Shown here piece by piece: positions 1-64,000 of a stretch of DNA of 64,000 nucleotides (positions within the stretch are counted from its first letter, which is position 1; every line of letters starts with the position of its first letter). The stretch covers positions 139,571-203,570 of the forward strand of contig CAYSAQ010000002.1 of assembly GCA_964429235.1 (NCBI GenBank). Reading direction: 5' to 3'. Under the pieces are notes generated by a model, which was given only the letters and a program-made list of their open reading frames with translations, searched no databases and was not told the origin of the DNA. A program made the translations under genes and the position numbers. The DNA comes from an uncultured Candidatus Marinamargulisbacteria bacterium (GTDB lineage: Bacteria > Margulisbacteria > Riflemargulisbacteria > GWF2-35-9 > DYQY01).

Positions 1-1
1 A

Positions 2-985
2 CTAAAGAAATTAGCCGAGTTTTCTGAAAACAAAGAAGTTCTTGAGTCTCTATTAAGAATCAAAGACAAAAATAAAGCGGAGTTCGCTCAATACGTTTTT
101 GACAACAATCCTGTCAAAGATGCCAATGGAAACATCGTATCAAGAACCAAAATTGACACCAAGTCAATATTTGACGTACAGGCAAAACGTCTCCATGAAT
201 ACAAACGTCAGCTTATGAATGCGCTTCACATCCTAATGGTATACAACAGAATTAAAGAAAATCCTGAAGCAGAGGTTACACCAAGAACCTTTATGTTTGC
301 AGCCAAAGCTGCTCCGGGCTACCATACCGCAAAAAATATTATCAAATTCATTAATATCCTTGGAAACATTATAAACAATGATCCTGATGTGAATGGGAGA
401 ATCAAAGTGGTATTCCTTGAAAACTACAATGTGTCACTAGCAGAAAAGCTGATGCCTGCCTCTGACTTAAGTGAACAAATTTCAACAGCAGGATTGGAAG
501 CATCTGGAACAGGAAACATGAAGTTCTCAATGAATGGTGCTTTAACCATTGGGACAATGGACGGTGCTAATGTAGAAATGGCTCGAGATATTGGCAAAGA
601 AAATATGTTCATATTTGGACTTTCTACTGAAGAAGTAAATGCTGAAAAAGCTGCCGGTTATAACCCCTGGGAAGTCTACGGAGCTAACACTGAAATTCAA
701 AAAGTAATAGATCAAATGAGGAGTGGCTCTATTGTATCTACTGATGATGAAAAAAGAGTTCTTTCTGAATTAGCAAATGGATTAATGCACAACGATAACT
801 ATCTAGTGCTAAAGGACTTAGCGGCTTACTCGGAAGCACAGAAACTTGTTAGCGAGACTTACAAAGACCAAATGGAATGGGCAAGACTAGCTCTGCTTAA
901 TATAGCTGGAATGTGGTATTTTTCCTCTGACAGATCAATCACAGAATATGCAGATATTTGGGGCTTAGAAGCGGTAACTCCTTAA
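2..985 (+). CDS. glgP: Glycogen/alpha-glucan phosphorylase, C-terminal part. The frame is open from the window edge, so the true start lies upstream of the window.
   Basis: In-frame translation from position 2 reads ...FDVQAKRLHEYKRQLMNALHI..., a conserved phosphorylase block. There is no stop before the ORF-track M at 215. Confidence 0.85.
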   Translation, partial: LKKLAEFSENKEVLESLLRIKDKNKAEFAQYVFDNNPVKDANGNIVSRTKIDTKSIFDVQAKRLHEYKRQLMNALHILMVYNRIKENPEAEVTPRTFMFAAKAAPGYHTAKNIIKFINILGNIINNDPDVNGRIKVVFLENYNVSLAEKLMPASDLSEQISTAGLEASGTGNMKFSMNGALTIGTMDGANVEMARDIGKENMFIFGLSTEEVNAEKAAGYNPWEVYGANTEIQKVIDQMRSGSIVSTDDEKRVLSELANGLMHNDNYLVLKDLAAYSEAQKLVSETYKDQMEWARLALLNIAGMWYFSSDRSITEYADIWGLEAVTP

Positions 986-999
986 TAATAAAAACTATT

Positions 1000-1035
1000 C
1001 TATAGCTGGCATTAATTGCTGGCTATAGCGTTTTA
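1000..1035. terminator. Hairpin plus T-run between the convergent glgP and the minus-strand small ORF.
   Basis: CTATAGCTGGC...GCTGGCTATAG inverted repeat followed by CGTTTTA. Seen in sequence. Confidence 0.4.
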
Positions 1036-1274
1036 TCTGTTTTCCTTTCGCAAAACCAAATAAAAAAGATTACCCATATTAAGATTGCAGATGAATACCT
1101 GATTATATCGCTTACTGGTGGGTTCTCTTGTAACATTCCAAAACGAAGTGTAAACAATAAAACAAACACACTCCACACAGCTATTGAGACCCATCCTCTC
1201 CAGTTTATAGGAGTATATCCCCAGCCTACGCGATGTCCTTTTCTCTTACGAAACCAATATTTATTATTATCCAT
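1023..1274 (-). CDS. Small hypothetical membrane protein, immediately downstream of nadE.
   Basis: 83-aa ORF with two hydrophobic segments, 2 nt after the nadE stop. No recognisable family. Confidence 0.45.
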   Translation of the reverse strand: MDNNKYWFRKRKGHRVGWGYTPINWRGWVSIAVWSVFVLLFTLRFGMLQENPPVSDIIRYSSAILIWVIFFIWFCERKTDKTL

Positions 1275-1276
1275 AC

Positions 1277-3001
1277 CTATTCCCCCTTATTCATATGCGC
1301 ATTAGCTAAAGGCCACTTCCACCTTAACCAACTATATGGCGTAAACTGTGGTGTTCTATTATAATACCAGCGTTTGAATTCTGATTGATTAATGAGTTTT
1401 TTAGATAAAAACTGAAGTTTTTTTTCAAAATACTCCTCATCCTTCCAATACATCTCATATTCAAGCTTATCTTTATTTAGCAGTTGTTTTCTTACTGCAA
1501 CCTCATCACCATAAGTCATTCTTAGCGCTTCCAAGATAGTGTCTATATATTCATAATCACCCAGCTCATCTGAATCCAGCTGTCCTGGTGTGAGCTCTGC
1601 TGATGGCTCTCTATTTATCATATCAAGATCTAACGAATCCTCGCCATTGTCTTTCAGCCAGTTTAAATATTTGATAACCATTGTCGCCGGAATTGAAGCT
1701 ATCAAGGGAAGTCCCAGCAAGTCACCACCTATAGTTCCATACCCAACTGCTGCCTCAGAAAAATTCGTTGTATTCATCACTATTGCATTCTCACTATTTG
1801 CTATAGACCACAAAACATTGGCTCTTACCCTAGCTTGCACGTTCTGATGTGCCAAACTGTTTATTTCTAAATTTAACTGTTTTACGACTGGCTCTACCAT
1901 ACTATCTATAGCCTGCGTCCTCACCTCTATCCCTAGCCCACTTGCTAGCCTCTCCCCTATTTCGTTTGATGCTGGCATAGTATATTCGCCTAGTTTATAC
2001 GGCATCATCACCCCAACTACTTTTTCTGCTCCAAGGTGACGTTTAAGCGCAACGGCTACTGCAGTTGAATCTTTTCCTCCTGACAAACCTAACACAACTT
2101 TATGCTTGGAAAGACCAGACTTGTAAAAATAGTCTTTTAAATAAAGACCAATCATCATATCTAACTCTTGCATGTCACTGCAACTATTCTCAATAGGCTT
2201 CATGTTGTTTATCTCCATTGTTTCAATAACAACACTATCTTCTTCAAAAGCCTTCATTTGTAAGACTAATTCACCCTCTTTATTTAGGACAAAGCTTCTG
2301 CCACCAAATATCAACTCATCTTGAGCTCCAACTATATTCACAAAAACAATTGGAGTATCATAATGTTTTGCTACTTTCGAAAACATGCTCACTCGTTGCT
2401 CTTGCTTGCCAATATAGTCTGGGCTAGCTGAGATATTCACAAATGCCGACAGAACTACTCCCTGCTTCTTTGCTTGCAAATAAAGAGTCTCATATATATC
2501 TGCCTTATAAAGACGGTATTTCTCTTGTAGTCCTGAATGTGGACTATTCCAACCATCCTCACAAATCAGAAAACCAAAATATTCATCACCCAGTTTTCTT
2601 ATACCGACACGTTCCTCTGCGCCTGCCTGGAACCATCTGTTCTCATCAAACTCTTTATAAGTGGGCAAACAAATCTTATCCTGAATGAAGCTATTTTCAC
2701 CGAAAACGCCAAAGGAATTAAACAATCCTTTTTCTCCATGGGCATCATTTTCTCTAGGAAAACCAACACCTATAGAAGAAAGTGTTTCACGTGAAACACT
2801 TTTTAGACTATCAAGACAAACCCTCACATTTCCGCTCAATGTTTTATTAAAGAAAATATCTTGAGAATAATATCCTGTTAAAGAAAGCTCTCCAAAAAAA
2901 TGGGCATCTGCCTGCTTGCCCTCTATCATAGCAAGCATCCTATTAAGGTTTATTAAAGGATTCCCTACTACTGAATTTATCTGATGTAATGCTATTTTCA
3001 T
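1277..3001 (-). CDS. nadE: Glutamine-dependent NAD+ synthetase (N-terminal CN-hydrolase domain plus C-terminal NAD synthetase domain).
   Basis: 574 aa. Contains the SGGKDS PP-loop motif (LGLSGGKDSTAVAVAL). The length and two-domain layout fit glutamine-dependent NadE. Confidence 0.85.
   Translation of the reverse strand: MKIALHQINSVVGNPLINLNRMLAMIEGKQADAHFFGELSLTGYYSQDIFFNKTLSGNVRVCLDSLKSVSRETLSSIGVGFPRENDAHGEKGLFNSFGVFGENSFIQDKICLPTYKEFDENRWFQAGAEERVGIRKLGDEYFGFLICEDGWNSPHSGLQEKYRLYKADIYETLYLQAKKQGVVLSAFVNISASPDYIGKQEQRVSMFSKVAKHYDTPIVFVNIVGAQDELIFGGRSFVLNKEGELVLQMKAFEEDSVVIETMEINNMKPIENSCSDMQELDMMIGLYLKDYFYKSGLSKHKVVLGLSGGKDSTAVAVALKRHLGAEKVVGVMMPYKLGEYTMPASNEIGERLASGLGIEVRTQAIDSMVEPVVKQLNLEINSLAHQNVQARVRANVLWSIANSENAIVMNTTNFSEAAVGYGTIGGDLLGLPLIASIPATMVIKYLNWLKDNGEDSLDLDMINREPSAELTPGQLDSDELGDYEYIDTILEALRMTYGDEVAVRKQLLNKDKLEYEMYWKDEEYFEKKLQFLSKKLINQSEFKRWYYNRTPQFTPYSWLRWKWPLANAHMNKGE
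2781..2800. repeat. 20-bp perfect palindrome AGTGTTTCACGTGAAACACT inside the nadE 5' coding region. It encodes SVSRETL.
   Basis: Exact self-complementary sequence, read directly. It is the same core as the two intergenic copies. Confidence 0.9.
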
Positions 3002-3020
3002 ATCTATATATTATCACTAA

Positions 3021-3036
3021 TGTTTCACGTGAAACA
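3021..3036. promoter_or_regulatory. 16-bp perfect palindrome TGTTTCACGTGAAACA in the nadE/rsmG divergent intergenic region. Candidate operator.
   Basis: Exact palindrome with a CACGTG core, 20 bp upstream of the nadE start codon. Confidence 0.5.
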
Positions 3037-3147
3037 CCAACTTTCCACCTAATTTTAACTATTTCTATAATGATTTTAATGAAAATATTAAAATAATGTA
3101 TTTTTTCGCTACGTTCTCGCTTAAAAATTATACATTTTTGTGGCATA

Positions 3148-3831
3148 ATGTTTCACGTGAAACAATCAAAAGAAAACAACGAATCTTTTAAAAAAATCAT
3201 AGATCTACTACATGAGGAGAATCATCACCACAATCTTTCTGGAATAAAGGACTGGCAAGGGATGTACGCCCAGCACATAGAGGATAGTCTAGCCATCGCA
3301 GAATATATTGAGGCCAATCATCCAGGTGAGGATAAAAAAATACTCGATTTGGGCTCTGGAGCTGGATTTCCCGGCATTGTTATAGCAATATGCAGTCCAA
3401 ACAAAAAAGTAATAATGATAGAATCCAACAATAAGAAAGTTTCATTTATAAAAAAAGCATCTGAATCTATCGGATTAAAAAATACCGAAGCTGTTCTCTC
3501 AAGAATAGAAGAATTCCCAGAACTAGGCGCTGCGGATATTGTATGCGCAAAAGCTCTATCATCGTTAGATGTTCTTCTAGAATATGCTTGCCCTCTCTTA
3601 AAAGTAGGCGGGAGCCTGATTTCCATGAAATCTTTAGATATTGAAGAAGAGCTCGCAAATGCAGCTATTGTTTGGACTGAGCTTGGCTTTGAGGCGCCAA
3701 CACATGTCGCATACTCGGCTTGTGGCAAAAAAAGACAGCTCGTAGTATTTAAAAAAAGTAAAAGTTCAAAAATAAAGCTACCAAGGAATAACGGAGAAGC
3801 AAAAAACAAACCGTTGAGGGGGCTTTTATGA
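3148..3831 (+). CDS. rsmG: 16S rRNA (guanine527-N7)-methyltransferase RsmG (GidB), with a Lys-rich C-terminal tail. The start may instead be the GTG at 3157, because the palindrome overlaps the ATG.
   Basis: SAM-binding motif LDLGSGAGFPGIVIAI. Conserved gene order rsmG-parA-parB. Confidence 0.85.
   Translation: MFHVKQSKENNESFKKIIDLLHEENHHHNLSGIKDWQGMYAQHIEDSLAIAEYIEANHPGEDKKILDLGSGAGFPGIVIAICSPNKKVIMIESNNKKVSFIKKASESIGLKNTEAVLSRIEEFPELGAADIVCAKALSSLDVLLEYACPLLKVGGSLISMKSLDIEEELANAAIVWTELGFEAPTHVAYSACGKKRQLVVFKKSKSSKIKLPRNNGEAKNKPLRGLL
3149..3164. promoter_or_regulatory. Second intergenic copy of TGTTTCACGTGAAACA, overlapping the annotated rsmG ATG. It is preceded by a TGgCATAAT extended -10-like element at about 3141-3149.
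   Basis: Exact palindrome. The CATAAT hexamer with an upstream TG was read directly. Confidence 0.5.
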
Positions 3832-4583
3832 GGATTATATCAATGGTTAACCAAAAGGGTGGAGTAGGCAAAACCACTTCTGCTGTTAACATTGCAGCCA
3901 TGTTGGCAAAAAAAAGCCAGAAAACTTTATTAATCGATCTAGATCCTCAAGCAAATGCTACAAGTGGTCTTGGCTTATATGAAAACAACTACACACATAG
4001 CGTATATGAAGCTCTATTGGGAAATATAGAACCAGCACAGGCAATATACCCGTCTGCTGTTAAAAATCTTTCCGTTATGCCAGCTAGCAAGGATTTGTCA
4101 GGTGCTGAAATTGAATTGGTTTCAGAATTTAATAGAGAAAAGTTTCTTCAAACTATGATAAAGAAAATTGACGGCATGTTTGATATTGTAATAATTGATT
4201 GCCCGCCTTCACTCGGGCTTCTTACTATTAATTCGCTTACTGCCTCTACTGAAATAATAATTCCTGTTCAAGCAGAATATTATGCACTTGAGGGATTAGC
4301 AAGATTGATGCAAACAATCGAATCTGTAAAAAAAGCACTTAACCCAAAACTTTTTATCAAAGGCGTTCTAATAACCATGTATGACAAACGGCTTGGGCTT
4401 AGCAAACAAGTAGAGGAAGAAGCTAGAGATCATTTAAAAGATCTAGTTTTTAAAACAGTGATACCAAGAAATGTAAAACTAAGCGAGGCTCCTAGCTTTG
4501 GCGAGCCAATATCCACATATGACAAAAAATCTAAAGGGGCAAAAGCCTATAAAAATCTAATTAAGGAGTTGCTAAATGGCTAA
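3828..4583 (+). CDS. parA: Chromosome partitioning ATPase ParA/Soj.
   Basis: Deviant Walker A motif KGGVGKTT. 4-nt overlap with rsmG. Confidence 0.9.
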   Translation: MRIISMVNQKGGVGKTTSAVNIAAMLAKKSQKTLLIDLDPQANATSGLGLYENNYTHSVYEALLGNIEPAQAIYPSAVKNLSVMPASKDLSGAEIELVSEFNREKFLQTMIKKIDGMFDIVIIDCPPSLGLLTINSLTASTEIIIPVQAEYYALEGLARLMQTIESVKKALNPKLFIKGVLITMYDKRLGLSKQVEEEARDHLKDLVFKTVIPRNVKLSEAPSFGEPISTYDKKSKGAKAYKNLIKELLNG

Positions 4584-5388
4584 GAAAAAACTTGGCAGAG
4601 GGCTATCTGCATTATTGCCAGAACAAGTAGAAGAAACCAATCAAGAGAGTGGTTTAATAAAAATAGCTCTAAGCGATATTACAACAAACCCCTTTCAACC
4701 TAGAACTCATTTTAATGACAAATCCATTGATGAACTTGCTGCTTCTATAAAAGAAAATGGAGTTATTCAACCAATAGTTGTTAGAAAAGTTCAAACTGGT
4801 TTTGAACTAATTTCTGGAGAACGTAGGCTTCGTGCTACAAAATCTCTAGGAGAAAAGGTAATTCCTGCTATTGTAAAAGAAAATGTGAGCGACAAAGAAA
4901 GTATGCTCATGGCTCTTATTGAAAATATTCAAAGAGAAGACATTAGCCCTATTGAACAAGCAGAATCTTATAAGTTAATCATGAAAGAAAACGACATGTC
5001 ACAAACTGATCTTGCCATTATGATTGGCAAAAGCCGTCCAGTAGTAGCAAACACTATTAGGCTTTTAGAGTTGTCTAGCAACTGCAAAGAGGCACTAGAA
5101 GAGAAAACAATTACAGAGAGTCATGCAAGAAAACTTTTGCAGCTAGATACTCACGGAAAACAAAACAAAATGCTTCTTCAGATAATGAATAACAGCATGA
5201 CTATTAGAGAGATGGAAACAAAAGTTATATCAAAAAAGGCCAAAAAAAATTCTACTCCAACTATCCAAATTAAAAACAACAACTATAAGATTAGCTGTAA
5301 AAAATCTGGAGACAAAGGTAGCTTTACTATTAAGTTTGGTTCTTCTGAAGAGTACAAAAAACTCATCAAGCAGATTGAAACTCTATAG
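4576..5388 (+). CDS. parB: Chromosome partitioning protein ParB/Spo0J.
   Basis: GERRLRA ParB box. HTH region. Overlaps the parA stop. Confidence 0.9.
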   Translation: MAKKKLGRGLSALLPEQVEETNQESGLIKIALSDITTNPFQPRTHFNDKSIDELAASIKENGVIQPIVVRKVQTGFELISGERRLRATKSLGEKVIPAIVKENVSDKESMLMALIENIQREDISPIEQAESYKLIMKENDMSQTDLAIMIGKSRPVVANTIRLLELSSNCKEALEEKTITESHARKLLQLDTHGKQNKMLLQIMNNSMTIREMETKVISKKAKKNSTPTIQIKNNNYKISCKKSGDKGSFTIKFGSSEEYKKLIKQIETL

Positions 5389-5405
5389 CTTACAGCAACT
5401 CAAAT

Positions 5406-6344
5406 ATGGACGTTTTAGAAACTATTAAAAAGACAAAAATTGTTGTAGCTCCCATGGCAGGAATCAGCGACCCTCCATTTAGAAGGCTCTGCAGAGATTT
5501 TGGCGCAAAACTATGCTACACAGAAATGATTTCTGCTGCCGGGGTAATGCTTGGCGATAAAAAAAGCAAAGTTTTTACTTTCATTAAAGATGAACACCCT
5601 ATAGTAGCTCAAATATTTGGCTCAGACCCTGATGCTATGCAATACGCTGCTAAATATTTTGAAGAGCAAGGTGCAGATATAATAGATATCAATCTTGGCT
5701 GCCCAGTAAAAAAAGTAGCAAAACAAAGTTCCGGCGCTGCTTTAGCTAGAGACTTGTTATTAACAGAAAAAACAATACAAGCAGTGGCTAAGGTAATAAA
5801 CATCCCTCTTTCGATAAAATTTCGACTTGGTTGGAGTAAAAACTTAGAGAATTATCTGGAATTATGTAAAATTGCACAAAATAGCGGTGTGTCCTTAATC
5901 TGCCTACATTCTAGATACGCAAATCAGATGTATTCTGGTGTTTCTGACTGGTCAAAAGTAAACGAAATGAGAAAACATTTCTCTGGCCTAATTATTGGAT
6001 CTGGGGATATAAATACTCCTGATGACATCTCACAAGCACTAGATTCTTATGATGTTGATGCTGTCATGCTCGGTCGAGGTGTTTGGGGTAATCCATGGCT
6101 TATAAGTGACTATTTAAAAAAAGATAGATTGTCTTTACATGAGACTATTTTAAGGCACTTTGAATACATGTCTGAATTCCATGGTGAAAAAAAAGCTGCT
6201 ATTTTATTTAGAAAATTTATTAGTAAATACATTAAAGGGCTGCCAAACTCTCAAAAACTTAGAATGATGGGGAATGCGGTTTCAACTAAAAGTGATTTAT
6301 TAGATTTACTAGAAGAACTTGGCGGAAAATGCCATGTCTTTTAG
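5406..6344 (+). CDS. dusB: tRNA-dihydrouridine synthase (Dus family, DusB-like).
   Basis: The N-terminus VAPMAGISDPPFRRLC is typical of Dus TIM-barrel enzymes. Confidence 0.8.
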   Translation: MDVLETIKKTKIVVAPMAGISDPPFRRLCRDFGAKLCYTEMISAAGVMLGDKKSKVFTFIKDEHPIVAQIFGSDPDAMQYAAKYFEEQGADIIDINLGCPVKKVAKQSSGAALARDLLLTEKTIQAVAKVINIPLSIKFRLGWSKNLENYLELCKIAQNSGVSLICLHSRYANQMYSGVSDWSKVNEMRKHFSGLIIGSGDINTPDDISQALDSYDVDAVMLGRGVWGNPWLISDYLKKDRLSLHETILRHFEYMSEFHGEKKAAILFRKFISKYIKGLPNSQKLRMMGNAVSTKSDLLDLLEELGGKCHVF

Positions 6345-6392
6345 TTAATAACTACCATTGATAGTAAGAAGCACACCAGCTAAACTACTCTT

Positions 6393-6839
6393 ATGGTAAG
6401 CATCGTACTATATGAACCAGAAATACCTCCAAACACGGGAAACATAGCTCGTCTTTGCCTAGCAACGAATACGCCCCTATATCTTATTGAGCCACTTGGC
6501 TTTTCTCTTGATGACAAGCATCTTAAGCGAGCTGGTTTAGATTATTGGCAACATGTTAACTACAGGGTAGTGAAAAGCTTACACGCTATACAGGATGAGT
6601 TTCCCGATAGCACCTTTTATTATCTATCTACTAAAGCTGAGAAAACTTACACAGAAGTTAATTATAAAGATTCTGATTTTCTTGTTTTTGGCCCAGAATC
6701 TAGAGGGTTACCAGAGTCTCTTATTTATAAAACAGGAACAGCGGTAACAATACCAATGTTTAATGAAAAAGTTCGAAGCATTAATCTGGCAACTAGTGTT
6801 GGAATCGTGCTATATGAAGCTATTCGGCAACTTTCTTAA
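6393..6839 (+). CDS. trmL: SpoU-class tRNA (cytidine/uridine-2'-O)-methyltransferase TrmL.
   Basis: 148 aa. YEPEIPPNTGNIARLC N-terminus and a C-terminal SAM-binding knot, as in TrmL/CspR. Confidence 0.75.
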   Translation: MVSIVLYEPEIPPNTGNIARLCLATNTPLYLIEPLGFSLDDKHLKRAGLDYWQHVNYRVVKSLHAIQDEFPDSTFYYLSTKAEKTYTEVNYKDSDFLVFGPESRGLPESLIYKTGTAVTIPMFNEKVRSINLATSVGIVLYEAIRQLS

Positions 6840-6933
6840 TCCACCAGTTTTTTTCCATGAATAAATAGTGGGAACTTTGGCGATATTATAATTGTCTTAA
6901 GTATACGTAAATAGTATTCAGGGGGAATAGAAT

Positions 6934-7272
6934 ATGGCTGATTTTATAAGTGGACAAAATGTTTTTAAAAGTAATGATTCTAAGCAATCGTTATTAATTA
7001 CTAACCGTAATGAAAAGTACTATCTTGGTGACAGAAAAACCTTTATGAAGGTTCTGGAAGAGTCTATAGAGCAAATTACTTTAGATCTTGCAGACCCAGA
7101 AGTAGAATCAATGGTTATCGATGGTGAGTTTCTAGAAGATAAAAGCGATCCTGGTGCATTATTCTTTGTAAACACAAAGCTTAATGAACTAAAGGACCTT
7201 AATAGAACTCTTGTTTCTACTTTTGATTTTTTAAAAGAAATAGAAAAAGAAGTATCAAGACTGATATCCTAA
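6934..7272 (+). CDS. Hypothetical acidic protein, 112 aa.
   Basis: ORF with an RBS-like GGGGGAAT upstream. No recognisable domain. Confidence 0.45.
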   Translation: MADFISGQNVFKSNDSKQSLLITNRNEKYYLGDRKTFMKVLEESIEQITLDLADPEVESMVIDGEFLEDKSDPGALFFVNTKLNELKDLNRTLVSTFDFLKEIEKEVSRLIS

Positions 7273-7276
7273 TATT

Positions 7277-8071
7277 ATGGTTATCCGTAAAGTAAATAAT
7301 ATTGATCTAACTAGGCAACTAAAGACTAATAACCTTGATGCCTATAAACAAGCACTTCAACAAGAATCGCAAACACAAGCAGATGCTAGATCTACTGCCG
7401 GTTCTAAAATCAAGTGGAATATCGTAAAAAACGATAAGGGCTCAACTAAGATTAATCCCCTTATGGAAACAGATCATGTAAAATTAAGCAGTATTAGGCA
7501 AATGGATAAGTCTGTAAGTGCCAATGTTGTTGCGCATAAAATGGGGTATAAAATTAATCTTCATGAAAAAATGGACATACTTAAAGATAAATATCTAAAA
7601 AACTTTTTACAGGGTAAATCACACAACTTTATGGTAGCAAAGTTTGCACAGCTTAAAACGGCCTTTTTATCACAAACGTTGGCCAACTTGGGCATGACTG
7701 CACCAGAGCTCCTAAAAATGCAAAAGAAAGCATTGAAAGAGGCTCAGGGAGAGAACGAGCTACTGTTTGAAGAGAACGAATACAACGAAGAGATGATATT
7801 TGTTATTGGGGGCTCTCCAAAGAAAATAAAAAAAGAAATTCAAATTATGGCAGAAATTAGACAACAGCTGGCTACTCAGATGTCAAAACTTGGAAAAGCT
7901 AGCTACTACAATCAAGAAAAAACGCTTTCTATAAAGCTACGTGCCTGTAAAAAAATTAAAGAAGAATTTCAAAAAGAACGCAATAACATTCAATATGTGC
8001 GAGATTATCACTTTGTTGGTAAAGGCGGCGTTACTTCTGAAAGAACTATTTTTGAGAAGATTACTTCTTAG
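7277..8071 (+). CDS. Hypothetical Lys/Gln-rich protein, 264 aa.
   Basis: ORF tightly following the previous one. No recognisable domain. Its end converges on, and overlaps, the end of the C39-like gene. Confidence 0.45.
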   Translation: MVIRKVNNIDLTRQLKTNNLDAYKQALQQESQTQADARSTAGSKIKWNIVKNDKGSTKINPLMETDHVKLSSIRQMDKSVSANVVAHKMGYKINLHEKMDILKDKYLKNFLQGKSHNFMVAKFAQLKTAFLSQTLANLGMTAPELLKMQKKALKEAQGENELLFEENEYNEEMIFVIGGSPKKIKKEIQIMAEIRQQLATQMSKLGKASYYNQEKTLSIKLRACKKIKEEFQKERNNIQYVRDYHFVGKGGVTSERTIFEKITS

Positions 8072-9123
8072 ACTAGTTTTATCGATTGCAAAGATTGATT
8101 CCTAGCTAAAATTGCATCCTCGTTAACTGGAATTATTTGTAATGGGGACTTGCCGGCACTTCCAGAAAAATAATAATCAACCTGTTCATTTTTTCTAGTT
8201 ATCACTTTTCTATACTTCTTTGAACTTGAAGCATCTGTCATTATATAATCACCTGACTTGAAAGCAGTAATAAGGACTACATGAGAACCGCCTCTAACGC
8301 CAACCATATAACACCCAGGTTTCAGCTTAAGTGATCCGTCTTCTTTCTTTAATTGGTTGTACTTTATGCCTTCAGGAAAAGAACGTTTATTATAACGAGA
8401 ATACTCAACTATATTTCTTTTATCTTCATTCTTCTCGCCACTATTAGTTCGATTATATTTGAAGAAATCATACAAAGGATGTGTTGCACCCATCTCTTCT
8501 CCTACTTGATGAGGCAACCTGTAGCAATCTGTTTTATTATCTGCCCCTGTATAAAGCTCATACTCCATACCTTCATAGCGATTTAAGGTTGTTAACATAC
8601 TGCGTATATAAGTGCTCATTGTTAGATTATCTAAAGCCTCTCGAATACTTGCAGTGGCAGAAGAGCTTGCGCTTGCTAGCCTTTTCCCGTTTGTTTTACC
8701 GCTACTTTTACTACCAAATAATCTACTAAAAAAAGGTCCTATTTTAGAAAAAAATCCTGCTTTTTTCTTAACTATCTTAACGCTCGCATCTTTACTTCCA
8801 CTGCTTTTTTTATTTTTCTGTTTTAAACTCTGCTCTGCTTTTCTTTCTAGAGAAAAAATAACCGAAGCGTTTAATTTCTTTCCTACAATTTGAGACTGCA
8901 TGCTTTTTATTTCATTACTAAGTATTGCTGTTCTCTCATTAGTGCCTGAAATCTTGTTTGTTTGTTTTAAAAAAGAACTCATTTCTTTTTTATCTATTGT
9001 TTTATTACCATCTGTATCTGCTTGGGATAAAAAAGCACCAACTTTAGTGCTATTGAAGTTGCCTCTTAAAAATTCTTTTCCACCGGTATATGCCTTTATT
9101 GTCATGTTGCACCTCGCTATCAA
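8068..9123 (-). CDS. Hypothetical protein with an N-terminal EF-hand/dockerin-like Ca-binding loop and a C-terminal C39-like (papain-fold) cysteine peptidase domain.
   Basis: DTDGNKTIDKKE loop near the N-terminus. A Lys/Ser-rich linker. The C-terminal segment has Cys (DCYRLPH), then GGSHVVLITAF, then DYIMTD, which resembles the Cys-His-Asp order of Peptidase_C39_2/CHAP-type domains. Confidence 0.5.
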   Translation of the reverse strand: MIARCNMTIKAYTGGKEFLRGNFNSTKVGAFLSQADTDGNKTIDKKEMSSFLKQTNKISGTNERTAILSNEIKSMQSQIVGKKLNASVIFSLERKAEQSLKQKNKKSSGSKDASVKIVKKKAGFFSKIGPFFSRLFGSKSSGKTNGKRLASASSSATASIREALDNLTMSTYIRSMLTTLNRYEGMEYELYTGADNKTDCYRLPHQVGEEMGATHPLYDFFKYNRTNSGEKNEDKRNIVEYSRYNKRSFPEGIKYNQLKKEDGSLKLKPGCYMVGVRGGSHVVLITAFKSGDYIMTDASSSKKYRKVITRKNEQVDYYFSGSAGKSPLQIIPVNEDAILARNQSLQSIKLV

Positions 9124-9165
9124 ACCTTATGTTAATATATCGAGATTTTTCTAAATATGTTGCAT

Positions 9166-9762
9166 TTATTTTTTTACAGAGTAACCAAAAGACCCTAATT
9201 TTTTACCTAAATCGTAGTATTCTCCATGGTTATAGGCTACTAGTCTTGCCCTGTCTAGCGCATACTTCCCGTCTTTGTTTATTAGATCTTCTCTAATTGA
9301 AGTGCCCACTACTTCTGCAATAAAACAGTCATGAGTACCAAGCTTTAATATTTGCTTTGTTTTGCATTCCAAACTAAGCGGGGAAATCGCTATTTGCGGT
9401 GTCTCTATTACACTGGATGCTGCTTTTTTTAATTTTAAAATAGACCATTTATCCATGTCCTTACCTGATCTAACTCCACAAAAATCCATCTCCCTAACCA
9501 TATTGCTATCTACCAGGTTAATAACAAATTCACCAGTATCTTTTATAATTTTATATGAGTGCCTAGATGGACGAATAGATATTGAAACCATTACTGGATC
9601 ACTACAAACTGTCCCCGCCCAAGCTATTGTAATAAGATTGTGATCTTGCGATTTTATGCCACAAGAGACCATTACTGCCGGAATTGGATATAAAAGGTTT
9701 GCTGGTTTTGTTGCTACTCTTTTTTTTGGTCTATGTGCTTGAGGTTTATTATATCTTTTCAT
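9166..9762 (-). CDS. Flavin reductase-like (FMN-binding split-barrel) domain protein.
   Basis: LYPIPAVMVSCG...ITIAWAGTV block typical of the flavin reductase-like family. Confidence 0.65.
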   Translation of the reverse strand: MKRYNKPQAHRPKKRVATKPANLLYPIPAVMVSCGIKSQDHNLITIAWAGTVCSDPVMVSISIRPSRHSYKIIKDTGEFVINLVDSNMVREMDFCGVRSGKDMDKWSILKLKKAASSVIETPQIAISPLSLECKTKQILKLGTHDCFIAEVVGTSIREDLINKDGKYALDRARLVAYNHGEYYDLGKKLGSFGYSVKK

Positions 9763-9770
9763 TTCATTCC

Positions 9771-10889
9771 TTAAAAATTCATTTTATAGGCAACCGAATA
9801 CGACTCATCGTTATCCCCTATTTTCTCATAATAAATAACAGAGCTTGTATAAGCATTTAAAGGATATGTAAGTGTTCCGCTAACCTTATAAGGAATATCT
9901 GGTCTTAGTAAAATCTGCTGATAAGACAACACCCCTGAAAAACCATTAATATCGTTTAAAGCCAACGCTCCCTTAAATACTGCGTCTGCATTATCATAGT
10001 CCTCATAACCAACACTTACAATCCCAAAAGGCATTACGCTGAGTTCGGCTCCAACAAAGTAGCCATTCATGGCGCTAGCTGAATAGTTCGAAATATCGAT
10101 TGGGGCTACCTCATATGAAGAATTAAAGAATCCTGGAACAAAGTTCTTTCCAAGCATTCTATACTCAGCTCTAACATCAAATATCTCTCCAAAATCCATC
10201 TTTGTTCCAAGTGCTAGAGCATTAGACTGATTTGATAATGAACCGTACTCCAGATATGCATCCATCCATGGCTGAATTAGCTTAAACCCCATATCAACTG
10301 AGTATGCTGAAACTCCTTTGTTAATTTTTGCATTACCACTTACAACGCCATCTGTCTCTGAAACATAGCTAACACCTGCGATTAATGGAGTATCAAGCCC
10401 GGGCATTTTAAACAAATCATAAGTTAATCTAGTTCCAACGACACCTGTGCCTGCAAACATGCTATATATTCCAACTGGCAGGAATTGTCTTGTATATGCT
10501 TTAAATCCCGCATTATTCATATTGAAATAGGTAGATACTGGCGCGGAATCATAAGAATCCATTATTAAACCATAGCCATATGTCTCGTTAGCTAGTCTTC
10601 CAAACCTTACACCCCACAAGCCATTATCATACTGTGTATACCTAAATTCTATTAACGATAAGCCTGGTGGCCGCTTGCTTTCAGGAAAAACCAGATTAAG
10701 CCCTGCTCCACAACTAAAATCATCTAAAACAAATTCCTGAGTAAAATGCATGTTAAGCGCATTCTGGCCTTCATGTGAAATCATAGAAAATACACCACCA
10801 CCACTTTGCAGCAAATCATTAGTTGATAAACTTCCATACCCTGCAAACGCTAAAGTAAAAAGAAATAAAATAATTAGCTTCTTCTGCAT
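9771..10889 (-). CDS. Outer-membrane beta-barrel protein with a signal peptide and C-terminal Phe.
   Basis: N-terminus MQKKLIILFLFTLAFAGYGS. Alternating amphipathic strands rich in Y/G/S. Ends ...AYKMNF. Confidence 0.55.
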   Translation of the reverse strand: MQKKLIILFLFTLAFAGYGSLSTNDLLQSGGGVFSMISHEGQNALNMHFTQEFVLDDFSCGAGLNLVFPESKRPPGLSLIEFRYTQYDNGLWGVRFGRLANETYGYGLIMDSYDSAPVSTYFNMNNAGFKAYTRQFLPVGIYSMFAGTGVVGTRLTYDLFKMPGLDTPLIAGVSYVSETDGVVSGNAKINKGVSAYSVDMGFKLIQPWMDAYLEYGSLSNQSNALALGTKMDFGEIFDVRAEYRMLGKNFVPGFFNSSYEVAPIDISNYSASAMNGYFVGAELSVMPFGIVSVGYEDYDNADAVFKGALALNDINGFSGVLSYQQILLRPDIPYKVSGTLTYPLNAYTSSVIYYEKIGDNDESYSVAYKMNF

Positions 10890-11147
10890 ATTGTTCTCCC
10901 TCGCTAATAAGTAATCATGGATGTAATTAATACCTTAACTGTATAAAAAAAAGTTAAAACTAGAGCTGAAACAAATAAATAAGATAATTTTCCCTGATCC
11001 ATAGCTAAATTATATTGTTAACTATCTTCGATAGCAACCATTCGTTTTACTAAGTATCCATATGCGTAAACAAACATCACCATAAAGTACTTGACGTAAG
11101 TTAAAAAGAGGTATAAGATAGTTTACGTAGAATAGTGGAGGTATAAA

Positions 11148-11552
11148 ATGAACAAACATGAAGGATTTAGCTTGCTTGAGTTACTAATTGCCCTTTCTTT
11201 ATTGGTTATTCTGAGCTCTTTTGTAATGCCAAATATTAAAAAAATACAAGATAAAAGCAACAATATGACTGCCGAAGTAAATATTAGAACCTTTCAAGCT
11301 TGCTTGGAAAACTACTTTCTAGAAAATAGCACATATCCCGCTGGCGACTTGAATGCTGGCGAGCTTTTTAGCTTACTTGCTGCAGATAATATTATAAAAA
11401 CTTGTCCAACAAACCCTTATACAAAAGCAGTCTATTCTGATTCTGACACAAAAGGAAAAGTCACCTATTCTTCAAGTGACGGCAATGACTATGACCTTAA
11501 ATTGTACTCAAGAGATGGAACAATCGTAATGCTGTTACTTAATAGCTTATAG
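11148..11552 (+). CDS. Prepilin-type N-terminal cleavage/methylation domain protein (pseudopilin or type IV pilin-like).
   Basis: MNKHEG/FSLLELLIALSLLVIL class III signal with Glu at +5. Confidence 0.75.
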   Translation: MNKHEGFSLLELLIALSLLVILSSFVMPNIKKIQDKSNNMTAEVNIRTFQACLENYFLENSTYPAGDLNAGELFSLLAADNIIKTCPTNPYTKAVYSDSDTKGKVTYSSSDGNDYDLKLYSRDGTIVMLLLNSL

Positions 11553-12587
11553 GTCTAACTCTTCGAGTATTGAGTTATATACTAAAAAGCCTTTGTTTGT
11601 AAGATGAACAAAGGCTTTGCCCATTATTATTAGTTCTGGGTATTTTCGTAGGACGTCATCAAAAAGCTTCTCATATGCTACTCCGGTTGTTGTTCTTAGA
11701 CCCATCATAATTTTTTCCATTTTTTGCTCTTTCTCGCTAAGATTATCTGTGTTTACTACTCTCTTTCCTGATAGATACTCTTCTATGTTCTTAATATTCT
11801 CAATACGAATTCCTTTGATCGTGGATACTGCACCAGCCCCTACCCCTAAATAATCCTGATAGCTCCAATATGCTTGGTTATGTTTACATTCATATTCAGA
11901 TTTTGAATAATTTGATATTTCATACCTAGCAAACTCCTTATCTCTTAGTTTAGAAACAACCTCTTCTGCTAATTTGCTTTGATTATCATCATCTATTGGA
12001 TGCTCGTCATATTTATTAGCTAAAGGAGTGTCTTCCTCTATTGTCAGTGAATAATAGGAAACATGCTTAATATTCTCAGTAATATTACTAATTTCTTTAA
12101 TAATGTCCTCTTTGGTTTGACCTGGTAAAGAATACATTAAATCTATGCCGATATTAGAAAAATACTTTCCTGCAATGGATAGCTTTTCCGGCACATTACA
12201 GCTTCTTTCTCTGCCAATATCTATTAGCTTCAAATCTTCAAAAGACTGTACCCCGACGCTCAGTCTATTGATTCCTGCGCTTACAAATTCTTTCATCTTC
12301 TGTGCTGTTATAGTCTCAGGATTACACTCAATGCTTACTTCGCATTGTTTTGTTAATTTAAGTTTACTTAGGATGTTATTTACTTGTTGTCCGGTTAACA
12401 GACTAGGCGTCCCTCCTCCAAAAAACACTGTTTCTAGAGGTTCGCCGTTGTATCTTTCAGTTATTTCATCAACTACTGCTGCAACATAATCCTCTCTTAC
12501 CGTCCCGTTACATGGAACTGAATAAAAGTCACAATAATCACATTTTGAATTGCAATATGGGATATGAAGGTAAAGGTGTTTTACCAT
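11547..12587 (-). CDS. hemW: Radical SAM protein of the HemN/HemW family (likely the heme chaperone HemW).
   Basis: CNSKCDYCDF CxxxCxxC motif near the N-terminus. Length 346 aa. Confidence 0.75.
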   Translation of the reverse strand: MVKHLYLHIPYCNSKCDYCDFYSVPCNGTVREDYVAAVVDEITERYNGEPLETVFFGGGTPSLLTGQQVNNILSKLKLTKQCEVSIECNPETITAQKMKEFVSAGINRLSVGVQSFEDLKLIDIGRERSCNVPEKLSIAGKYFSNIGIDLMYSLPGQTKEDIIKEISNITENIKHVSYYSLTIEEDTPLANKYDEHPIDDDNQSKLAEEVVSKLRDKEFARYEISNYSKSEYECKHNQAYWSYQDYLGVGAGAVSTIKGIRIENIKNIEEYLSGKRVVNTDNLSEKEQKMEKIMMGLRTTTGVAYEKLFDDVLRKYPELIIMGKAFVHLTNKGFLVYNSILEELDL

Positions 12588-12592
12588 TTAGG

Positions 12593-14389
12593 CTACTCGT
12601 CAGAAATACTTAAAATACATAGAAAAGCATCATCCGGAATCTCTACATTTCCAACACTTTTCATTCTTTTTTTACCCTCTTTTTGCTTTTCTAAGAGCTT
12701 TCGCTTTCTCGAAATATCACCACCATAGCACTTGGCTGTAACATTCTTTCTCAACGCCTTTATGGTTTCTCTAGAAATAATTTTGCTTCCGATAGACGCT
12801 TGCACCGGTATTTCAAACATTTGTCTATGTATTTGCTCTTTTAACTTCTTAACAAGTGCTCTCCCTCTAAAGAACGAGTGATCCCTATGACAAATAAATG
12901 AAAAAGCATCAACGATATCGCCCTTAAGCAAAATATCGACTTTAACTAAATCGGAATTTTCATAACCAGCCAATTCATAATCTAAAGAAGCATAGCCTTT
13001 GCTTAACTCTTTCATCTTGTTAAAGAAGTCTATAACTATCTCGTTAAGCGGTAAAACATAGTGAAGCACTACTCTTGTTTCAGTAATATACTCCATGTGA
13101 TCCAATTTGCCTCTTTTCTTGTTGCACAAGTCCATAATAGAACCTACATACTCGTTTGGAAGAACAATATTTGCCTTTACAATTGGCTCTTCTATACTCT
13201 CTATAAGCCCTCTGTCTGGATAGTTAGCTGGGTTATCGATAACCATCTGATTGCCATTTATCATATTAAGCCTATACTCAACACCTGGAGCTGTAGCTAT
13301 CATGTCTATATTATACTCTCTCTCAATACGCTCCTTTATAATCTCCATATGCAATAACCCAAGAAATCCACATCTAAACCCAAAACCAAGAGCCTTTGAT
13401 GTCTCTGGCACAAAGTGTAGCGAAGAATCATTTAGTCTAAGCTTTTGCAACGCTTCCCTTAGGTCTTCATAATTATCTGATATTACTGGATACAGTCCAC
13501 AAAAAACCATGGATTGTGGCTCTTTATAGCCTGGTAGTGGCACTAACGCCTCGCTACCTGCAACTGTTACGGTATCTCCAATTTTTACATCATCAATATT
13601 TTTAATGTTGCCTATTAAGTACCCAACTTCACCTGTTTTTAAAAAGCCTGTTTTTATCATGTTTGGTTTAAAATATCCTATTTCGGTTACCTCGTATTCG
13701 GCTTTAGACTGCATAAATTTTATTTTCTGCCCTTTTGCTATCTCGCCTTCAACGACTCTAACCATAACCTCAACACCCCTATAGCTGTCGAAATGAGAAT
13801 CAAACACTAGAGCCTTAAGACTATCCGCTTCCTTGCCAGTTGGAGGAGGAATGAGCTCTACAATCGCTTCTAAAACTGCATCGATACCCTCACCTGTCTT
13901 TGCGCTTACAGGAATATATCCTGAAGGTCCAAGAATAGATTCAATCTCTTTCATAACTTTTTCCGGCTCTGCTGCTGGAAGATCTATTTTATTAATCACT
14001 GGGATAATAGTTAGATCGTTCTCTATCGCTAAATAAATATTTGCCATTGTTTGAGCTTCTATTCCCTGAGTTGCATCTACTATTAAAAGCGCACCCTCAC
14101 AAGCTGCCAAGCTTCTTGATACTTCATATGTAAAATCAACGTGTCCGGGTGTGTCGATCAAATTAAGCATATACTCTTCGCCATCATTGGCGTCATATAA
14201 CATTCTTGCTGGCTGTAGTTTTATTGTAATACCTCGCTCTTGCTCAAGCTCCATAGTATCTAAAAGCTGTGCTTTCATGTCTCTTTTATCTATGGTTTTG
14301 GTAACCTCTAGCAACCTATCTGCAAGAGTAGATTTGCCGTGATCGATGTGAGCGATTATAGAAAAGTTTCTAATATTCTTTTGTTGCAT
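12593..14389 (-). CDS. lepA: Translation elongation factor 4 (LepA).
   Basis: [20 protein letters not shown] GTPase N-terminus. Length 598 aa. Confidence 0.9.
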
Positions 14390-14524
14390 GAGTACAATTC
14401 TACGGCACTAGAGGGATTTTGCCTAACATTTATTAAGGTTTAAAGGTTATCAAAGAGCGCTTTTTGCGTATAATTATTGTAATATAGGGACTGTTTTCTC
14501 TATATACTATTTTAAAGGGGCTGT

Positions 14525-17280
14525 GTGTTAGCTATTATGGGGGATTTTACAATTTTAAAAAGACTGCAAATTATCATACTTGTTCTTACATCATTGCTTT
14601 CCTTTTCTATAGCAAGTGCACCACTTTCTTATGTAATTGATGCAGGCGATCATAGCTTTGTTGTAAAAGAAAACGGAACAGTTTATATAGCAGGGAAGAA
14701 TGAAGGCAATGTAATTGGAACAACAGTTTCACCAAACGTATTTACTTTCCAATACAGCACTAATAGTGCTAATACCACCAGCACTCTAAACTCTATAGCC
14801 GGTGGAACTCTTCACAGCTTAATAAAGAAAAGCGATAACTCCCTCTGGGGAACTGGATATAATGGAACGGGGCAGCTTGGAAATAATGACGACACTAATG
14901 TCCTTGCATGGGAAATTCTTACATCAAATATTGTTACGATTGCTGCAGGTGCTTACCATAGTTTAGGGATACTAGCTGACGGAACTTTAGTTGGAACTGG
15001 GTACAACCTTAACGGACAGCTTGGAACACTCAATGCTGTTAATCCAATATCATGGGTGTCTCTTGGTCTAAACGGAGTTAAAAAAATAGCCGCTGGAGAT
15101 GCCTTTAGCTTGGCGCTACAAACCAATGGGACTTTATGGGCAACTGGGGCAAATAACGATGGCCAATTTGGTGATGGAACAACCACAAACAGTCTTTCCT
15201 GGATACAAATAACTACTAATGTGAAAAACATTGCGGCTGGCTACAGCCATAGTTATATTGTTAAAAATGATAATAGTGGTTGGGTCTGTGGTCACAATGG
15301 ATTTGGCCAACTTGGCCTTGGAAACAAACAAGACAGACTCTCGTGGACACCTTCGACAATTACTGGCGATGTTCATATCATTGCAGGAGACCACCATACA
15401 TTTGTTCTTACAGACGCAGGATCTCTTGTTGGTGTTGGACGAAATGATCATGGTCAATTAGGGCTAGGTAATACAACAGATATACTAAGCGTTACTGTTA
15501 TCACGGATAATGTTAAAAGTGTTGCTGCAGGAAACAGACATAGCCACATTATTAAACAAACTGACACCTTATGGGCTGCTGGCTACAATGGATTTGGACG
15601 CTTGGTACTACAAGCACAAACGATTCCATAGCATGGACACTGGTTCCTTCATTAAACACTCCTCCAAACGTAACCGCTAGCACTAATATGACTTTCCATG
15701 CAGGAGACCTTACTACATTCTCTGCTTATATTTTTGATGTTGACGACGATAACTTATCAATTAATTGGACTCTAATATCAAGCCCTCTCGGTAGCACTCT
15801 TCCTTCTGCTCTATCTACAATGAGTGCGTTTGTCATCTCAGCTGACTTAGTCGGAACATACAGCATTCAGCTATTAGTTTCTGATCAATTAACTTCCGTA
15901 ATAAACACAATTTCTGTTATAGCAACCAATACAGCACCTTCTGCAAATGCTGGAACAAATAGAATATTTCCTGTTTTTAGCTTAGTCGAATTATCCGCAC
16001 TTAATAGTACGGACAACGAGGACGATACTCTAACATATACATGGGCAATTTTAGACAAACCAGCTTCTAGCAATCAAATTATTAGCCCCAACAATCTAAT
16101 AACAACATCTGTTTTATTAGATAGCATTGGTACCTATGATATATTATTAGCTGTTTCTGATAATTGGAGCATATCTACCACATCTATCACTATAAAATCA
16201 GTGCCTCCATTTGATCCATTCGCTCCAACTTATTCTATTCGGCTATCACATCAAAATGTCTCCAGCCATCTAACCGTAATGATCTCTTTTAATGAAACAA
16301 TGATTGCTAGCCCTTTAGGCATATTTATAGACTATGACACTGGTGCCAGCCAAGATATCACAAGTCAGGGAGACTGGATTACCTCTAACTATATGAGTTG
16401 GATAGCTACGGTAACCCCATCTATTCGGGCTGGTTTAATTGCAACCGTTTCCGTGCGACTTGCTTATGGCACAGACGGCAACAGGGTTAGCCAAGGCAAT
16501 TCAAAAACAGCTACTTACTACATTCTTCCTTATCTGGTAACATCAAACACGGCAACCGGTCTCACTGTTGATGTGGACCTTCCTTATGGTGCCGTTTCTG
16601 TGGACGTGACTCCAATAATTACCTTTTTTAGCACCATCCCGTCAACTGATACAATTATTCCTTCTAAAGACTCAGCAACAAGTCGCAGCATTGTTTGGGT
16701 AACATACCTAGATGCTTTTGAATTTTCATTAGCTCCTACCGGTAGTTACATTGGACAGCCAACCCCACAAATACAATCTATTGCAAACTTTTATCTATCC
16801 TTCGCTGGCGTTTCGTCAACAGACAAGCTAGTAAGAATATACACTTACAGCGCATCCGCTGATAGGTGGTCAGAGGATGGGATAATTTCAATTTCTATTA
16901 CCCGAGATAACGTTTGCTTTACTACAGCAAAACAAGGCTTATTTGCGCTGGTTCTAGTAGAAGCTGAGCCAATTAGATCAACCGAAAACCTTGTTATATC
17001 AAGAGCGCTTTCTGCACCAAATCCTTTCAATCCTGGAGCCGCTGAAACATCTCATATTGGTTTTTATCTAAATAAAGCAGCAACTATAAAGCTCTTTGTT
17101 CACAATATTGCAGGGTCTGTAATATATTCTGATTACGCATCCTTTAATGATGGATACAATGAATTCGTTTGGAATGGCCGTGACCTAAAAGGCAGAATAG
17201 TTGGTAATGATTTGTATTTTGCTTACATAGTTGCTGCTGCTGGTAACTCTAAAGTAGTAAAAATCGTGGTGATGAAATGA
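14525..17280 (+). CDS. Secreted RCC1-repeat / Ig-like-domain protein with a T9SS-type C-terminal sorting domain. It is split into two ORFs (14525..15631 and 15571..17280) by an apparent 1-nt frameshift near 15605.
   Basis: N-terminal signal peptide. About seven GxNxxGQLG(xG) RCC1-like repeats. Frame 2 ends ...GYNGFGRLV and frame 1 continues LGTTSTNDSIAW, which keeps the repeat register. The C-terminus PNPFNPGAAETSHIGFYLNKAATIKLFVHNIAGSVIY...WNGRDLKG matches the Por-secretion-tail/FlgD-Ig-like pattern. Confidence 0.6.
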
Positions 17281-17939
17281 AATACAAACTAATAAGCATT
17301 ATCCTTCTCCTCGGTTTGAGCATATGTTCTGAATTCGTCAATAATGGAAGCTGGCTGGAAATAATACCTGATTCAAGAGCTGCTGCAATGGGTGGTGCAA
17401 ATACGGCAATCGCTTCATCTGCCTATGCTATCTATTGGAACCCTGCACTGCTTCATAACCAACATAATGCACAAGTTTCATTTATAGACCTTAGAGAAGG
17501 TCAGCTAAACTATTTATCTATGGCCTATGCTTTTCCGCTGGCTAATAACACCTTTGGCATAAGCGTTTATTACCTTGCATCTGGGGCTATTGAAGAAACG
17601 ATTTATCAAAGTGGCCGACCTCTTCAAATAGGAACTATGCCAGGACTTACATACCTGCTTGTTTCTGTTGGTTTCTCAACTAATCTCTCTGGCTTTCAAA
17701 TAGGCATAACAGAAAAAATACTTTCACAAACACTAGCAAACGAAAGAAGTACTGGCATTGGTGTTGATGCTGGAATATTCTACCCTATGGACTCAATTGT
17801 GCTTGGCGCTTCCCATGCAATTATCCCTATACGAACTAAATGGACAACTGAAACAAAAGAAACTCTCCAGGGGCATACTCGAGCTGGAGTTGGGTGTCAA
17901 ATAGTCCAAGACCTAATAATGGAATTGGATATGAATTAA
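17277..17939 (+). CDS. Outer-membrane protein with a FadL/PorV/PorP-like N-terminus, translationally coupled to the T9SS-CTD cargo gene. Possibly truncated.
   Basis: ATGA overlap with the upstream stop. Signal peptide. DSRAAAMGGANTAIASSAYAIYWNPALL resembles the GMGGA...NPA hatch motif of FadL-family and T9SS PorV/PorP barrels. Another frame (about 17882..18061) continues and ends ...RFGSASPF. Confidence 0.45.
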   Translation: MKYKLISIILLLGLSICSEFVNNGSWLEIIPDSRAAAMGGANTAIASSAYAIYWNPALLHNQHNAQVSFIDLREGQLNYLSMAYAFPLANNTFGISVYYLASGAIEETIYQSGRPLQIGTMPGLTYLLVSVGFSTNLSGFQIGITEKILSQTLANERSTGIGVDAGIFYPMDSIVLGASHAIIPIRTKWTTETKETLQGHTRAGVGCQIVQDLIMELDMN

Positions 17940-18182
17940 CAGGCAACAATCCTTATAAAAACAACAAATTCAAGGGTAATTTGGTTGACGCTATTGTTGA
18001 ATTTATAAAACCTTTCTTGCCAAAGAAAAACAACCGTTTTGGCTCTGCAAGTCCTTTTTAAAGATAGTTTTTATTAGCTTATGGCCCCCTGTTCTATTGA
18101 CCTGCGTCTCTTATTTTCTTAAATTGCTTATAACCTTATATAACATTAATAATTCTCCTTCACGTTTTCCTCAAAATAAGCG

Positions 18183-18830
18183 CTACTTCGAAAATTTATC
18201 ATTAAATATTTTTGTAATTATTTGTTGCCAGTTTTTTGCAATATAGCCTGTATATCCAGGCAAAACTCTATTTATAACATCTAATTGTATTGGCAATCCA
18301 ACTTCGGCGAACATATTTAGATCATTTATACTGTCTCCCACAGCAGCAGCATTGTCTTTGCTAATACCTATTATATTTAGCACACTCCGAACAACATCAC
18401 CTTTGCCTTCAAACCCATAATCTAGGCTTATTTCTCCTGTTAATTTCTTGTCTTTTACTATCACTTCATTGGCAAAATAGCCAGCTAGGTTATAATTATC
18501 AACAATGTATTTTGCAAGCTGTGCTACTCCGTTAGAAATCAAATATACCGAGATATTATTAACTTTGCAGGTTTCAAAAAACTCATCTAATTCTGAGTGA
18601 AGCGTCATGCTTTCGATTGCATGATTAAATAATTCTTCGCTTGCACCTCGCCAAGCTGCTACATCTAATCTAGCAAATTCAGCATAATCGATTTCTTTAT
18701 TGCGATACATTCTGAGATATTTCTCGCCTAAGTTGTCCCAAGTTCCACATAGCTTATGCATTCTTTCCCAAATATAATCACCATAATGAAGAGTTCCGTC
18801 TACATCTAAGAAAATAGCCTCTAGCGACAT
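18183..18830 (-). CDS. HAD-superfamily hydrolase (HAD-IB, phosphoserine phosphatase-like).
   Basis: FLDVDGTL motif I near the N-terminus and a VGDSINDLNM motif IV. Confidence 0.7.
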   Translation of the reverse strand: MSLEAIFLDVDGTLHYGDYIWERMHKLCGTWDNLGEKYLRMYRNKEIDYAEFARLDVAAWRGASEELFNHAIESMTLHSELDEFFETCKVNNISVYLISNGVAQLAKYIVDNYNLAGYFANEVIVKDKKLTGEISLDYGFEGKGDVVRSVLNIIGISKDNAAAVGDSINDLNMFAEVGLPIQLDVINRVLPGYTGYIAKNWQQIITKIFNDKFSK

Positions 18831-19838
18831 TTAGTGTGATTTCTTTGCAGCCAACATTCCACAAGCAGCATTGATATCTGAACCTTCGCTTCTTCGTAAT
18901 GTTGCATTGATTCCTCTATCTAATAAAATCTTTTGAAACCTTTGAGCTCTGGTTGATGTCTTATATTTTCCTTCTGCTGCGTTATATGGAATAAGGTTTA
19001 CGTGAAACCCAGTACCTTTAACAAGAAATATTAACTCTTGAGCATCGCTATCTTTATCGTTTATGTCTTGTAGCAATGTATATTCCAAGGTTACCCGCCT
19101 GCCGCTTTCTTCCATGTATCTATGAACAACGTCCAAAAGCTTAAAGAGCGGATTTGCTTTATTAGCAGGAACTATCTCGCTTCTTTTTTCTTCATCTGCT
19201 TGATGAATTGATACGGCTAGGTTGAGTCTTATGCCTTTTTCAATTAAAGTCTCTATACCTCTTATAATGCCCACTGTTGAGACAGTAAATCTTCTAATGC
19301 CTATTTGTGCGCCAAATGGATCGTTTAGTATTGCAATGGACTTCAACACGTTATCTAGATTTAAGAGTGGCTCGCCCATTCCCATGTAAACCACGTTATC
19401 TATTTTATGCCCTTCTCTGCTTGCTAAAATATACTGAAAAACAATTTCTTCTGTTGTAAGGTTTCTTTTAAAACCCATATTTCCTGTAGCACAAAAAGTG
19501 CAGCCTAACGCACAACCTACTTGTGAGGATACGCATAAAGTAGTCCTGTCTCTACTCTTTATAACAACGCACTCTATGGTCTCATTATCTGGATATGTTA
19601 AAACATACTTTATGGCACCACTGCTTTCAACCTTTTCAAAATCATAATGTGATAATAAGTAATTACCTTCTAGCATCTCTCTTTCAGGCTTACTTATACT
19701 AGTTATATCCTGCCAAGAATCTGGCGTTTTCGTATGTAACCATCTATAAATTATCTTTGTCTTATAAGGCTTGATGCCTTTTGCTGTTAGCTCTTCTTGA
19801 AGCTCCTCTAATGTGTATCCGTATATTCTATGTTTCAT
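18831..19838 (-). CDS. rlmN: 23S rRNA (adenine2503-C2)-methyltransferase RlmN (radical SAM, RlmN/Cfr family).
   Basis: CALGCTFCATG radical-SAM cluster motif. Typical RlmN length and C-terminal Cys. Confidence 0.8.
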   Translation of the reverse strand: MKHRIYGYTLEELQEELTAKGIKPYKTKIIYRWLHTKTPDSWQDITSISKPEREMLEGNYLLSHYDFEKVESSGAIKYVLTYPDNETIECVVIKSRDRTTLCVSSQVGCALGCTFCATGNMGFKRNLTTEEIVFQYILASREGHKIDNVVYMGMGEPLLNLDNVLKSIAILNDPFGAQIGIRRFTVSTVGIIRGIETLIEKGIRLNLAVSIHQADEEKRSEIVPANKANPLFKLLDVVHRYMEESGRRVTLEYTLLQDINDKDSDAQELIFLVKGTGFHVNLIPYNAAEGKYKTSTRAQRFQKILLDRGINATLRRSEGSDINAACGMLAAKKSH

Positions 19839-21036
19839 TGTTATTTATTACCTTTCTAACTAAAAGACTGTCTATTTGATCTGTTTTCAACATCATCGAT
19901 ATCTGGTATCCATTGTGCGCTACCTCTGTTGGGATCCCTGTTTTAGTATCTATCATTTCAGCTATCTTCACTTCAATATCTGCATTAATATCAGGTGAGA
20001 TTATTGTTATATTATCACCTGTTTCGATCTTATCCCTTACCTCTATTGTTAATTTCTGACCATCCGAGCTAGCTACTCCAACCATTTTAGCTTTTTTAAT
20101 ATAGCCGGATGAATCAAAATTGAAACGACCCTTTTCTCCATCATAAAACCCAGTGCTATAATCCCTATGAGAAACTAATTCAAGCTCCTCAAGACATCTT
20201 TCTCTTACAATGTCAGAATCACTAGCATCAATCATCGCTCGATAGGACCTTACAACATTTGCGACATAGTAACTTGTCTTATTTCTTCCTTCTATTTTTA
20301 ACGAACTAATCCCCATATCCACGATTTCTTTTACATAATTAATCAAACACATATCTTTGGAATTCATTATATGAACGCCTGCATCTGTTTCTTCTATTTC
20401 AATATCTGCTCTTAGGTCGTCTCTCTTCAAGTCATAGCTCCACCTACAAGGCTGTGCGCATTCACCTCTATTAGCATCTCTTCCAAGGAAATAATTGCTC
20501 AAGTGACATCTGCCTGAATAGCTCATGCACATTGCGCCATGTACAAACATTTCCAGTTCTATATCTGTCTTCTCTAATAGGTCTTTAGTTTCTTCTCTTG
20601 TAAGCTCTCTAGCTAATATTACCCTGCTTACACCCTGTGTTTTCCAGAAATTAATAGCTTCTATATTAAGTGTATTTGCTTGTGTAGATAAGTGATATTC
20701 TGCATCAGGAAAAGCTTCTTTTAATACGAAAAAAATTCCCAAATCAGAAACAATAAAAGCATCTGTTCCTATCTCTCTAATTTCTTCTATTCTAGATTTT
20801 AATTGCTCAATATCTTCTTGATGTGCGAATAAGTTCATAGCTAAATAATGTTTCTTGCCCATAGAATGTGCCAATTCTACTGCTCGTTTTAACTCATCTA
20901 TACTGGATTCTGCTTTCTTAGTTCTTCTTAAAGAAAGACCTTCAAGCCCTTGATATATAGCATCTGCACCATACTTTAAAGCGAAATATGCGTTTTCATA
21001 ATTGCCTGCTGGTGCTAATAATTCTGGCTTATTCAT
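19828..21036 (-). CDS. Peptidase U32 family protein (YegQ/RlhA/TrhP-like RNA-hydroxylase family).
   Basis: N-terminus PELLAPAGNYENAYFALKYGADAIY and the conserved Cys cluster (CMSYSGRCHLS, ECAQPCR) typical of U32. Confidence 0.75.
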   Translation of the reverse strand: MNKPELLAPAGNYENAYFALKYGADAIYQGLEGLSLRRTKKAESSIDELKRAVELAHSMGKKHYLAMNLFAHQEDIEQLKSRIEEIREIGTDAFIVSDLGIFFVLKEAFPDAEYHLSTQANTLNIEAINFWKTQGVSRVILARELTREETKDLLEKTDIELEMFVHGAMCMSYSGRCHLSNYFLGRDANRGECAQPCRWSYDLKRDDLRADIEIEETDAGVHIMNSKDMCLINYVKEIVDMGISSLKIEGRNKTSYYVANVVRSYRAMIDASDSDIVRERCLEELELVSHRDYSTGFYDGEKGRFNFDSSGYIKKAKMVGVASSDGQKLTIEVRDKIETGDNITIISPDINADIEVKIAEMIDTKTGIPTEVAHNGYQISMMLKTDQIDSLLVRKVINNNET

Positions 21037-21130
21037 AAGCCTATTATCCTGTGTTTTTAGTATTTAGGAAAGTTATACAATAAAAGGACCGACACAGCGG
21101 GGTTTGAGGGTATGCAAACGAGACGTGTGT

Positions 21131-21568
21131 CTATCCTTCTTTTACTTGCGTTAGCTGTGCTTTTAGAACAGCTATTTCAGACTCATTCTTTTCATTTCCA
21201 GCTAAAGAAGCTTCATGTCTCTGTTGCTGTTCTAGTTTTTCTATCTGCTGCTGCAGGCCAGCTCGTTTTGCTTCACAGACATTGAATTTTGCCCAATCTT
21301 CTCTATATTCTTCCATTGCATCTGCCAGTTGACCGTGAATCGATTTGTGCTCATCATCATCTCCTTGCTCTGAAAATTCGTTTTCGGCCCATCTAAACAA
21401 AACATCTCTTAATTGATCTGTTTGTATTTCCTTTAACTCCCCCAGGGTTGCCTCATCTCCTGCTAGCATTGCAGCTCCAAGAAACTGGTTTCCCGAAACA
21501 GCTATATTATCAAAAGAACCGTTGATTGCTCCCGTAATATTAGATTCAGAATTAAATGTAACTTCCAT
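21131..21568 (-). CDS. Hypothetical acidic coiled-coil protein, 145 aa.
   Basis: ORF with somewhat higher local GC. No recognisable domain. Confidence 0.4.
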   Translation of the reverse strand: MEVTFNSESNITGAINGSFDNIAVSGNQFLGAAMLAGDEATLGELKEIQTDQLRDVLFRWAENEFSEQGDDDEHKSIHGQLADAMEEYREDWAKFNVCEAKRAGLQQQIEKLEQQQRHEASLAGNEKNESEIAVLKAQLTQVKEG

Positions 21569-21674
21569 TATTACCCCCGTGTATAAACTAATACGCGTAT
21601 TTTAGGTTAATTGTTGCATGAAATATTTATGTTTTATCTTTGCTCCTATATAAATTTAGCGGTAATATGCTCTT

Positions 21675-22400
21675 ATGAAAACATCTGAAGACCTTTATGA
21701 AAAAAATCGAAAACTTACTGGTTTTGAACAATCAAAATTAACAAAAGCCAGCGTGCTTATTATTGGTGCTGGTGGGCTTGGTTCTCCTGCTGCATATTAT
21801 CTTGCATCATCGGGAGTAGGAACCCTTGGTATTGTTGACTTTGATAAGGTTTCTGTCTCAAATTTACAACGACAAATTTTGCATTCTACAGAATCTCTTG
21901 GAAAACTAAAAACTGAGTCTGCACAAAAAACTCTAAACAATCTGAATCCGTTTATTAATATAAAAGCTTATAATGTAAAACTAGACAAACAAGCTGCTTT
22001 AGAGCTTTTTCCTTGTTATGATATTGTTCTTGATTGTACTGATAATTTTGAAACCAAATTTTTAATTAACGATAGCTGTGTTGAACTCAATAAACCACTA
22101 GTTCATGCTGGAATTACTGAATATGAAGGGCAAATAATGACAATTCTTCCCTATAAAACAGCTTGTTACCGTTGTGTGTTTAAAGAAGCTCCTAGTATCG
22201 GAAATTACCATCTTAAAAAGGGAATCTTTGCACCCACTGCTGGTATCATTGGTAGCCTACAGGCTTCAGAAGTTTTAAAATTAATTACCGGTATTGGGGA
22301 CCCCTTATATAATCAGCTTCTTACCTATAAAGCGCACACACAAACATTCAGGAAAATTCCTGTTAATAAAGATTCAAGCTGTTCTAGTTGTGTACATTAA
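21675..22400 (+). CDS. thiF: ThiF/MoeB-family E1-like adenylyltransferase.
   Basis: GAGGLGSP nucleotide-binding motif. C-terminal CxxC...CxxC. Located upstream of thiG/H/S. Confidence 0.8.
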   Translation: MKTSEDLYEKNRKLTGFEQSKLTKASVLIIGAGGLGSPAAYYLASSGVGTLGIVDFDKVSVSNLQRQILHSTESLGKLKTESAQKTLNNLNPFINIKAYNVKLDKQAALELFPCYDIVLDCTDNFETKFLINDSCVELNKPLVHAGITEYEGQIMTILPYKTACYRCVFKEAPSIGNYHLKKGIFAPTAGIIGSLQASEVLKLITGIGDPLYNQLLTYKAHTQTFRKIPVNKDSSCSSCVH

Positions 22401-22471
22401 TTATATTGTTTTATTGATTTATAAATTTCTCTAACTTATACTTTAGCTAAATCAATTTAAGGGGATATATT

Positions 22472-22831
22472 ATGCTTAAAAAATTTATACCATTTCTGCT
22501 ACTTACACTTTTTCTTCTTACTGGCTGTGCTGTAGATAAAGTTGTTAGCGTTCCAAAGGGTAATCCAGCTGTTCTCTTCATGCAAACTGTTTCAATAATA
22601 AAACAAAAGTTGCCTTCTGCTCGCACAGAAGTAGATGTTCTTGCAAAAAAGCTTACAATTTCTCCTAATAACATCGACTACCCAGCCTCTGTCTGTTTAA
22701 CTTTTACTAAAAATGAAGCTAATGCAGATATTAGTATAATTTCTGAAGAAGCTTCTGAGTTACAAGTAGCTAATCTGCAAAAACTATTAATAGATGCTTT
22801 TATTATAAAAAATAAGAATCCGAACTCTTAA
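22472..22831 (+). CDS. Small lipoprotein of unknown function inserted in the thi cluster.
   Basis: Signal peptide with lipobox LLTGC. Confidence 0.5.
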
Positions 22832-22857
22832 AAAAATTATCTGCTATACTTATCGCT

Positions 22858-23628
22858 ATGGTAAAAGATGTTCTAAAAATAGCAGATAAAACTTTTTCTT
22901 CCAGACTATTTATTGGTACTGGTAAGTTTTCTTCACCTATTATTATGCAAAAAGCTATTGAAGCTTCGGCTTCTGAATTAGTTACTGTTGCTTTAAGAAG
23001 GGTTAACTTAGAAGATCCCAAAGATCACATCTTAAATCACTTAACTTTAGATAAATATCATTTGCTTCCTAACACTGCTGGGGCTCAAAATGCAGAAGAA
23101 GCGGTAAGGCTTGCAAGACTTGCTAGGGCTGCTGGATATACAAACTGGGTGAAACTAGAGGTAACGCCCGAACCAAGGCATCTTCTGCCTGATGGAGAAG
23201 AAACGCTAAGGGCTACTGAAATTCTAGTAAAAGAAGGGTTTGTTGTTCTTCCTTATATGCAAGCTGATCCTGTTTTAGCAAAAAAACTAGAAGAGGCCGG
23301 TGCAGCTACTGTTATGCCGCTCGCTGCTCCTATAGGCTCAAATAAAGGACTTAAAACAAAAGAACTTATTCAGATTATTATTGAAAACTCCAAGATTCCA
23401 GTTATTGTGGATGCCGGGCTTGGTGCTCCTTCTCATGCTGCTGAAGCAATGGAGATGGGTGCTGATGCAGTTTTGGTAAACACCGCCATTGCAATTGCTT
23501 CTGATCCAATCATGATTGCTTCTGCTTTCAGAAAAGCTACAGAAGCAGGTAGGGAAGGTTATCTTGCAGGATTACCTGCAGAATCTGATGGCGAAGCCTC
23601 CAGTCCTCTGGACTGGCTAATTTCTTAA
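22858..23628 (+). CDS. thiG: Thiazole synthase ThiG.
   Basis: [19 protein letters not shown]-terminus. Length 256 aa. Confidence 0.9.
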
Positions 23629-23677
23629 CTTATATTTATTCTTTATTCTTTGACGTTTAAGTATTAAACTTCTCTCT

Positions 23678-24682
23678 ATGAACAAAATTGCTGAACTAAT
23701 TAAACCTTCTGTTGATCTAAATCAACTTGCTTTAAAAGCTAAAAAACTAACTAAACAACATTTCGGCAATACTATTCAGCTTTATATACCGCTATATCTA
23801 TCAAATGAATGCTGCAACTCTTGTAAATACTGTGGCTTTAATAAGGACCAAAATATCGTAAGACAAACTTTGTCTCTTAAAGAAGCTGTTGTGCAGCTTA
23901 AACTGATTAAAGAAAAGGGTTTTGATAATATATTACTTCTTACTGGTGAGCACAAAAGTCGGGCCGGTGTAGACTATTTGGCTCCTATAATTAACGAAGC
24001 ACAAAAAATGTTCTCTTATGTTTCATTAGAAATATTTCCAGGAAGTGAAGATGACTATAAAAAACTTATCGAAGCTGGTGCTACGGGACTTACCCTGTAC
24101 CAAGAAACCTATAACCGCGATATATATAAAGAGATGCATCCAGCAGGACCTAAAAGCGATTTTGACTTTAGGCTAACTGCTCCAGAAAACGGACTCAAAG
24201 CTGGTATGAGAAAAATAGGACTTGGCGCGCTTATTGGACTTAATGACTGGAGAGAAGAGGCTATTGCCCTTGGTGCTCATCTAGAAAACTTAATGAAAAC
24301 TTATTGGCGTGCTGATTTTTCAGTATCCTTTCCAAGGATTAGTGCTGCGCCTGATGGGTTAACTATTTATCCAATATCAGATAAAGACTTCGTTCAATTG
24401 ATTTTAGCTTTTAGAGTTGCTTTCCCTAAGGTAGGAATTATTCTATCTACAAGGGAAAATGCTGAACTTCGTGACAACTTATTAGGGCTTGGTGTTACTC
24501 AAATCAGCGCTGAGTCTAAAACAAACCCTGGTGGATACTCTGATACCGAGGCTGATGAACAATTCGAAGTTCATGACAATAGGTCATTAGAAGACATCTT
24601 ATCAGTACTAGAGGCTAAAGGTTTTGATCCAGTAATAAAAGATTGGTCTCCTGTTTTTAATAAGGTAAAAAAAATTCTATGA
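23678..24682 (+). CDS. thiH: 2-iminoacetate synthase ThiH (radical SAM).
   Basis: CCNSCKYC cluster motif. Lies between thiG and thiS. Confidence 0.75.
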   Translation: MNKIAELIKPSVDLNQLALKAKKLTKQHFGNTIQLYIPLYLSNECCNSCKYCGFNKDQNIVRQTLSLKEAVVQLKLIKEKGFDNILLLTGEHKSRAGVDYLAPIINEAQKMFSYVSLEIFPGSEDDYKKLIEAGATGLTLYQETYNRDIYKEMHPAGPKSDFDFRLTAPENGLKAGMRKIGLGALIGLNDWREEAIALGAHLENLMKTYWRADFSVSFPRISAAPDGLTIYPISDKDFVQLILAFRVAFPKVGIILSTRENAELRDNLLGLGVTQISAESKTNPGGYSDTEADEQFEVHDNRSLEDILSVLEAKGFDPVIKDWSPVFNKVKKIL

Positions 24683-24879
24683 ATATTATTATTAATGGTA
24701 AAGAAAAAGAAGTTATCAACAATTCTAATGTACATAGTTTATTAACTACTCTGGGTATAGAACCTGGAGCTATTATTATTGAAAAAAACTTGACCTTTTT
24801 AGATAAAAAAGATTACAAAAATAACATATTAAAAAATGGCGATAAGTTAGAAATCATAAGGTTTATGGGCGGTGGCTAG
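24679..24879 (+). CDS. thiS: Sulfur-carrier protein ThiS.
   Basis: 66 aa ending in GG. Overlaps the thiH stop. Confidence 0.8.
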   Translation: MNIIINGKEKEVINNSNVHSLLTTLGIEPGAIIIEKNLTFLDKKDYKNNILKNGDKLEIIRFMGGG

Positions 24880-24961
24880 CTTTTCCGTTCTTACATTTTT
24901 GTACTTACATATTTAATCTATAGTTTCTGCGTTGCCAAAAAAAAAAATCTTTGTTACGATA

Positions 24962-24985
24962 CTTATCAACAATGAGTTATCCACA
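24962..24985. promoter_or_regulatory. DnaA boxes immediately upstream of the dnaA start: TTATCCACA (perfect, 24977..24985) and TTATCAACA (24962..24970).
   Basis: 9-mers read directly from the sequence. Established DnaA-box consensus TTATCCACA. Confidence 0.7.
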
Positions 24986-24995
24986 AGTAAATAAC

Positions 24996-26375
24996 ATGGC
25001 TATAAGCATCATAGATGTATGGGAAAAAGTTGATGGCTCCCTTCAGGAAAAGCTGGGCAAAATTTCCTATTCAACATTTCAAAAGGCCGTTAAGCCAATA
25101 TCTTTTTTAAATAATGCACTTGTATTGGGTGTTCCTAATAATTTTATGAAAAAATGGGTTAATGATAAGTGTGATTTTTATATAAAACAATCGGTATTAC
25201 AAAACTTTGATATGAACATTATTATTGAATTAACAATAAATGATCAAATGTATCAGCAAATAGAAGAAGACACGAGAGAAGACGTCGCTATTTCTGAACA
25301 AAGTGTTTCTTCGTCACATCGTCAAGTTTTTGACATTCAACCTCAAGCCTCTGCATATATGTTAAACCCTAAATATACTTTCGACTCTTATGTTGTTGGA
25401 CAGAGTAATAGATTTAGTCATGCTGCTTCACTTGCTGTTTCAAAGGCACCTGGTAAAGCATATAACCCTTTCTTTATTTATGGAGGTGTCGGGCTTGGCA
25501 AAACTCACCTTATGCATGCTATTGGTCATAAAGTAAAAGATATTCATCCTTATTTGAAGGTTATTTATATAACTGCTGAAGAATTTACCAATGATTTAAT
25601 AGGTTCACTTCAAAAAGGTAAAATTATGGAGTTTAGGGAAAGATATCGTAATATAGATCTCTTAATGGTTGATGATATTCAGTTTATTGCTGGTAAAGAA
25701 AAAACAGAAGAAGAATTCTTTCATACTTTCAACTATTTATACCAACTTAATAAACAAATTATTCTTACTTCTGATAGATTACCAAAAGACATCCCTTCAA
25801 TTCAAGATAGGCTTAAATCTAGATTTGAATGGGGACTCTCTGCAGATATCCAAGCTCCAGATTTAGAAACTAGAATGGCAATCTTGTATAAAAAACTAGA
25901 ACCTGAGTTCCAGAATATTCCTCAAGATGTTATTTACTATATTGCTTCTCAAATTCCTGGTAATGTAAGGGAATTAGAAGGTGCTTTAATAAAAATTATT
26001 GCTTATTCTTCACTAATTAACCAAGAAATAAATATTAATTTAGCTAAAGATGTTATTAAAGATATTGTTAAAAAAAATAACAAAAAACCAATATCTATTT
26101 CTAAAATAAAAAAAGCTGTATCTGAGTATTATGATATTGAATATGAAAACCTATCAGCTAAAATTAGAACTAAAGAAATTGCGCATGCTAGACAAGTTGC
26201 TATGTATTTATGTAGAGATCTTACTAATTTTTCTTTGCCTAAGATAGGGGAAAAATTTGGTGGTAGAGATCACACTACCGTAATGCATGCTTGTGATAAA
26301 ATTAGGACTGAAATTAAAAAGAATCATGATTTAAAAAGTGCTTTAAATCAAATTAAAACTACTCTTATAGATTAA
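24996..26375 (+). CDS. dnaA: Chromosomal replication initiator DnaA. The start is placed at the ATG at 24996, downstream of the DnaA boxes, rather than at the ORF-track start of 24951.
   Basis: Walker A GGVGLGKTHL. DnaA signature domain IV. Followed by dnaN. Confidence 0.9.
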   Translation: MAISIIDVWEKVDGSLQEKLGKISYSTFQKAVKPISFLNNALVLGVPNNFMKKWVNDKCDFYIKQSVLQNFDMNIIIELTINDQMYQQIEEDTREDVAISEQSVSSSHRQVFDIQPQASAYMLNPKYTFDSYVVGQSNRFSHAASLAVSKAPGKAYNPFFIYGGVGLGKTHLMHAIGHKVKDIHPYLKVIYITAEEFTNDLIGSLQKGKIMEFRERYRNIDLLMVDDIQFIAGKEKTEEEFFHTFNYLYQLNKQIILTSDRLPKDIPSIQDRLKSRFEWGLSADIQAPDLETRMAILYKKLEPEFQNIPQDVIYYIASQIPGNVRELEGALIKIIAYSSLINQEININLAKDVIKDIVKKNNKKPISISKIKKAVSEYYDIEYENLSAKIRTKEIAHARQVAMYLCRDLTNFSLPKIGEKFGGRDHTTVMHACDKIRTEIKKNHDLKSALNQIKTTLID

Positions 26376-26595
26376 ATTAACCTGTGTATAATAATGTGGA
26401 TAAACTATTAATATAATCTGTATAAAAGTAAAATATATAAAAATGAGATATAATTGTTATTAACTTTGTATATCTCCTAGATAGAATGTGGAGAGAATTT
26501 ATAGATAGGTATCAAGAATTTTTAACTTATACCACATACTAACAGCTATGAGTATGAGTAGTTGAATTTTAAATAAGCAATAAGGAGTACTAATA
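26376..26595. promoter_or_regulatory. Probable oriC: an AT-rich dnaA-dnaN intergenic region with DnaA-box-like 9-mers.
   Basis: TGTGGATAA at 26395..26403 (perfect reverse complement of TTATCCACA). TGTGTATAA at 26383..26391. Further degenerate copies. Very AT-rich. Confidence 0.6.
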
Positions 26596-27708
26596 ATGAA
26601 CATAACTTGTGAAAAAAACAAACTTTTAAAGATCTTATCAATCAGCATGAATTCAGTAAGCGAAAGAACAACTGTAGAAGCACTTAAATGCTTTAAGGTT
26701 GAAGCTAAAAGCAATTTATTAATGATTACTACAAATAACTTAAAGACAAATATTATTTGTTCATTAGATGCCAGTGTTGATTCTGAAGGTGTTACATTAG
26801 TACATGCAAGAACATTTTATAATATTATAAGTAAACTTCCATCTGAAGAAGTATCAATGTATTTAAGTGATAATAATACCTTACTTATTACAAGTGGTGA
26901 GTCTACTTTTAATATATTTACTGCAAATCCAGATGAGTTTCCTGAAAATATGGTTATTGATGAATATAAAGAAATTAAGCTTAGTAAAGATATGTTTAAG
27001 GATATGGTAAGAAGAGTTGCTTTTGCTGCTTCAGAAGAAGAAGAGAAAGTAATTTTAAATGGAGTATTAGTAGAAATAGATAGTGAAAATAATAAAATGG
27101 TATTTGTTGCAGCTGATGGTTATAGATTAGCGAAAGATAATATAAAATTTGAGGGAGATGATTCTTATAAAGTAATTATTCCAATAAAAACTATTAAAGA
27201 AATAATTTCAGTATTTTCAGTAAAAGATATTGAAGATATAAAAATAAGATTAAGTGAAGATAAAATTTTATTTATATTAGATGATATCCAAATGTATTCA
27301 AGAGTAATAAATGGTCAATTTCCTGATTATAATTTATTAATACCAAGTGAAAAGAATTTAGATATTAAGATTAAAAGAAAAGAATTTTTATCAGCATGTG
27401 AAAGAATAAATATTATTGCTCAAAGAAATTCATATATGGTTAAGATAGAGATAATTAATAACGCATTAGTTATTTCATCAGTAACTCCAGATTTTGGTGA
27501 TGGAAGTGAAAAACTAAAAATAAAAGTAGAAGGTGATACTACAATAAGTGTAGTTTTTAATGTAAAACTAATGATGGATGTTTTAAAAAGTTTAGAAAGT
27601 GATGATATAAATATAGAAATAATTAATGATGAAAAGCCATTAATTATCAAAGAAAGCACAAATCAGGATTATATTTATATTATGATGCCTATAAAAGTTA
27701 AGAGATAA
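26596..27708 (+). CDS. dnaN: DNA polymerase III beta sliding clamp.
   Basis: 370 aa in the conserved position after dnaA. MNITCEK...LLK N-terminus typical of the beta clamp. Confidence 0.85.
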   Translation: MNITCEKNKLLKILSISMNSVSERTTVEALKCFKVEAKSNLLMITTNNLKTNIICSLDASVDSEGVTLVHARTFYNIISKLPSEEVSMYLSDNNTLLITSGESTFNIFTANPDEFPENMVIDEYKEIKLSKDMFKDMVRRVAFAASEEEEKVILNGVLVEIDSENNKMVFVAADGYRLAKDNIKFEGDDSYKVIIPIKTIKEIISVFSVKDIEDIKIRLSEDKILFILDDIQMYSRVINGQFPDYNLLIPSEKNLDIKIKRKEFLSACERINIIAQRNSYMVKIEIINNALVISSVTPDFGDGSEKLKIKVEGDTTISVVFNVKLMMDVLKSLESDDINIEIINDEKPLIIKESTNQDYIYIMMPIKVKR

Positions 27709-28727
27709 TGCTCCTCGAGAGTATTTACTTATATAATTTTAGAAATCATTTAGATCAAAAATTTACTTTTAATTCTTTAAATAATTTAATTATAGCTTCT
27801 AATGGTTGCGGAAAAAGTAACTTAATAGAGGCTATTAATTTTTTTTCTATAGCAAGATCTTTTAAGACAAATGTAAATAGAGAAGTAGTGAGTTTTGGAA
27901 ACAAAGAAGCTTCTTTAATTGGCGAAATTAAAAACCAAAGAAAAAGTAAATTAAAGATTATTTTCAAAGAAGACGGATCAAAAAAAATAATAGTAGATAA
28001 TAATGTTTTAAAAAAAAGTTCAGATTTATTAAAAGAATTTACAACAATATTAATTTCACCTAATGATATTTCAATAATAGAAGGATCACCTAGTATTAGA
28101 AGAAAGTATTTAGATACTATTTTATTTAAAATAGATGATGGCTATATGGAATTAATGAAGAGATATAAAAAGGTAGTAGATATAAAAAGAAAGTTATATA
28201 AAGAAAAAATAATAAATGAAACACTATTGTCAATTTATCAAGAGAAATTAGAGAAAGATAATAAACAAATAGTAATAAAAAGAGAAAAACTCTTAAAAGA
28301 ATTAACAAAAGAAGCAAATGCTTATTTAAAAAAGTATTATCCTAAGGTTGGTGAAATTAATATCAATTATAATAATACCTTTTTAAATTTAGATTTAGAA
28401 AGGGAAATAAGATACCATGAATGTTTATATGGATCACATAGAGATGATCTGGAAATAAGTTTAAATAAAGAGATTTGTAAGAAGTTTAGCTCAACAGGAG
28501 AAAAAAGATTAGTAAGTTTATTATTAAAAATAAGCGAAAAAGAGATATTTAATAAAACATCTAATATTAAACCAGTAATATTAATAGATGATGCTTTTTT
28601 AGGCTTAGATGACGAAAGACAAAGAATAATTTATGATTTAATTGATAATGATCATCAGAAAATCATGACAGCAACAGATGATAAACATATAGATTTAATA
28701 AAACAACCAAACGTAATAAGGATATAG
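27708..28727 (+). CDS. recF: DNA replication and repair protein RecF.
   Basis: Walker A NGCGKSNLIEAI. Conserved position. Confidence 0.85.
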   Translation: MLLESIYLYNFRNHLDQKFTFNSLNNLIIASNGCGKSNLIEAINFFSIARSFKTNVNREVVSFGNKEASLIGEIKNQRKSKLKIIFKEDGSKKIIVDNNVLKKSSDLLKEFTTILISPNDISIIEGSPSIRRKYLDTILFKIDDGYMELMKRYKKVVDIKRKLYKEKIINETLLSIYQEKLEKDNKQIVIKREKLLKELTKEANAYLKKYYPKVGEININYNNTFLNLDLEREIRYHECLYGSHRDDLEISLNKEICKKFSSTGEKRLVSLLLKISEKEIFNKTSNIKPVILIDDAFLGLDDERQRIIYDLIDNDHQKIMTATDDKHIDLIKQPNVIRI

Positions 28728-28728
28728 A

Positions 28729-29547
28729 GTGCAACATTTAAAAGAAATACTGTGGAACTTTCAAAATAAGAATATTAAAGAAAGTATGAAAATAAAAACT
28801 ATTTATCAGGAAGTAGTAAATAAAAATATAGTAGCAGTAACAAGTGATATCGTTTATAAAAACAGAACATTGACCATTTATGTAAAAGATACGGCATGGG
28901 CCGCCCAGCTGATGCAGTATAAACATAAAATATTAAAAAGAATAAAAGGAATAGTAAAAGACATCAAAGAAGTAAAAATAAAAGTATCTTTTGAAGGACA
29001 AGAGGAGAATGAGTCTGAACAAGAACAGATAAAAAGCAGACGAATAAAAAAAGACATGACCGGGCTAATAAATGAAATAAATAATTGTGACGATAAATAT
29101 AGAGATAAAGTAAAAAGTATAATATTAAAGTCAGCTAAAGAGTATGAACATGTTTGTGGAGCTTGCGGCAGTCCAATATTATCAAAGAAAAGCAATTTTT
29201 GTGCATTATGTATTCATAGAAACAAAGCATCAAAAGTGGATAAGGTGAAAGAGATACTAGAGCATACTCCATGGTTAAGGTATGAAGATATAGAGCCAGA
29301 GCAGAGAAATAGCTTCGATTACACAGCTTATATGCAAGAAAAGAAATTTAAAATTAACCGAATTCGTGATATTATTACAAATGAGTATTTTGATATTAAA
29401 AAAAATGAAAAATCGAATTTAGAGGTATTTAAAACCAAAATAGAGGAATTGGTTATTTTAAAACTAAGCATTGAGCCCTCAGGACTGACGGAACAGAGCA
29501 TAGAAAACAATATTCCAAAAAAATGGCTTAAAGTATATAAAAGTTAA
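28729..29547 (+). CDS. DUF721-like protein in the recF-gyrB position, with a C4 zinc-ribbon-like motif.
   Basis: Position between recF and gyrB, as for DUF721/YaaA-like genes. Contains CGACGSP...CALC. Confidence 0.45.
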   Translation: MQHLKEILWNFQNKNIKESMKIKTIYQEVVNKNIVAVTSDIVYKNRTLTIYVKDTAWAAQLMQYKHKILKRIKGIVKDIKEVKIKVSFEGQEENESEQEQIKSRRIKKDMTGLINEINNCDDKYRDKVKSIILKSAKEYEHVCGACGSPILSKKSNFCALCIHRNKASKVDKVKEILEHTPWLRYEDIEPEQRNSFDYTAYMQEKKFKINRIRDIITNEYFDIKKNEKSNLEVFKTKIEELVILKLSIEPSGLTEQSIENNIPKKWLKVYKS

Positions 29548-29558
29548 GGAGATAATGA

Positions 29559-31916
29559 ATGTCAGAAACATATAACGCGTCGGATATTAAGATATTGGAA
29601 GGGCTAGAAGCTGTTCGTAAAAGACCAGCAATGTACATTGGTACAACAGATAAAAGAGGATTGCATCATTTAGTCTACGAGGTATTAGATAATAGTATCG
29701 ATGAAGCGTTAGCCGGTCATTGTGAAGAAATATTAATAGAGTTTAACCTAGATGGCTCAGTTAGTGTTCAAGATGATGGTAGAGGAATTCCAATAGGTAT
29801 TCATGAAGATAAGGGTGTTAGTGCAGCAGAAGTTGTTTTAACAGTATTACACGCTGGTGGTAAGTTTGAAGGAAAAGGCTATAAGGTTTCTGGGGGACTA
29901 CATGGAGTTGGGGTTTCTTGTGTAAACGCATTATCAGCAAAACTAGATATAGAAATTTTTCGTGAAGGTAAAAAATATAATCAAACATTTAGAAGAGGAG
30001 CTCCAGAAACTCCTGTTATTGTAGAGGCAAAAGGACATGCTACAGGAACAAAATTAACTTTTTATCCAGATGATCAGATTTTTGAAACGTTAGTATTTGA
30101 GCACGCGATTATTTTTTCTAGAGTTAAAGAGTTAGCGTATCTTAATAAAGGTTTAAAATTAATCTTAGTAGACCATAGACCTGAAGAAGAGCTAAGAGAA
30201 GAATTTAAGTATGATGGAGGACTTTTAGAATATATTAAAGCAATTGATGCTACTAAAGAAGATTTATTAAAAGAACCTTTTTATTTCAACAAAGAAAAAG
30301 ATAATGTGGATGTTGAAATTGCGATTAACTATAGTAGAAATTATTATGACGAGCATATTATTACGTTTGTTAATAATATTAGAACAAGAGAAGGTGGAAC
30401 ACACTTATCAGGGTTTAGAACAGCACTTACTAGATCTTTAAATTCATTTGCAAGAAAGCATAAGGTTTTTAAAGGGAAAGAAACACTTACTGGTAATGAT
30501 GTAAAAGAAGGACTTACGGCAATTATTTCTGTAAAAGTTCCTGATCCTCAGTTTGAAGGTCAGACTAAAACAAAATTAGGAAATAGTGAAGTAAGAGGGA
30601 TTGTAGATAGTGTAGTTGCAGAAGGATTAGAGCTAGCACTGGAAAGAGATCCAAATAATGCTAAGAATATTATTAACAAATCGTTACTTGCAGCAAAAGC
30701 AAGAGAAGCTGCTAGAAAAGCACAAGATTTAGCAAGAAGAAAGAACGTATTAGAGAGTACAACATTGCCTGGTAAATTATCGGATTGCACTGAATCAGAT
30801 CCGACAAAATCAGAATTGTTCATAGTGGAGGGTGATTCTGCGGGTGGATCAGCAAAGCAGGGTAGAGACAGACATTATCAAGCAATTTTGCCATTAAGAG
30901 GTAAGATTATTAATGTTGAGAAAGCAAGATTAGATAAACTATTAGCTAACGAAGAAGTAAAATCACTTATTACAGCTATTGGACCTGAAGTCATTGCAAA
31001 CATGAATAAGTCTGATGAAGATTTAACATTAGAGAATGTCTTAAAAAAGGTCAGATATCATAAAATTGTAATCATGACCGATGCGGATGTAGATGGTGCG
31101 CATATTAGAACTTTATTATTAACATTTTTTTATAGATACGCTCGTCCTATAGTAGATGCAGGATTGGTTTATGTAGCTCAACCACCATTATATTTGATTA
31201 AAAAAGGTCAGAGAAAACAGTATGTTTATAGTGAAGAAGAAAAGAATCAGGTTCTAAGCGAATTAGCTTTGGCCGGAGTTTCTGTCAAAACAAAAAATGG
31301 TAAGACATTAGAGGGAACGGACATACTAGAGTTTGTTGATAAACTAAGACAATTTAAGAAACTAATGTTAGAAGCAGATAGATATGATATGGATAAAGAT
31401 AAGCTAAAAGAGCTTATTTTAACAATGACAATTCCAAGATTTATTGAAATAAAAAAAGCATGTAACGAGATGAACGAAGAGGTTCTAGCTTCAATTGAAA
31501 GTGATATGGAGAAGCTTTTAGTCGATATTTATACTAAGAAACAATTAGATACCGAGATGATTAAAGATATTATGCATTTTACAGAGGATATTCAGGAAAC
31601 TGAAACAGCACCTTATGAGATTGTAATGTCAGAGAAGGTAGATACAATTGAAGAAAATAATTTACTAATTAGTTTTATTGATAAATTAGCAAGTAAGGGA
31701 GTTGGAATCCAGCGATATAAAGGTTTGGGTGAAATGAATCCAGATCAATTATGGGAAACAACAATGGATCCAATGAAGAGAGCCTTGCTTCAGATCAAAT
31801 TAGAAGATAGTGAGATAGCAGATGAAATATTTACTATATTAATGGGTAGCGACGTAGCTCCAAGAAAGAATTTTATTGAGACATATGCCAGAAAAGTTAA
31901 GTGGCTGGATGTATAG
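29559..31916 (+). CDS. gyrB: DNA gyrase subunit B.
   Basis: GHKL ATPase motifs. Toprim EGDSAGG. PLRGKILN. 785 aa. Confidence 0.95.
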   Translation: MSETYNASDIKILEGLEAVRKRPAMYIGTTDKRGLHHLVYEVLDNSIDEALAGHCEEILIEFNLDGSVSVQDDGRGIPIGIHEDKGVSAAEVVLTVLHAGGKFEGKGYKVSGGLHGVGVSCVNALSAKLDIEIFREGKKYNQTFRRGAPETPVIVEAKGHATGTKLTFYPDDQIFETLVFEHAIIFSRVKELAYLNKGLKLILVDHRPEEELREEFKYDGGLLEYIKAIDATKEDLLKEPFYFNKEKDNVDVEIAINYSRNYYDEHIITFVNNIRTREGGTHLSGFRTALTRSLNSFARKHKVFKGKETLTGNDVKEGLTAIISVKVPDPQFEGQTKTKLGNSEVRGIVDSVVAEGLELALERDPNNAKNIINKSLLAAKAREAARKAQDLARRKNVLESTTLPGKLSDCTESDPTKSELFIVEGDSAGGSAKQGRDRHYQAILPLRGKIINVEKARLDKLLANEEVKSLITAIGPEVIANMNKSDEDLTLENVLKKVRYHKIVIMTDADVDGAHIRTLLLTFFYRYARPIVDAGLVYVAQPPLYLIKKGQRKQYVYSEEEKNQVLSELALAGVSVKTKNGKTLEGTDILEFVDKLRQFKKLMLEADRYDMDKDKLKELILTMTIPRFIEIKKACNEMNEEVLASIESDMEKLLVDIYTKKQLDTEMIKDIMHFTEDIQETETAPYEIVMSEKVDTIEENNLLISFIDKLASKGVGIQRYKGLGEMNPDQLWETTMDPMKRALLQIKLEDSEIADEIFTILMGSDVAPRKNFIETYARKVKWLDV

Positions 31917-31934
31917 GAAAGGGAGATAACATAA

Positions 31935-34406
31935 ATGCAAGAAGATCTATTTTCAACAATGAATGTTACTGAAGTGAATATTGAAGAGGAGATGAAGGCT
32001 TCCTATATTGATTACGCAATGAGCGTTATCGTTGGTCGTGCTTTGCCAGATGTAAGAGATGGTCTAAAGCCAGTACATAGAAGAATTCTTTATGCTATGC
32101 ATGAACAAGGAATCACCCATGATAAGTCTTATAAGAAATCCGCTAGGGTTGTCGGGGAAGTTTTAGGTAAATATCACCCACATGGCGATACTGCAGTATA
32201 CGATTCTATGGTAAGAATGGCACAGCAGTTCTCACTTCGTTATCCAATGGTTGATGGCCAGGGTAATTTTGGTTCTGTTGATGGCGATAATGCAGCAGCA
32301 ATGCGTTATACAGAAGCAAGAATGTCTAAAATAGCAGCAGAAATGCTTGCTGATATTGAAAAGAACACAGTTGAGTTTTCACCAAACTTTGATGAATCGC
32401 TGAAAGAACCAACAGTTCTTCCATCAAAATTACCAAGTTTACTTATAAACGGTAGTTCTGGTATTGCGGTAGGTATGGCTACAAATATCCCTCCACACAA
32501 CTTAACAGAAGTAATTGATGCAGTTACTGCATTAATTGATAATCCAGAGATGACGGTAATGGACTTGATGCAATTTGTAAAAGGTCCTGATTTTCCTACA
32601 GGCGCTATTATTAGAGGTCAAAAAGGAATCATAGATGCTTATAATACCGGAAAAGGTATTATCAAATTGCAAGCTAGATATCATATAGAGGAAGTAAAAA
32701 GTAAGAAAAGAAGAGCAATTATTGTTACTGAATTACCATACGCGGTAAACAAAGCTCAACTTATTATTAAGATAGCTGATCTCGTAAAAGCGAAAACAAT
32801 AAACGGCATTGCAGATCTAAGAGATGAGTCTGATAGAAAAGGCATGAGGATTTATATCGAGTTAAAACGCGATGCTAATGAAGATATCGCACTTAATCTC
32901 CTTATGAAGCATACAAACCTGCTTATGAGCTATGGTATTAATATCGTTGCGCTTGATAACGGACAACCAAAATTGCTTGGACTTAAGGATCTTTTAGTTA
33001 AGTTTTTAGAGCATAGATTCACTGTAGTAAAAAGAAGCGTAGAGTTTGATCTTAAGAAAGCTCAAGCAAGAGCTCATATCTTAGAAGGTCTGCGTATTGC
33101 ACTTCATAATCTTGATGAAGTAATTGAGCTTATTAAAGCTAGTGCAAATGGAGCAGAAGCAAGAGAAAAACTTATAGCAAGATTTGGTTTTTCTGAGATT
33201 CAAGCACAAGCAATCTTAGATATGAAGTTACAAAGATTAACAGGTCTTGAACGAGACAAAATAGAAGTAGAATACAATGAATTAATTACTAAGATAGCAG
33301 ATATGCTAGATATTCTTTCTAAGAGAAGTAGAATTTTAGATATTATCAAAGCAGATTGTTTCTACCTAAGAGAAAAGTTTGGAGATAAGAGAAAAACTGA
33401 ACTTGCAGAAGGTGTAGAAAATCTTGATATTGAAGATTTAATTCAAGAAGAGAAAGTAGCAGTTTTCTTTACAAAGTTTGGCTTTGTTAAGAGGCTTGCC
33501 GTTGATACTTTTAGAACGCAATTAAGAGGCGGAAGAGGTATTGGCGGAATGGTAACAAGAGAAGGCGATATCATCGAAAAAGTTGTAATTACGTCTACTC
33601 ATAGTTACCTTGTTTGTTTCACTTCAGAAGGTAAGTGCTATAAGACAAAGGTTTATAACATTCCAGAAGAATCTAGATACAGCAAAGGCTCTTCAATTAA
33701 GAATGTGCTTAATCTTAAAGAAGAAGAAAAAGTAACAACTGGTGTTGTAATCGAAGATTTTGAAGCAGCAGATCAATATTTATTTATGACCACAACTCAA
33801 GGTATTGTTAAGAGGGTTAAAGTTATAGATTTTAAGAATATTAGAACAACAGGTATTATTGCAATTAATCTAGATGAAAAAGATGAGCTTAGATGGGTTG
33901 AGCAAACTAACGGCAGCATGGATATCCTAATGGTTAGTAGCAATGGTATGGTTATCAGATTTGATGAACAGCAGGTTCGCTCTGTTGGACGTACCGCAAG
34001 AGGCGTTCGTGGAATGAAGCTACGTGATGGAGATACACTGGTAGGTAATAGTATTATCGACCCAGCTGAGGAAAGAGAAAGCTTGCTTATGATAGCCGTA
34101 TCTGGTACTGGTAAGAGAACACAGGTTCCAAACTTTAGAGTACAGAACAGAGCAGGTATCGGAGTAATCGGGATTAAGCTAAAAGTAGGAGATAAGTTAT
34201 CAGGCGGATTAGTAGTTCAGCCAGATGATGAGATCATGATTGTTTCTTCAAAAGGAACGGTTTCAAGACAGTTTGTTAAAAACATATCTTCACAAGGAAG
34301 AGCCGCTCGCGGAGTAAGAGTCCAGAAGTTAGATAACAACGATAACGTTGTTGCTTATGCAAAACTCTTAAAAGAAGAAGAAGAAGAAACGGAAAGCAAA
34401 AAATAA
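31935..34406 (+). CDS. gyrA: DNA gyrase subunit A.
   Basis: Active-site region AAMRYTE. The GyrA-box QRRGGRG-like motif LRGGRGIGG. Confidence 0.95.
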
Positions 34407-35507
34407 ATGGGGTTTTCTTTAGGAATAGTTGGACTTCCCAATGTTGGGAAGTCTACCCTTTTTAATGCTATAACCAAAGCTGGTGCTGAAGCCAGTAATT
34501 ATCCTTTTTGTACAATTGACCCTAATGTAGGAATAGTAGCAGTTTCTGATGAAAGACTAGCCGTTCTTTCTAAGATCTCAAGCTCTAAAGCTATACTTCC
34601 AACTGCTATCGAGTTTGTTGATATAGCAGGATTAGTTCAGGGAGCTTCAAAGGGCGAGGGACTTGGAAACAAGTTTTTAGCAAACATCAGAGAAGTAAGT
34701 GCGATTGTACATGTTGTAAGATGTTTCGAAGACACGCAAGTTATTCATGTGGATGGTTCAGTTGATCCCACAAGAGACATAGACATTATTAACACAGAAC
34801 TTATAATGGCAGACCTACAGACTGTAGAAAAACGTCTTGAAGGGCTTCACAAGAAAGTCAAAGCACAAGATAAAGAATCTATTGCTATGCATGCTTGTTT
34901 TTCAAAAGTACAAGAAGCCTTAGAGGCTGGAAAAGCAGCTAGAACAGTTTCCCTAACAGAAGATGAAGAGAAGATGGTTCAGCAAATTAATTTACTATCA
35001 ATCAAACCAGTTATTTATGCCGCCAATGTTAGTGAAGATGACATTGTTGATGGTATAGAGAATGACTTCGTGAAAAGCGTTAGAAATTTTGCAGATAGCG
35101 AAAGCAACGAAGTGGTTGTAATTTCAGCAAAGATTGAATCAGAAATAGCACAATTAGATGAAGCAGAAGCAAAAGAGTTTTTAATAGAGATGGGCATGGA
35201 TGAAGCTGGCTTATCAAAGCTTGTGAAGTCCAGTTTTAAGCTTTTAGGACTAATTACATATCTAACAACAGGCGAAATGGAAACAAGAGCCTGGACGATT
35301 AAAATAGGCACAAAAGCGCCAGGAGCAGCAGGCGTTATTCATACTGATTTTGAAAAAGGATTCATTAAAGCAGAGGTAGTAGCTTATGAGGACTTAAAAG
35401 TCGCAAATAGTATGGCAAAAGCTAAAGAAAACGGCACCGTGCGACTAGAGGGTAAAGAATACGTTATGAAAGATGGCGACGTAGTAGTTTTCAAGTTCAA
35501 CGTTTAA
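34407..35507 (+). CDS. ychF: Ribosome-binding ATPase YchF.
   Basis: [19 protein letters not shown]-terminal TGS domain. Confidence 0.9.
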
Positions 35508-35514
35508 GCCATAA

Positions 35515-36423
35515 TTATCTATTTTCGCTATAAACAGTTAGAAGTATTTCAACAGCCTCAGCAGGATCTTTCTCTTCAACTGAATCAAACAACGGTATTT
35601 GGATTCCCATTAGTAGAACAAAAGGATTTTTACTCCAGTTAATAATAGTTTTAACAGGAATGCCTGCTTCTAATAACATTTTTCCAAAAGGATCATTTTG
35701 AATAAGGTTTTGCATATTCGTTTTTGCTATCCAGACATTTCTTTCAAGCATTGCTTCAAAAGGAGATGCGCTTGCATGAACGCCGTTATTTAATTCATCG
35801 ATATAGATTCCAAATTTATCCAAATTTTCTTCCAACATTTTTCGCATTTCCATTATTATTGTTCTAAATTTAGCCCATGTCATAGAAAAAGAAGCCTCCC
35901 CAAAGATTATAAAAGCGTTATCGTCTTTGTAAACATTCAACAACTGGGGAATAAAACCGTTAGTTATGATGAGTTCTTCATTATTAATTTTTACTGAGCC
36001 AAAACGAACACCTGCTACTTTTAATACAGCTTTGGCTTTTTTCCATGCACCAAATAGCTCATCTGGTGATAATTTGTAATCCTCAAGCACAGTATAGGCA
36101 CTTTTTATAACTCCCAGATCTTTAGCTTCATCGAATGTTAGCCCAAAGTGAGCAAGAAAATTTGTTTGTTCATCATCTGTCAGTGTAAAAGCAGAAGGCT
36201 CCAATAAAGTGTTTTTATAGTGAGCGCTATAATGTTTTTCGATAAGATCCTCATTAGCAATTGTCTTTCCCTTAATAATACTCGGCGTTGTGGGAAAAGA
36301 TATTCCATGTTCTTTTAGGAATGATAGGCAAGCCAAAACAGCTTCTTTGCTTATTGATACTGTAGGTTTTATAAATACGGGTGCTGTTTTTGCAGCGTTA
36401 AAAGATATTGGCTTAAGGTTCAT
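35515..36423 (-). CDS. Hypothetical protein, 302 aa.
   Basis: Clean ORF. No recognisable domain. Confidence 0.45.
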   Translation of the reverse strand: MNLKPISFNAAKTAPVFIKPTVSISKEAVLACLSFLKEHGISFPTTPSIIKGKTIANEDLIEKHYSAHYKNTLLEPSAFTLTDDEQTNFLAHFGLTFDEAKDLGVIKSAYTVLEDYKLSPDELFGAWKKAKAVLKVAGVRFGSVKINNEELIITNGFIPQLLNVYKDDNAFIIFGEASFSMTWAKFRTIIMEMRKMLEENLDKFGIYIDELNNGVHASASPFEAMLERNVWIAKTNMQNLIQNDPFGKMLLEAGIPVKTIINWSKNPFVLLMGIQIPLFDSVEEKDPAEAVEILLTVYSENR

Positions 36424-36563
36424 TATTTTGGTCCTTTTTTGTTTAAGTTTTTAATATATCGATAATATAAGTATAAGGTTGCAACTAATTTATGTAAATT
36501 AGCGGGAACTAGGGCTCTCTCTTACGATAATCTAAAACAAGATAAACAGGAGAGGTTAAATTT

Positions 36564-37472
36564 ATGAATAATAAAATTATAGCAATTGATGCTGGGGTTA
36601 TAAAAGATGAAGCAATTGCAATGGTACGAGATGATTGGCAAGAATTAGCAACGCTTGGAGAATCATTAAGAAATGATATGGATGTTGTTAGTGCTGCATT
36701 GTTGGTTAGTGAAAAAGCAATTGCGCATGCTGGCGACTCAGCAGTAGAAATTCTTTTAACACATACAAGAACGGTAACGCTTATGTTTGACACACACAAG
36801 CTAGCAGTTGCTCTGGTTAAATTCGAGAAGTGGTGTAAGAAAAATAAGATTGAAGGAGATACTCAGAATTTTTTAAGACAAAATAGGTTTATTAATTTGT
36901 TAAAAAATGTCGATAAACTCCATGAACAACTTATAGAGCCAATACCACAAGTAGTAGAAACAGATGAAGCAATAGAAATAAAGCCATCAGTTGAAGAATT
37001 ACCAAATGAAGAAATTATAGAAGGAAGTACTAGATTTTTAGAAAACCTTTTGGACGAATTAGAAATAGCTAAAACAATGCCTCCGATTTCTATTGCCAGC
37101 TTATTTTTTGAGAAGTTTTATATGTTGAGAAGCGAAGAAGCCCCTGTTTTATCAAAAGAGGCGATAGCTGAATATAATGAAGAAACACAAAGTAATGCTG
37201 AAAAACTTGCCGCAGAATTTATGATTAAGTATTCTGACCCAAGCTCAAGAGTGTCAGTCGAAATGTTTAATGCTTTGCTATTTGGAGCACCGAAAGAAAT
37301 GAGACCTTCAATTATAAGAGGAGCTGTCCCTTTCATTGAGATAGGGCTTTTCGTTGAAGTAGCTGATAATGTTATTGGGCTTAAGCCATTTGACGGAGTA
37401 GCTGTTCAAGTAGCTAAAGATGTTATTAGTGCATTGCAAGAGAAGCATGCGCTAGATATAGACAACCAGTAA
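36564..37472 (+). CDS. Hypothetical acidic protein, 302 aa.
   Basis: Clean ORF divergent from the previous one. No recognisable domain. Confidence 0.45.
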   Translation: MNNKIIAIDAGVIKDEAIAMVRDDWQELATLGESLRNDMDVVSAALLVSEKAIAHAGDSAVEILLTHTRTVTLMFDTHKLAVALVKFEKWCKKNKIEGDTQNFLRQNRFINLLKNVDKLHEQLIEPIPQVVETDEAIEIKPSVEELPNEEIIEGSTRFLENLLDELEIAKTMPPISIASLFFEKFYMLRSEEAPVLSKEAIAEYNEETQSNAEKLAAEFMIKYSDPSSRVSVEMFNALLFGAPKEMRPSIIRGAVPFIEIGLFVEVADNVIGLKPFDGVAVQVAKDVISALQEKHALDIDNQ

Positions 37473-37579
37473 AGCATATTGCCCCTTTCCCAAAATAAGT
37501 GTAGAATACTATTCTGTAGAATAGGTGTATAGTCGCAGTACAGATGCAGTAACAGTTTAAATGGAGGTGAAGAAAGTAG

Positions 37580-38035
37580 ATGTCAGTTAAAATTAAGCTA
37601 CAAAGACGAGGAAGAAAAAAACAACCAGTTTATAGAATAGTAATACAGGATTCTAGAACTTCAAGAGATGGGAAAGTGATTGATATTGTTGGACAATACA
37701 ATCCACTAGAAGCTCCTAAGGTACTAGTGATAGATGACGAAAAAATCAAAAAATGGCTTGGTAATGGTGCACAACCAACAGAAGCAGTTGCAAGATTGCT
37801 AGTAACCAAGGGTTATTTAGAAGCTAAAGTTTATCCAAAAAAAGAAGAAGCTCCAGTTGAGGAAAAAGCTGAAGAAGCAAAGGCAAAGACTTCAGAAGAA
37901 GTTAAAGAAGAGCCTATTGCTGAAGCAGTAGAAACAGAAGTCTCAAAAGAAGAGACCGCTGTTGAAGAAGTTTCTGAAGAGAAAGCTGAGAAAAAAGCAG
38001 AAGCAGTAGAAGCAGACGACAAAGCAGAAGCTTAG
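37580..38035 (+). CDS. rpsP: 30S ribosomal protein S16 with a roughly 70-aa Lys/Glu/Ala-rich C-terminal extension.
   Basis: MSVKIKLQRRGRKKQPVYRIV N-terminus. The tail is low-complexity EEKAEEAKAK... Confidence 0.9.
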   Translation: MSVKIKLQRRGRKKQPVYRIVIQDSRTSRDGKVIDIVGQYNPLEAPKVLVIDDEKIKKWLGNGAQPTEAVARLLVTKGYLEAKVYPKKEEAPVEEKAEEAKAKTSEEVKEEPIAEAVETEVSKEETAVEEVSEEKAEKKAEAVEADDKAEA

Positions 38036-38062
38036 TCATTAGCAACGCAGGAGGTAATTAGC

Positions 38063-38296
38063 ATGAGAGATTTAGTAGAACTTATAACGAAAGCATTAGT
38101 AGATACTCCAGAAGAAGTTACTATTAATGAAACAATTGGTGAAAGTATCATAATTCTTGAGATTAAAGTAGGACAGGACGATGTTGGTAAGGTTATTGGT
38201 AAAGAAGGCCGAATTGCAAACGCAATTAGAACTGTTGTCAAAGCTGCTGCTGCAAAGCAGGGTAAAAAGGTAACAGTAGAAATAATTACTAATTAA
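38063..38296 (+). CDS. KH-domain RNA-binding protein (YlqC-like).
   Basis: VGKVIGKEGRIANAIRTV GxxG KH motif. 77 aa. Confidence 0.8.
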   Translation: MRDLVELITKALVDTPEEVTINETIGESIIILEIKVGQDDVGKVIGKEGRIANAIRTVVKAAAAKQGKKVTVEIITN

Positions 38297-38306
38297 GGAG
38301 TACAGC

Positions 38307-38735
38307 ATGTCAAAATCAGTTACCTTGAAAAGAACCGTTACGATAAAAGCAATTGTTACAGAAGATTTTAAAAAATATCTTACTTATGAGCTAGAAACAT
38401 CAATAAAAGACTTACAAAAAAAAATGTCTGATATTGAAGTACAGGCAAAAGGACTAATTGATTCATTGGGTAAAGATAGTTCACCTGAACAATCAAAGAT
38501 GATTAGCCAGCAACTTCAGGTAGAGAAACAGCAACAGGAAAGCACAGTTGCAGATTTAAAGAAAAGAATAGAAGATGCAAAGAATTTAAAGCTAGATTCT
38601 GAGTTTATTCAAGGAACAATAGATGGTTTCACAACTATAAAGGCTGGAGATAATTTATATCAAAAGTTAGGTGCATTAGAAATCGTTGTTAAAGACGGAG
38701 TCGTTCAGGAAATTAAGGGAGAGCAGGAAGGCTAG
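38307..38735 (+). CDS. YlqD-like small protein.
   Basis: Position between the KH protein and rimM, as in the Bacillus rpsP-ylqC-ylqD-rimM operon. N-terminus VTLKRTVTIKAIVTE resembles YlqD. Confidence 0.5.
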   Translation: MSKSVTLKRTVTIKAIVTEDFKKYLTYELETSIKDLQKKMSDIEVQAKGLIDSLGKDSSPEQSKMISQQLQVEKQQQESTVADLKKRIEDAKNLKLDSEFIQGTIDGFTTIKAGDNLYQKLGALEIVVKDGVVQEIKGEQEG

Positions 38736-38755
38736 CGCCCCTGCTCTTTTGAGCC

Positions 38756-39250
38756 ATGCAATTTCCAATAGCAAAAATCGTTAAGCCCCACGGTGTGCGT
38801 GGTGAGTTAAAAGTACTTCCTTTAAAAGAAGTTTATTTTTCATTAATTAAAGATCAATTGTCTTTTATGATTGATGATAAAAAGTATGCTAAATCCCAAA
38901 TAAAAGCTCATCGCCAAGGGTTTATTATAAAGCTTGAGAATGTTGCAGATATGGATGCGGCTGAAAAACTTCGAAATAAGCAATTATCAGTAGAAGAGGT
39001 TATCGTATCTGCCTTTTTAGAAAAAGAAGGTATTTTTTTTGCTGAGGAGTGGGTTGGCTATACAGTAATAAGTGATAAAGGCGAAGCGTTAGGCGAAGTA
39101 GTCGAATTGCTATATACAGGCGCTAACGATGTGCTAGTTGTTAAGTCTGATAGCGAAGAACACTTAGTTCCAGTTGTAGATGATTTTCTTTTGAATGTTA
39201 ATAGTGAAGAAAAGAAGCTCATGGTTGTTAAACCAGAGTTTGACCAATGA
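38756..39250 (+). CDS. rimM: 16S rRNA processing protein RimM.
   Basis: GKIVKPHGVRGELKV N-terminus. Confidence 0.85.
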   Translation: MQFPIAKIVKPHGVRGELKVLPLKEVYFSLIKDQLSFMIDDKKYAKSQIKAHRQGFIIKLENVADMDAAEKLRNKQLSVEEVIVSAFLEKEGIFFAEEWVGYTVISDKGEALGEVVELLYTGANDVLVVKSDSEEHLVPVVDDFLLNVNSEEKKLMVVKPEFDQ

Positions 39251-39981
39251 TCAGTGAGATAAACGTATTAACATTATTTCCAGAAACAGTTTCTAAGTAT
39301 TTTGAAGAGAGTATTCTCGGAAGAGCTAGAAAAGCGTCAAAAATAACAATAAATATAATAGATATTAGAGCTTGGGCAGATAACAAACATAATAAGATAG
39401 ACGATGTTCCTTTTGGGGGCGCGGTTGGTATGGTAATGCAGGTTGCGCCAATCAAAAAAGCTTTGTCCTCGTTGAGCAAAAAAACACATGTTTTGATGAC
39501 TTCGCCAAAAGGCAGGGTTTTGGATCACGCAAAGCTTGTTGAGTTCAAGGAACTTGAATCTTTGACAATAATATGTGGTCACTATGAGGGCGTTGATAAG
39601 AGGATAGATTCTTTAGTTGATGAAGAGGTTTCTATAGGCGACTATGTTTTAACTGGTGGAGAGTTACCCGCAATGATAATAGCAGATGCTGTAGTAAGGC
39701 TAATACCAGGCGTATTGGGTAATAACACATCTGCAGAAGAAGATTCATTTGCCAACGGTTTAGTAGACTGGGATAGCTATACTAGGCCTAGAATGTTTGA
39801 CGAAAACGAGGTCCCCGAGGTATTATTATCCGGCAATCATAAAAAAATAGAGCACTGGAAGAAGAAAAGTGCTATAATAAACAGTCTTGTTTGCAAGCCA
39901 GCCTTGCTAGCAAGCTATAAATTTAATAAAAATGAATCAGATATATTAAGAGAAATCTTAGAGGAGGACAGAGTAGAATGA
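39247..39981 (+). CDS. trmD: tRNA (guanine37-N1)-methyltransferase TrmD.
   Basis: Trefoil-knot motifs. ICGHYEGVDKR. Confidence 0.9.
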   Translation: MISEINVLTLFPETVSKYFEESILGRARKASKITINIIDIRAWADNKHNKIDDVPFGGAVGMVMQVAPIKKALSSLSKKTHVLMTSPKGRVLDHAKLVEFKELESLTIICGHYEGVDKRIDSLVDEEVSIGDYVLTGGELPAMIIADAVVRLIPGVLGNNTSAEEDSFANGLVDWDSYTRPRMFDENEVPEVLLSGNHKKIEHWKKKSAIINSLVCKPALLASYKFNKNESDILREILEEDRVE

Positions 39982-40337
39982 GCAATATAATACAAGAAAT
40001 AGAAAAGGAACAATTAAGAGACGACCTACAAGAATTTAATGTAGGAGATACTGTGAAAGTTTTTTATAAGGTAATAGAAGGAAAAAAAGAAAGAATTCAG
40101 CCATTTGAAGGTGTTGTTACAAGCATTTCTAACGGTGGAATTAGCAAAAATTTTACTTTAAGAAAAATTGTTGGTGGAGTTGGTGTTGAAAAAACATATA
40201 TGGTTAACTCGCCTAAAATAACAGACATTAAGGTTCTTAGACAAGGTAAGACAAGAAGAGCTAAATTATTTTACCTAAGAGATAGAATAGGAACTAGAGC
40301 AAGTAAAATTAAGGCAAAAGACCCAAGATTTAACTAA
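39978..40337 (+). CDS. rplS: 50S ribosomal protein L19.
   Basis: FNVGDTVKV...EGKKERIQPFEGVV. Confidence 0.9.
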   Translation: MSNIIQEIEKEQLRDDLQEFNVGDTVKVFYKVIEGKKERIQPFEGVVTSISNGGISKNFTLRKIVGGVGVEKTYMVNSPKITDIKVLRQGKTRRAKLFYLRDRIGTRASKIKAKDPRFN

Positions 40338-40338
40338 A

Positions 40339-41061
40339 ATGTCGTCGTTTAAGACAGCGATTAAGAGTATTATGAATTTTATAGGGACAGTCATTATGGC
40401 TGTCCTTATTGCTTTCTTCATAAAAGAATTTTTTGTAGAATTTCAACTAATACCAACAGGATCAATGATTCCTTATTTGAAAGTAGGGGATAGGCTAGTT
40501 GTAAATAGGCTTTCATTTGGAGTACAAAATCCACTATATAATGCAAAGAAGAAAAAAAGCATTATGTTATTAATGCAAAATCCGTTATATAAAGCAAATA
40601 TGCCGTTTTCAGATTTTCAATATTTCAAAAAATTTAATTATGAAATAGATAGATACGATGTTGTGGTATTTTTCCCACCAGAGGAACCAATAGTAGGAAG
40701 AGAGTACCATTTTGCTGGAGATAAAAGGAGAACAACTTATTTTGACCCTCCACAATTGCTAGGAGAGAAGTACGTTAAGAGAATCCTTGGATTGCCAGGA
40801 GAGACACTAGAGGTAAAAAGTGGATATATATATATTAATGGTGAAAAATTAGAAGAGCCATTCCCAGTGAATCGAGATTATTTTGATTTTGGCCCATTTA
40901 TGGTTCCAGAAAACAGTTATTTTATGATAGGAGACAATAGACCAAGAAGTAGTGATAGTAGGTATTGGGGACCAGTACCCGAGGAAAACTTGCTAGGAAG
41001 AGCCTGGGTAGTATTTTGGCCATTTAATAGGAGTAAGGTGATTGAGCGATGGAAGAACTAA
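40339..41061 (+). CDS. lepB: Signal peptidase I.
   Basis: GSMIPYLKVGDRLVVN (the catalytic Ser is in SM). ...GDNRPRSSDSRYWG box E. Confidence 0.85.
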   Translation: MSSFKTAIKSIMNFIGTVIMAVLIAFFIKEFFVEFQLIPTGSMIPYLKVGDRLVVNRLSFGVQNPLYNAKKKKSIMLLMQNPLYKANMPFSDFQYFKKFNYEIDRYDVVVFFPPEEPIVGREYHFAGDKRRTTYFDPPQLLGEKYVKRILGLPGETLEVKSGYIYINGEKLEEPFPVNRDYFDFGPFMVPENSYFMIGDNRPRSSDSRYWGPVPEENLLGRAWVVFWPFNRSKVIERWKN

Positions 41062-41261
41062 CAAAAGACGAAAAACTGCAGCTTGAAGCTGCGATGGCGG
41101 AACTTAAGCAGGGTATTAAAGACGCAAAACCAAAGATAATTAAAATAAAAGATAAAATTAAGAATAAAGAAGATGTTTCTGATGAAGAGAAACAAGCACT
41201 TTTAAAATTTAAGAGAACAATGGAGCTTATTCAATCGATGCGCGATCAAGGCATGATATAA
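41049..41261 (+). CDS. Small hypothetical charged coiled-coil protein, 70 aa.
   Basis: ORF overlapping the lepB end. No recognisable domain. Confidence 0.35.
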   Translation: MEELTKDEKLQLEAAMAELKQGIKDAKPKIIKIKDKIKNKEDVSDEEKQALLKFKRTMELIQSMRDQGMI

Positions 41262-41286
41262 TAAATTTTTAAAAATCAAAAAAAAT

Positions 41287-41363
41287 GCGCCTGTAGCTCA
41301 GCTGGATAGAGCGCCTGTCTACGGAACAGGAGGCCGGGAGTTCGAATCTCTCCAGGCGCACCA
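41287..41363 (+). tRNA. tRNA-Arg (anticodon ACG) with encoded CCA.
   Basis: Cloverleaf read by hand. Acceptor GCGCCTG/CAGGCGC. D-arm GCTCAGCTGGATAGAGC. Anticodon stem CCTGT/ACAGG with loop CTACGGA. T-arm GGGAG TTCGAAT CTCTC. 3' ACCA. Confidence 0.9.
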
Positions 41364-41510
41364 CATTCAAATATTTATAATAATTATTACAGGTAGTAAG
41401 TATTAAAAAACATAATTACTCGAGATGAGAATTCCCGGAGGGAGTTCAGAAATAACTCCGCTTAATGAGGTACGAGTTTAGCGGTTATCCTAGAAGCCGA
41501 AGGCAAGAGT

Positions 41511-41529
41511 ATCTCTCCAGGCGCACCAC
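41511..41529 (+). repeat. 19-nt direct repeat of the tRNA-Arg 3' end (ATCTCTCCAGGCGCACCAC). The first copy is at 41346..41364.
   Basis: Exact match read from the sequence. Resembles an att-site-like partial tRNA duplication. Confidence 0.85.
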
Positions 41530-41542
41530 TAATTAATAAAAA

Positions 41543-41572
41543 AGCCACCCCGAAAGGGGTGGCTTTATGTTT
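41543..41572. terminator. Bidirectional rho-independent terminator between tRNA-Arg and the clpC-like gene.
   Basis: AGCCACCCC-GAAA-GGGGTGGCT stem-loop flanked by an A-run upstream and TTATGTTT downstream. This gives a T-run on both strands. Confidence 0.75.
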
Positions 41573-41586
41573 ATAGGCAAGTAGTT

Positions 41587-43869
41587 TTATTTCTTAGTAT
41601 AAGTAAGTTTGTCGTCTTTTAAACCAACAGAAATAGAAGAGCCAGGATTAAGGTCTCTATCTATTAAAAGATCAGAAATTGGATCTTCTATATATTCCTG
41701 AATTGCTTTTCTGACAGGTCTAGCACCCTTGTTGGGCTCAAAGGATTTGTCGATAATCCATCTTCTAGCTTTGGCTGATATTTTGATAGTCACTTCTTTG
41801 CTTTTGATTCTATTGTTAATATCATCAATAAATTTTTGTGCGATTTCTTCTAAGTTATCTTTAGTAAGAGATTGAAAAACAACGACATCATCTACACGAT
41901 TAATGAATTCTGGCCTAAAGGCTTCTTTAATATCTGCCATTATCTTTTCTTTCATTCTTTCGTAATCTGCTTTGTCGGAGTGGTTGGTTTTAAACCCAAA
42001 AGTAGTATTGTTTTCAATAGTTTTAGCACCAACATTGGAAGTCATTAGGACTATAGTATTTTTGAAATCTACAACCTTACCAGTAGAGTCGGTTAGTCTT
42101 CCATCTTCCATTACTTGGAGAAGAAGGTTTAATACTTCTGGATGTGCCTTTTCTACTTCATCAAATAGAACAATAGAGAAAGGTTTTTGTCTTACCGGCT
42201 CGGTTAAGAGGCCGCCTTCATTGTATCCAACATATCCCGGAGGTGAGCCAACTAATCTTGATGTTGTGTGTTTTTCTGTATATTCACTCATATCAATTCT
42301 TACAATGGCTTCTTCTTTACCAAATAGATAGATAGCAAGCTGCTTTGCTAATTCTGTTTTTCCTACACCACTTGGGCCAAGAAACATAAAAGATCCAGTA
42401 GGTCTTTTGGGATCTTTTAGACCAGCTTTTGATCTTTTGATAGCTTTAGAAAGCGCAACGACTGCCTCGTCTTGTCCGATTACCTTGCTAGAAAGGGTAG
42501 TGGCCATAGTTTTAAGCCTATCTGCTTCTGAAGTTGATAATTCTTGTAACGGAATGCCTGTCCAAGTAGCAATTACATTAATTATAGAATTTGTATCTAC
42601 TGTTACAATTACTTCTTCACCTTCTTTTTTAATCTTTTTTGTTGCCTCAAGCATTTCAGTTGAAGCTGCTTCATCAATAAGGTCTATAGCTTTATCAGGA
42701 AGCTGCCTATTGGTTATGTACCGAATAGAGTATTGCACCGCGCTTTCTAGTGCTTCATCTGTAATTTTTACTTTGTGAAAATCTTCATATTTAGATCTAA
42801 TCCCCGTAAGAATATTTAAAGTGTCTTCTTCTGAAGGAGGATCAATAAAGATAGATTGAAATCTTCTTTCTAGTGCAGCATCATTTTCAATAGATTTCCT
42901 ATATTCTGAGATTGTTGTTGCACCTATACATTGAATTTCACCTCTTGCTAAAGAAGGCTTCATCATATTAGCGGCATCTAAAGAGCCTTCAGAATTTCCA
43001 GTGCCAATTATTGTGTGAATTTCATCAATAAATAGAATGGTTGTTTTGTCGTTTTTAATTTCTTCTATAATTTTTTTAACTCTTTCTTCAAACTCACCTC
43101 TGAACCTAGTTCCAGCCACTAACAATCCAAGGTCTAGGGTGATAACTCTTTTGTTTAATAGGATTGGCGGCACATCTTCAGCAATAATCAGCTGAGCCAG
43201 TCCCTCAATAATTGCTGTTTTACCAACACCGGCTTCACCTGTTAAGACTGGATTGTTCTTTGTTCTTCTGCTTAGAATTTGCATTATTCTTTTTATTTCA
43301 TTACTTCTGCCAATTACTGGATCCAGTTTGCCTTCTTTGGCTAGTTTAGTAAGATCTAAACCATAGATATCTAAAGTAGGAGTTTTTTCTGATTCTTCTT
43401 TTGTTCCTAGTTCACTTTCCACGTCTTTGTAATTCTCGCTTAATAACGAAAGAATTTCACTCTTAACTTTAGCAGGGTCTAGGTTTGCCTCTGCCAAGAT
43501 TGTTGTGATGCCTGGAGACGAGTCCTTAAGTATAGATAAGAACAAATGCTCTATAGCAACATTGTTATGACCTAGTTGTCTTGCTTCATCCCAAGCTTGT
43601 GACAATAGATTTTTTACTTGTGGAGAAAAAGGAATCGTGTCGTTTTTATAACTACTTTTGAATTCCTGTAAGTGTTTTTGTATTACGCCTCTTAAAATAT
43701 TAATATCAAGACTTAAATTATTTAATGATTGGATTACAACAGATTCTTCTATCTTTAATATCCCATAAAAAATAAGCTCATTATTAATGAAAGGTATTTG
43801 TATTTTTTTTGCTTTTTCTTGAGCATGCATAATAACCTGGATTGCTTCTTGAGTGAATTTTGAAAACAT
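41587..43869 (-). CDS. clpC: Clp/Hsp100-family AAA+ ATPase (ClpC/ClpA-like) with an N-terminal Clp_N repeat and two nucleotide-binding domains.
   Basis: Walker A motifs [10 protein letters not shown] and [12 protein letters not shown]. Clp_N-like N-terminus. 760 aa. Confidence 0.8.
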
Positions 43870-44053
43870 ATAGATCCTCGCCCCTAAAATAGATTTTGTT
43901 TAATATTACAAAATCAACAGGTAAAATGCAAGGGAAATCCAAAGATAGCTTGAATTGTAGCTATTTTTTAAATAATGCGTCTGCATTCCTTGACTTTTGA
44001 ATTAATAATGAGTATAGTCCAAGTATAGCTTGAAAAAGAAGGAGGTGAACCGT

Positions 44054-44326
44054 ATGAATAAAGGACAATTAATTGATTCAGTTTCAAATGATACTGGTTT
44101 AAAAAAATCAGAAATTTCTAAGGCACTAGATTCTATTCTTGATAATGTACAGGGTGCATTACAAAGTGGAAGTGACGTATCTCTAGTAGGATTCGGAACT
44201 TGGAAGAAAAAAACAAGAGCAGCAAGATCAGGGAGAAATCCTCAGACTGGTGCAACAATTCAGATCCCAGCTAAAAACACAGTTTCTTTTAGCGCAGGAA
44301 AAAAACTTAAAGACGCAGTTAACTAA
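44054..44326 (+). CDS. hup: HU-family DNA-binding protein. The start is placed at the ATG after GGAGGTG, inside the longer ORF-track ORF.
   Basis: MNKGQLIDSVS...GFGTW...RNPQTGA..I.IPA HU/IHF signature. The RBS GGAGGTGAAC lies 5 nt upstream. Confidence 0.85.
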   Translation: MNKGQLIDSVSNDTGLKKSEISKALDSILDNVQGALQSGSDVSLVGFGTWKKKTRAARSGRNPQTGATIQIPAKNTVSFSAGKKLKDAVN

Positions 44327-44477
44327 AATTAATAGCGTTAATCAATACCCCTCCATGAGGGGTATTTGTTTAGATAGATACTTACGTGAGAATTATTTTA
44401 ATAAAAAAGTTGACGAGAGGAAAGAAAGTCAATATGATAGAAGTAAGCCGGCAAAAAAACAAAAAAAGGAGGATAAA

Positions 44478-44819
44478 ATGAGTGGATATAATCATGTAAC
44501 ATTGGTAGGCAATCTTGTAAAAGATCCAGAAACAAAAAAAATTGGAAAACAAAGCAAAACGGATTTCACAATTGCAGTAGAACGCTATGCTGGAAAAGAT
44601 AAAGATCCAGAGGTGGATTTTTTTAATGTTGTGAGCTGGGGAAAACTAGCTGATATTTGTGGAGAGTATCTAAAAAAAGGTAAAAAGGTTTTAGTTGATG
44701 GCAGGATTCAGATTAGATCCTATGAGATAGAAAAGCAAAGAAAATGGATTACTGAGGTTATTGCTGAGAATTTAAAGTTTCTAACAGCAAAACAGCCCGC
44801 AACTACTGTTGCTAAGTAA
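44478..44819 (+). CDS. ssb: Single-stranded DNA-binding protein, short form lacking the acidic C-terminal tail. The start is at the ATG after AGGAGG.
   Basis: VTLVGNLVKDPE...DFFNVVSWGKLADICGEYLKKGKKVLVDGRIQIRSYE matches the SSB OB-fold. Ends ...ATTVAK with no DDDIPF-type tail. Confidence 0.7.
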   Translation: MSGYNHVTLVGNLVKDPETKKIGKQSKTDFTIAVERYAGKDKDPEVDFFNVVSWGKLADICGEYLKKGKKVLVDGRIQIRSYEIEKQRKWITEVIAENLKFLTAKQPATTVAK

Positions 44820-44838
44820 TATCTATGCTAATATGTAA

Positions 44839-44878
44839 GCAAGAGGGTAGTTTTGCTACCTTTTTGCTTGCTTTTTTA
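44839..44878 (+). terminator. Rho-independent terminator after ssb.
   Basis: GCAAGAGGGTAG-TTTT-GCTACC...GCTTGC hairpin followed by TTTTTTAA. Confidence 0.65.
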
Positions 44879-44958
44879 ATGCTGAGATTCATTGTTTTAT
44901 CAATAATGGCCATGTTATACTCAGTATAAAATTATGTATAGAATTATGAGGGTTTAAA

Positions 44959-46605
44959 GTGAATACAGCAAAAAAAATCTTGCTATTGGGGTTAATATTC
45001 TTCACTTTTTGTGGGTCTGTTAATGCTCAGACTTTATTAGAAGATCAGAGACACATAGAGCTAACAGTGCAGACAGCGCTTGATAGAATCCTGGGTCAAG
45101 GCAATTCTATAGTTTATATTTCATTAGTTGGAGAATCTGAAAAGTGGGAAATTAATTATACAGCTGTTCCTGAAATTGCTGGTGTTGATATGGAGAGTAT
45201 GGGTGGCGGCGGAGGTCAGCAGACGGTAGTTCCTGGTATCCCTTCTTTGCGTTTTTTAACTAAAGGCGGAGGTTCCGAGGGAATTCCTTTAAATTATGAA
45301 ATAGTGCAACGTCCACCTATTGTAAACAATAAAGAAGTTGTCCTTATATTAGATAAAAAGATAAAAATGGGTGAGCTTAGGTCTGCAAAAGTATTCATTA
45401 CGAAGTTTTTAGGGCTGGATGAAAATAATGGAGACACATTAACAATATTAAAAGAAAGTTTCTCTACAATACAAAAAGCAGGGAAATCAGCATCAAGTGT
45501 TACGACAAAGAAAAAAAGTAACTTTACTCCAATCATTATAATAGCCTCTATTGTTTTACTTTTATTAATAATTGGAATAGTCCTTATGAAGTTATTGCCA
45601 GGTAAGGATAAAAAAGATGGCACCGGGTTAGGCGGAGGAGAAGAAGAAGATTCAGCAGCTGCAGCTGCAGCAGCGGCAGCAGGTTCAGGAGCTGGAGCTG
45701 CTGCAGCTGCAGCTGGTGGAAGTTCGGGCAGTGGTGAAGGTGGAGCAGATCCTGGAGCCGGCGGAGCTGGAAGTGAAGGCGGAGCATTAGGAGCCGGCGG
45801 AGCTAAAATGTCAGATGCAGAAAAGAAGAAGAGAGCCGAAGAATTAAAGAAGCAGGTTGAGGATGATTCCCGCAAGAAAGAAGAAGAAGCGAAACTCCTA
45901 GATATGCAAAAAGGTATTTTAGGAAATGGTGAAAGATATTTTAATTTTATAGATGAGGAAAACATTTATAAATTAAAATTTTTACTACAAGTAAAAATAG
46001 CTCTTCAGCAAGCAACACCTAGAACAATTGGCGTTGTTATGGCTTGCTTACCATTTAAACTAGCTGCTTCAATTTTGGTTGAATATCCAGCGAAGATACA
46101 AGCGGAAATAGTTAATAATATTATTTTTTTACAGCACTATCCTGAAACAGAGATGTCTGAGTTGGAAAAAGAAATAGAAGAAAACATAAGCTATTTATTT
46201 GGTGGCAAGAATAGACTTAAGTTAATAATAGAAAGAATACCAGGAGATGCTAAGAAGAGAATATTAGAAATCATTTCTAGCAAATACCCAGGAATAGCTA
46301 ATGAGGTTAATTCGTTAATATTCTTGTTTGAAGACTTGTTGATATTAGGAGAAGATGTTCTGACAAGAATTTTTGGAGACATTGATACAGAAGTTATTGC
46401 TACAGCACTTGTACATATTGATTCAGATCTTCAGAAGAAAGTGGTTAATACTTTAGCAAAAGGTGTTCAAGCGATGGTTGATCAATGGCTAGCACTTAAA
46501 GCAAATACAGCATCTAAGTTTGATATTGAAGAAGCAAGGCAGAAAGTCTTGAACTACGCTCAACATTTAGAGCGAGAAGGGTTTATTGAGCTGAAAAATG
46601 GTTGA
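44959..46605 (+). CDS. Membrane protein made of a FliF/YscJ-like ring-building motif, a TM segment, a Gly/Ala linker and a cytoplasmic FliG-like domain. It has FliF-FliG fusion-like topology. GTG start.
   Basis: Signal/TM N-terminus (cleavage-like VNA/QT). The periplasmic segment ALDRILGQGNSIVYISLVGESEKWEINYTAVP and ...LRSAKVFITKF... resembles FliF RBM blocks (RIEAILSPIVGNGNV..., KSARVHLAMP). TM IIIIASIVLLLLIIGIVLM. The C-terminus ...FEDLLILGEDVLTRIF...LAKGVQAMVDQ...DIEEARQKVLNYAQHLEREGFIE matches the FliG C-terminal consensus (EEAQQKIVNIVRRLEEAGEI). Confidence 0.55.
   Translation: MNTAKKILLLGLIFFTFCGSVNAQTLLEDQRHIELTVQTALDRILGQGNSIVYISLVGESEKWEINYTAVPEIAGVDMESMGGGGGQQTVVPGIPSLRFLTKGGGSEGIPLNYEIVQRPPIVNNKEVVLILDKKIKMGELRSAKVFITKFLGLDENNGDTLTILKESFSTIQKAGKSASSVTTKKKSNFTPIIIIASIVLLLLIIGIVLMKLLPGKDKKDGTGLGGGEEEDSAAAAAAAAAGSGAGAAAAAAGGSSGSGEGGADPGAGGAGSEGGALGAGGAKMSDAEKKKRAEELKKQVEDDSRKKEEEAKLLDMQKGILGNGERYFNFIDEENIYKLKFLLQVKIALQQATPRTIGVVMACLPFKLAASILVEYPAKIQAEIVNNIIFLQHYPETEMSELEKEIEENISYLFGGKNRLKLIIERIPGDAKKRILEIISSKYPGIANEVNSLIFLFEDLLILGEDVLTRIFGDIDTEVIATALVHIDSDLQKKVVNTLAKGVQAMVDQWLALKANTASKFDIEEARQKVLNYAQHLEREGFIELKNG
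45631..45810 (+). repeat. GC-rich simple-sequence tract (GCAGCT/GGAGC units) encoding a poly-Ala/Gly linker.
   Basis: gcagctgcagctgcagcagcggcagcagg... read directly. It stands out against the AT-rich background. Confidence 0.8.
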
Positions 46606-47359
46606 TAAAGAAAATATAAAGAATTTAGCAAGTACCGAGGTAGTTGATATTGATAAAGTAAAAGGTGAGTTTTTTGCTTATATAAATAAGGAAAATGCTT
46701 ATCATACTGCCCATGTATTAAAAAAGATTATAAAATCCAAGTCAGAAAATATTAAATACCTATATTTAGTTATTTTTTCAGCTGACCCAGAGATAGCCGA
46801 GAGAATAATGGATGAATTTGAAGATGACATGAAGGCTCAGATAATTGCAGAAATGATGTCACTAATACAATTTACAAAAAAAGAAATAGAGCAGTTTGAT
46901 AAAATATTAAGGAAATTACTAACAGAACAATTTGGCGGAAGATATGTTTTATCAAAGATAGTTGAATATTTAGATATAGATCAAAAAACGAATCTAAATG
47001 ATACAGTTGCTTCAAGATATCCCGATACGTCTGCGGCATTTAGAAAAATTATGCTGTTCTTTGAAGACCTTTTCAATGTTTCGGATAAGGATTTTGTTAG
47101 AATTTTTTCTGAAGTACCAACAGACGTATTATCAATAGCTTTTTGTCAGTTATCAGAGGATAAGATCGAAAAGCTTTACGGAGTTATTCCTAAGGGAGTA
47201 AAGAATATGGTTCAGCAAGGGATAGAGTTTGGTAAGAATAAATATTCCAAAACAGAAATAAAGAAAGCTCAACAGTATGTAATTGAGTATTCTAGAAATC
47301 TCGAAAGAGACGGATTTATTGAGTCTATTCTAGGGGAAGAAGTAGGCAAGGATAGTTAA
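46598..47359 (+). CDS. Short cytoplasmic FliG-like protein (ARM-like N/M repeat plus FliG C-terminal domain).
   Basis: PEIAERIMDEFEDDMKAQIIAEMM resembles a FliG-N/MgtE_N repeat. The C-terminus FEDLFNVSDKDFVRIFSEVPTDVLSIAFCQLSEDKIEKLYGVIPKGVKNMVQQ...KTEIKKAQQYVIEYSRNLERDGFIE matches FliG_C. 8-nt overlap with the upstream gene. Confidence 0.55.
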   Translation: MVDKENIKNLASTEVVDIDKVKGEFFAYINKENAYHTAHVLKKIIKSKSENIKYLYLVIFSADPEIAERIMDEFEDDMKAQIIAEMMSLIQFTKKEIEQFDKILRKLLTEQFGGRYVLSKIVEYLDIDQKTNLNDTVASRYPDTSAAFRKIMLFFEDLFNVSDKDFVRIFSEVPTDVLSIAFCQLSEDKIEKLYGVIPKGVKNMVQQGIEFGKNKYSKTEIKKAQQYVIEYSRNLERDGFIESILGEEVGKDS

Positions 47360-47384
47360 GTAACTTTAGATTGGGGGAATCTGA

Positions 47385-48173
47385 ATGGAAATATTAGTTT
47401 TTGTTGGACTTATTAGTGTTTTTGTAGTTCTTACATTAGCAGTTCCTGACGTATTCATCAATCCCGCAGCATATTTTCAGGCACCAGCCGGAATAATGGT
47501 AATTGGTGGTGTAGCGTCACTGTTTATGATTGGTTCTACCTGGGATGACATTAAAGGTGTTTTCGCTGCTGTTAAAACCTTGTTCAAAAAAGATAAAATT
47601 CCTACACATATTGAAATAGCAGATAAGCTAGTAGAGTTATCAGTACTTTCTCAGAAAGAAGGTCGTCGTGCCTTAGAAGATGCTGGAGAAGGTTTTGATG
47701 ACGGATTTTTGAACAACGGGTTACAAATGATTGTAAACAAGTTGCATCAGGATTTTATTAGAGTTGTGCTTGAAAACGAGATACAAGAGATAGACTCTAG
47801 GCATATGAAGAACATAGACGGAATACACTTTATGGGAACAATTGCACCACTAACAGGTATGTTTGGAACAATTGTTGGTATAGTCCAGGTATTACAGAAT
47901 ATGACAGACCCAAAGAATGTAGGCCCAGCTATGGCACTAGCATTATTAACAACACTATATGGTGTATTTGTTTCAGGATTTATCATGCAGCCGATAGCAA
48001 AGAGACTGGCTAATAAAAATGATCATGAACTTCTTAGTAAAACGATTATGATTGAGGGATTAATAATGATTGCAAAAGGCGAAATCCCTATAAAGGTAGA
48101 AACATATTTAAGAGGATTTTTGTCTAATAAAGCTAAGAAAGAGAAAAACCAAGAGAGCGAAGCTAAGGGGTAG
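47385..48173 (+). CDS. motA: MotA/PomA-family stator ion-channel protein.
   Basis: Four TM segments with a long cytoplasmic loop between TM2 and TM3. HFMGTIAPLTGMFGTIVGIVQ...GPAMALALLTTLYGVFVSGFIMQPIAKRL is the MotA_ExbB signature. Confidence 0.75.
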   Translation: MEILVFVGLISVFVVLTLAVPDVFINPAAYFQAPAGIMVIGGVASLFMIGSTWDDIKGVFAAVKTLFKKDKIPTHIEIADKLVELSVLSQKEGRRALEDAGEGFDDGFLNNGLQMIVNKLHQDFIRVVLENEIQEIDSRHMKNIDGIHFMGTIAPLTGMFGTIVGIVQVLQNMTDPKNVGPAMALALLTTLYGVFVSGFIMQPIAKRLANKNDHELLSKTIMIEGLIMIAKGEIPIKVETYLRGFLSNKAKKEKNQESEAKG

Positions 48174-48178
48174 TAGTT

Positions 48179-48880
48179 ATGCCCAAATTAAGACGCAAGA
48201 AATCAAGAAGTGGTGGAGATGGTAATTTCTTTACTATATGGGCGGATTTTAATTCTTTTTTAATGATTCTTTTTTTATTGCTTTATACGTTTGTTATGAA
48301 CAATGTTTCTGAGTCTGAACAGCAACAAGTATTTGAGTCTATCCGAGTTTCTTTGCAAGGACAACAACTACAACCACTGATTGATAAAGAAAAACCAAGT
48401 GAAGAGAGAATGAATGTAGTAGATAAGGTTAAACAATATATTCAGGATCAAAAATTAAGCGATTTTTTGAATGTAATGGTAGAAGAAAGCAAGGTAAGGA
48501 TTATTTTGGCTCAGCCTATATTGTTTGATACTGCAGAAGCAGAGTTGAAGCCGGAAGCAATGGATATTTTGAGGGATATTGGAAATATATTAAAAAAAAC
48601 CGATAATAAAATTGTGGTAGAAGGGCATACTGATAATGTACCGATTAGAAATGCAAAATATGAATCGAATTGGGACCTTTCTTTTGATAGAGCCTATTCA
48701 GTTATTAAGTACTTTATAGAGAAAGTGGAAATATCGCCAATAAGGATACATGCGATTGGTTATGGCGAGTATAGACCGATGATGCCTAATGATTCGGATG
48801 AGAATAGAGCGGCAAATAGGCGTATTGAAATTAATATTATGTTGCAAGAAGTTTTTGTTAACAATGTTTTAGGTGGATAA
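48179..48880 (+). CDS. motB: MotB-family stator protein with a C-terminal OmpA-like peptidoglycan-binding domain.
   Basis: The TM segment FFTIWADFNSFLMILFLLL carries the conserved channel Asp. C-terminal VEGHTDNVPI...SNWDLSFDRAYSVIKY...ANRRIEI is the OmpA_C signature. Confidence 0.75.
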   Translation: MPKLRRKKSRSGGDGNFFTIWADFNSFLMILFLLLYTFVMNNVSESEQQQVFESIRVSLQGQQLQPLIDKEKPSEERMNVVDKVKQYIQDQKLSDFLNVMVEESKVRIILAQPILFDTAEAELKPEAMDILRDIGNILKKTDNKIVVEGHTDNVPIRNAKYESNWDLSFDRAYSVIKYFIEKVEISPIRIHAIGYGEYRPMMPNDSDENRAANRRIEINIMLQEVFVNNVLGG

Positions 48881-48892
48881 TCTGGGGGATAA

Positions 48893-51800
48893 ATGAAAAA
48901 GTTTTTATTAATATTTTTTATATGTATGATTAGTATAGGCTATTCGTTTACAAATAAAGCACATCAAACAACTACCAACTATATGCACGCTTATCAGGAC
49001 ATGTATATAAGAACAACAGATGGACTTGCCCTTACAGTAAATATTGGCGGATTAGTAATAATTACAGCAGACGAGAGCGATAACTGGGGAGTAGTTGCAG
49101 GCTTAGACCAATTAGCAAGTAGTAAAGTGATTCACGATGTCGGGTATAATGTTAAATATGTTTTAAGAGATGATAAATCTTTTGAGCAAGGTGTGCAGTA
49201 TATAATCACGGTTAATCTTGGTGGAGCAATTTCAACTAAAAATGTGACGTTTAACATGCAGTATGTTATTCGTTCTGTGACTATAGATGTTGCGGAGAAA
49301 TATAGAAATTCGGTTGTTGGAGATGATTGGTTTAAAGGCGGCCTTAAGAATACAGATTACGATGATGCCAATTTAAGTATAACGGGGATGGTTACATATA
49401 GATATGAGACAGAAGTATTTCCATCTCAGAATAAGCCGGTATATATAGAGCTATATATATCTGATGATATACAATCCAATAAATCTTCAGTAGGCGCAGA
49501 TGGCATTTTTGTTTTAAATAATTTTTCAATACCTGTTGTTGATGGTTTGAAACCATATGTTTCCGTTGATATTGAGGATTTGTCAGATTTATTATTATAT
49601 AAACCTGGATCAATAACAAGGTTTAAAATAGCTATTGATAATCAAGCACCACTAGAAACTACAGAGACGTCCTTAAATTTTAAAGCTGATAATACAGACA
49701 AAGATGGAGATGGTGTTTTTCCTGAACCAGGATATTTTGATCAAGCAATAGTCACATTTTCTCTCCGTGGCACTATGGGTGATTCTGGCAAGAGTGGCTT
49801 AAGCACTAATATGTGGGTTCTCGACCCAAAAATAGATGATGTTCTTAATCCCTTTGAAAACGGATGGTTAACAGATAGGGCAACTTCTTTTAATGTAGAT
49901 TTTGAGACAGAAACAGGCATTATAAAACAAGGAAGAAAAGAAGTTATAGTTTATATTATTGACAACGTTTTTAATTATGCCACGAGAAGTATTTTTGTAA
50001 CAATAGACGTAGATGCGCCTCAAGATTTTGCAGTAATTATTTCGGAAGATACAGATAATAACGGAGACCAAATAACTCCAAATATTGGCTGGTATAACGA
50101 TGAGACAGTTAGTTTTAATTGGAGTGTGCCATATGACGCAATTGGTTTAAAGAGTAGTCCCTATCAGTTTAAAAGTGAGGCAGGCTGGGTGTCTTGGTCT
50201 GCATTATTTAACAATGATGTTAATAATGATGTTATTTCTGGAAACTATCAATCTTTATTAGAGGGCTGGGTTACAGTTGATGCTGGAGGAGATGTTTTAA
50301 GAAAAGTATATGTTCGGGCTGCTGATAGAGCGGGAAACGTTGTCGTAGCATATGCTAGCATTAAAGTAGACAATATAGAGCCAACGGTTAACATTGTACT
50401 TGAAGACGATGGGTCATTCATAGATGGGGCTCCTATATATATTAAACCTAAAACAGGTTGGTATCATGATTTTGATGTTGAATGGAACATGTCCGGCGTT
50501 CAAGACGATGCTCAATTACATGATAAGCCAATCAGGTATAGATATTTATATGGAAACAGTAATACTACAACTACAGCCTGGTTAATAAATGAAGGAAGAA
50601 AGGAAGTTTCTTCAGATGAAAGACCAACAGGAAATATATTTTTATTACAAGCAAGAGACCAAGCAGGAAATATTGGAGAGGCAACTGCAAATGTGTATGT
50701 AGATACAACCGCCCCCGTTCCTACAAGTTTTGATATGCTTTTTGAGGCAGATACTACTGATGCCAATGAAGATGGTGTTTTTCCCGAAATAGGTTGGTAT
50801 GATCAGACAACAATTAATTTAATGTTGACATGGGATAGTTGCATAGAAGATGGGGGAATATGGAAAACAGGATTATATTTGCATGGCCCAGTATTTGTAT
50901 CTTCCCAATTAGTTGTCTCGGGAAATCAAGATTATGGAGAGTTAGAGTTATTTAGAGAACCACCAGAAGATGTTCAGCAAGTTAAGTTTCTTGCATTGTT
51001 AGTTGATAATGCTGGAAACATGGCACAGTTGACGCAAAAGTGGGTTTATGTTGATTTAACAAAACCAGAGAATTTTTTGGTTACCTTGGCACAAGATAGT
51101 GATTCTGGAGATGATGGGTTAGACCCTGCAGGTGTTTGGTATGATGATAATACTATTGAGTTTGATTGCGATTTAAGTCCGCAGGCAGATACCTCCTTGA
51201 AAGCAGCTCCATATCAATTTAGAGTAAATCAGGGCGAATGGCAAAGTGCCACAATCAACGGCTCGGTTGCAAATTTTTTGGTTAGTGATAATGCCTCAAG
51301 CGCAGTAGAAGTTCGTTTAATGGATATGGCAGGGAATGTAACCACAAGGTCAATCAGCGTTACCGTTGATTCAGTTGTACCATCTGGCAGCTTTGTATTA
51401 AATTTGGCCGAAGATGATTCAAATGATGGCTTTACCCAGCTTACCCCAGATGCTGGATGGTATAACCAGAACTTGGTTAGCTTTAAGTTTAATTCTAGTT
51501 TTGGCATTGTTGATACCTTCAATATACGGGAATACGGATATTTCTTAAAAAGAGAAATAGATCAAGTTTATGTAAATGGGAAAAGCGATTCCAAAAATGC
51601 AATGATATATTTAGAAAACGAAGGAGCAACAGAAAAAACAATAGTAGGAGCTATTTCTGATATGGCAGGAAATGTCATAGAGGCTAGTACGAAAGTGTTT
51701 GTTGATACCGATGCTCCAGTAGCAGAGTTTGAAATTAGAATAGAAAATGATACTACCGACGATGGTGATGATGGTTATTATCCAGAAGAAGGTTGGCATG

Positions 51801-54800
51801 ATCAGCCATTAATAAATATTAACTGGGATCAGGCAAGCGACGGAGCAGGCAGATTACACGATTTACCTTTTAGGGTGAAATCTGATAGTACAGTTTGGAG
51901 TAACTTTCAATATCAGCAAACCTATTCAGGGTTATATGTCAGACCAAGTAATGATATTACGCAAAGTGTATATATACAGGTTAAAGATAAAGCAGGAAAT
52001 CTTGCAACGCATTCGGCAACACTAAAAGTAGATACAAAAGATCCTGTTGTAGAACTTTTTTTGTCGCCACAGATAAAATTAGTTGGGCTAATATATAATG
52101 TTCTGCACGCGTCTTATGGTGTTAATTTTCCTCTTGCTGGATGGTTTAATACAGAAAATGTGCTTCTTACTTGGAATGTAGAAACAACAGATGAATCGTT
52201 TCCTTCAAGAAGTTTTAGGGTAAAGGTGTCTGCTGATCAACTAGATTATGGAGATAGCATCAGTAGTAATCTTAGAGAAATATTTATTTTTGCGACAGCA
52301 AATAATCATGAAGAAATAATGTTTTCGATTGTTGCTTGGGATAAGGCAGGAAATGCATCGGAAGCTACTGCATCAGCCAAGGTCGATACAATGTTGCCAA
52401 CAGTAACGGTAGATATGGAATCAAATACAGGGTTGTCCTTAATGCCATTTGTTAATAGTCAGGATATCTTAACAATTACATTAGAAATATCAGAAGCAAT
52501 TTCTGTGACCCCTTTTATTACATACGCACGATCTGAAAATTCTTTAGAAAGAATAACAATTAACAGTTTTCATGGTTTAGGAGATGAGTGGGTGTGCACT
52601 TTGGACATTAACACTGTAGAGGACTATGGCCCTCACACAATAGACGTATTCTTAATTGATGATGCTGGAAATATTTGTGTAGAACAAGCAGGATATAGTC
52701 GCTTTATTAAGCTTTCTCCTGGAGAGGTAAATCCTCCAGAAGAGTTTGTTGTTAAAGATGTGTATACGGGAAGTCAGTTTGTGTGTCAACAAGAGATAGT
52801 TAGCGTTTCATTTACACTTGGCACCAGCATTAAGCATTTCTTGATCACAGAAAAAAACATTTCCTCTGCAGATGCCGAAGCGACGGTTGGTTGGGAAGAT
52901 GTCGACGGAATAACAGAATATAACGACTTTCATACTTTGGATAATGAAAACGATGCGGATAAAAACAAGCTTAAGACCTTATATCTGTGGGTTGCTGACG
53001 CAAGTAGGCGACCGGCAAATAATGCAGTTATTGCAACAATTAACAGAGATGCTATAGCTCCAAGAATAAAAATACATCCCAATAAAACCAACTCTGGTTC
53101 CGATGAGTATGACAACCAACGGTTGTCAAAGACCGAGTATACAGCGGAAATGACAATAACCCATAATATAGCGTTTCTTAGTGGAGACTATGTTGAGAGA
53201 GCTCAAATAACACCATCATGGGAACTAGGCATTTTTTTAGCAAATAACTATATCACGGGTGCGGTGTTATCTCCATATTTAGCACCTAAAGCAGAAAGCC
53301 AAACTAGTCCAGGATTTATGACTATTTGGTGGGCTTCTTATAATTTACAAACTTTATTAAAAGATAGGACTGCCGCAACATACAATGCTGTTTTTAACGT
53401 TACCGTTAAAGATCAAGCAGGAAATACAACAAATAATATTTACCAAGGAGAAAGTTTTGAGATTAATACGTTGGTTCCACTTACTCCAACAATAAGTGTT
53501 TATGCATTAGACGGCAGAACCGGCTATACAAATAGTTTAAATATTATATGCGTAATAAGCAAAAACGAAAACTCCGATCAGGAGTCTAACAACTATGCAT
53601 ATTATAAAATATATGATGATTATTATGGAGCACCGAGAAGGTCAGAGTTAGAGCAAGACGACACAATCTGGCCTAAAGATGGTGATGAAAAGCAGGTAGT
53701 AAGCTTCTCAGTAGTATATAAACTAACACACGAAGAACAAGGCGAGAAAGATATTTTAATTTGGGTGGCGAATAATGACCCTCAAACATGTATTAATCCT
53801 GCAGAATTAACAATTATTTATGATTCTATAGCTCCAACGTATGAAATAGTTATTGAGCCTATTGATGCTGCTGATGAATTGACTGTAACCTTGTTTTTTA
53901 ATGAGAGGATAGATGTAGATACAAGAAATGTACTATTTATTGAATCTAAGAATGGAGATAACTATAATGTGATAGCTTCTGCTAGCCTTACTTATGTAAG
54001 CATAGAAGACGATTTGTACTTATATTCCTGTACATTTAATGCTGATGAAACCGATGATATAAGAGGCACATCTAACAGATTAGTGAGTATCAATGTCTAC
54101 GATTTAGCAGGCAATTATATGGAAGATAGAACACCATTTTCCAGAATTTTAAATATCTTAACATATGGAGATTATTATGACAGAGCTCTCTATAATAATG
54201 ATTTAGATTTTCAATTTCATAATATAGGTATTGGCGCATCAGATATCCCTGTAATATATGCTGAATTGAAGGCGGCTGGCCGAAATATACATCTTTCAGG
54301 AGTAAATTTGAAAATTAAAAATGCCGACATTAATATTTTAGATAGAGTTCATTTATTTGCTGATACAAATCAAACAGGGCTATATGATGAAGGTGATAAT
54401 GAGCTTGCTAATGCAGTATTTACGGATACGGAAAATATGAAGATTCCGTTTGACGAGATTCTGGTAAACAAGCAAACCACAACTACAATATTTGTTGTAA
54501 TTGATGCTGGGCAATCTGTTAATGAGGGTCGTGAAATCGGATTTGGGTTTATAACAAGTAATCCTTTTGATGTTGAAGCATATGAAGTTATAAGCGCTTC
54601 TGCGCAAATACCAGACGATGGAATAATTGCAACGTTTAATATGTCTAAAACATTATACAATATTGCTTATCTTGGAAAAGATGCCGATGCCGTATCCCTA
54701 ACTAGAGATGTTAACTGTGGTTCAAGTTTTGTTATAAAGAAATTCGCATTAAGGGCTTTTTTGGCAGATAGCGCTGGAAGTGAAAGTGGCCTAGGCGAAG

Positions 54801-56677
54801 GTGTTTTGTGGGAATCATTGAGGATAGGACTTGAAGCAGATTTTCCAAACGAGGGAATTGTTAATGTGTCGGTATATAAAAATAACAATAATAATGTTTT
54901 TGATGATGGCGACTTACTTATTAGTAGCGGGCAAGATAAATTCCTTAATGATGAACAAAAAACAATAACTATTAATTTTTCTAATCCAGTTAGTATTGGT
55001 GGGAATGATCCATCTTTCTTCTTAGTTGCAGAATTAGATAGATCTGTTCCTGATGGAGAGACGGAGTTTTCTTTTGAGATTGCTTCCGCAGATTGGTTCA
55101 AGTTTATAGATGATGACTATATGATTGATACTGGAGAGTTTCCCGTAAAGACAATAACGTTTGATGCAGATTACTATATTTCACAAATTACAGTTGAGGT
55201 TCTCCCAAATCCCGAAAGATACGTTGTTGAGGGAGAACAATATAATTTATTTAAACTAAAACTCAATTTAGATTATGTGGCTTATGAATATGGAGTAGCA
55301 AAACCAAAGCTAAAATGGATTGATATCGAGCGCGACTCTGGCATATTGGAGTTTGAAGCGGATCTTTTAGTGCTTAATTTAAGACTGTATAGGTATCTTG
55401 CAAGCCAAGCAGATGATGATTTTTCTCTAGGTAGTGAAATTGCTGGAGGATCTTCATATTCCTATCCAAACAACAGAATACGAATAAGTTATGGAGAAGC
55501 TATCCCTCTTGCTACTGAGAATTATTTTTCAATAATGCTTCCCGTACAAGGCTCAGTTGGCGATGGTACTTATGGAACAATTAAGACCTTGATGGTAAAT
55601 TATGAAACAGCCCAAGATTATATAGATTTTGGTGGATATGGAACGATTGTTAATGAGCAGATAGTTACGAGTACTGAAATAGAAATTATAGATGATTTGT
55701 TGCCTACAAAGCCAGAGATAACAGGCAATTCCTATCTTGCTAGTCATAAGAACATAGGCTTTTATTATTCTACAAAAGTTGCACCACTAGGAGCTAGTGG
55801 TGTTGAGTCTATTTTTGTTGACATTGGCACTGGTTTAGCAGGAAGAGATATCTATTCTCAGGCTCTTACCGTTAGCGTTGTAGAAAGTAAAGATATTCAA
55901 GAAGAACCTGTTGTTGTAACAATAGATGGTGGTAATTATTTAAATGATGATACTGATTATTTTCTTTCAGTTCGAGCTAAGGCAGGTGGTGGTGATTATT
56001 ACTCCGTAACAGGCAGTTTCGTATTTCATACTGATTTTACGCCTCCATGGACATCCGGACAGCTGGATGTGATACCAAGATGGGAAGACAAAAGACATGA
56101 CATAGTTTGGACTGCTTTTACAGAAGCAGAGTCTTATGTGGATTATTATATTGTAGAGATGTTAGAAGGTTCTTCTTTAGTTTGGAAGCAGTTAGATATA
56201 GTGAATGCACAAAGCAGGCTATCAGCCATGAACCCTACGGCACAATATAATGTTCCATATCAATATAGGGTTAAAGCAGTAAACGCATCAGGATTATCCA
56301 GCCTTTATAAAGATTCTGGAGATAGAATTATGACTACGAATACAACAGAAATAATGTTTAATGTGTCTAATTATCCGAACCCTTTTTATTCTGCATATCA
56401 GATAACAAGGATAGTTTATTCTTTGAACCAAGACGTAGATACTACGATAACTATTTATGATTCGCTAGGGCACTTTGTTGTTAGATTTGACGGCAATGAT
56501 ATAACAAAAGAAGGTGCTGTAGATGGAACGGGTTTTTTCTGTTATGTAGATTGGGATGGCAGAAATGCTTCTGGACAATTTGTCTCAAAAGGTGGATACT
56601 TTGCTGTACTTGAAGCAGCCCCATTTGCTGGAGGACAGAGCAATAAGGTTGTACGTATGATAGGAGTGATCCATTAG
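48893..56677 (+). CDS. Giant (2594 aa) secreted repetitive cell-surface protein with at least 10 Ig-like modules and a T9SS-type C-terminal sorting domain.
   Basis: Signal peptide MKKFLLIFFICMISIGYS. Repeated module starts VDTxAP / VDNIEPTV / VDTMLPTV. Repeated D-rich GWY(D/N)(D/Q)xxV/I...W motif in at least 7 copies. The C-terminus NYPNPFYSAYQITRIVYSL...TITIYDSLGHFV...WDGRNASGQFVSKGGYF matches the Por_Secre_tail pattern. Confidence 0.8.
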   Translation: MKKFLLIFFICMISIGYSFTNKAHQTTTNYMHAYQDMYIRTTDGLALTVNIGGLVIITADESDNWGVVAGLDQLASSKVIHDVGYNVKYVLRDDKSFEQGVQYIITVNLGGAISTKNVTFNMQYVIRSVTIDVAEKYRNSVVGDDWFKGGLKNTDYDDANLSITGMVTYRYETEVFPSQNKPVYIELYISDDIQSNKSSVGADGIFVLNNFSIPVVDGLKPYVSVDIEDLSDLLLYKPGSITRFKIAIDNQAPLETTETSLNFKADNTDKDGDGVFPEPGYFDQAIVTFSLRGTMGDSGKSGLSTNMWVLDPKIDDVLNPFENGWLTDRATSFNVDFETETGIIKQGRKEVIVYIIDNVFNYATRSIFVTIDVDAPQDFAVIISEDTDNNGDQITPNIGWYNDETVSFNWSVPYDAIGLKSSPYQFKSEAGWVSWSALFNNDVNNDVISGNYQSLLEGWVTVDAGGDVLRKVYVRAADRAGNVVVAYASIKVDNIEPTVNIVLEDDGSFIDGAPIYIKPKTGWYHDFDVEWNMSGVQDDAQLHDKPIRYRYLYGNSNTTTTAWLINEGRKEVSSDERPTGNIFLLQARDQAGNIGEATANVYVDTTAPVPTSFDMLFEADTTDANEDGVFPEIGWYDQTTINLMLTWDSCIEDGGIWKTGLYLHGPVFVSSQLVVSGNQDYGELELFREPPEDVQQVKFLALLVDNAGNMAQLTQKWVYVDLTKPENFLVTLAQDSDSGDDGLDPAGVWYDDNTIEFDCDLSPQADTSLKAAPYQFRVNQGEWQSATINGSVANFLVSDNASSAVEVRLMDMAGNVTTRSISVTVDSVVPSGSFVLNLAEDDSNDGFTQLTPDAGWYNQNLVSFKFNSSFGIVDTFNIREYGYFLKREIDQVYVNGKSDSKNAMIYLENEGATEKTIVGAISDMAGNVIEASTKVFVDTDAPVAEFEIRIENDTTDDGDDGYYPEEGWHDQPLININWDQASDGAGRLHDLPFRVKSDSTVWSNFQYQQTYSGLYVRPSNDITQSVYIQVKDKAGNLATHSATLKVDTKDPVVELFLSPQIKLVGLIYNVLHASYGVNFPLAGWFNTENVLLTWNVETTDESFPSRSFRVKVSADQLDYGDSISSNLREIFIFATANNHEEIMFSIVAWDKAGNASEATASAKVDTMLPTVTVDMESNTGLSLMPFVNSQDILTITLEISEAISVTPFITYARSENSLERITINSFHGLGDEWVCTLDINTVEDYGPHTIDVFLIDDAGNICVEQAGYSRFIKLSPGEVNPPEEFVVKDVYTGSQFVCQQEIVSVSFTLGTSIKHFLITEKNISSADAEATVGWEDVDGITEYNDFHTLDNENDADKNKLKTLYLWVADASRRPANNAVIATINRDAIAPRIKIHPNKTNSGSDEYDNQRLSKTEYTAEMTITHNIAFLSGDYVERAQITPSWELGIFLANNYITGAVLSPYLAPKAESQTSPGFMTIWWASYNLQTLLKDRTAATYNAVFNVTVKDQAGNTTNNIYQGESFEINTLVPLTPTISVYALDGRTGYTNSLNIICVISKNENSDQESNNYAYYKIYDDYYGAPRRSELEQDDTIWPKDGDEKQVVSFSVVYKLTHEEQGEKDILIWVANNDPQTCINPAELTIIYDSIAPTYEIVIEPIDAADELTVTLFFNERIDVDTRNVLFIESKNGDNYNVIASASLTYVSIEDDLYLYSCTFNADETDDIRGTSNRLVSINVYDLAGNYMEDRTPFSRILNILTYGDYYDRALYNNDLDFQFHNIGIGASDIPVIYAELKAAGRNIHLSGVNLKIKNADINILDRVHLFADTNQTGLYDEGDNELANAVFTDTENMKIPFDEILVNKQTTTTIFVVIDAGQSVNEGREIGFGFITSNPFDVEAYEVISASAQIPDDGIIATFNMSKTLYNIAYLGKDADAVSLTRDVNCGSSFVIKKFALRAFLADSAGSESGLGEGVLWESLRIGLEADFPNEGIVNVSVYKNNNNNVFDDGDLLISSGQDKFLNDEQKTITINFSNPVSIGGNDPSFFLVAELDRSVPDGETEFSFEIASADWFKFIDDDYMIDTGEFPVKTITFDADYYISQITVEVLPNPERYVVEGEQYNLFKLKLNLDYVAYEYGVAKPKLKWIDIERDSGILEFEADLLVLNLRLYRYLASQADDDFSLGSEIAGGSSYSYPNNRIRISYGEAIPLATENYFSIMLPVQGSVGDGTYGTIKTLMVNYETAQDYIDFGGYGTIVNEQIVTSTEIEIIDDLLPTKPEITGNSYLASHKNIGFYYSTKVAPLGASGVESIFVDIGTGLAGRDIYSQALTVSVVESKDIQEEPVVVTIDGGNYLNDDTDYFLSVRAKAGGGDYYSVTGSFVFHTDFTPPWTSGQLDVIPRWEDKRHDIVWTAFTEAESYVDYYIVEMLEGSSLVWKQLDIVNAQSRLSAMNPTAQYNVPYQYRVKAVNASGLSSLYKDSGDRIMTTNTTEIMFNVSNYPNPFYSAYQITRIVYSLNQDVDTTITIYDSLGHFVVRFDGNDITKEGAVDGTGFFCYVDWDGRNASGQFVSKGGYFAVLEAAPFAGGQSNKVVRMIGVIH

Positions 56678-58215
56678 TGCAGAAAAGTGATTCGGTGTAT
56701 ATTACTACCCCAATTTATTATGTAAACGATATTCCCCACATAGGCCATTGCTATACAACAATTATTGCAGATATTCTTGCTCGTTTTTATAGATTAAGAG
56801 GCAAGGATGTTTTTTTTCTAACAGGTACCGATGAGCATGGTCAGAAAATAGAAAAAGCTGCAGAAGCCAAAGGAAAAACACCCAAAGAATTAGTAGATGA
56901 AGTTGTACTTAGGTTTCAAGACTTATGGAAGCAACTTAATATTTCAAACGACAGTTTTGTCAGAACAACGGACGAAGAACATAAAACAATTGTTAAGCAG
57001 GCACTGCAGCAAGTATATGACAGAGGATATATTTATTTAGGGAAATATGAAGGTCTTTATTGCAGACCATGTGAGACATACTTTACAGAAACACAGCTTG
57101 TGGATGGTAAATGCCCAGAATGTGACAGAGAAGTTATTCTGTTAGAAGAAGAATCTTACTTTTTTAAGCTATCAGCATTCCAAGATAAAATACTTGCACA
57201 CATAAAAAAGATACCAGAGTTTGTTTTGCCAGAGGGAAGAAGAAATGAGGTTATTAGCTTTGTTGAAAGCGGACTCAACGATCTTTGTATAAGCAGAACA
57301 ACAATTAATTGGGGCATTGAGTTTCCAGAATTAGAAAAGACAGAAAAAAAGCATCACGTTTATGTTTGGTTTGATGCACTTCTTAATTATTTAACAGGTA
57401 TTAAATACCAAACAGACCAACAGCTTTTTGATAGATATTGGCCAGCAGAAGTTCACTTAATTGGTAAGGATATTTTGAAGTTTCACGCAGTGATATGGCC
57501 AGCTATGCTTATGGCAATGGAAGTAGAATTACCTAAGCATGTTTTTGGACATGGCTTTATTTACCAAGGTGGAGAAAAGATGTCTAAGTCTAAGGGCAAT
57601 GTTTTAGATCCGTTTAAAATAATGGATGAATATGGAGTAGACCCTTTTAGATACTATTTGGCTAGAGAAATAGTTTTTGGACTAGATGGTTCTTATAGTG
57701 AAGAAAGCATGAAGCAGAGATTTAATAGTGATCTTGCAAATGATTATGGAAATTTATTAAACAGAACACTAAATATGACAAAAAAATATTTTGAACTAAA
57801 AGTTCCTGCTTGTGATGATGCTTTATTTTCTGAAGAGGAACTTGCGCTTAAGCGAATGGTATTAGACTTAGAACAAAAGATTCCAAAGCTTATGGATGCT
57901 TATAAACTTTCAGTAGCATTAGAAGAGATTTTTATGGTTATTAGAAGGGCAAACAAATTTATAGAAGAGATGACACCATGGACTCTTCATAAGGAAGAAA
58001 ATATGTCTAAGCTTGGTGCCGTAATGGTTCATTTGATTGAGACTTTAAGAATCGTAACAACATGGCTAAGCCCATTTATGCCAACAGTTACTAATAAGTT
58101 TTATGAACAGCTTAATGTATCAGAAGAAGAGAAAAAGAGTAATCCATTTGATTGGGGCTTTTTTACTGAGGGAAGAACCCTTAATCAGCCAGAGCCAATT
58201 TTCCCTAGAAAATAA
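56677..58215 (+). CDS. metG: Methionyl-tRNA synthetase (short form). The GTG start shares a G with the upstream TAG stop.
   Basis: HIGH motif PHIGHCYTT. KMSKS present. 512 aa. Confidence 0.9.
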   Translation: MQKSDSVYITTPIYYVNDIPHIGHCYTTIIADILARFYRLRGKDVFFLTGTDEHGQKIEKAAEAKGKTPKELVDEVVLRFQDLWKQLNISNDSFVRTTDEEHKTIVKQALQQVYDRGYIYLGKYEGLYCRPCETYFTETQLVDGKCPECDREVILLEEESYFFKLSAFQDKILAHIKKIPEFVLPEGRRNEVISFVESGLNDLCISRTTINWGIEFPELEKTEKKHHVYVWFDALLNYLTGIKYQTDQQLFDRYWPAEVHLIGKDILKFHAVIWPAMLMAMEVELPKHVFGHGFIYQGGEKMSKSKGNVLDPFKIMDEYGVDPFRYYLAREIVFGLDGSYSEESMKQRFNSDLANDYGNLLNRTLNMTKKYFELKVPACDDALFSEEELALKRMVLDLEQKIPKLMDAYKLSVALEEIFMVIRRANKFIEEMTPWTLHKEENMSKLGAVMVHLIETLRIVTTWLSPFMPTVTNKFYEQLNVSEEEKKSNPFDWGFFTEGRTLNQPEPIFPRK

Positions 58216-58976
58216 TGTATCTTGTAGATACCCATATTCACCTTACAGATGACAGATATCAAGAAGAAGGTTTGTCAGAATCCATCGCCAATGCAGGCAA
58301 AGCAAATGTTTCTAAGTTGATAACTTTAGGGACAGACTATGCAGATAGCGAAAAGGCAAAGCGAATAGCAGAACAGCATCAGTCAGTCTTTTTTTGTGCA
58401 GGAATTCATCCACATGAGGCTGCTAAATATACAGAAGATGATATCTTAGGAATAGAGAAGCTTCTTATCCATGAAAAGTGTGTAGGCGTAGGAGAAGTGG
58501 GCTTAGATTATTATTATGATTTTGCAGATAAAAGTTTGCAGATTGAGTTGTTAAAGGCAATGTTGGAATTAGCTGAAAAAAACAAGAAGCCAATAGTTTT
58601 GCATACAAGAAGTGCAGAAGCTGAAGTTTTAGAAATGTTAGGTAGTTATTCTGGGAAAGTGTTGTGTCATTCATATACGGGGGAGCCAGAACTAATGGGC
58701 GGTTATTTGGAAAAAGGAGCGTATTTTTCTTTAAACGGCATGATTACCTTCAGGAAGGCAGAAAATGTCCGAGAAATTGCCAAGAAAGTGCCTTTGGAGA
58801 GAATGCTGATTGAGTCTGATGGGCCATATTTGTCGCCAGCCCCACACAGAGGGAAATTGAATTTACCGGAATATCTTGCTATAACAGCTAAAGAAGTTGC
58901 AAGCGTGGTTGGTAAAAGCTACGAGGAGGTTGTTAGAGTAACAACTGAAAATGCAGAAAGGTTTTTTAATTGCTAG
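58215..58976 (+). CDS. tatD: TatD-family metal-dependent hydrolase/DNase.
   Basis: MYLVDTHIHL...GEVGLDYYY...ESDGPYL motifs. Confidence 0.85.
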   Translation: MYLVDTHIHLTDDRYQEEGLSESIANAGKANVSKLITLGTDYADSEKAKRIAEQHQSVFFCAGIHPHEAAKYTEDDILGIEKLLIHEKCVGVGEVGLDYYYDFADKSLQIELLKAMLELAEKNKKPIVLHTRSAEAEVLEMLGSYSGKVLCHSYTGEPELMGGYLEKGAYFSLNGMITFRKAENVREIAKKVPLERMLIESDGPYLSPAPHRGKLNLPEYLAITAKEVASVVGKSYEEVVRVTTENAERFFNC

Positions 58977-60076
58977 TTAAGACTATCGTTGTTTCCTTTC
59001 AAGGTATATGGGTTTCCTCTTTTTCAGAGACGCAGTTAGCAAGTTTAAAAAGAAGGAGAAACATTGTTCTGCCCATTGGCAAGGTAACAGTGCCTACGTC
59101 CATGCAAGAGGAAATGATTCGTTTTTTAAGTCTATATTATTCTGAAGGTGAGAATCTGTACGGATTATTGGTTAAATATCAGCAAGTTGTAGATAAGAAG
59201 ACAAGAAAAATAGTTAAGATGCTGTTGTATAAGCTTAGGCAGGGCGAAGATTTTTGTGAAGTAATCTTAAGCGAAAGATTGTTTTGTGCCGAGGTTAGGC
59301 CATTGTTTTTAGCGGCAAGAGCACAGGGGTTATCTAAAGAGAAGCTTCTCGCAATGTCTGTAATACTAAAAAACAAACAGAAGGATAAAAAGGAGCTAAT
59401 AAAGAAAGCTATTTATCCGGCGCTGCTTGTGTGTATGAGTATGAGTATGCTTGTGTTTGTTTCTTATAATGTTATTCCAAGTTTTTCAGTTTTTTTTCAA
59501 GATAGTGGCAAGCAGGTGCCATTTTTATTAAAGGTTCTTAGTAGACAAAACGTATGGAAGTTATTGCTGGGATTGATTTTTATCGTGATGTTAGTTTGCT
59601 TCTTTTTTAAGTGGTTGAAGCCACAAATAAAGGTAAAAATACCATTGTATAGACAAAAAATTGCAGCAGTGTTTCAAGAGATTTTCTGGAGGATAAATTT
59701 AGTAGCAGTCGAAACAGGAATATCAGTTGAAGAGTTGCTTGATGACTATTTGCAACAAGATAAAAAAAGCATAGAGGGGTTTTATTTATCAACAATTCAT
59801 TCAAGGTTAAAAAGAGGGTTGTCTATGGAAGAGGCAATAGATGTTTTATTAATTGATAAAAAACAAAAAGCTTTATTGGGTATGGGCACAGATCAAGAGA
59901 GAAAAAAGCTTTTGTATTATAGTTTCTTAGAGGAAATAGAAGAGAGAAACCAACAATATCAAGGTTTAATAGTAAATATTATTAGCGGGGCAGCAATGCT
60001 TTTTATTGCAGGACTAGTCTTGTTACTTGGATATGTTTTGCTTATTCCCTTAAGTCAGATTAGTAACTTTATTTAG
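58970..60076 (+). CDS. Type II secretion / type IV pilus platform protein F family (GspF/PilC/TadC-like), divergent.
   Basis: Three hydrophobic TM segments. AIYPALLVCMSMSMLVFVSYNVIPSF...VPFLLKVL resembles the T2SSF domain. Only one clear repeat, so the assignment is tentative. Confidence 0.45.
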   Translation: MLVKTIVVSFQGIWVSSFSETQLASLKRRRNIVLPIGKVTVPTSMQEEMIRFLSLYYSEGENLYGLLVKYQQVVDKKTRKIVKMLLYKLRQGEDFCEVILSERLFCAEVRPLFLAARAQGLSKEKLLAMSVILKNKQKDKKELIKKAIYPALLVCMSMSMLVFVSYNVIPSFSVFFQDSGKQVPFLLKVLSRQNVWKLLLGLIFIVMLVCFFFKWLKPQIKVKIPLYRQKIAAVFQEIFWRINLVAVETGISVEELLDDYLQQDKKSIEGFYLSTIHSRLKRGLSMEEAIDVLLIDKKQKALLGMGTDQERKKLLYYSFLEEIEERNQQYQGLIVNIISGAAMLFIAGLVLLLGYVLLIPLSQISNFI

Positions 60077-63000
60077 AAGATAAGTTTGCCGCTAAACATC
60101 AGCCCAAGAATGGAATAATTAATACCAGTAGCATTAGCATAGTCATTTTTAATTACCATTTGTGCTTCAGAGGTGAATACAAATTTTTCAATCATTCCAT
60201 TACTTTGTTCTGTAAGTGGAACTTCTACCATAGATTTAAAGGCTCCTTTTATACGTAAGTTTTCAATGTTTTCAATTTTTGTTTCAACCGTTTTGTCTAT
60301 TAAGCTTTCTGTTTCCTCAACAGTATAAGAGTTAATGCCTCTACCCTGGTTATACTCAAGCAAGAAGCTTAGAGTTGCTTTGCTTAAAACAACACCAATT
60401 ACATCACCGATATTTTCTACTATTCCAAGAGAGAGGCTTGTTATTGGTGAGTATTTTGCTTCTAGTTTAATTGTCTGACTACTGTTTGAATTATTGCTTG
60501 CTGCATTTTTGTCTTTGTTGTTTTTTAGAGTATAGGTTCCTTTTAAGAAGAGGCCATCAAAAATCCTTGTCTCTACACCAACACCAAAGCTATATACCTC
60601 AAAGGCCTTTGGATCTAATGAGACGTTGTTTCCTGAATTTCTGGTGTAGATATCTTCATTAATTGTTTCATAACCAGTGTTTGCAATAAGGTTAGTTTTT
60701 TCAATAATCAGGTAGGCAGTTTCTAGGTTTAAGTTGAGCTTATTGTTATAGAGTCTTTGATCATAGACACTGTCTATTTGGGTAATCGCATAGTTGTCTG
60801 AGACTGTTGTGAATTGGTCAGTTTTTAAAACTTTTAGTTGTGGTTTTAGCCTAATTTTGTCAGAAAAACTAAAGCTCGAAAACAGGTCATAATCTTCTTG
60901 CAGTCGCTTTTTTAGTCCTTTAGCGGAGTCGACATAGTCATCATAAATATAACTATTATTTAGAAAAATAGGTTGTGTTTCTTCTAAAAAGATATTTTTG
61001 AAAATATTAGAGTATAGATGTGTTGTATTGTTATATGTTGTTATGCTGTTAATTGCAGAGGGAGAAGTTGTTAAGTGATATGTGAATTTTTGTTCCTCAT
61101 TTTCATTGTTTTCGTAGATATAATTTGTTTTGTATACGTTGCGAATATTTAAATTATTAATAAGTTTTAGATAGGTGGATGGTTTTACTTGAGAAGAGTG
61201 TATGATTTCTGTAGTTTTATTTTCAGTAGAGTTAGCAAATGTTTTATTTATAGAGTAGTCGAAATTTCCATTATAAAATTTATTATATTTCCAACTTGCC
61301 CCGTATTTTGTAAATTCTCCTCTGTTTTTATTTTTGCTTTTTAGAGTAGTTGTATTACCGATATTATCAAATGAAGAAGAGTTAGTGAATTTTCTAGAAA
61401 AAGGTTTGATAGTAATGGGGAAGGTTTCTTTTAAAACATTAAACTGACTAAAAGAGTATTCACTTAAATGTGTTTGTTTGTTTATTTTTTTATCGCTTTG
61501 TAGTGATTCTGATAGAGAATTTTTAAGAGCTAACGATGTGGCATTAAATAATCCAAAGGAAAGTCTATTACCAACAGCGTTAGTTGCATCTGGTGCGTAA
61601 GAGTCTAGTATTGAATTTTTTTCTGTATTAGATAAATTAAAAGAGTAGTTTGGTTTATTAAAATAAGCCAAAGCAATAGGTGGAGTGAAAGACATGTTTG
61701 TTGAGTAATTTTTTATTTGGGTTTTTATTTCTAGAGAACTAGTTGTTGTGCCCTGTGCAGTAGTTTTTTCAGTGTTTTCTTGAGAGAAGGCTCCGTTAAT
61801 TTTTATAAAGTTAATTGGGCGTAAACCTAAATCAAAAGAGTATTTTTTATTGAGATTGTCTTCTACGTCCTCATTCGCAGAGGTTTGTAATTCGGTTGTT
61901 TGTTTGTATGATGATTTTAGTCGAATATTGTTGCTAAATATTGATAGAGCATTTTTGAGTTCAAGAGTTTGTCCAACTGTTTTAAGGTCAGTGGTTCTGT
62001 TAGATTGGTCTAAGTTGTTAAAGTTATCCATTAGAATATTCGTTTGAAAGGAAGAGGGTCCAGTTGTAAGTGCAAGTAAATAGTGGCTATTTAGCTTATC
62101 AATGGGTTTTTTATTATCGTCTACGTTTGTTTCTGTTGCGTAGCTTTGAATATCTATAAGACCCCTTAGTTTAAAAATAGATATTGGCGAATAGGTTGTT
62201 TCTAATTTGTATTTATTTTCATAATATTCCAGGTATTTACCTGTTGTATTTGATTTGTATGTTGAATTTATTCTGTTTGTAAAAGCATTTGCTTGAACAG
62301 ATATTTCTTTTGATGGTTTAATTTTGGAACTTATTTGTAAAATATTTGATCCTGCAGAATATTTGGAATTTCCTACTGGGCTAAAAGTGTCATCAACATA
62401 TACGATTTCTGCGATTGTATTGTGAAAATCATTTTTAACATTTGTTCTAAGCGCAATAGCAGAACCATTTTCTTCGTAGTTTGTGACGGTTCCCCCAGAT
62501 TCGGTTGAGTAGTAGCTGTATTCTACTCTGATAGAGTCATTAGTTCCTGGGTTTAGGTCTATAAATGTTATTTGTCCACTATTTAGGTTGATATAATAAT
62601 CCATATCACGAATAGCAACATTTCCATTAATATATACAGATTCAGAGTTTTCAACTATGTTCCCTGCTGTTAAGGGGTAGGTTTCGTGAAAAAAGCCAGT
62701 GCCCAGAAAAGTATCAGTAGTAGGTACAGAATGTTTTGTATATTGTTTGTTTGATCTTGCCACATCAACAGAAAATCCAAAGTTATTGTTTATTTTTTGA
62801 TTGTAGAGTAATTCGAATTGTTCATTTACTATTTCGCCAGCATCAGGCACATTTGAGTTTGTATAATAATAGGTTACTTTGAATAAATCATCATCTGATA
62901 ATGTAGAGGGAAGACCATAGGTAATAGTTTCAGAGCTATTATCTACGGTTACACCATGTTCGTGATAGAGCATTACATATATTTGACCTTCTTTCACCTC

Positions 63001-64000
63001 GTCTACGTTAAAAACGATGTTATAGTCTAGCCCTGGCTCTAATGTTCTAAATATATCATCATCTTTTTTATATTCAATTTTAATATATGTATTGTTTGGA
63101 TCGTATTTAACAGGGTTTAGTAGGTTTGATTTTATTCTATGAGCAGCAAGGTTGTTGTAGAAAACGTTGTTTTCTATATTGCTGTTTGATCCAGAAAAGT
63201 TCCATTGTTGAGGTCCAAAATCTTTATAAAAATTATAATTTATAACTATGTTTTCGGTAGAAGATGTAGCATTTGTTAAGTTTATTGTTAATGTTCCTGT
63301 GTAAGTATCTATCTCATTATTTGTTAATAAGGCTGTGCCTCTGTATATGGAGAGAGATTCTTCAACTATTGGCCAATTACTTAGGTTTATGGTTATAGTG
63401 TTTTTCGTAGGAGAAGATAGTGTTTCAGAAGTTAGCTTGGTGTTTATATCTTCTTGTGATTTAGCAAATTGTCTTACATAGGAGAAGTTTACGTCATAGT
63501 CTAAGTCTTCTGCTTTGCTATAATTTTTTATTTCATATTGTAATTGTCTGTAGGATATGGATACTGAGTTATTATTAGGTATCGGATATTTTAGAACAAC
63601 TGTTCCTCTTTGATGATCGATTTTGTAATCACGATTAGATTCCAGAATTTTTCCTTGAAGTGAGATTGTTTCGCTATTGTTAAGTAATGGCGTGTGTTTT
63701 AGGTGTAAGGCTACTCTTTCTCCATTTCCTTTGAATTGTTCATCATATGAGTTTGTTTCAGGGGATAAATAGGAAATGTTTAAGTTTTCTAGTTTTTTAT
63801 TAGAGAACAATATAGTTCCGGCGTTGTATCTGATGTAGTAATCACTGTTTCTTTTGAGCTCAATGTCTCCAGCAAAGATTAGTTCTGATTCTAGTTCAAT
63901 AGGGAATACTTTTAGTTTAATTTGTCCTCCGATAGGTAGTGTTGTAATGTCTTTGTTTATTCTGGTTAGTTTTTTAACAATGGTTTTTTTGTTTTTATTA
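60073..64000 (-). CDS. Giant outer-membrane beta-barrel protein (more than 1300 aa), N/S/T/Y-rich, ending in Phe. The frame is open to the window end, so the true N-terminus lies beyond the window.
   Basis: C-terminus ...INYSILGLMFSGKLIF. Long alternating-strand composition. No stop codon between 63810 and 64000 in frame. Confidence 0.55.
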   Translation of the reverse strand, partial: NKNKKTIVKKLTRINKDITTLPIGGQIKLKVFPIELESELIFAGDIELKRNSDYYIRYNAGTILFSNKKLENLNISYLSPETNSYDEQFKGNGERVALHLKHTPLLNNSETISLQGKILESNRDYKIDHQRGTVVLKYPIPNNNSVSISYRQLQYEIKNYSKAEDLDYDVNFSYVRQFAKSQEDINTKLTSETLSSPTKNTITINLSNWPIVEESLSIYRGTALLTNNEIDTYTGTLTINLTNATSSTENIVINYNFYKDFGPQQWNFSGSNSNIENNVFYNNLAAHRIKSNLLNPVKYDPNNTYIKIEYKKDDDIFRTLEPGLDYNIVFNVDEVKEGQIYVMLYHEHGVTVDNSSETITYGLPSTLSDDDLFKVTYYYTNSNVPDAGEIVNEQFELLYNQKINNNFGFSVDVARSNKQYTKHSVPTTDTFLGTGFFHETYPLTAGNIVENSESVYINGNVAIRDMDYYINLNSGQITFIDLNPGTNDSIRVEYSYYSTESGGTVTNYEENGSAIALRTNVKNDFHNTIAEIVYVDDTFSPVGNSKYSAGSNILQISSKIKPSKEISVQANAFTNRINSTYKSNTTGKYLEYYENKYKLETTYSPISIFKLRGLIDIQSYATETNVDDNKKPIDKLNSHYLLALTTGPSSFQTNILMDNFNNLDQSNRTTDLKTVGQTLELKNALSIFSNNIRLKSSYKQTTELQTSANEDVEDNLNKKYSFDLGLRPINFIKINGAFSQENTEKTTAQGTTTSSLEIKTQIKNYSTNMSFTPPIALAYFNKPNYSFNLSNTEKNSILDSYAPDATNAVGNRLSFGLFNATSLALKNSLSESLQSDKKINKQTHLSEYSFSQFNVLKETFPITIKPFSRKFTNSSSFDNIGNTTTLKSKNKNRGEFTKYGASWKYNKFYNGNFDYSINKTFANSTENKTTEIIHSSQVKPSTYLKLINNLNIRNVYKTNYIYENNENEEQKFTYHLTTSPSAINSITTYNNTTHLYSNIFKNIFLEETQPIFLNNSYIYDDYVDSAKGLKKRLQEDYDLFSSFSFSDKIRLKPQLKVLKTDQFTTVSDNYAITQIDSVYDQRLYNNKLNLNLETAYLIIEKTNLIANTGYETINEDIYTRNSGNNVSLDPKAFEVYSFGVGVETRIFDGLFLKGTYTLKNNKDKNAASNNSNSSQTIKLEAKYSPITSLSLGIVENIGDVIGVVLSKATLSFLLEYNQGRGINSYTVEETESLIDKTVETKIENIENLRIKGAFKSMVEVPLTEQSNGMIEKFVFTSEAQMVIKNDYANATGINYSILGLMFSGKLIF

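Follow-up and report, generated by a model that had tools for sequence, protein, structure and literature searches.

The window analysed here, a 64-kb stretch of DNA from an uncultured Margulisbacteria-type organism, contains a pair of divergent genes followed by a partition operon. On the minus strand lies nadE (1277..3001), encoding a glutamine-dependent NAD+ synthetase with Pfam NAD_synthase and CN_hydrolase domains; on the plus strand, rsmG (gidB; 3148..3831; Pfam GidB, 5.9e-45; TIGR00138, 154.9 bits against a 99.5-bit cut-off) opens an operon that continues on the same strand with parA (soj; 3828..4583) and parB (spo0J; 4576..5388). The 251-residue ParA protein matches the Pfam AAA_31, CbiA and ParA models, with the AAA_31 match starting at residue 1 and a deviant Walker A motif (KGGVGKT) at residues 10-16; it is a Walker-type partition ATPase devoid of an N-terminal DNA-binding domain, as expected of the ParA of a ParABS system. 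ParB (270 residues) contains ParB_N (1.8e-31) and HTH_ParB (7.8e-30) domains, scores 173.7 bits against the 58.45-bit cut-off of TIGR00180, and finds its closest solved relatives among the Spo0J/ParB/Noc proteins (1e-44 to 1e-47). The motifs LGRGLSALL, GERRLRA and ENIQRE are all present, giving the protein the domain pair and CTP-binding GERRxRA box of a cognate ParB.

Distributed across the divergent start region are three exact, strandless copies of the palindrome TGTTTCACGTGAAACA. The first (parS-1, 2783-2798) falls within the 5' coding sequence of nadE (CDS nucleotides 204-219), where it encodes V-S-R-E-T; the second (parS-2, 3021-3036) falls between the two genes, 20 bp ahead of the nadE ATG and 128 bp upstream of the third; and the third (parS-3, 3149-3164) overlaps the annotated rsmG start (ATG at 3148), beginning at its T and encoding F-H-V-K-Q. 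The original prediction had placed identical 16-bp palindromes in these three contexts, correctly, and had extended the intragenic copy to 20 bp; the dyad there actually reaches 24 bp (2779-2802, AAAGTGTTTCACGTGAAACACTTT), whereas all copies, and their counterparts in relatives, have only the 16-bp core in common. No further match to TGTTTCACGTGAAACA was found at up to three mismatches anywhere in the window, such that all copies are packed into 382 bp; shuffled sequences gave a mean of 0.38 matches at the same threshold, and none of 100 shuffles reached three. Each copy is identical at 16 of 16 positions to the universal chromosomal parS consensus TGTTNCACGTGAAACA, as quoted in PMC7022226, and fits the 16-bp inverted repeat tGTTNCACGTGAAACa by which chromosomal parS is recognized. 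The parS of Hyphomonas neptunium given in that review is the same sequence, TGTTTCACGTGAAACA.

Examination of the remainder of the window places these sites near a replication origin. The dnaA-dnaN genes and flanking oriC region occupy 24951..27708 on the plus strand (Pfam Bac_DnaA and DNA_pol3_beta), with dnaA starting at 24951; GC skew switches sign at about 24-26 kb, GC content falls to 0.24 at 26-28 kb, and perfect DnaA boxes occur at 24977 and 26395. The palindrome cluster therefore sits roughly 22 kb from dnaA/oriC, the proximity expected of chromosomal parS, and parA and parB lie 0.7-1.4 kb downstream of the sites. An Rfam scan of the whole window returned a single tRNA and no family at the parS locus. 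Elsewhere in the window, a MotAB/FliG cluster drew only generic MotB-type PADLOC matches to ZorB, with no ZorA, and its assignment as a Zorya system was rejected.

The residues that govern ParB specificity also fit parS. Alignment to Spo0J and Noc gives R/T/E/S at the four determining positions (Arg at 173, no Lys at 179 or 184, Ser at 201), which assigns the protein to the parS-binding class, as opposed to the QKKR pattern of Noc, with a minor deviation at position 201. Extant natural ParBs are reported to carry an invariant Gly201, as do L001 and L002, both of the relatives compared at that residue; deep mutational scanning, however, has found that R173 is invariant and S201 allowed among parS-specific variants.

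We compared the locus with three relatives whose ParB is 63-66% identical (L001, L002 and L003) and three whose RsmG is 41-52% identical (L086, L087 and L088). Despite differing upstream genes, the sites are kept base-perfect at homologous positions in these Margulisbacteria relatives, with an exact parS-3 at the identical position in all six, and each of the 13 closest RsmG homologues begins with MFHVKQ or MFHVKH. All six relatives have a further exact parS upstream of the one at the rsmG start, at a distance of 70-132 bp in L002, L003, L086 and L088, 659 bp in L001 and about 2.4 kb in L087. L001 and L003 also preserve an exact counterpart of parS-1 at the same position in the nadE coding sequence, where it forms the sole invariant run of at least 9 nt in the first 110 codons; all six of its third-codon positions are invariant, against a background of 22%, and the encoded VSRET is not conserved among solved NadE homologues. 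Gene content and sites are separable: in L002, L086 and L087 the place of nadE is taken upstream by radical-SAM genes, hemerythrin genes and a restriction-modification pair, respectively, yet parS is retained, and L088 has nadE but lacks the intragenic site. Other lineages likewise have parS either at the start of rsmG or in the interval separating it from mnmG, and one further locus (L089) carries the same parS at a jag-rsmG junction. A metagenome scan with a ParB alignment recovered 80 loci, including a single close relative (L003); most of the distant loci had no parS within 5 kb and were uninformative for the Margulisbacteria clade. Taken together, the comparative footprinting ties the sites to rsmG-parAB rather than to nadE or other neighbors, and points to strong purifying selection on them independent of adjoining genes.

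Consensus identity, adjacent cognate genes, parS-type ParB residues, origin proximity and purifying selection on the sites lead us to conclude that the three palindromes are very probably chromosomal parS, the cis-acting centromere of a ParABS system; its genes, rsmG-parA-parB, start from the third site. Judging from studied systems, ParB dimers would use their helix-turn-helix domains to recognize each 16-bp dyad, then bind CTP, close as a clamp and slide onto flanking DNA; such clamps would build a partition complex across the origin-proximal region, a structure at which SMC is commonly loaded and which ParA-ATP would move to separate replicated copies of the origin region. We infer that ParB binding, spreading and segregation operate at these sites in this manner. 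The finding is real but ordinary, of a kind already known, and its main value is the correction of an annotation-level reading: the sites would mark the chromosome centromere and confirm that the window lies close to the origin of a Margulisbacteria-type genome equipped with a complete ParABS system, serving as a landmark for orienting metagenome assemblies and for choosing heterologous ParB/parS labeling sites.

The reading to be corrected took the palindromes for operators of a dimeric NAD-metabolism regulator, either NrtR/NiaR/Rex-like or novel, that would control nadE by looping over its promoter and by a roadblock at the intragenic copy. Two of the three sites do flank the nadE start, the half-sites superficially resemble those of Rex, and the general notion of specific DNA binding by a dimeric protein with a helix-turn-helix survives; assignment to a NAD regulator does not, as the sequence is the parS consensus. 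Linkage to rsmG-parAB where nadE is not adjacent (L002, L086, L087), the ParA and ParB genes directly downstream, and the nadE of L088 without its site all argue against NAD-salvage control. Rex itself had been set aside in the original prediction, and we agree: the half-sites are opposite in arrangement with no spacer, and the Rex box TTGTGAA-N6-TTCACAA has no match at up to two mismatches in the window. Pfam scanning of almost all window ORFs of at least 70 aa yielded no Rex, NiaR, NrtR or other candidate regulator (three short ORFs of 83-119 aa and one of 107 aa had no Pfam match), so that no regulator gene accompanies the sites among the ORFs scanned; across the relatives, the sites do not track NAD genes. 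We therefore consider NAD-regulator operators highly improbable, and looping or a roadblock unnecessary given the parS reading; nadE is simply a neighbor with no functional tie to the sites.

Two further explanations fare no better. Because the top PDB matches of ParB are, by a small margin, Noc proteins, and the highest-scoring NCBIfam model is TIGR04285 (noc), the protein might be a nucleoid-occlusion paralogue acting on NBS-like sites instead of a segregation ParB; the TIGR04285 score, however, is 233 bits, below that model's 315-bit cut-off, the R/T/E/S residues differ from Q173/K179/K184/R201, the NBS palindrome ATTTCCCGGGAAAT is absent from the window at up to two mismatches, parB shares an operon with parA, and Noc is confined to Firmicutes (PMC7383237). 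The chance that Noc accounts for the locus is accordingly negligible. A perfect palindrome present three times in 400 bp could also be a short dispersed repeat of the REP/MITE type, an alternative the original prediction had itself named, or a set of transcription-terminating hairpins. Dispersed repeats should be numerous, share flanks and favor intergenic DNA, but these copies number three in 64 kb, all clustered, share nothing beyond the core, and include one that lies in frame within a gene and is conserved there; moreover, scanning of 2700-3300 detected no terminator-like sites, and no Rfam family covers the locus. We regard a repeat or hairpin origin as next to impossible.

With the palindromes read as parS, the position of the third site raises a secondary issue. 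A consensus scan identifies a putative rsmG-parAB promoter on the plus strand at 3121..3149, comprising a -35-like TTAAAA (3121-3126), a 17-nt spacer, a TG at 3141-3142 and a -10-like CATAAT (3144-3149); the extended -10-like TGgCATAAT noted in the original prediction just upstream of the third copy is thus present, at 3141-3149, and conserved in relatives. Across seven genomes, a -35-like TTnAnA, the 17-nt spacer and a TGnNANAAT whose last base is the first of parS are all conserved (invariant TG, A2 and T6, plus TT at the -35 position), with diverged flanks. Transcription is predicted to start at about 3155-3157, inside parS-3, and rsmG has no Shine-Dalgarno sequence; a second possible in-frame start, GTG at 3157, lies 7 nt past the -10 element. 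On the minus strand, inspection of the sequence reveals an extended -10-like TGATAATAT at 3008..3016 that ends 6 nt before the nadE ATG and is conserved in L001 and L003 as GTGATAA[A/T]AT. The nadE promoter is possibly leaderless, in which case parS-2 would cover its -20 to -35 region. Another minus-strand promoter-like arrangement, GTGAAA-18-TATAAT (3156 to 3127), with its -35 element within parS-3, was set aside, since relatives do not preserve its TATAAT.

In all relatives examined, parS-3 adjoins a conserved extended -10 element and overlies the predicted start, so that ParB occupancy may feed back negatively on rsmG-parAB. This arrangement suggests dual use, an extension of the parS explanation and not a replacement for it, in which parS-3, and here parS-2, would also serve as operators: ParB over the rsmG-parAB start would autorepress the operon, and ParB at -20 to -35 would dampen a leaderless nadE promoter. 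We hold this idea tentatively, as one with perhaps a minority chance of being right. In its favor are the promoter elements abutting parS in seven genomes with diverged flanks, the lack of a Shine-Dalgarno sequence together with the nearby GTG, and the known repression by ParB of promoters that overlap parS in plasmids (PMC4010829) and in Pseudomonas aeruginosa (PMC7022226). Yet two of the -10 bases, A and T, are under constraint from the ATG and parS as well, which partly explains their conservation without a promoter; the chromosomal parAB operons of Bacillus subtilis and Vibrio cholerae are reported not to be autoregulated; the jag-rsmG junction of L089 has parS with no promoter; and the distance from the intergenic site to the nadE ATG is variable, at 20, 25, 56 and 18 bp. 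It is similarly doubtful, though conceivable, that a single 25-bp stretch holds three overlapping codes (the extended -10 element of rsmG-parAB, the annotated ATG and parS), with a start inside parS, a possibly leaderless, GTG-initiated rsmG mRNA, and autoregulation of the operon by ParB. ParB bound here may, in any case, affect the nadE and rsmG promoters as a side effect. If autorepression were true, the locus would contain a hard-wired chromosomal ParB feedback loop of a kind that neither B. subtilis nor V. cholerae was found to have; the conserved promoter/parS overlap at rsmG offers a simple, testable case and is the sole forward-looking point of this analysis.

Comparison with known systems sets the locus among chromosomal centromeres. 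The Rex operator has the TTCAC/GTGAA pentamers in common with these palindromes, but its half-sites are oppositely oriented and separated by a spacer, and no Rex gene was found among the window ORFs scanned, nor any linkage to NAD genes in the relatives. The Noc-NBS systems of Firmicutes involve a ParB paralogue of the same fold with about 45% sequence similarity and a related 14-16-bp palindrome; they differ in the NBS itself, in the QKKR residues and in the pairing with ParA seen here. For a side effect on rsmG-parAB and nadE, the models are P. aeruginosa, in which ParB represses promoters overlapping parS3 and parS4 upstream of PA0011 and PA0013 (PMC7022226), and the operators of plasmid ParB/KorB, in which a ParB-family protein at a promoter-overlapping parS-like site represses transcription (PMC4010829). 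Repression was measured in those cases, whereas here it is suggested by geometry and conservation. The parS of B. subtilis Spo0J-Soj, Caulobacter, Hyphomonas, Corynebacterium and Thermus is the same 16-bp palindrome as ours, and the resemblance to chromosomal ParABS extends to a few copies clustered near oriC beside parAB and to a ParB with ParB_N/HTH_ParB domains and a GERRxRA box. As in B. subtilis, where one parS lies within spo0J, sites within coding sequence are tolerated. What distinguishes the present system is its host, an uncultured Margulisbacteria-type organism, the Ser at the position equivalent to G201 of Caulobacter ParB, and the grouping of three sites within 382 bp where the operon begins, one of them fused to the rsmG start codon.

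The 16-mer TGTTTCACGTGAAACA occurs in three exact copies in the 64-kb window: inside nadE (1277-3001, minus strand) at 2783-2798 (parS-1), 20 bp upstream of the nadE ATG at 3021-3036 (parS-2), and at 3149-3164 (parS-3), where its first base is the T of the rsmG ATG (3148). The perfect dyad of parS-1 spans 24 bp in full (2779-2802). No fourth copy was found within the window at three or fewer mismatches, and shuffled sequence yielded a mean of 0.38 matches at this tolerance and never three; the trio is a real, highly non-random feature. The original prediction had described these sites accurately, with the copies, their positions and the TGgCATAAT before the third copy all confirmed, and its view of them as sites for a dimeric DNA-binding protein, not a dispersed repeat, stands. 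Comparison with TGTTNCACGTGAAACA, given in a review of chromosomal ParB systems as the parS consensus for Bacillus, Corynebacterium, Burkholderia chromosome I and others (PMC7022226), revealed a match at 16 of 16 positions. We assign the palindromes to a ParABS system of a Margulisbacteria-type genome, as its canonical parS centromere.

Downstream of the third copy lie rsmG (3148-3831), parA (3828-4583, with the deviant Walker A motif KGGVGKT) and parB (4576-5388, with ParB_N and HTH_ParB domains), all on the plus strand and with overlapping, operon-like ends. The encoded ParB scores above the TIGR00180 cut-off, aligns end to end with solved Spo0J/ParB structures (1e-44 to 1e-46), and carries an N-terminal LGRGLSALL peptide and a GERRLRA box. 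Because its best PDB matches were, by a slight margin, Noc proteins (ParB paralogues in nucleoid occlusion), we inspected the four residues by which specificity for parS versus the Noc-binding site (NBS) is judged (Caulobacter positions 173, 179, 184 and 201; PMC7383237). The window protein has R-T-E-S at the equivalent positions and Noc has Q-K-K-R; among parS-specific variants in deep mutational scanning, R173 is invariant, position 179 accepts all residues but P, D and E, position 184 accepts any residue, and position 201 accepts G, C, S or T (PMC7383237). Together with a score under the cut-off of the NCBIfam Noc model and no match to the NBS sequence in the window, these residues led us to reject a Noc identity and to classify the protein, by sequence, as a parS-type ParB. 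The Ser in question (residue about 182, ITESHARKL) is equivalent to Caulobacter G201, where Gly is described as absolutely conserved in extant ParBs and Ser is tolerated in mutational scans (PMC7383237).

The cluster lies near the origin. Here dnaA (24951-26375, plus strand) opens the gene order dnaA-dnaN-recF and a DciA-domain gene (28729-29547), spanning 24951-29547 and followed by gyrB and gyrA. GC skew switches sign at about 24-26 kb, GC content drops to 0.24 at 26-28 kb, and perfect DnaA boxes occur at 24977 and 26395, which together with the position of dnaA place the parS cluster about 22 kb from oriC, a typical distance for parS. DnaA boxes at 24963-24985 follow the annotated TTG start of dnaA, whose true start may thus lie further downstream. 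Elsewhere in the window, genes for two FliG-domain proteins (44959-46605, FliG_M and FliG_C; 46598-47359, FliG_C) neighbor those for a MotA/ExbB-family protein (47385-48173) and a MotB/OmpA protein (48179-48880), followed by a 2594-aa ORF (48893-56677) that has no Pfam or PADLOC match. No further flagellar genes lie nearby. This cluster (44959-56677) resembles a module of stator/rotor type coupled with a giant protein; Zorya was rejected, as PADLOC gave only generic MotB-to-ZorB matches and no ZorA. A 1245-aa ORF (60073-63810, minus strand), likewise lacking Pfam or PADLOC matches, lies at the end of the window, in a segment of low GC (0.31) and reversed AT skew.

The palindromes had been proposed to be operators of an NAD regulator controlling nadE. 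This proposal fails on their identity with the parS consensus, on the absence of any Rex box from the window and of any Rex/NiaR/NrtR-type gene among the window ORFs scanned, on the variable distance from the intergenic site to the nadE ATG (20, 25, 56 and 18 bp), and on the retention of the palindromes where nadE is absent. The closest genomes found were the Margulisbacteria MAGs L001 (Candidatus Termititenax sp.) and L002 (Candidatus Riflemargulisbacteria), whose ParBs are each 63% identical to that of the window and, unlike it, have Gly at the G201 equivalent; the ParB of metagenome contig L003 is 66% identical. L001 and L003 each have three exact parS sites in the same places as the window (at the matching nadE codon, shortly before the nadE ATG, and over the rsmG ATG), and L002 has two at the rsmG start, 70 bp apart, with radical-SAM/SPASM enzyme genes instead of nadE upstream. 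In L001, an extra 126-aa ORF (4146-4526), preceded by a strong Shine-Dalgarno sequence and lacking Pfam matches, is inserted between nadE and rsmG, putting parS-2 and parS-3 659 bp apart. All three deeper loci examined carry an exact parS on the rsmG ATG and a second one upstream, beside hemerythrin genes (L086), an NgoPII-type restriction-modification pair (L087) or nadE (L088). Since the sites are kept under differing upstream genes, they travel with rsmG-parAB, not nadE. The L087 pair, a restriction endonuclease and a DNA cytosine methylase (1914-3825), immediately precedes the rsmG parS, showing that genes turn over on the upstream side of the par operon.

In a large protein collection, all 13 closest RsmG homologues (41-64% identity) begin with MFHVKQ or MFHVKH, the translation of ATG plus parS. 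When nadE is compared over its first 110 codons between the window, L001 and L003, no invariant stretch of at least 9 bases occurs apart from parS, and third-codon positions within parS-1 are invariant at 6 of 6, versus 22% elsewhere (p roughly 1e-4); solved NadE homologues do not conserve the VSRET that it encodes. Among unrelated lineages, parS lies between mnmG and rsmG in three (L041, L062 and L079), at the rsmG start in L005 and at the jag-rsmG junction in L089, making parS adjoining rsmG a recurrent, ordinary arrangement.

In seven of seven Margulisbacteria loci, an extended -10-like element (TGgCATAAT, TGtCATAAT, TGtAATAAT, TGcTAAAAT or TGcTACAAT) abuts the rsmG-start parS with no gap; all loci share the TG, the A at hexamer position 2 and the final T. 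Conservation of this element, and of a TT at the -35 position 17 nt upstream of it, despite divergence of the surrounding AT-rich DNA, would be consistent with an rsmG-parAB promoter on which ParB sits, although the ATG and parS themselves account for part of the conservation, and L089 has the same parS at a gene junction without a promoter. Were the element the operon promoter, the transcription start would fall within parS, about 6-8 nt beyond the element and past the annotated ATG; the in-frame GTG at 3157 would become a candidate leaderless rsmG start, and ParB would occupy the promoter of its own operon. ParB represses promoters overlapping parS on plasmids (PMC4010829) and at P. aeruginosa parS3/parS4 (PMC7022226); the parAB operons on the B. 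subtilis and V. cholerae chromosomes reportedly lack autoregulation (PMC4010829).

On the nadE side, 6 nt separate the nadE ATG from the end of a similar extended -10-like element, TGATAATAT (3008-3016, minus strand). The motif GTGATAA[A/T]AT is conserved here (window 3002-3016, minus strand; L001 3894-3909; L003 about 3428-3445), ending 6-7 nt before the ATG in all three; this proximity and the lack of a Shine-Dalgarno sequence before the nadE ATG suggest a leaderless nadE mRNA. In the window genome, parS-2 would span -20 to -35 of this putative promoter, but this spacing is not conserved, so that parS-2 would probably affect nadE only incidentally, if at all.

Standard ParABS partition is the best-supported reading of the locus, its mechanism resting on knowledge of the family, not on data from this organism. 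The three dyads would serve as nucleation sites for ParB dimers, which would bind CTP, close into clamps and slide, forming a partition complex over the flanking origin-proximal DNA that ParA-ATP would then move. SMC is commonly loaded at such ParB-parS complexes. A parS cluster beside parAB is of an already known kind, and the parS of Hyphomonas neptunium is exactly TGTTTCACGTGAAACA (PMC7022226), the same 16 bases as the window palindromes. The putative overlap of promoter, start codon and parS would be one modest, testable twist of this otherwise known arrangement.

Follow-up and report, generated by a model that had tools for sequence, protein, structure and literature searches.

The two overlapping open reading frames between positions 14525 and 17280, ORF1 and ORF2, are one gene split by a single-nucleotide indel, on evidence far beyond what chance would give. 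We consider the most probable explanation, at roughly three chances in four, to be a genuine loss-of-function deletion that has recently become fixed in a single 918-codon gene, which would have encoded a lineage-specific accessory surface protein. Our data directly show the continuity of the gene, the reproducibility of the lesion, the lack of recoding signals and the absence from relatives of the two-gene cassette that this gene forms with its downstream neighbor.

Two open reading frames and the conceptually repaired gene

The ORF list has both frames where the original prediction placed them, and an insertion test bears out the single broken gene that it proposed: any one-base insertion within 15585-15630 gives one uninterrupted 918-aa ORF. 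The overlap of the two frames is 61 nt, not the 60 nt first counted. The features of the locus are listed below, with residues numbered on the repaired protein.

14447-14474, + strand: promoter-like site upstream of the gene, TTATCA-16-TATAAT (a consensus match only, at 10 of 12 positions)
14525-15631, + strand: ORF1, the 5' fragment of the broken gene, frame 2, 368 aa
14630-15642, + strand: seven-bladed RCC1-like beta-propeller, residues 36-373, spanning the frameshift
15571-17280, + strand: ORF2 as mechanically listed, frame 1, 569 aa
15599-15600, + strand: putative site of the one-nucleotide deletion, GGA C[A]G CTT GGT, in the Gln codon of the blade 7 GQLG motif, placed from the motif and the codons of other blades
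15670-15918, + strand: PKD (Ig-like) domain 1, residues 383-465, a marginal match (PF00801, 26.0 bits, cut-off 23.5)
15928-16179, + strand: PKD (Ig-like) domain 2, residues 469-552, a marginal match (PF22352, 28.1 bits, cut-off 27)
16180-16968, + strand: orphan region of about 260 aa, without detectable relatives
16999-17277, + strand: C-terminal domain of beta-sandwich type bearing a PNPFNP motif, distantly related to the T9SS type A sorting domain and FlgD-Ig fold
17277-17939, + strand: gene for a PorV/PorQ-family outer-membrane protein of 220 aa, its start overlapping the ORF2 stop (ATGA)

ORF1 begins with a GTG codon at 14525, with AAGGGG 6-11 nt upstream, while gene callers choose the ATG at 14537; its product carries a Sec-type signal peptide as judged by eye (KR, a hydrophobic core, and ASA followed by P). 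It encodes RCC1-like blades 1-7 as far as GFG, after which nine out-of-frame residues, LVLQAQTIP, precede the stop. The true coding continuation lies in frame 1 and occupies about 15600 to 17280. No Shine-Dalgarno sequence precedes the ATG at 15571, and the N-terminus of ORF2 is not a signal peptide. In order, the repaired 918-aa protein consists of a signal peptide, the seven-bladed RCC1-like propeller, two PKD domains, the orphan region of ~260 aa, and a C-terminal domain that resembles, at a score under the curated cut-off, a T9SS type A sorting domain.

The propeller and the site of the deletion

The propeller was analyzed with the Pfam profiles for RCC1-like domains (PF25390 WD40_RLD, PF00415 and PF13540). 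On ORF1 alone, the WD40_RLD match scores 251.4 bits and reaches residue 363 (profile position 333), and RCC1_2 is matched in six stretches; on the joined protein the WD40_RLD match rises to 277 bits (cut-off 150) and extends to residue 377 (profile position 347), so that joining the ORFs adds about 26 bits. The repaired protein also scores above the curated cut-offs for RCC1_2 (142 bits against 22) and RCC1 (93.5 bits against 21.7). An alignment to 15 RCC1 domains from bacteria is colinear across the junction and sets the post-junction residues TTSTNDSIAWTLV against the family consensus GDGTTxxRxxPVxV. An AlphaFold model of the repaired propeller (pLDDT 86.8, pTM 0.86) has 28 strands in seven repeats, and a confident beta-strand on SIAWTL (residues 368-373), encoded in frame 1 past the junction, forms the last of them. 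The domain belongs to one gene because the RLD profile, the 15-domain alignment and the AlphaFold strand all run past the junction. As proposed, the indel lies in the GQLG motif of the seventh-blade RCC1 repeat.

That the switch of frame is a one-nucleotide indel is upheld by these results; its proposed position, at a GG near 15605, is better moved about 5 nt upstream on the evidence of the blade codons. In blades 2 and 3 the GQLG motif is encoded by GGA CAG CTT GGA, while blade 7 reads GGA C-G CTT GGT, and because of this correspondence the lesion is best modeled as loss of the A from a CAG (Gln) codon after 15599. The premature stop follows 31 nt downstream of the deletion.

Reproducibility of the junction and competing explanations

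The break recurs in all of the organism's public assemblies. The exact truncated ORF1 is encoded by 12 contigs and the exact ORF2 by nine, the N-terminus of the latter (MGCWLQWIW...) being callable only from the frameshifted allele. The junction is identical (100%) at six loci in five datasets from three assembly sources (ENA ERZ27316115; Logan SRR7529149 and SRR5458598; JGI 3300022826 and 3300005909). Polymorphism amounts to 1 SNP in 13 kb; these datasets may derive from a single site or study and a single near-clonal population, making them independent libraries but perhaps not independent lineages. The window, by which we mean the whole 64-kb stretch of DNA analyzed, is 95% coding, includes unbroken ORFs of 2594 aa and 1245 aa, and contains no other split gene, which speaks against an error-prone assembly. 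A 77-nt same-strand overlap at 44030/44250, considered as a second frameshift, proved to consist of an HU-like gene and, after it, an SSB-like gene whose mechanically listed start lies too far upstream.

An isolated frameshift in a metagenome-assembled genome is by default suspected to be a sequencing or assembly artefact concealing an intact gene, and assembly error was one of the three options offered by the original prediction. That reading is now largely refuted and we regard it as highly improbable: the same junction recurs in JGI, MEGAHIT-style ENA and Logan assemblies from at least five runs or samples, quite apart from the 12 contigs with truncated ORF1, the site is not a homopolymer, and the 64 kb hold no other frameshift. 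Least probable of all is that programmed -1 ribosomal frameshifting or other recoding lets the existing sequence give a full-length product. The move from frame 2 to frame 1 is indeed in the -1 direction, and ORF2 is open over 569 codons; however, there is no canonical slippery heptamer (X_XXY_YYZ) in any frame within 15562-15631, and the overlap contains no homopolymer of four or more bases, on which transcriptional slippage could act, and no repeat of three or more units. The predicted downstream RNA fold is not significant (z = -0.88, with an MFE of -23.4 kcal/mol where shuffled sequences average -20.5), no orthologue is available to show conservation, and a near-universal Gln codon is destroyed in the manner of a simple deletion. 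The programmed or phase-variable switch suggested earlier therefore finds no heptamer, homopolymer, repeat or fold in its favor.

Switching could also operate at the level of the population, with the indel as an on/off variant and the intact allele either rare or carried by strains that the samples missed, since consensus assemblies hide minority alleles. We judge this very unlikely: the site offers no simple-sequence repeat or homopolymer for reversible slippage, and ORF1 is truncated in all 12 contigs. A homology search of 5.8 billion clusters returned no intact protein of ~914-918 aa, which is weak evidence because ORF1 itself was found there neither by exact look-up nor among the matches of that search. 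Somewhat less remote, and still unlikely, is a functional truncation, in which the 368-aa Sec-exported propeller, lacking the stalk and the sorting domain, still works in soluble form in the periplasm or after release, and ORF2 is silent. The signal peptide is retained in ORF1, as are 27 of the 28 propeller strands, and the allele is fixed in every sample seen. Against this, the lost strand is part of a confidently modeled propeller and is replaced by nine unrelated residues, the product without its C-terminal domain has no evident route over the outer membrane, and fixation in a near-clonal population does not imply selection.

Recent pseudogenisation, the remaining option of the original prediction, is the best explanation once the others are weakened in this way. 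The 918-codon gene would have lost a single base, most probably the A of CAG at 15599/15600. The intact product would have been exported by the Sec route, with the propeller as a ligand-binding head and the two PKD domains as a stalk, followed by the orphan beta-rich region and the sorting-type domain; this architecture would fit a cell-surface binding protein or adhesin. At present, translation would stop at 15631 and give a signal peptide, a propeller without its 28th strand, and nine junk residues. The remaining 557 codons are presumably not productively expressed, because they lack a ribosome-binding site and a signal peptide, and the gene would thereby have lost its function. ORF2 carries no second lesion over its 569 codons, in a genome of 35% GC, which argues that the event is recent; its still being open would mean either that the mutation is very recent or that the region is under some constraint. 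The lack of any second lesion is also the only notable difference from ordinary single-base-indel pseudogenes, which likewise have an isolated deletion in a non-repetitive codon, an early stop, no recoding signals, and an accessory gene missing in relatives.

The C-terminal domain, the downstream gene and relatives

The Ig-like domains expected after the propeller are borne out as two PKD domains, both above the gathering score but marginal. In an AlphaFold model of ORF2 residues 23-569, made from the single sequence without an alignment, the orphan region is predicted to be mostly beta, at unusable confidence (pLDDT 38). The C-terminal domain had been called a T9SS CTD. It does resemble bona fide CTDs; however, it scores 15.2 bits on TIGR04183, below the curated cut-off of 23 (E 0.016), and the profile search of the repaired protein reported no match to PF18962. 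Its matches to the T9SS M6-like (1.4e-5), PorZ (2e-4) and PorU (1e-3) models are confined to the C-terminal ends of those models, and FlgD_ig is matched at 0.005. Its identity to a Lewinella CTD that itself scores 38.9 bits on TIGR04183 is 40% over 57-59 aa, a paralogous CTD is found on the 2594-aa protein in the window, and the domain occupies the extreme C-terminus of a protein with a Sec signal, the signal being judged by eye.

The gene immediately downstream encodes a protein that matches the N-terminal two-thirds of the PorV/PorQ family and, at 220 aa against about 300-330 aa, differs from it in lacking the C-terminal strands. NF033709, the family model, is broad, and a match to it does not alone show a T9SS; the downstream protein matches profile positions 6-163 of 326 at 6.4e-23, its 81.8 bits falling short of the cut-off (90), whereas its relatives (292-330 aa) cover positions 5-326 and four of the five tested pass the cut-off. 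About 70 C-terminal residues are missing: the protein covers positions 9-229 of 300 in a family HMM built for this analysis, and a 298-aa relative (P0259) runs 69 residues past its end. Neither the family HMM nor tblastn found a remnant of the missing strands downstream of the gene. A 55-aa ORF at 17894-18061 was considered as a frameshifted PorV-like C-terminus and rejected, the fused construct giving no longer profile match. The RCC1 gene and this neighbor, a pair that might be likened to T9SS cargo with its SprF/PorP-type partners, form a lineage-specific two-gene cassette, which is probably dispensable and decaying because the partner gene is also truncated.

The repaired full protein found only RCC1-domain relatives, at no more than 46% identity, in a protein homology search, its last 547 aa showed similarity to PKD domains and nothing else, and scans of genome and metagenome collections returned only CTD-level matches in Lewinella-type proteins. 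The closest Margulisbacteria, in which LepA is 81% identical and synteny on the lepA side is kept, have no homologue of either cassette gene in their lepA neighborhoods; LepA homologues also served to identify the organism itself. These searches suggest that no orthologue exists.

The propeller itself has many relatives. With the model as query, the top Foldseek matches were UVR8 (4dnw, TM score 0.85) and the RLDs of RPGR, HERC2 and RCC1, the group as a whole lying at TM 0.74-0.85 with probability 1.0. These eukaryotic domains share the seven-bladed fold and the GQLG/HS repeat signature, but are only 17-27% identical, whereas the present domain is secreted and fused to PKD and sorting domains; we found no evidence of a GEF or photoreceptor function for it. 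The description of the propeller as eukaryote-like is thus apt for the fold and for nothing beyond it, and does not imply transfer from eukaryotes, because the RCC1 family is abundant in bacteria. Nor is it uncommon, as had been supposed, for an RCC1 propeller to be secreted by a T9SS route: the combination of such a propeller with a T9SS sorting domain is frequent among bacteria. Our search returned 5470 bacterial RCC1 proteins, many with PF18962/TIGR04183 sorting domains, for example in Chryseobacterium, and an RCC1 protein with a sorting domain in Flavobacterium psychrophilum (THC0290_2385) was detected on the wild-type surface and not on that of gliding- and secretion-deficient gldD and gldG mutants (PMC5682007). 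The T9SS type A proteins of Chryseobacterium (P0021, P0026 and P0030) have propellers 33-35% identical to ours, wider matches reaching 29-46%. Such surface proteins share with the repaired protein an N-terminal signal, Ig-type spacers and a C-terminal sorting-type domain of ~90 aa with a PNPF motif; the present case differs in its host, Candidatus Margulisbacteria and not Bacteroidota, in the sub-cut-off score of its CTD, in its orphan middle of ~260 aa, and in the frameshift.

The T9SS is usually confined to the Bacteroidota/FCB group, outside which the Margulisbacteria lie. At least two CTD-type proteins, this RCC1 protein and the one of 2594 aa, are encoded in the window, with PorV/PorQ-family outer-membrane partners beside the putative cargo; the large ORFs of the 64-kb window gave no matches to T9SS core components, and the library searched held no paper pairing Margulisbacteria with T9SS. 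It is conceivable, at rather long odds, that Margulisbacteria use a T9SS-like C-terminal sorting domain and that this locus is the remnant of a cargo-shuttle gene pair belonging to an undescribed surface-display route. For annotation, the two ORFs should be recorded as a single frameshifted pseudogene rather than two hypothetical proteins, and the break should be left in place, not 'corrected' as though it were an assembly error. The locus would be a clean case of a surface protein, specific to its lineage, that was inactivated very recently in an environmental population that is nearly clonal. It has little significance beyond annotation, the only wider point being that sorting-domain and PorV/PorQ-like proteins are present in a Margulisbacteria genome.

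A gene split by a frameshift

The propeller gene is carried by two overlapping ORFs, and profile searches of the fused protein place two PKD domains after the junction.

14525..15631, + strand: ORF1, the 5' fragment, a mechanical ORF of 368 aa in frame 2
15571..17280, + strand: ORF2, the 3' fragment, a mechanical ORF of 569 aa in frame 1
Repaired residues 383-465, + strand: PKD domain 1
Repaired residues 469-552, + strand: PKD domain 2

The ORFs overlap by 61 nt, and one extra base anywhere between 15585 and 15630 is enough to join them in a single ORF of 918 aa, the conceptually repaired protein, as expected from the 1-nt indel of the original prediction. The fused protein matches the Pfam family WD40_RLD with 277 bits (cut-off 150 bits) over residues 91-377, spanning the junction at 360/361. 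ORF1 by itself scores 251 bits, with a match ending at residue 363 and profile position 333 of 363; the 14 post-junction residues thus lengthen the match by 14 profile positions and raise its score by about 26 bits. Repaired blade 7 (LWAAGYNGFGxLGTTSTNDSIAWTLV) is colinear with the consensus of 15 aligned bacterial RCC1 domains (LWAxGxNxxGQLGDGTTxxRxxPVxV). An AlphaFold2 model derived from this alignment (pLDDT 86.8, pTM 0.86) predicts a propeller of seven repeats and 28 strands, whose last strand, SIAWTL (residues 368-373), is encoded downstream of the break; in the PDB, Foldseek matched the model to UVR8 (TM 0.85), the RLDs of RPGR, HERC2 and HERC1, and RCC1. The Pfam match proposed earlier as a check, the alignment and the model all cross the junction, far above chance, confirming that ORF1 and ORF2 are one split gene.

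In blades 2 and 3 the G-Q-L-G codons are GGA CAG CTT GGA, and blade 7 reads GGA CGC TTG GTA CTA, i.e. GGA C-G CTT GGT ACT A. In the simplest reconstruction, the A of the CAG glutamine codon would have been lost after position 15599, and putting it back there restores GFGQLGTTSTNDSIAW. The GG at 15604/5, where the indel had originally been placed, also restores the frame (GFGRLG), but with Arg in the place of the Gln found in the other blades and in most aligned relatives. The lesion lies in neither a homopolymer nor a repeat, and the frameshift is a single-base deletion of the ordinary kind.

C-terminal domain and downstream partner

The last ~95 residues of the repaired protein (PNPFNP...FNDGYNEF...) form a C-terminal domain (CTD) whose matches to the T9SS-dependent M6-like (1.4e-5), PorZ (2e-4) and PorU (1e-3) models are confined to their C-terminal ends; it scores 17.3 bits on FlgD_ig and 15.2 bits on TIGR04183, below the cut-off of 23. 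A Lewinella (Bacteroidota) protein of 1344 aa has a C-terminus that is 40% identical to it over 57-59 aa and that passes the TIGR04183 cut-off with 38.9 bits. By its sequence the domain is thus best described as a divergent relative of the T9SS type A sorting domains, below the threshold for curated membership; the T9SS CTD of the original prediction is a sub-threshold match. A second protein of the window, of 2594 aa, ends (YPNPF...) in a paralogous domain, with 33% identity over 97 aa and 22.5 bits on TIGR04183 against the same cut-off, indicating that this sorting-type domain is reused in the genome.

48893-56677, + strand: 2594-aa ORF, no Pfam family, weak OmpL47-type match only
17277-17939, + strand: PorV/PorQ-like gene, 220 aa, start overlapping the ORF2 stop (ATGA)

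The PorV/PorQ-like product matches NF033709 (PorV/PorQ) at 6.4e-23 and 81.8 bits, below the cut-off of 90, and only over profile positions 6-163 of 326; full-length relatives span the whole profile, four of five above the cut-off. Among 1.84 billion representatives, its relatives usually have 292-330 aa. The nearest, P0259 (298 aa, 43% identity), aligns only to residue 229 and continues for 69 more residues. An HMM made for the family from 90 relatives has 300 positions, of which the product covers 9-229, the match running as far as the stop codon; this HMM finds no remnant of the missing C-terminus in any downstream frame. The partner is probably the second defective gene of the cassette, and its shortening relative to its relatives fits a cassette in decay.

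RCC1-like domains abound in bacteria, and the original idea that secreted RCC1 propellers on a T9SS-like route are uncommon finds no support, since many of the 5470 bacterial RCC1-like matches (E <= 1e-5, among 8000 candidates scored) bear PF18962/TIGR04183 sorting domains. One such protein, from Flavobacterium psychrophilum, is found on the surface of the wild type and not of gldD/gldG mutants (PMC5682007); it resembles the repaired protein in joining an RCC1 propeller to a C-terminal domain, but its CTD is TIGR04183, whereas the CTD here falls below that cut-off. No paper connecting Margulisbacteria with T9SS was found in the literature searched, and the RCC1 architecture together with PorV/PorQ-family genes in a Margulisbacteria genome is a modest novelty, as is the orphan middle region of the RCC1 protein.

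Recurrence and cause of the lesion

Twelve contigs encode the truncated ORF1 exactly (364 aa when started at the ATG at 14537, with ...LVLQAQTIP at its end), and nine encode ORF2 exactly; the N-terminus of ORF2, MGCWLQWIW, is encoded before the indel, in a frame other than that of any intact gene. Six loci from public assemblies match the window at 100% identity, each with the exact 81-nt junction string. These are assembled contigs from five datasets and three assembly sources:

ENA ERZ27316115
Logan SRR7529149
Logan SRR5458598
JGI 3300022826
JGI 3300005909

ENA ERZ27315402 k141_24549 has 1 mismatch in 13,001 bases against window 1-13001, and the other compared loci show 100% identity; the source organism recurs in public data as a near-clonal population, essentially clonal across datasets.

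The intact protein would be Sec-exported, with the CTD carrying or anchoring it across or at the outer membrane, and PKD and beta-rich domains as the stalk on which the RCC1-like propeller is displayed. From this architecture and analogous Bacteroidota proteins, we infer that it may have been a binding or adhesin-type surface protein. As the gene now stands, its sole possible product would be a propeller of 368 aa that has a signal peptide but lacks the last strand; the stalk and sorting domain would be silent.

We consider a recent, fixed pseudogenising deletion, one of three causes initially put forward, the best explanation (probability about 0.76), the lesion recurring in six loci and no recoding signal being found. 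That the truncated propeller is functional and its shortening tolerated is unlikely, and that an intact allele persists unsampled, for instance as a minority allele beneath the assemblies, is considerably less likely still. An assembly or sequencing artefact, also proposed originally, is very unlikely given the exact junction in six loci from five datasets and three assembly sources and a 64-kb window that is 95% coding, with ORFs of 2594 and 1245 aa unbroken and no second frameshift, the one other long same-strand overlap being an over-extended start.

The least probable reading is recoding. Both frames are open from 15562 to 15631, but this interval contains no X_XXY_YYZ heptamer in any frame and no run of at least four identical bases or short tandem repeat, and the predicted folding of the 136 nt downstream is no stronger than that of shuffled sequences (z = -0.88). 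The programmed or phase-variable switch suggested at the outset therefore has no support. No Shine-Dalgarno was found before the ORF2 ATG, nor a signal peptide after it or after the next in-frame starts (15688, 15820), so that a separately translated ORF2 product would stay in the cytoplasm, where an outer-membrane sorting CTD is useless. With pseudogenisation as the preferred reading, the locus should be annotated as a single pseudogene rather than as two genes, and the frameshift should not be polished away as an error.

Genomic setting

No orthologue of the RCC1 protein was found in 5.8 billion protein clusters, species-representative genomes or JGI metagenome contigs, where similarities were only at the level of the RCC1, PKD or C-terminal domains. 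The clustered collection lacks even the exact 364-aa ORF1 product, by look-up and by homology search, although it is on 12 contigs; absence from that collection is thus weak evidence. This product has no precomputed Pfam record.

12593-14389, - strand: LepA gene, by homology

LepA shares 81-83% identity with proteins labelled Candidatus Margulisbacteria. Those relatives (GCA_028706105.1 and others) have the same gene order on the far side of lepA, whereas on the near side they have a different 217-aa gene and then peptidase U32, marking a local variable spot. Between lepA and peptidase U32 (12593-21036) lie the RCC1 gene, the PorV-like gene, HAD and rlmN here, and the single unrelated 217-aa gene in the closest relatives. 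Because tblastn of the closest Margulisbacteria lepA neighbourhoods found no homologue of the RCC1 or PorV-like protein, the two genes are a lineage-specific insertion between lepA and HAD/rlmN.

The cassette lies ~9 kb from dnaA (24951-26375), which with dnaN and recF follows a 268-nt gap (segment 24682-28727). Together with gidB-parA-parB at 3148-5388, the dnaA, dnaN and recF genes suggest that the window covers the chromosomal origin region. A 1245-aa ORF (60073-63810, - strand) has no Pfam or NCBIfam match; the last residue of its product (...GLMFSGKLIF) is aromatic, resembling an outer-membrane beta-barrel signature, and the product could be a large outer-membrane protein of no classified family. 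A 548-aa protein resembling FliG in its C-terminal half and, weakly, FliL in one segment (44959-46605), a GspF/PilC-like platform protein (58970-60076) and a GspG-like pseudopilin (11148-11552) are scattered motility or secretion parts of a poorly characterised lineage.
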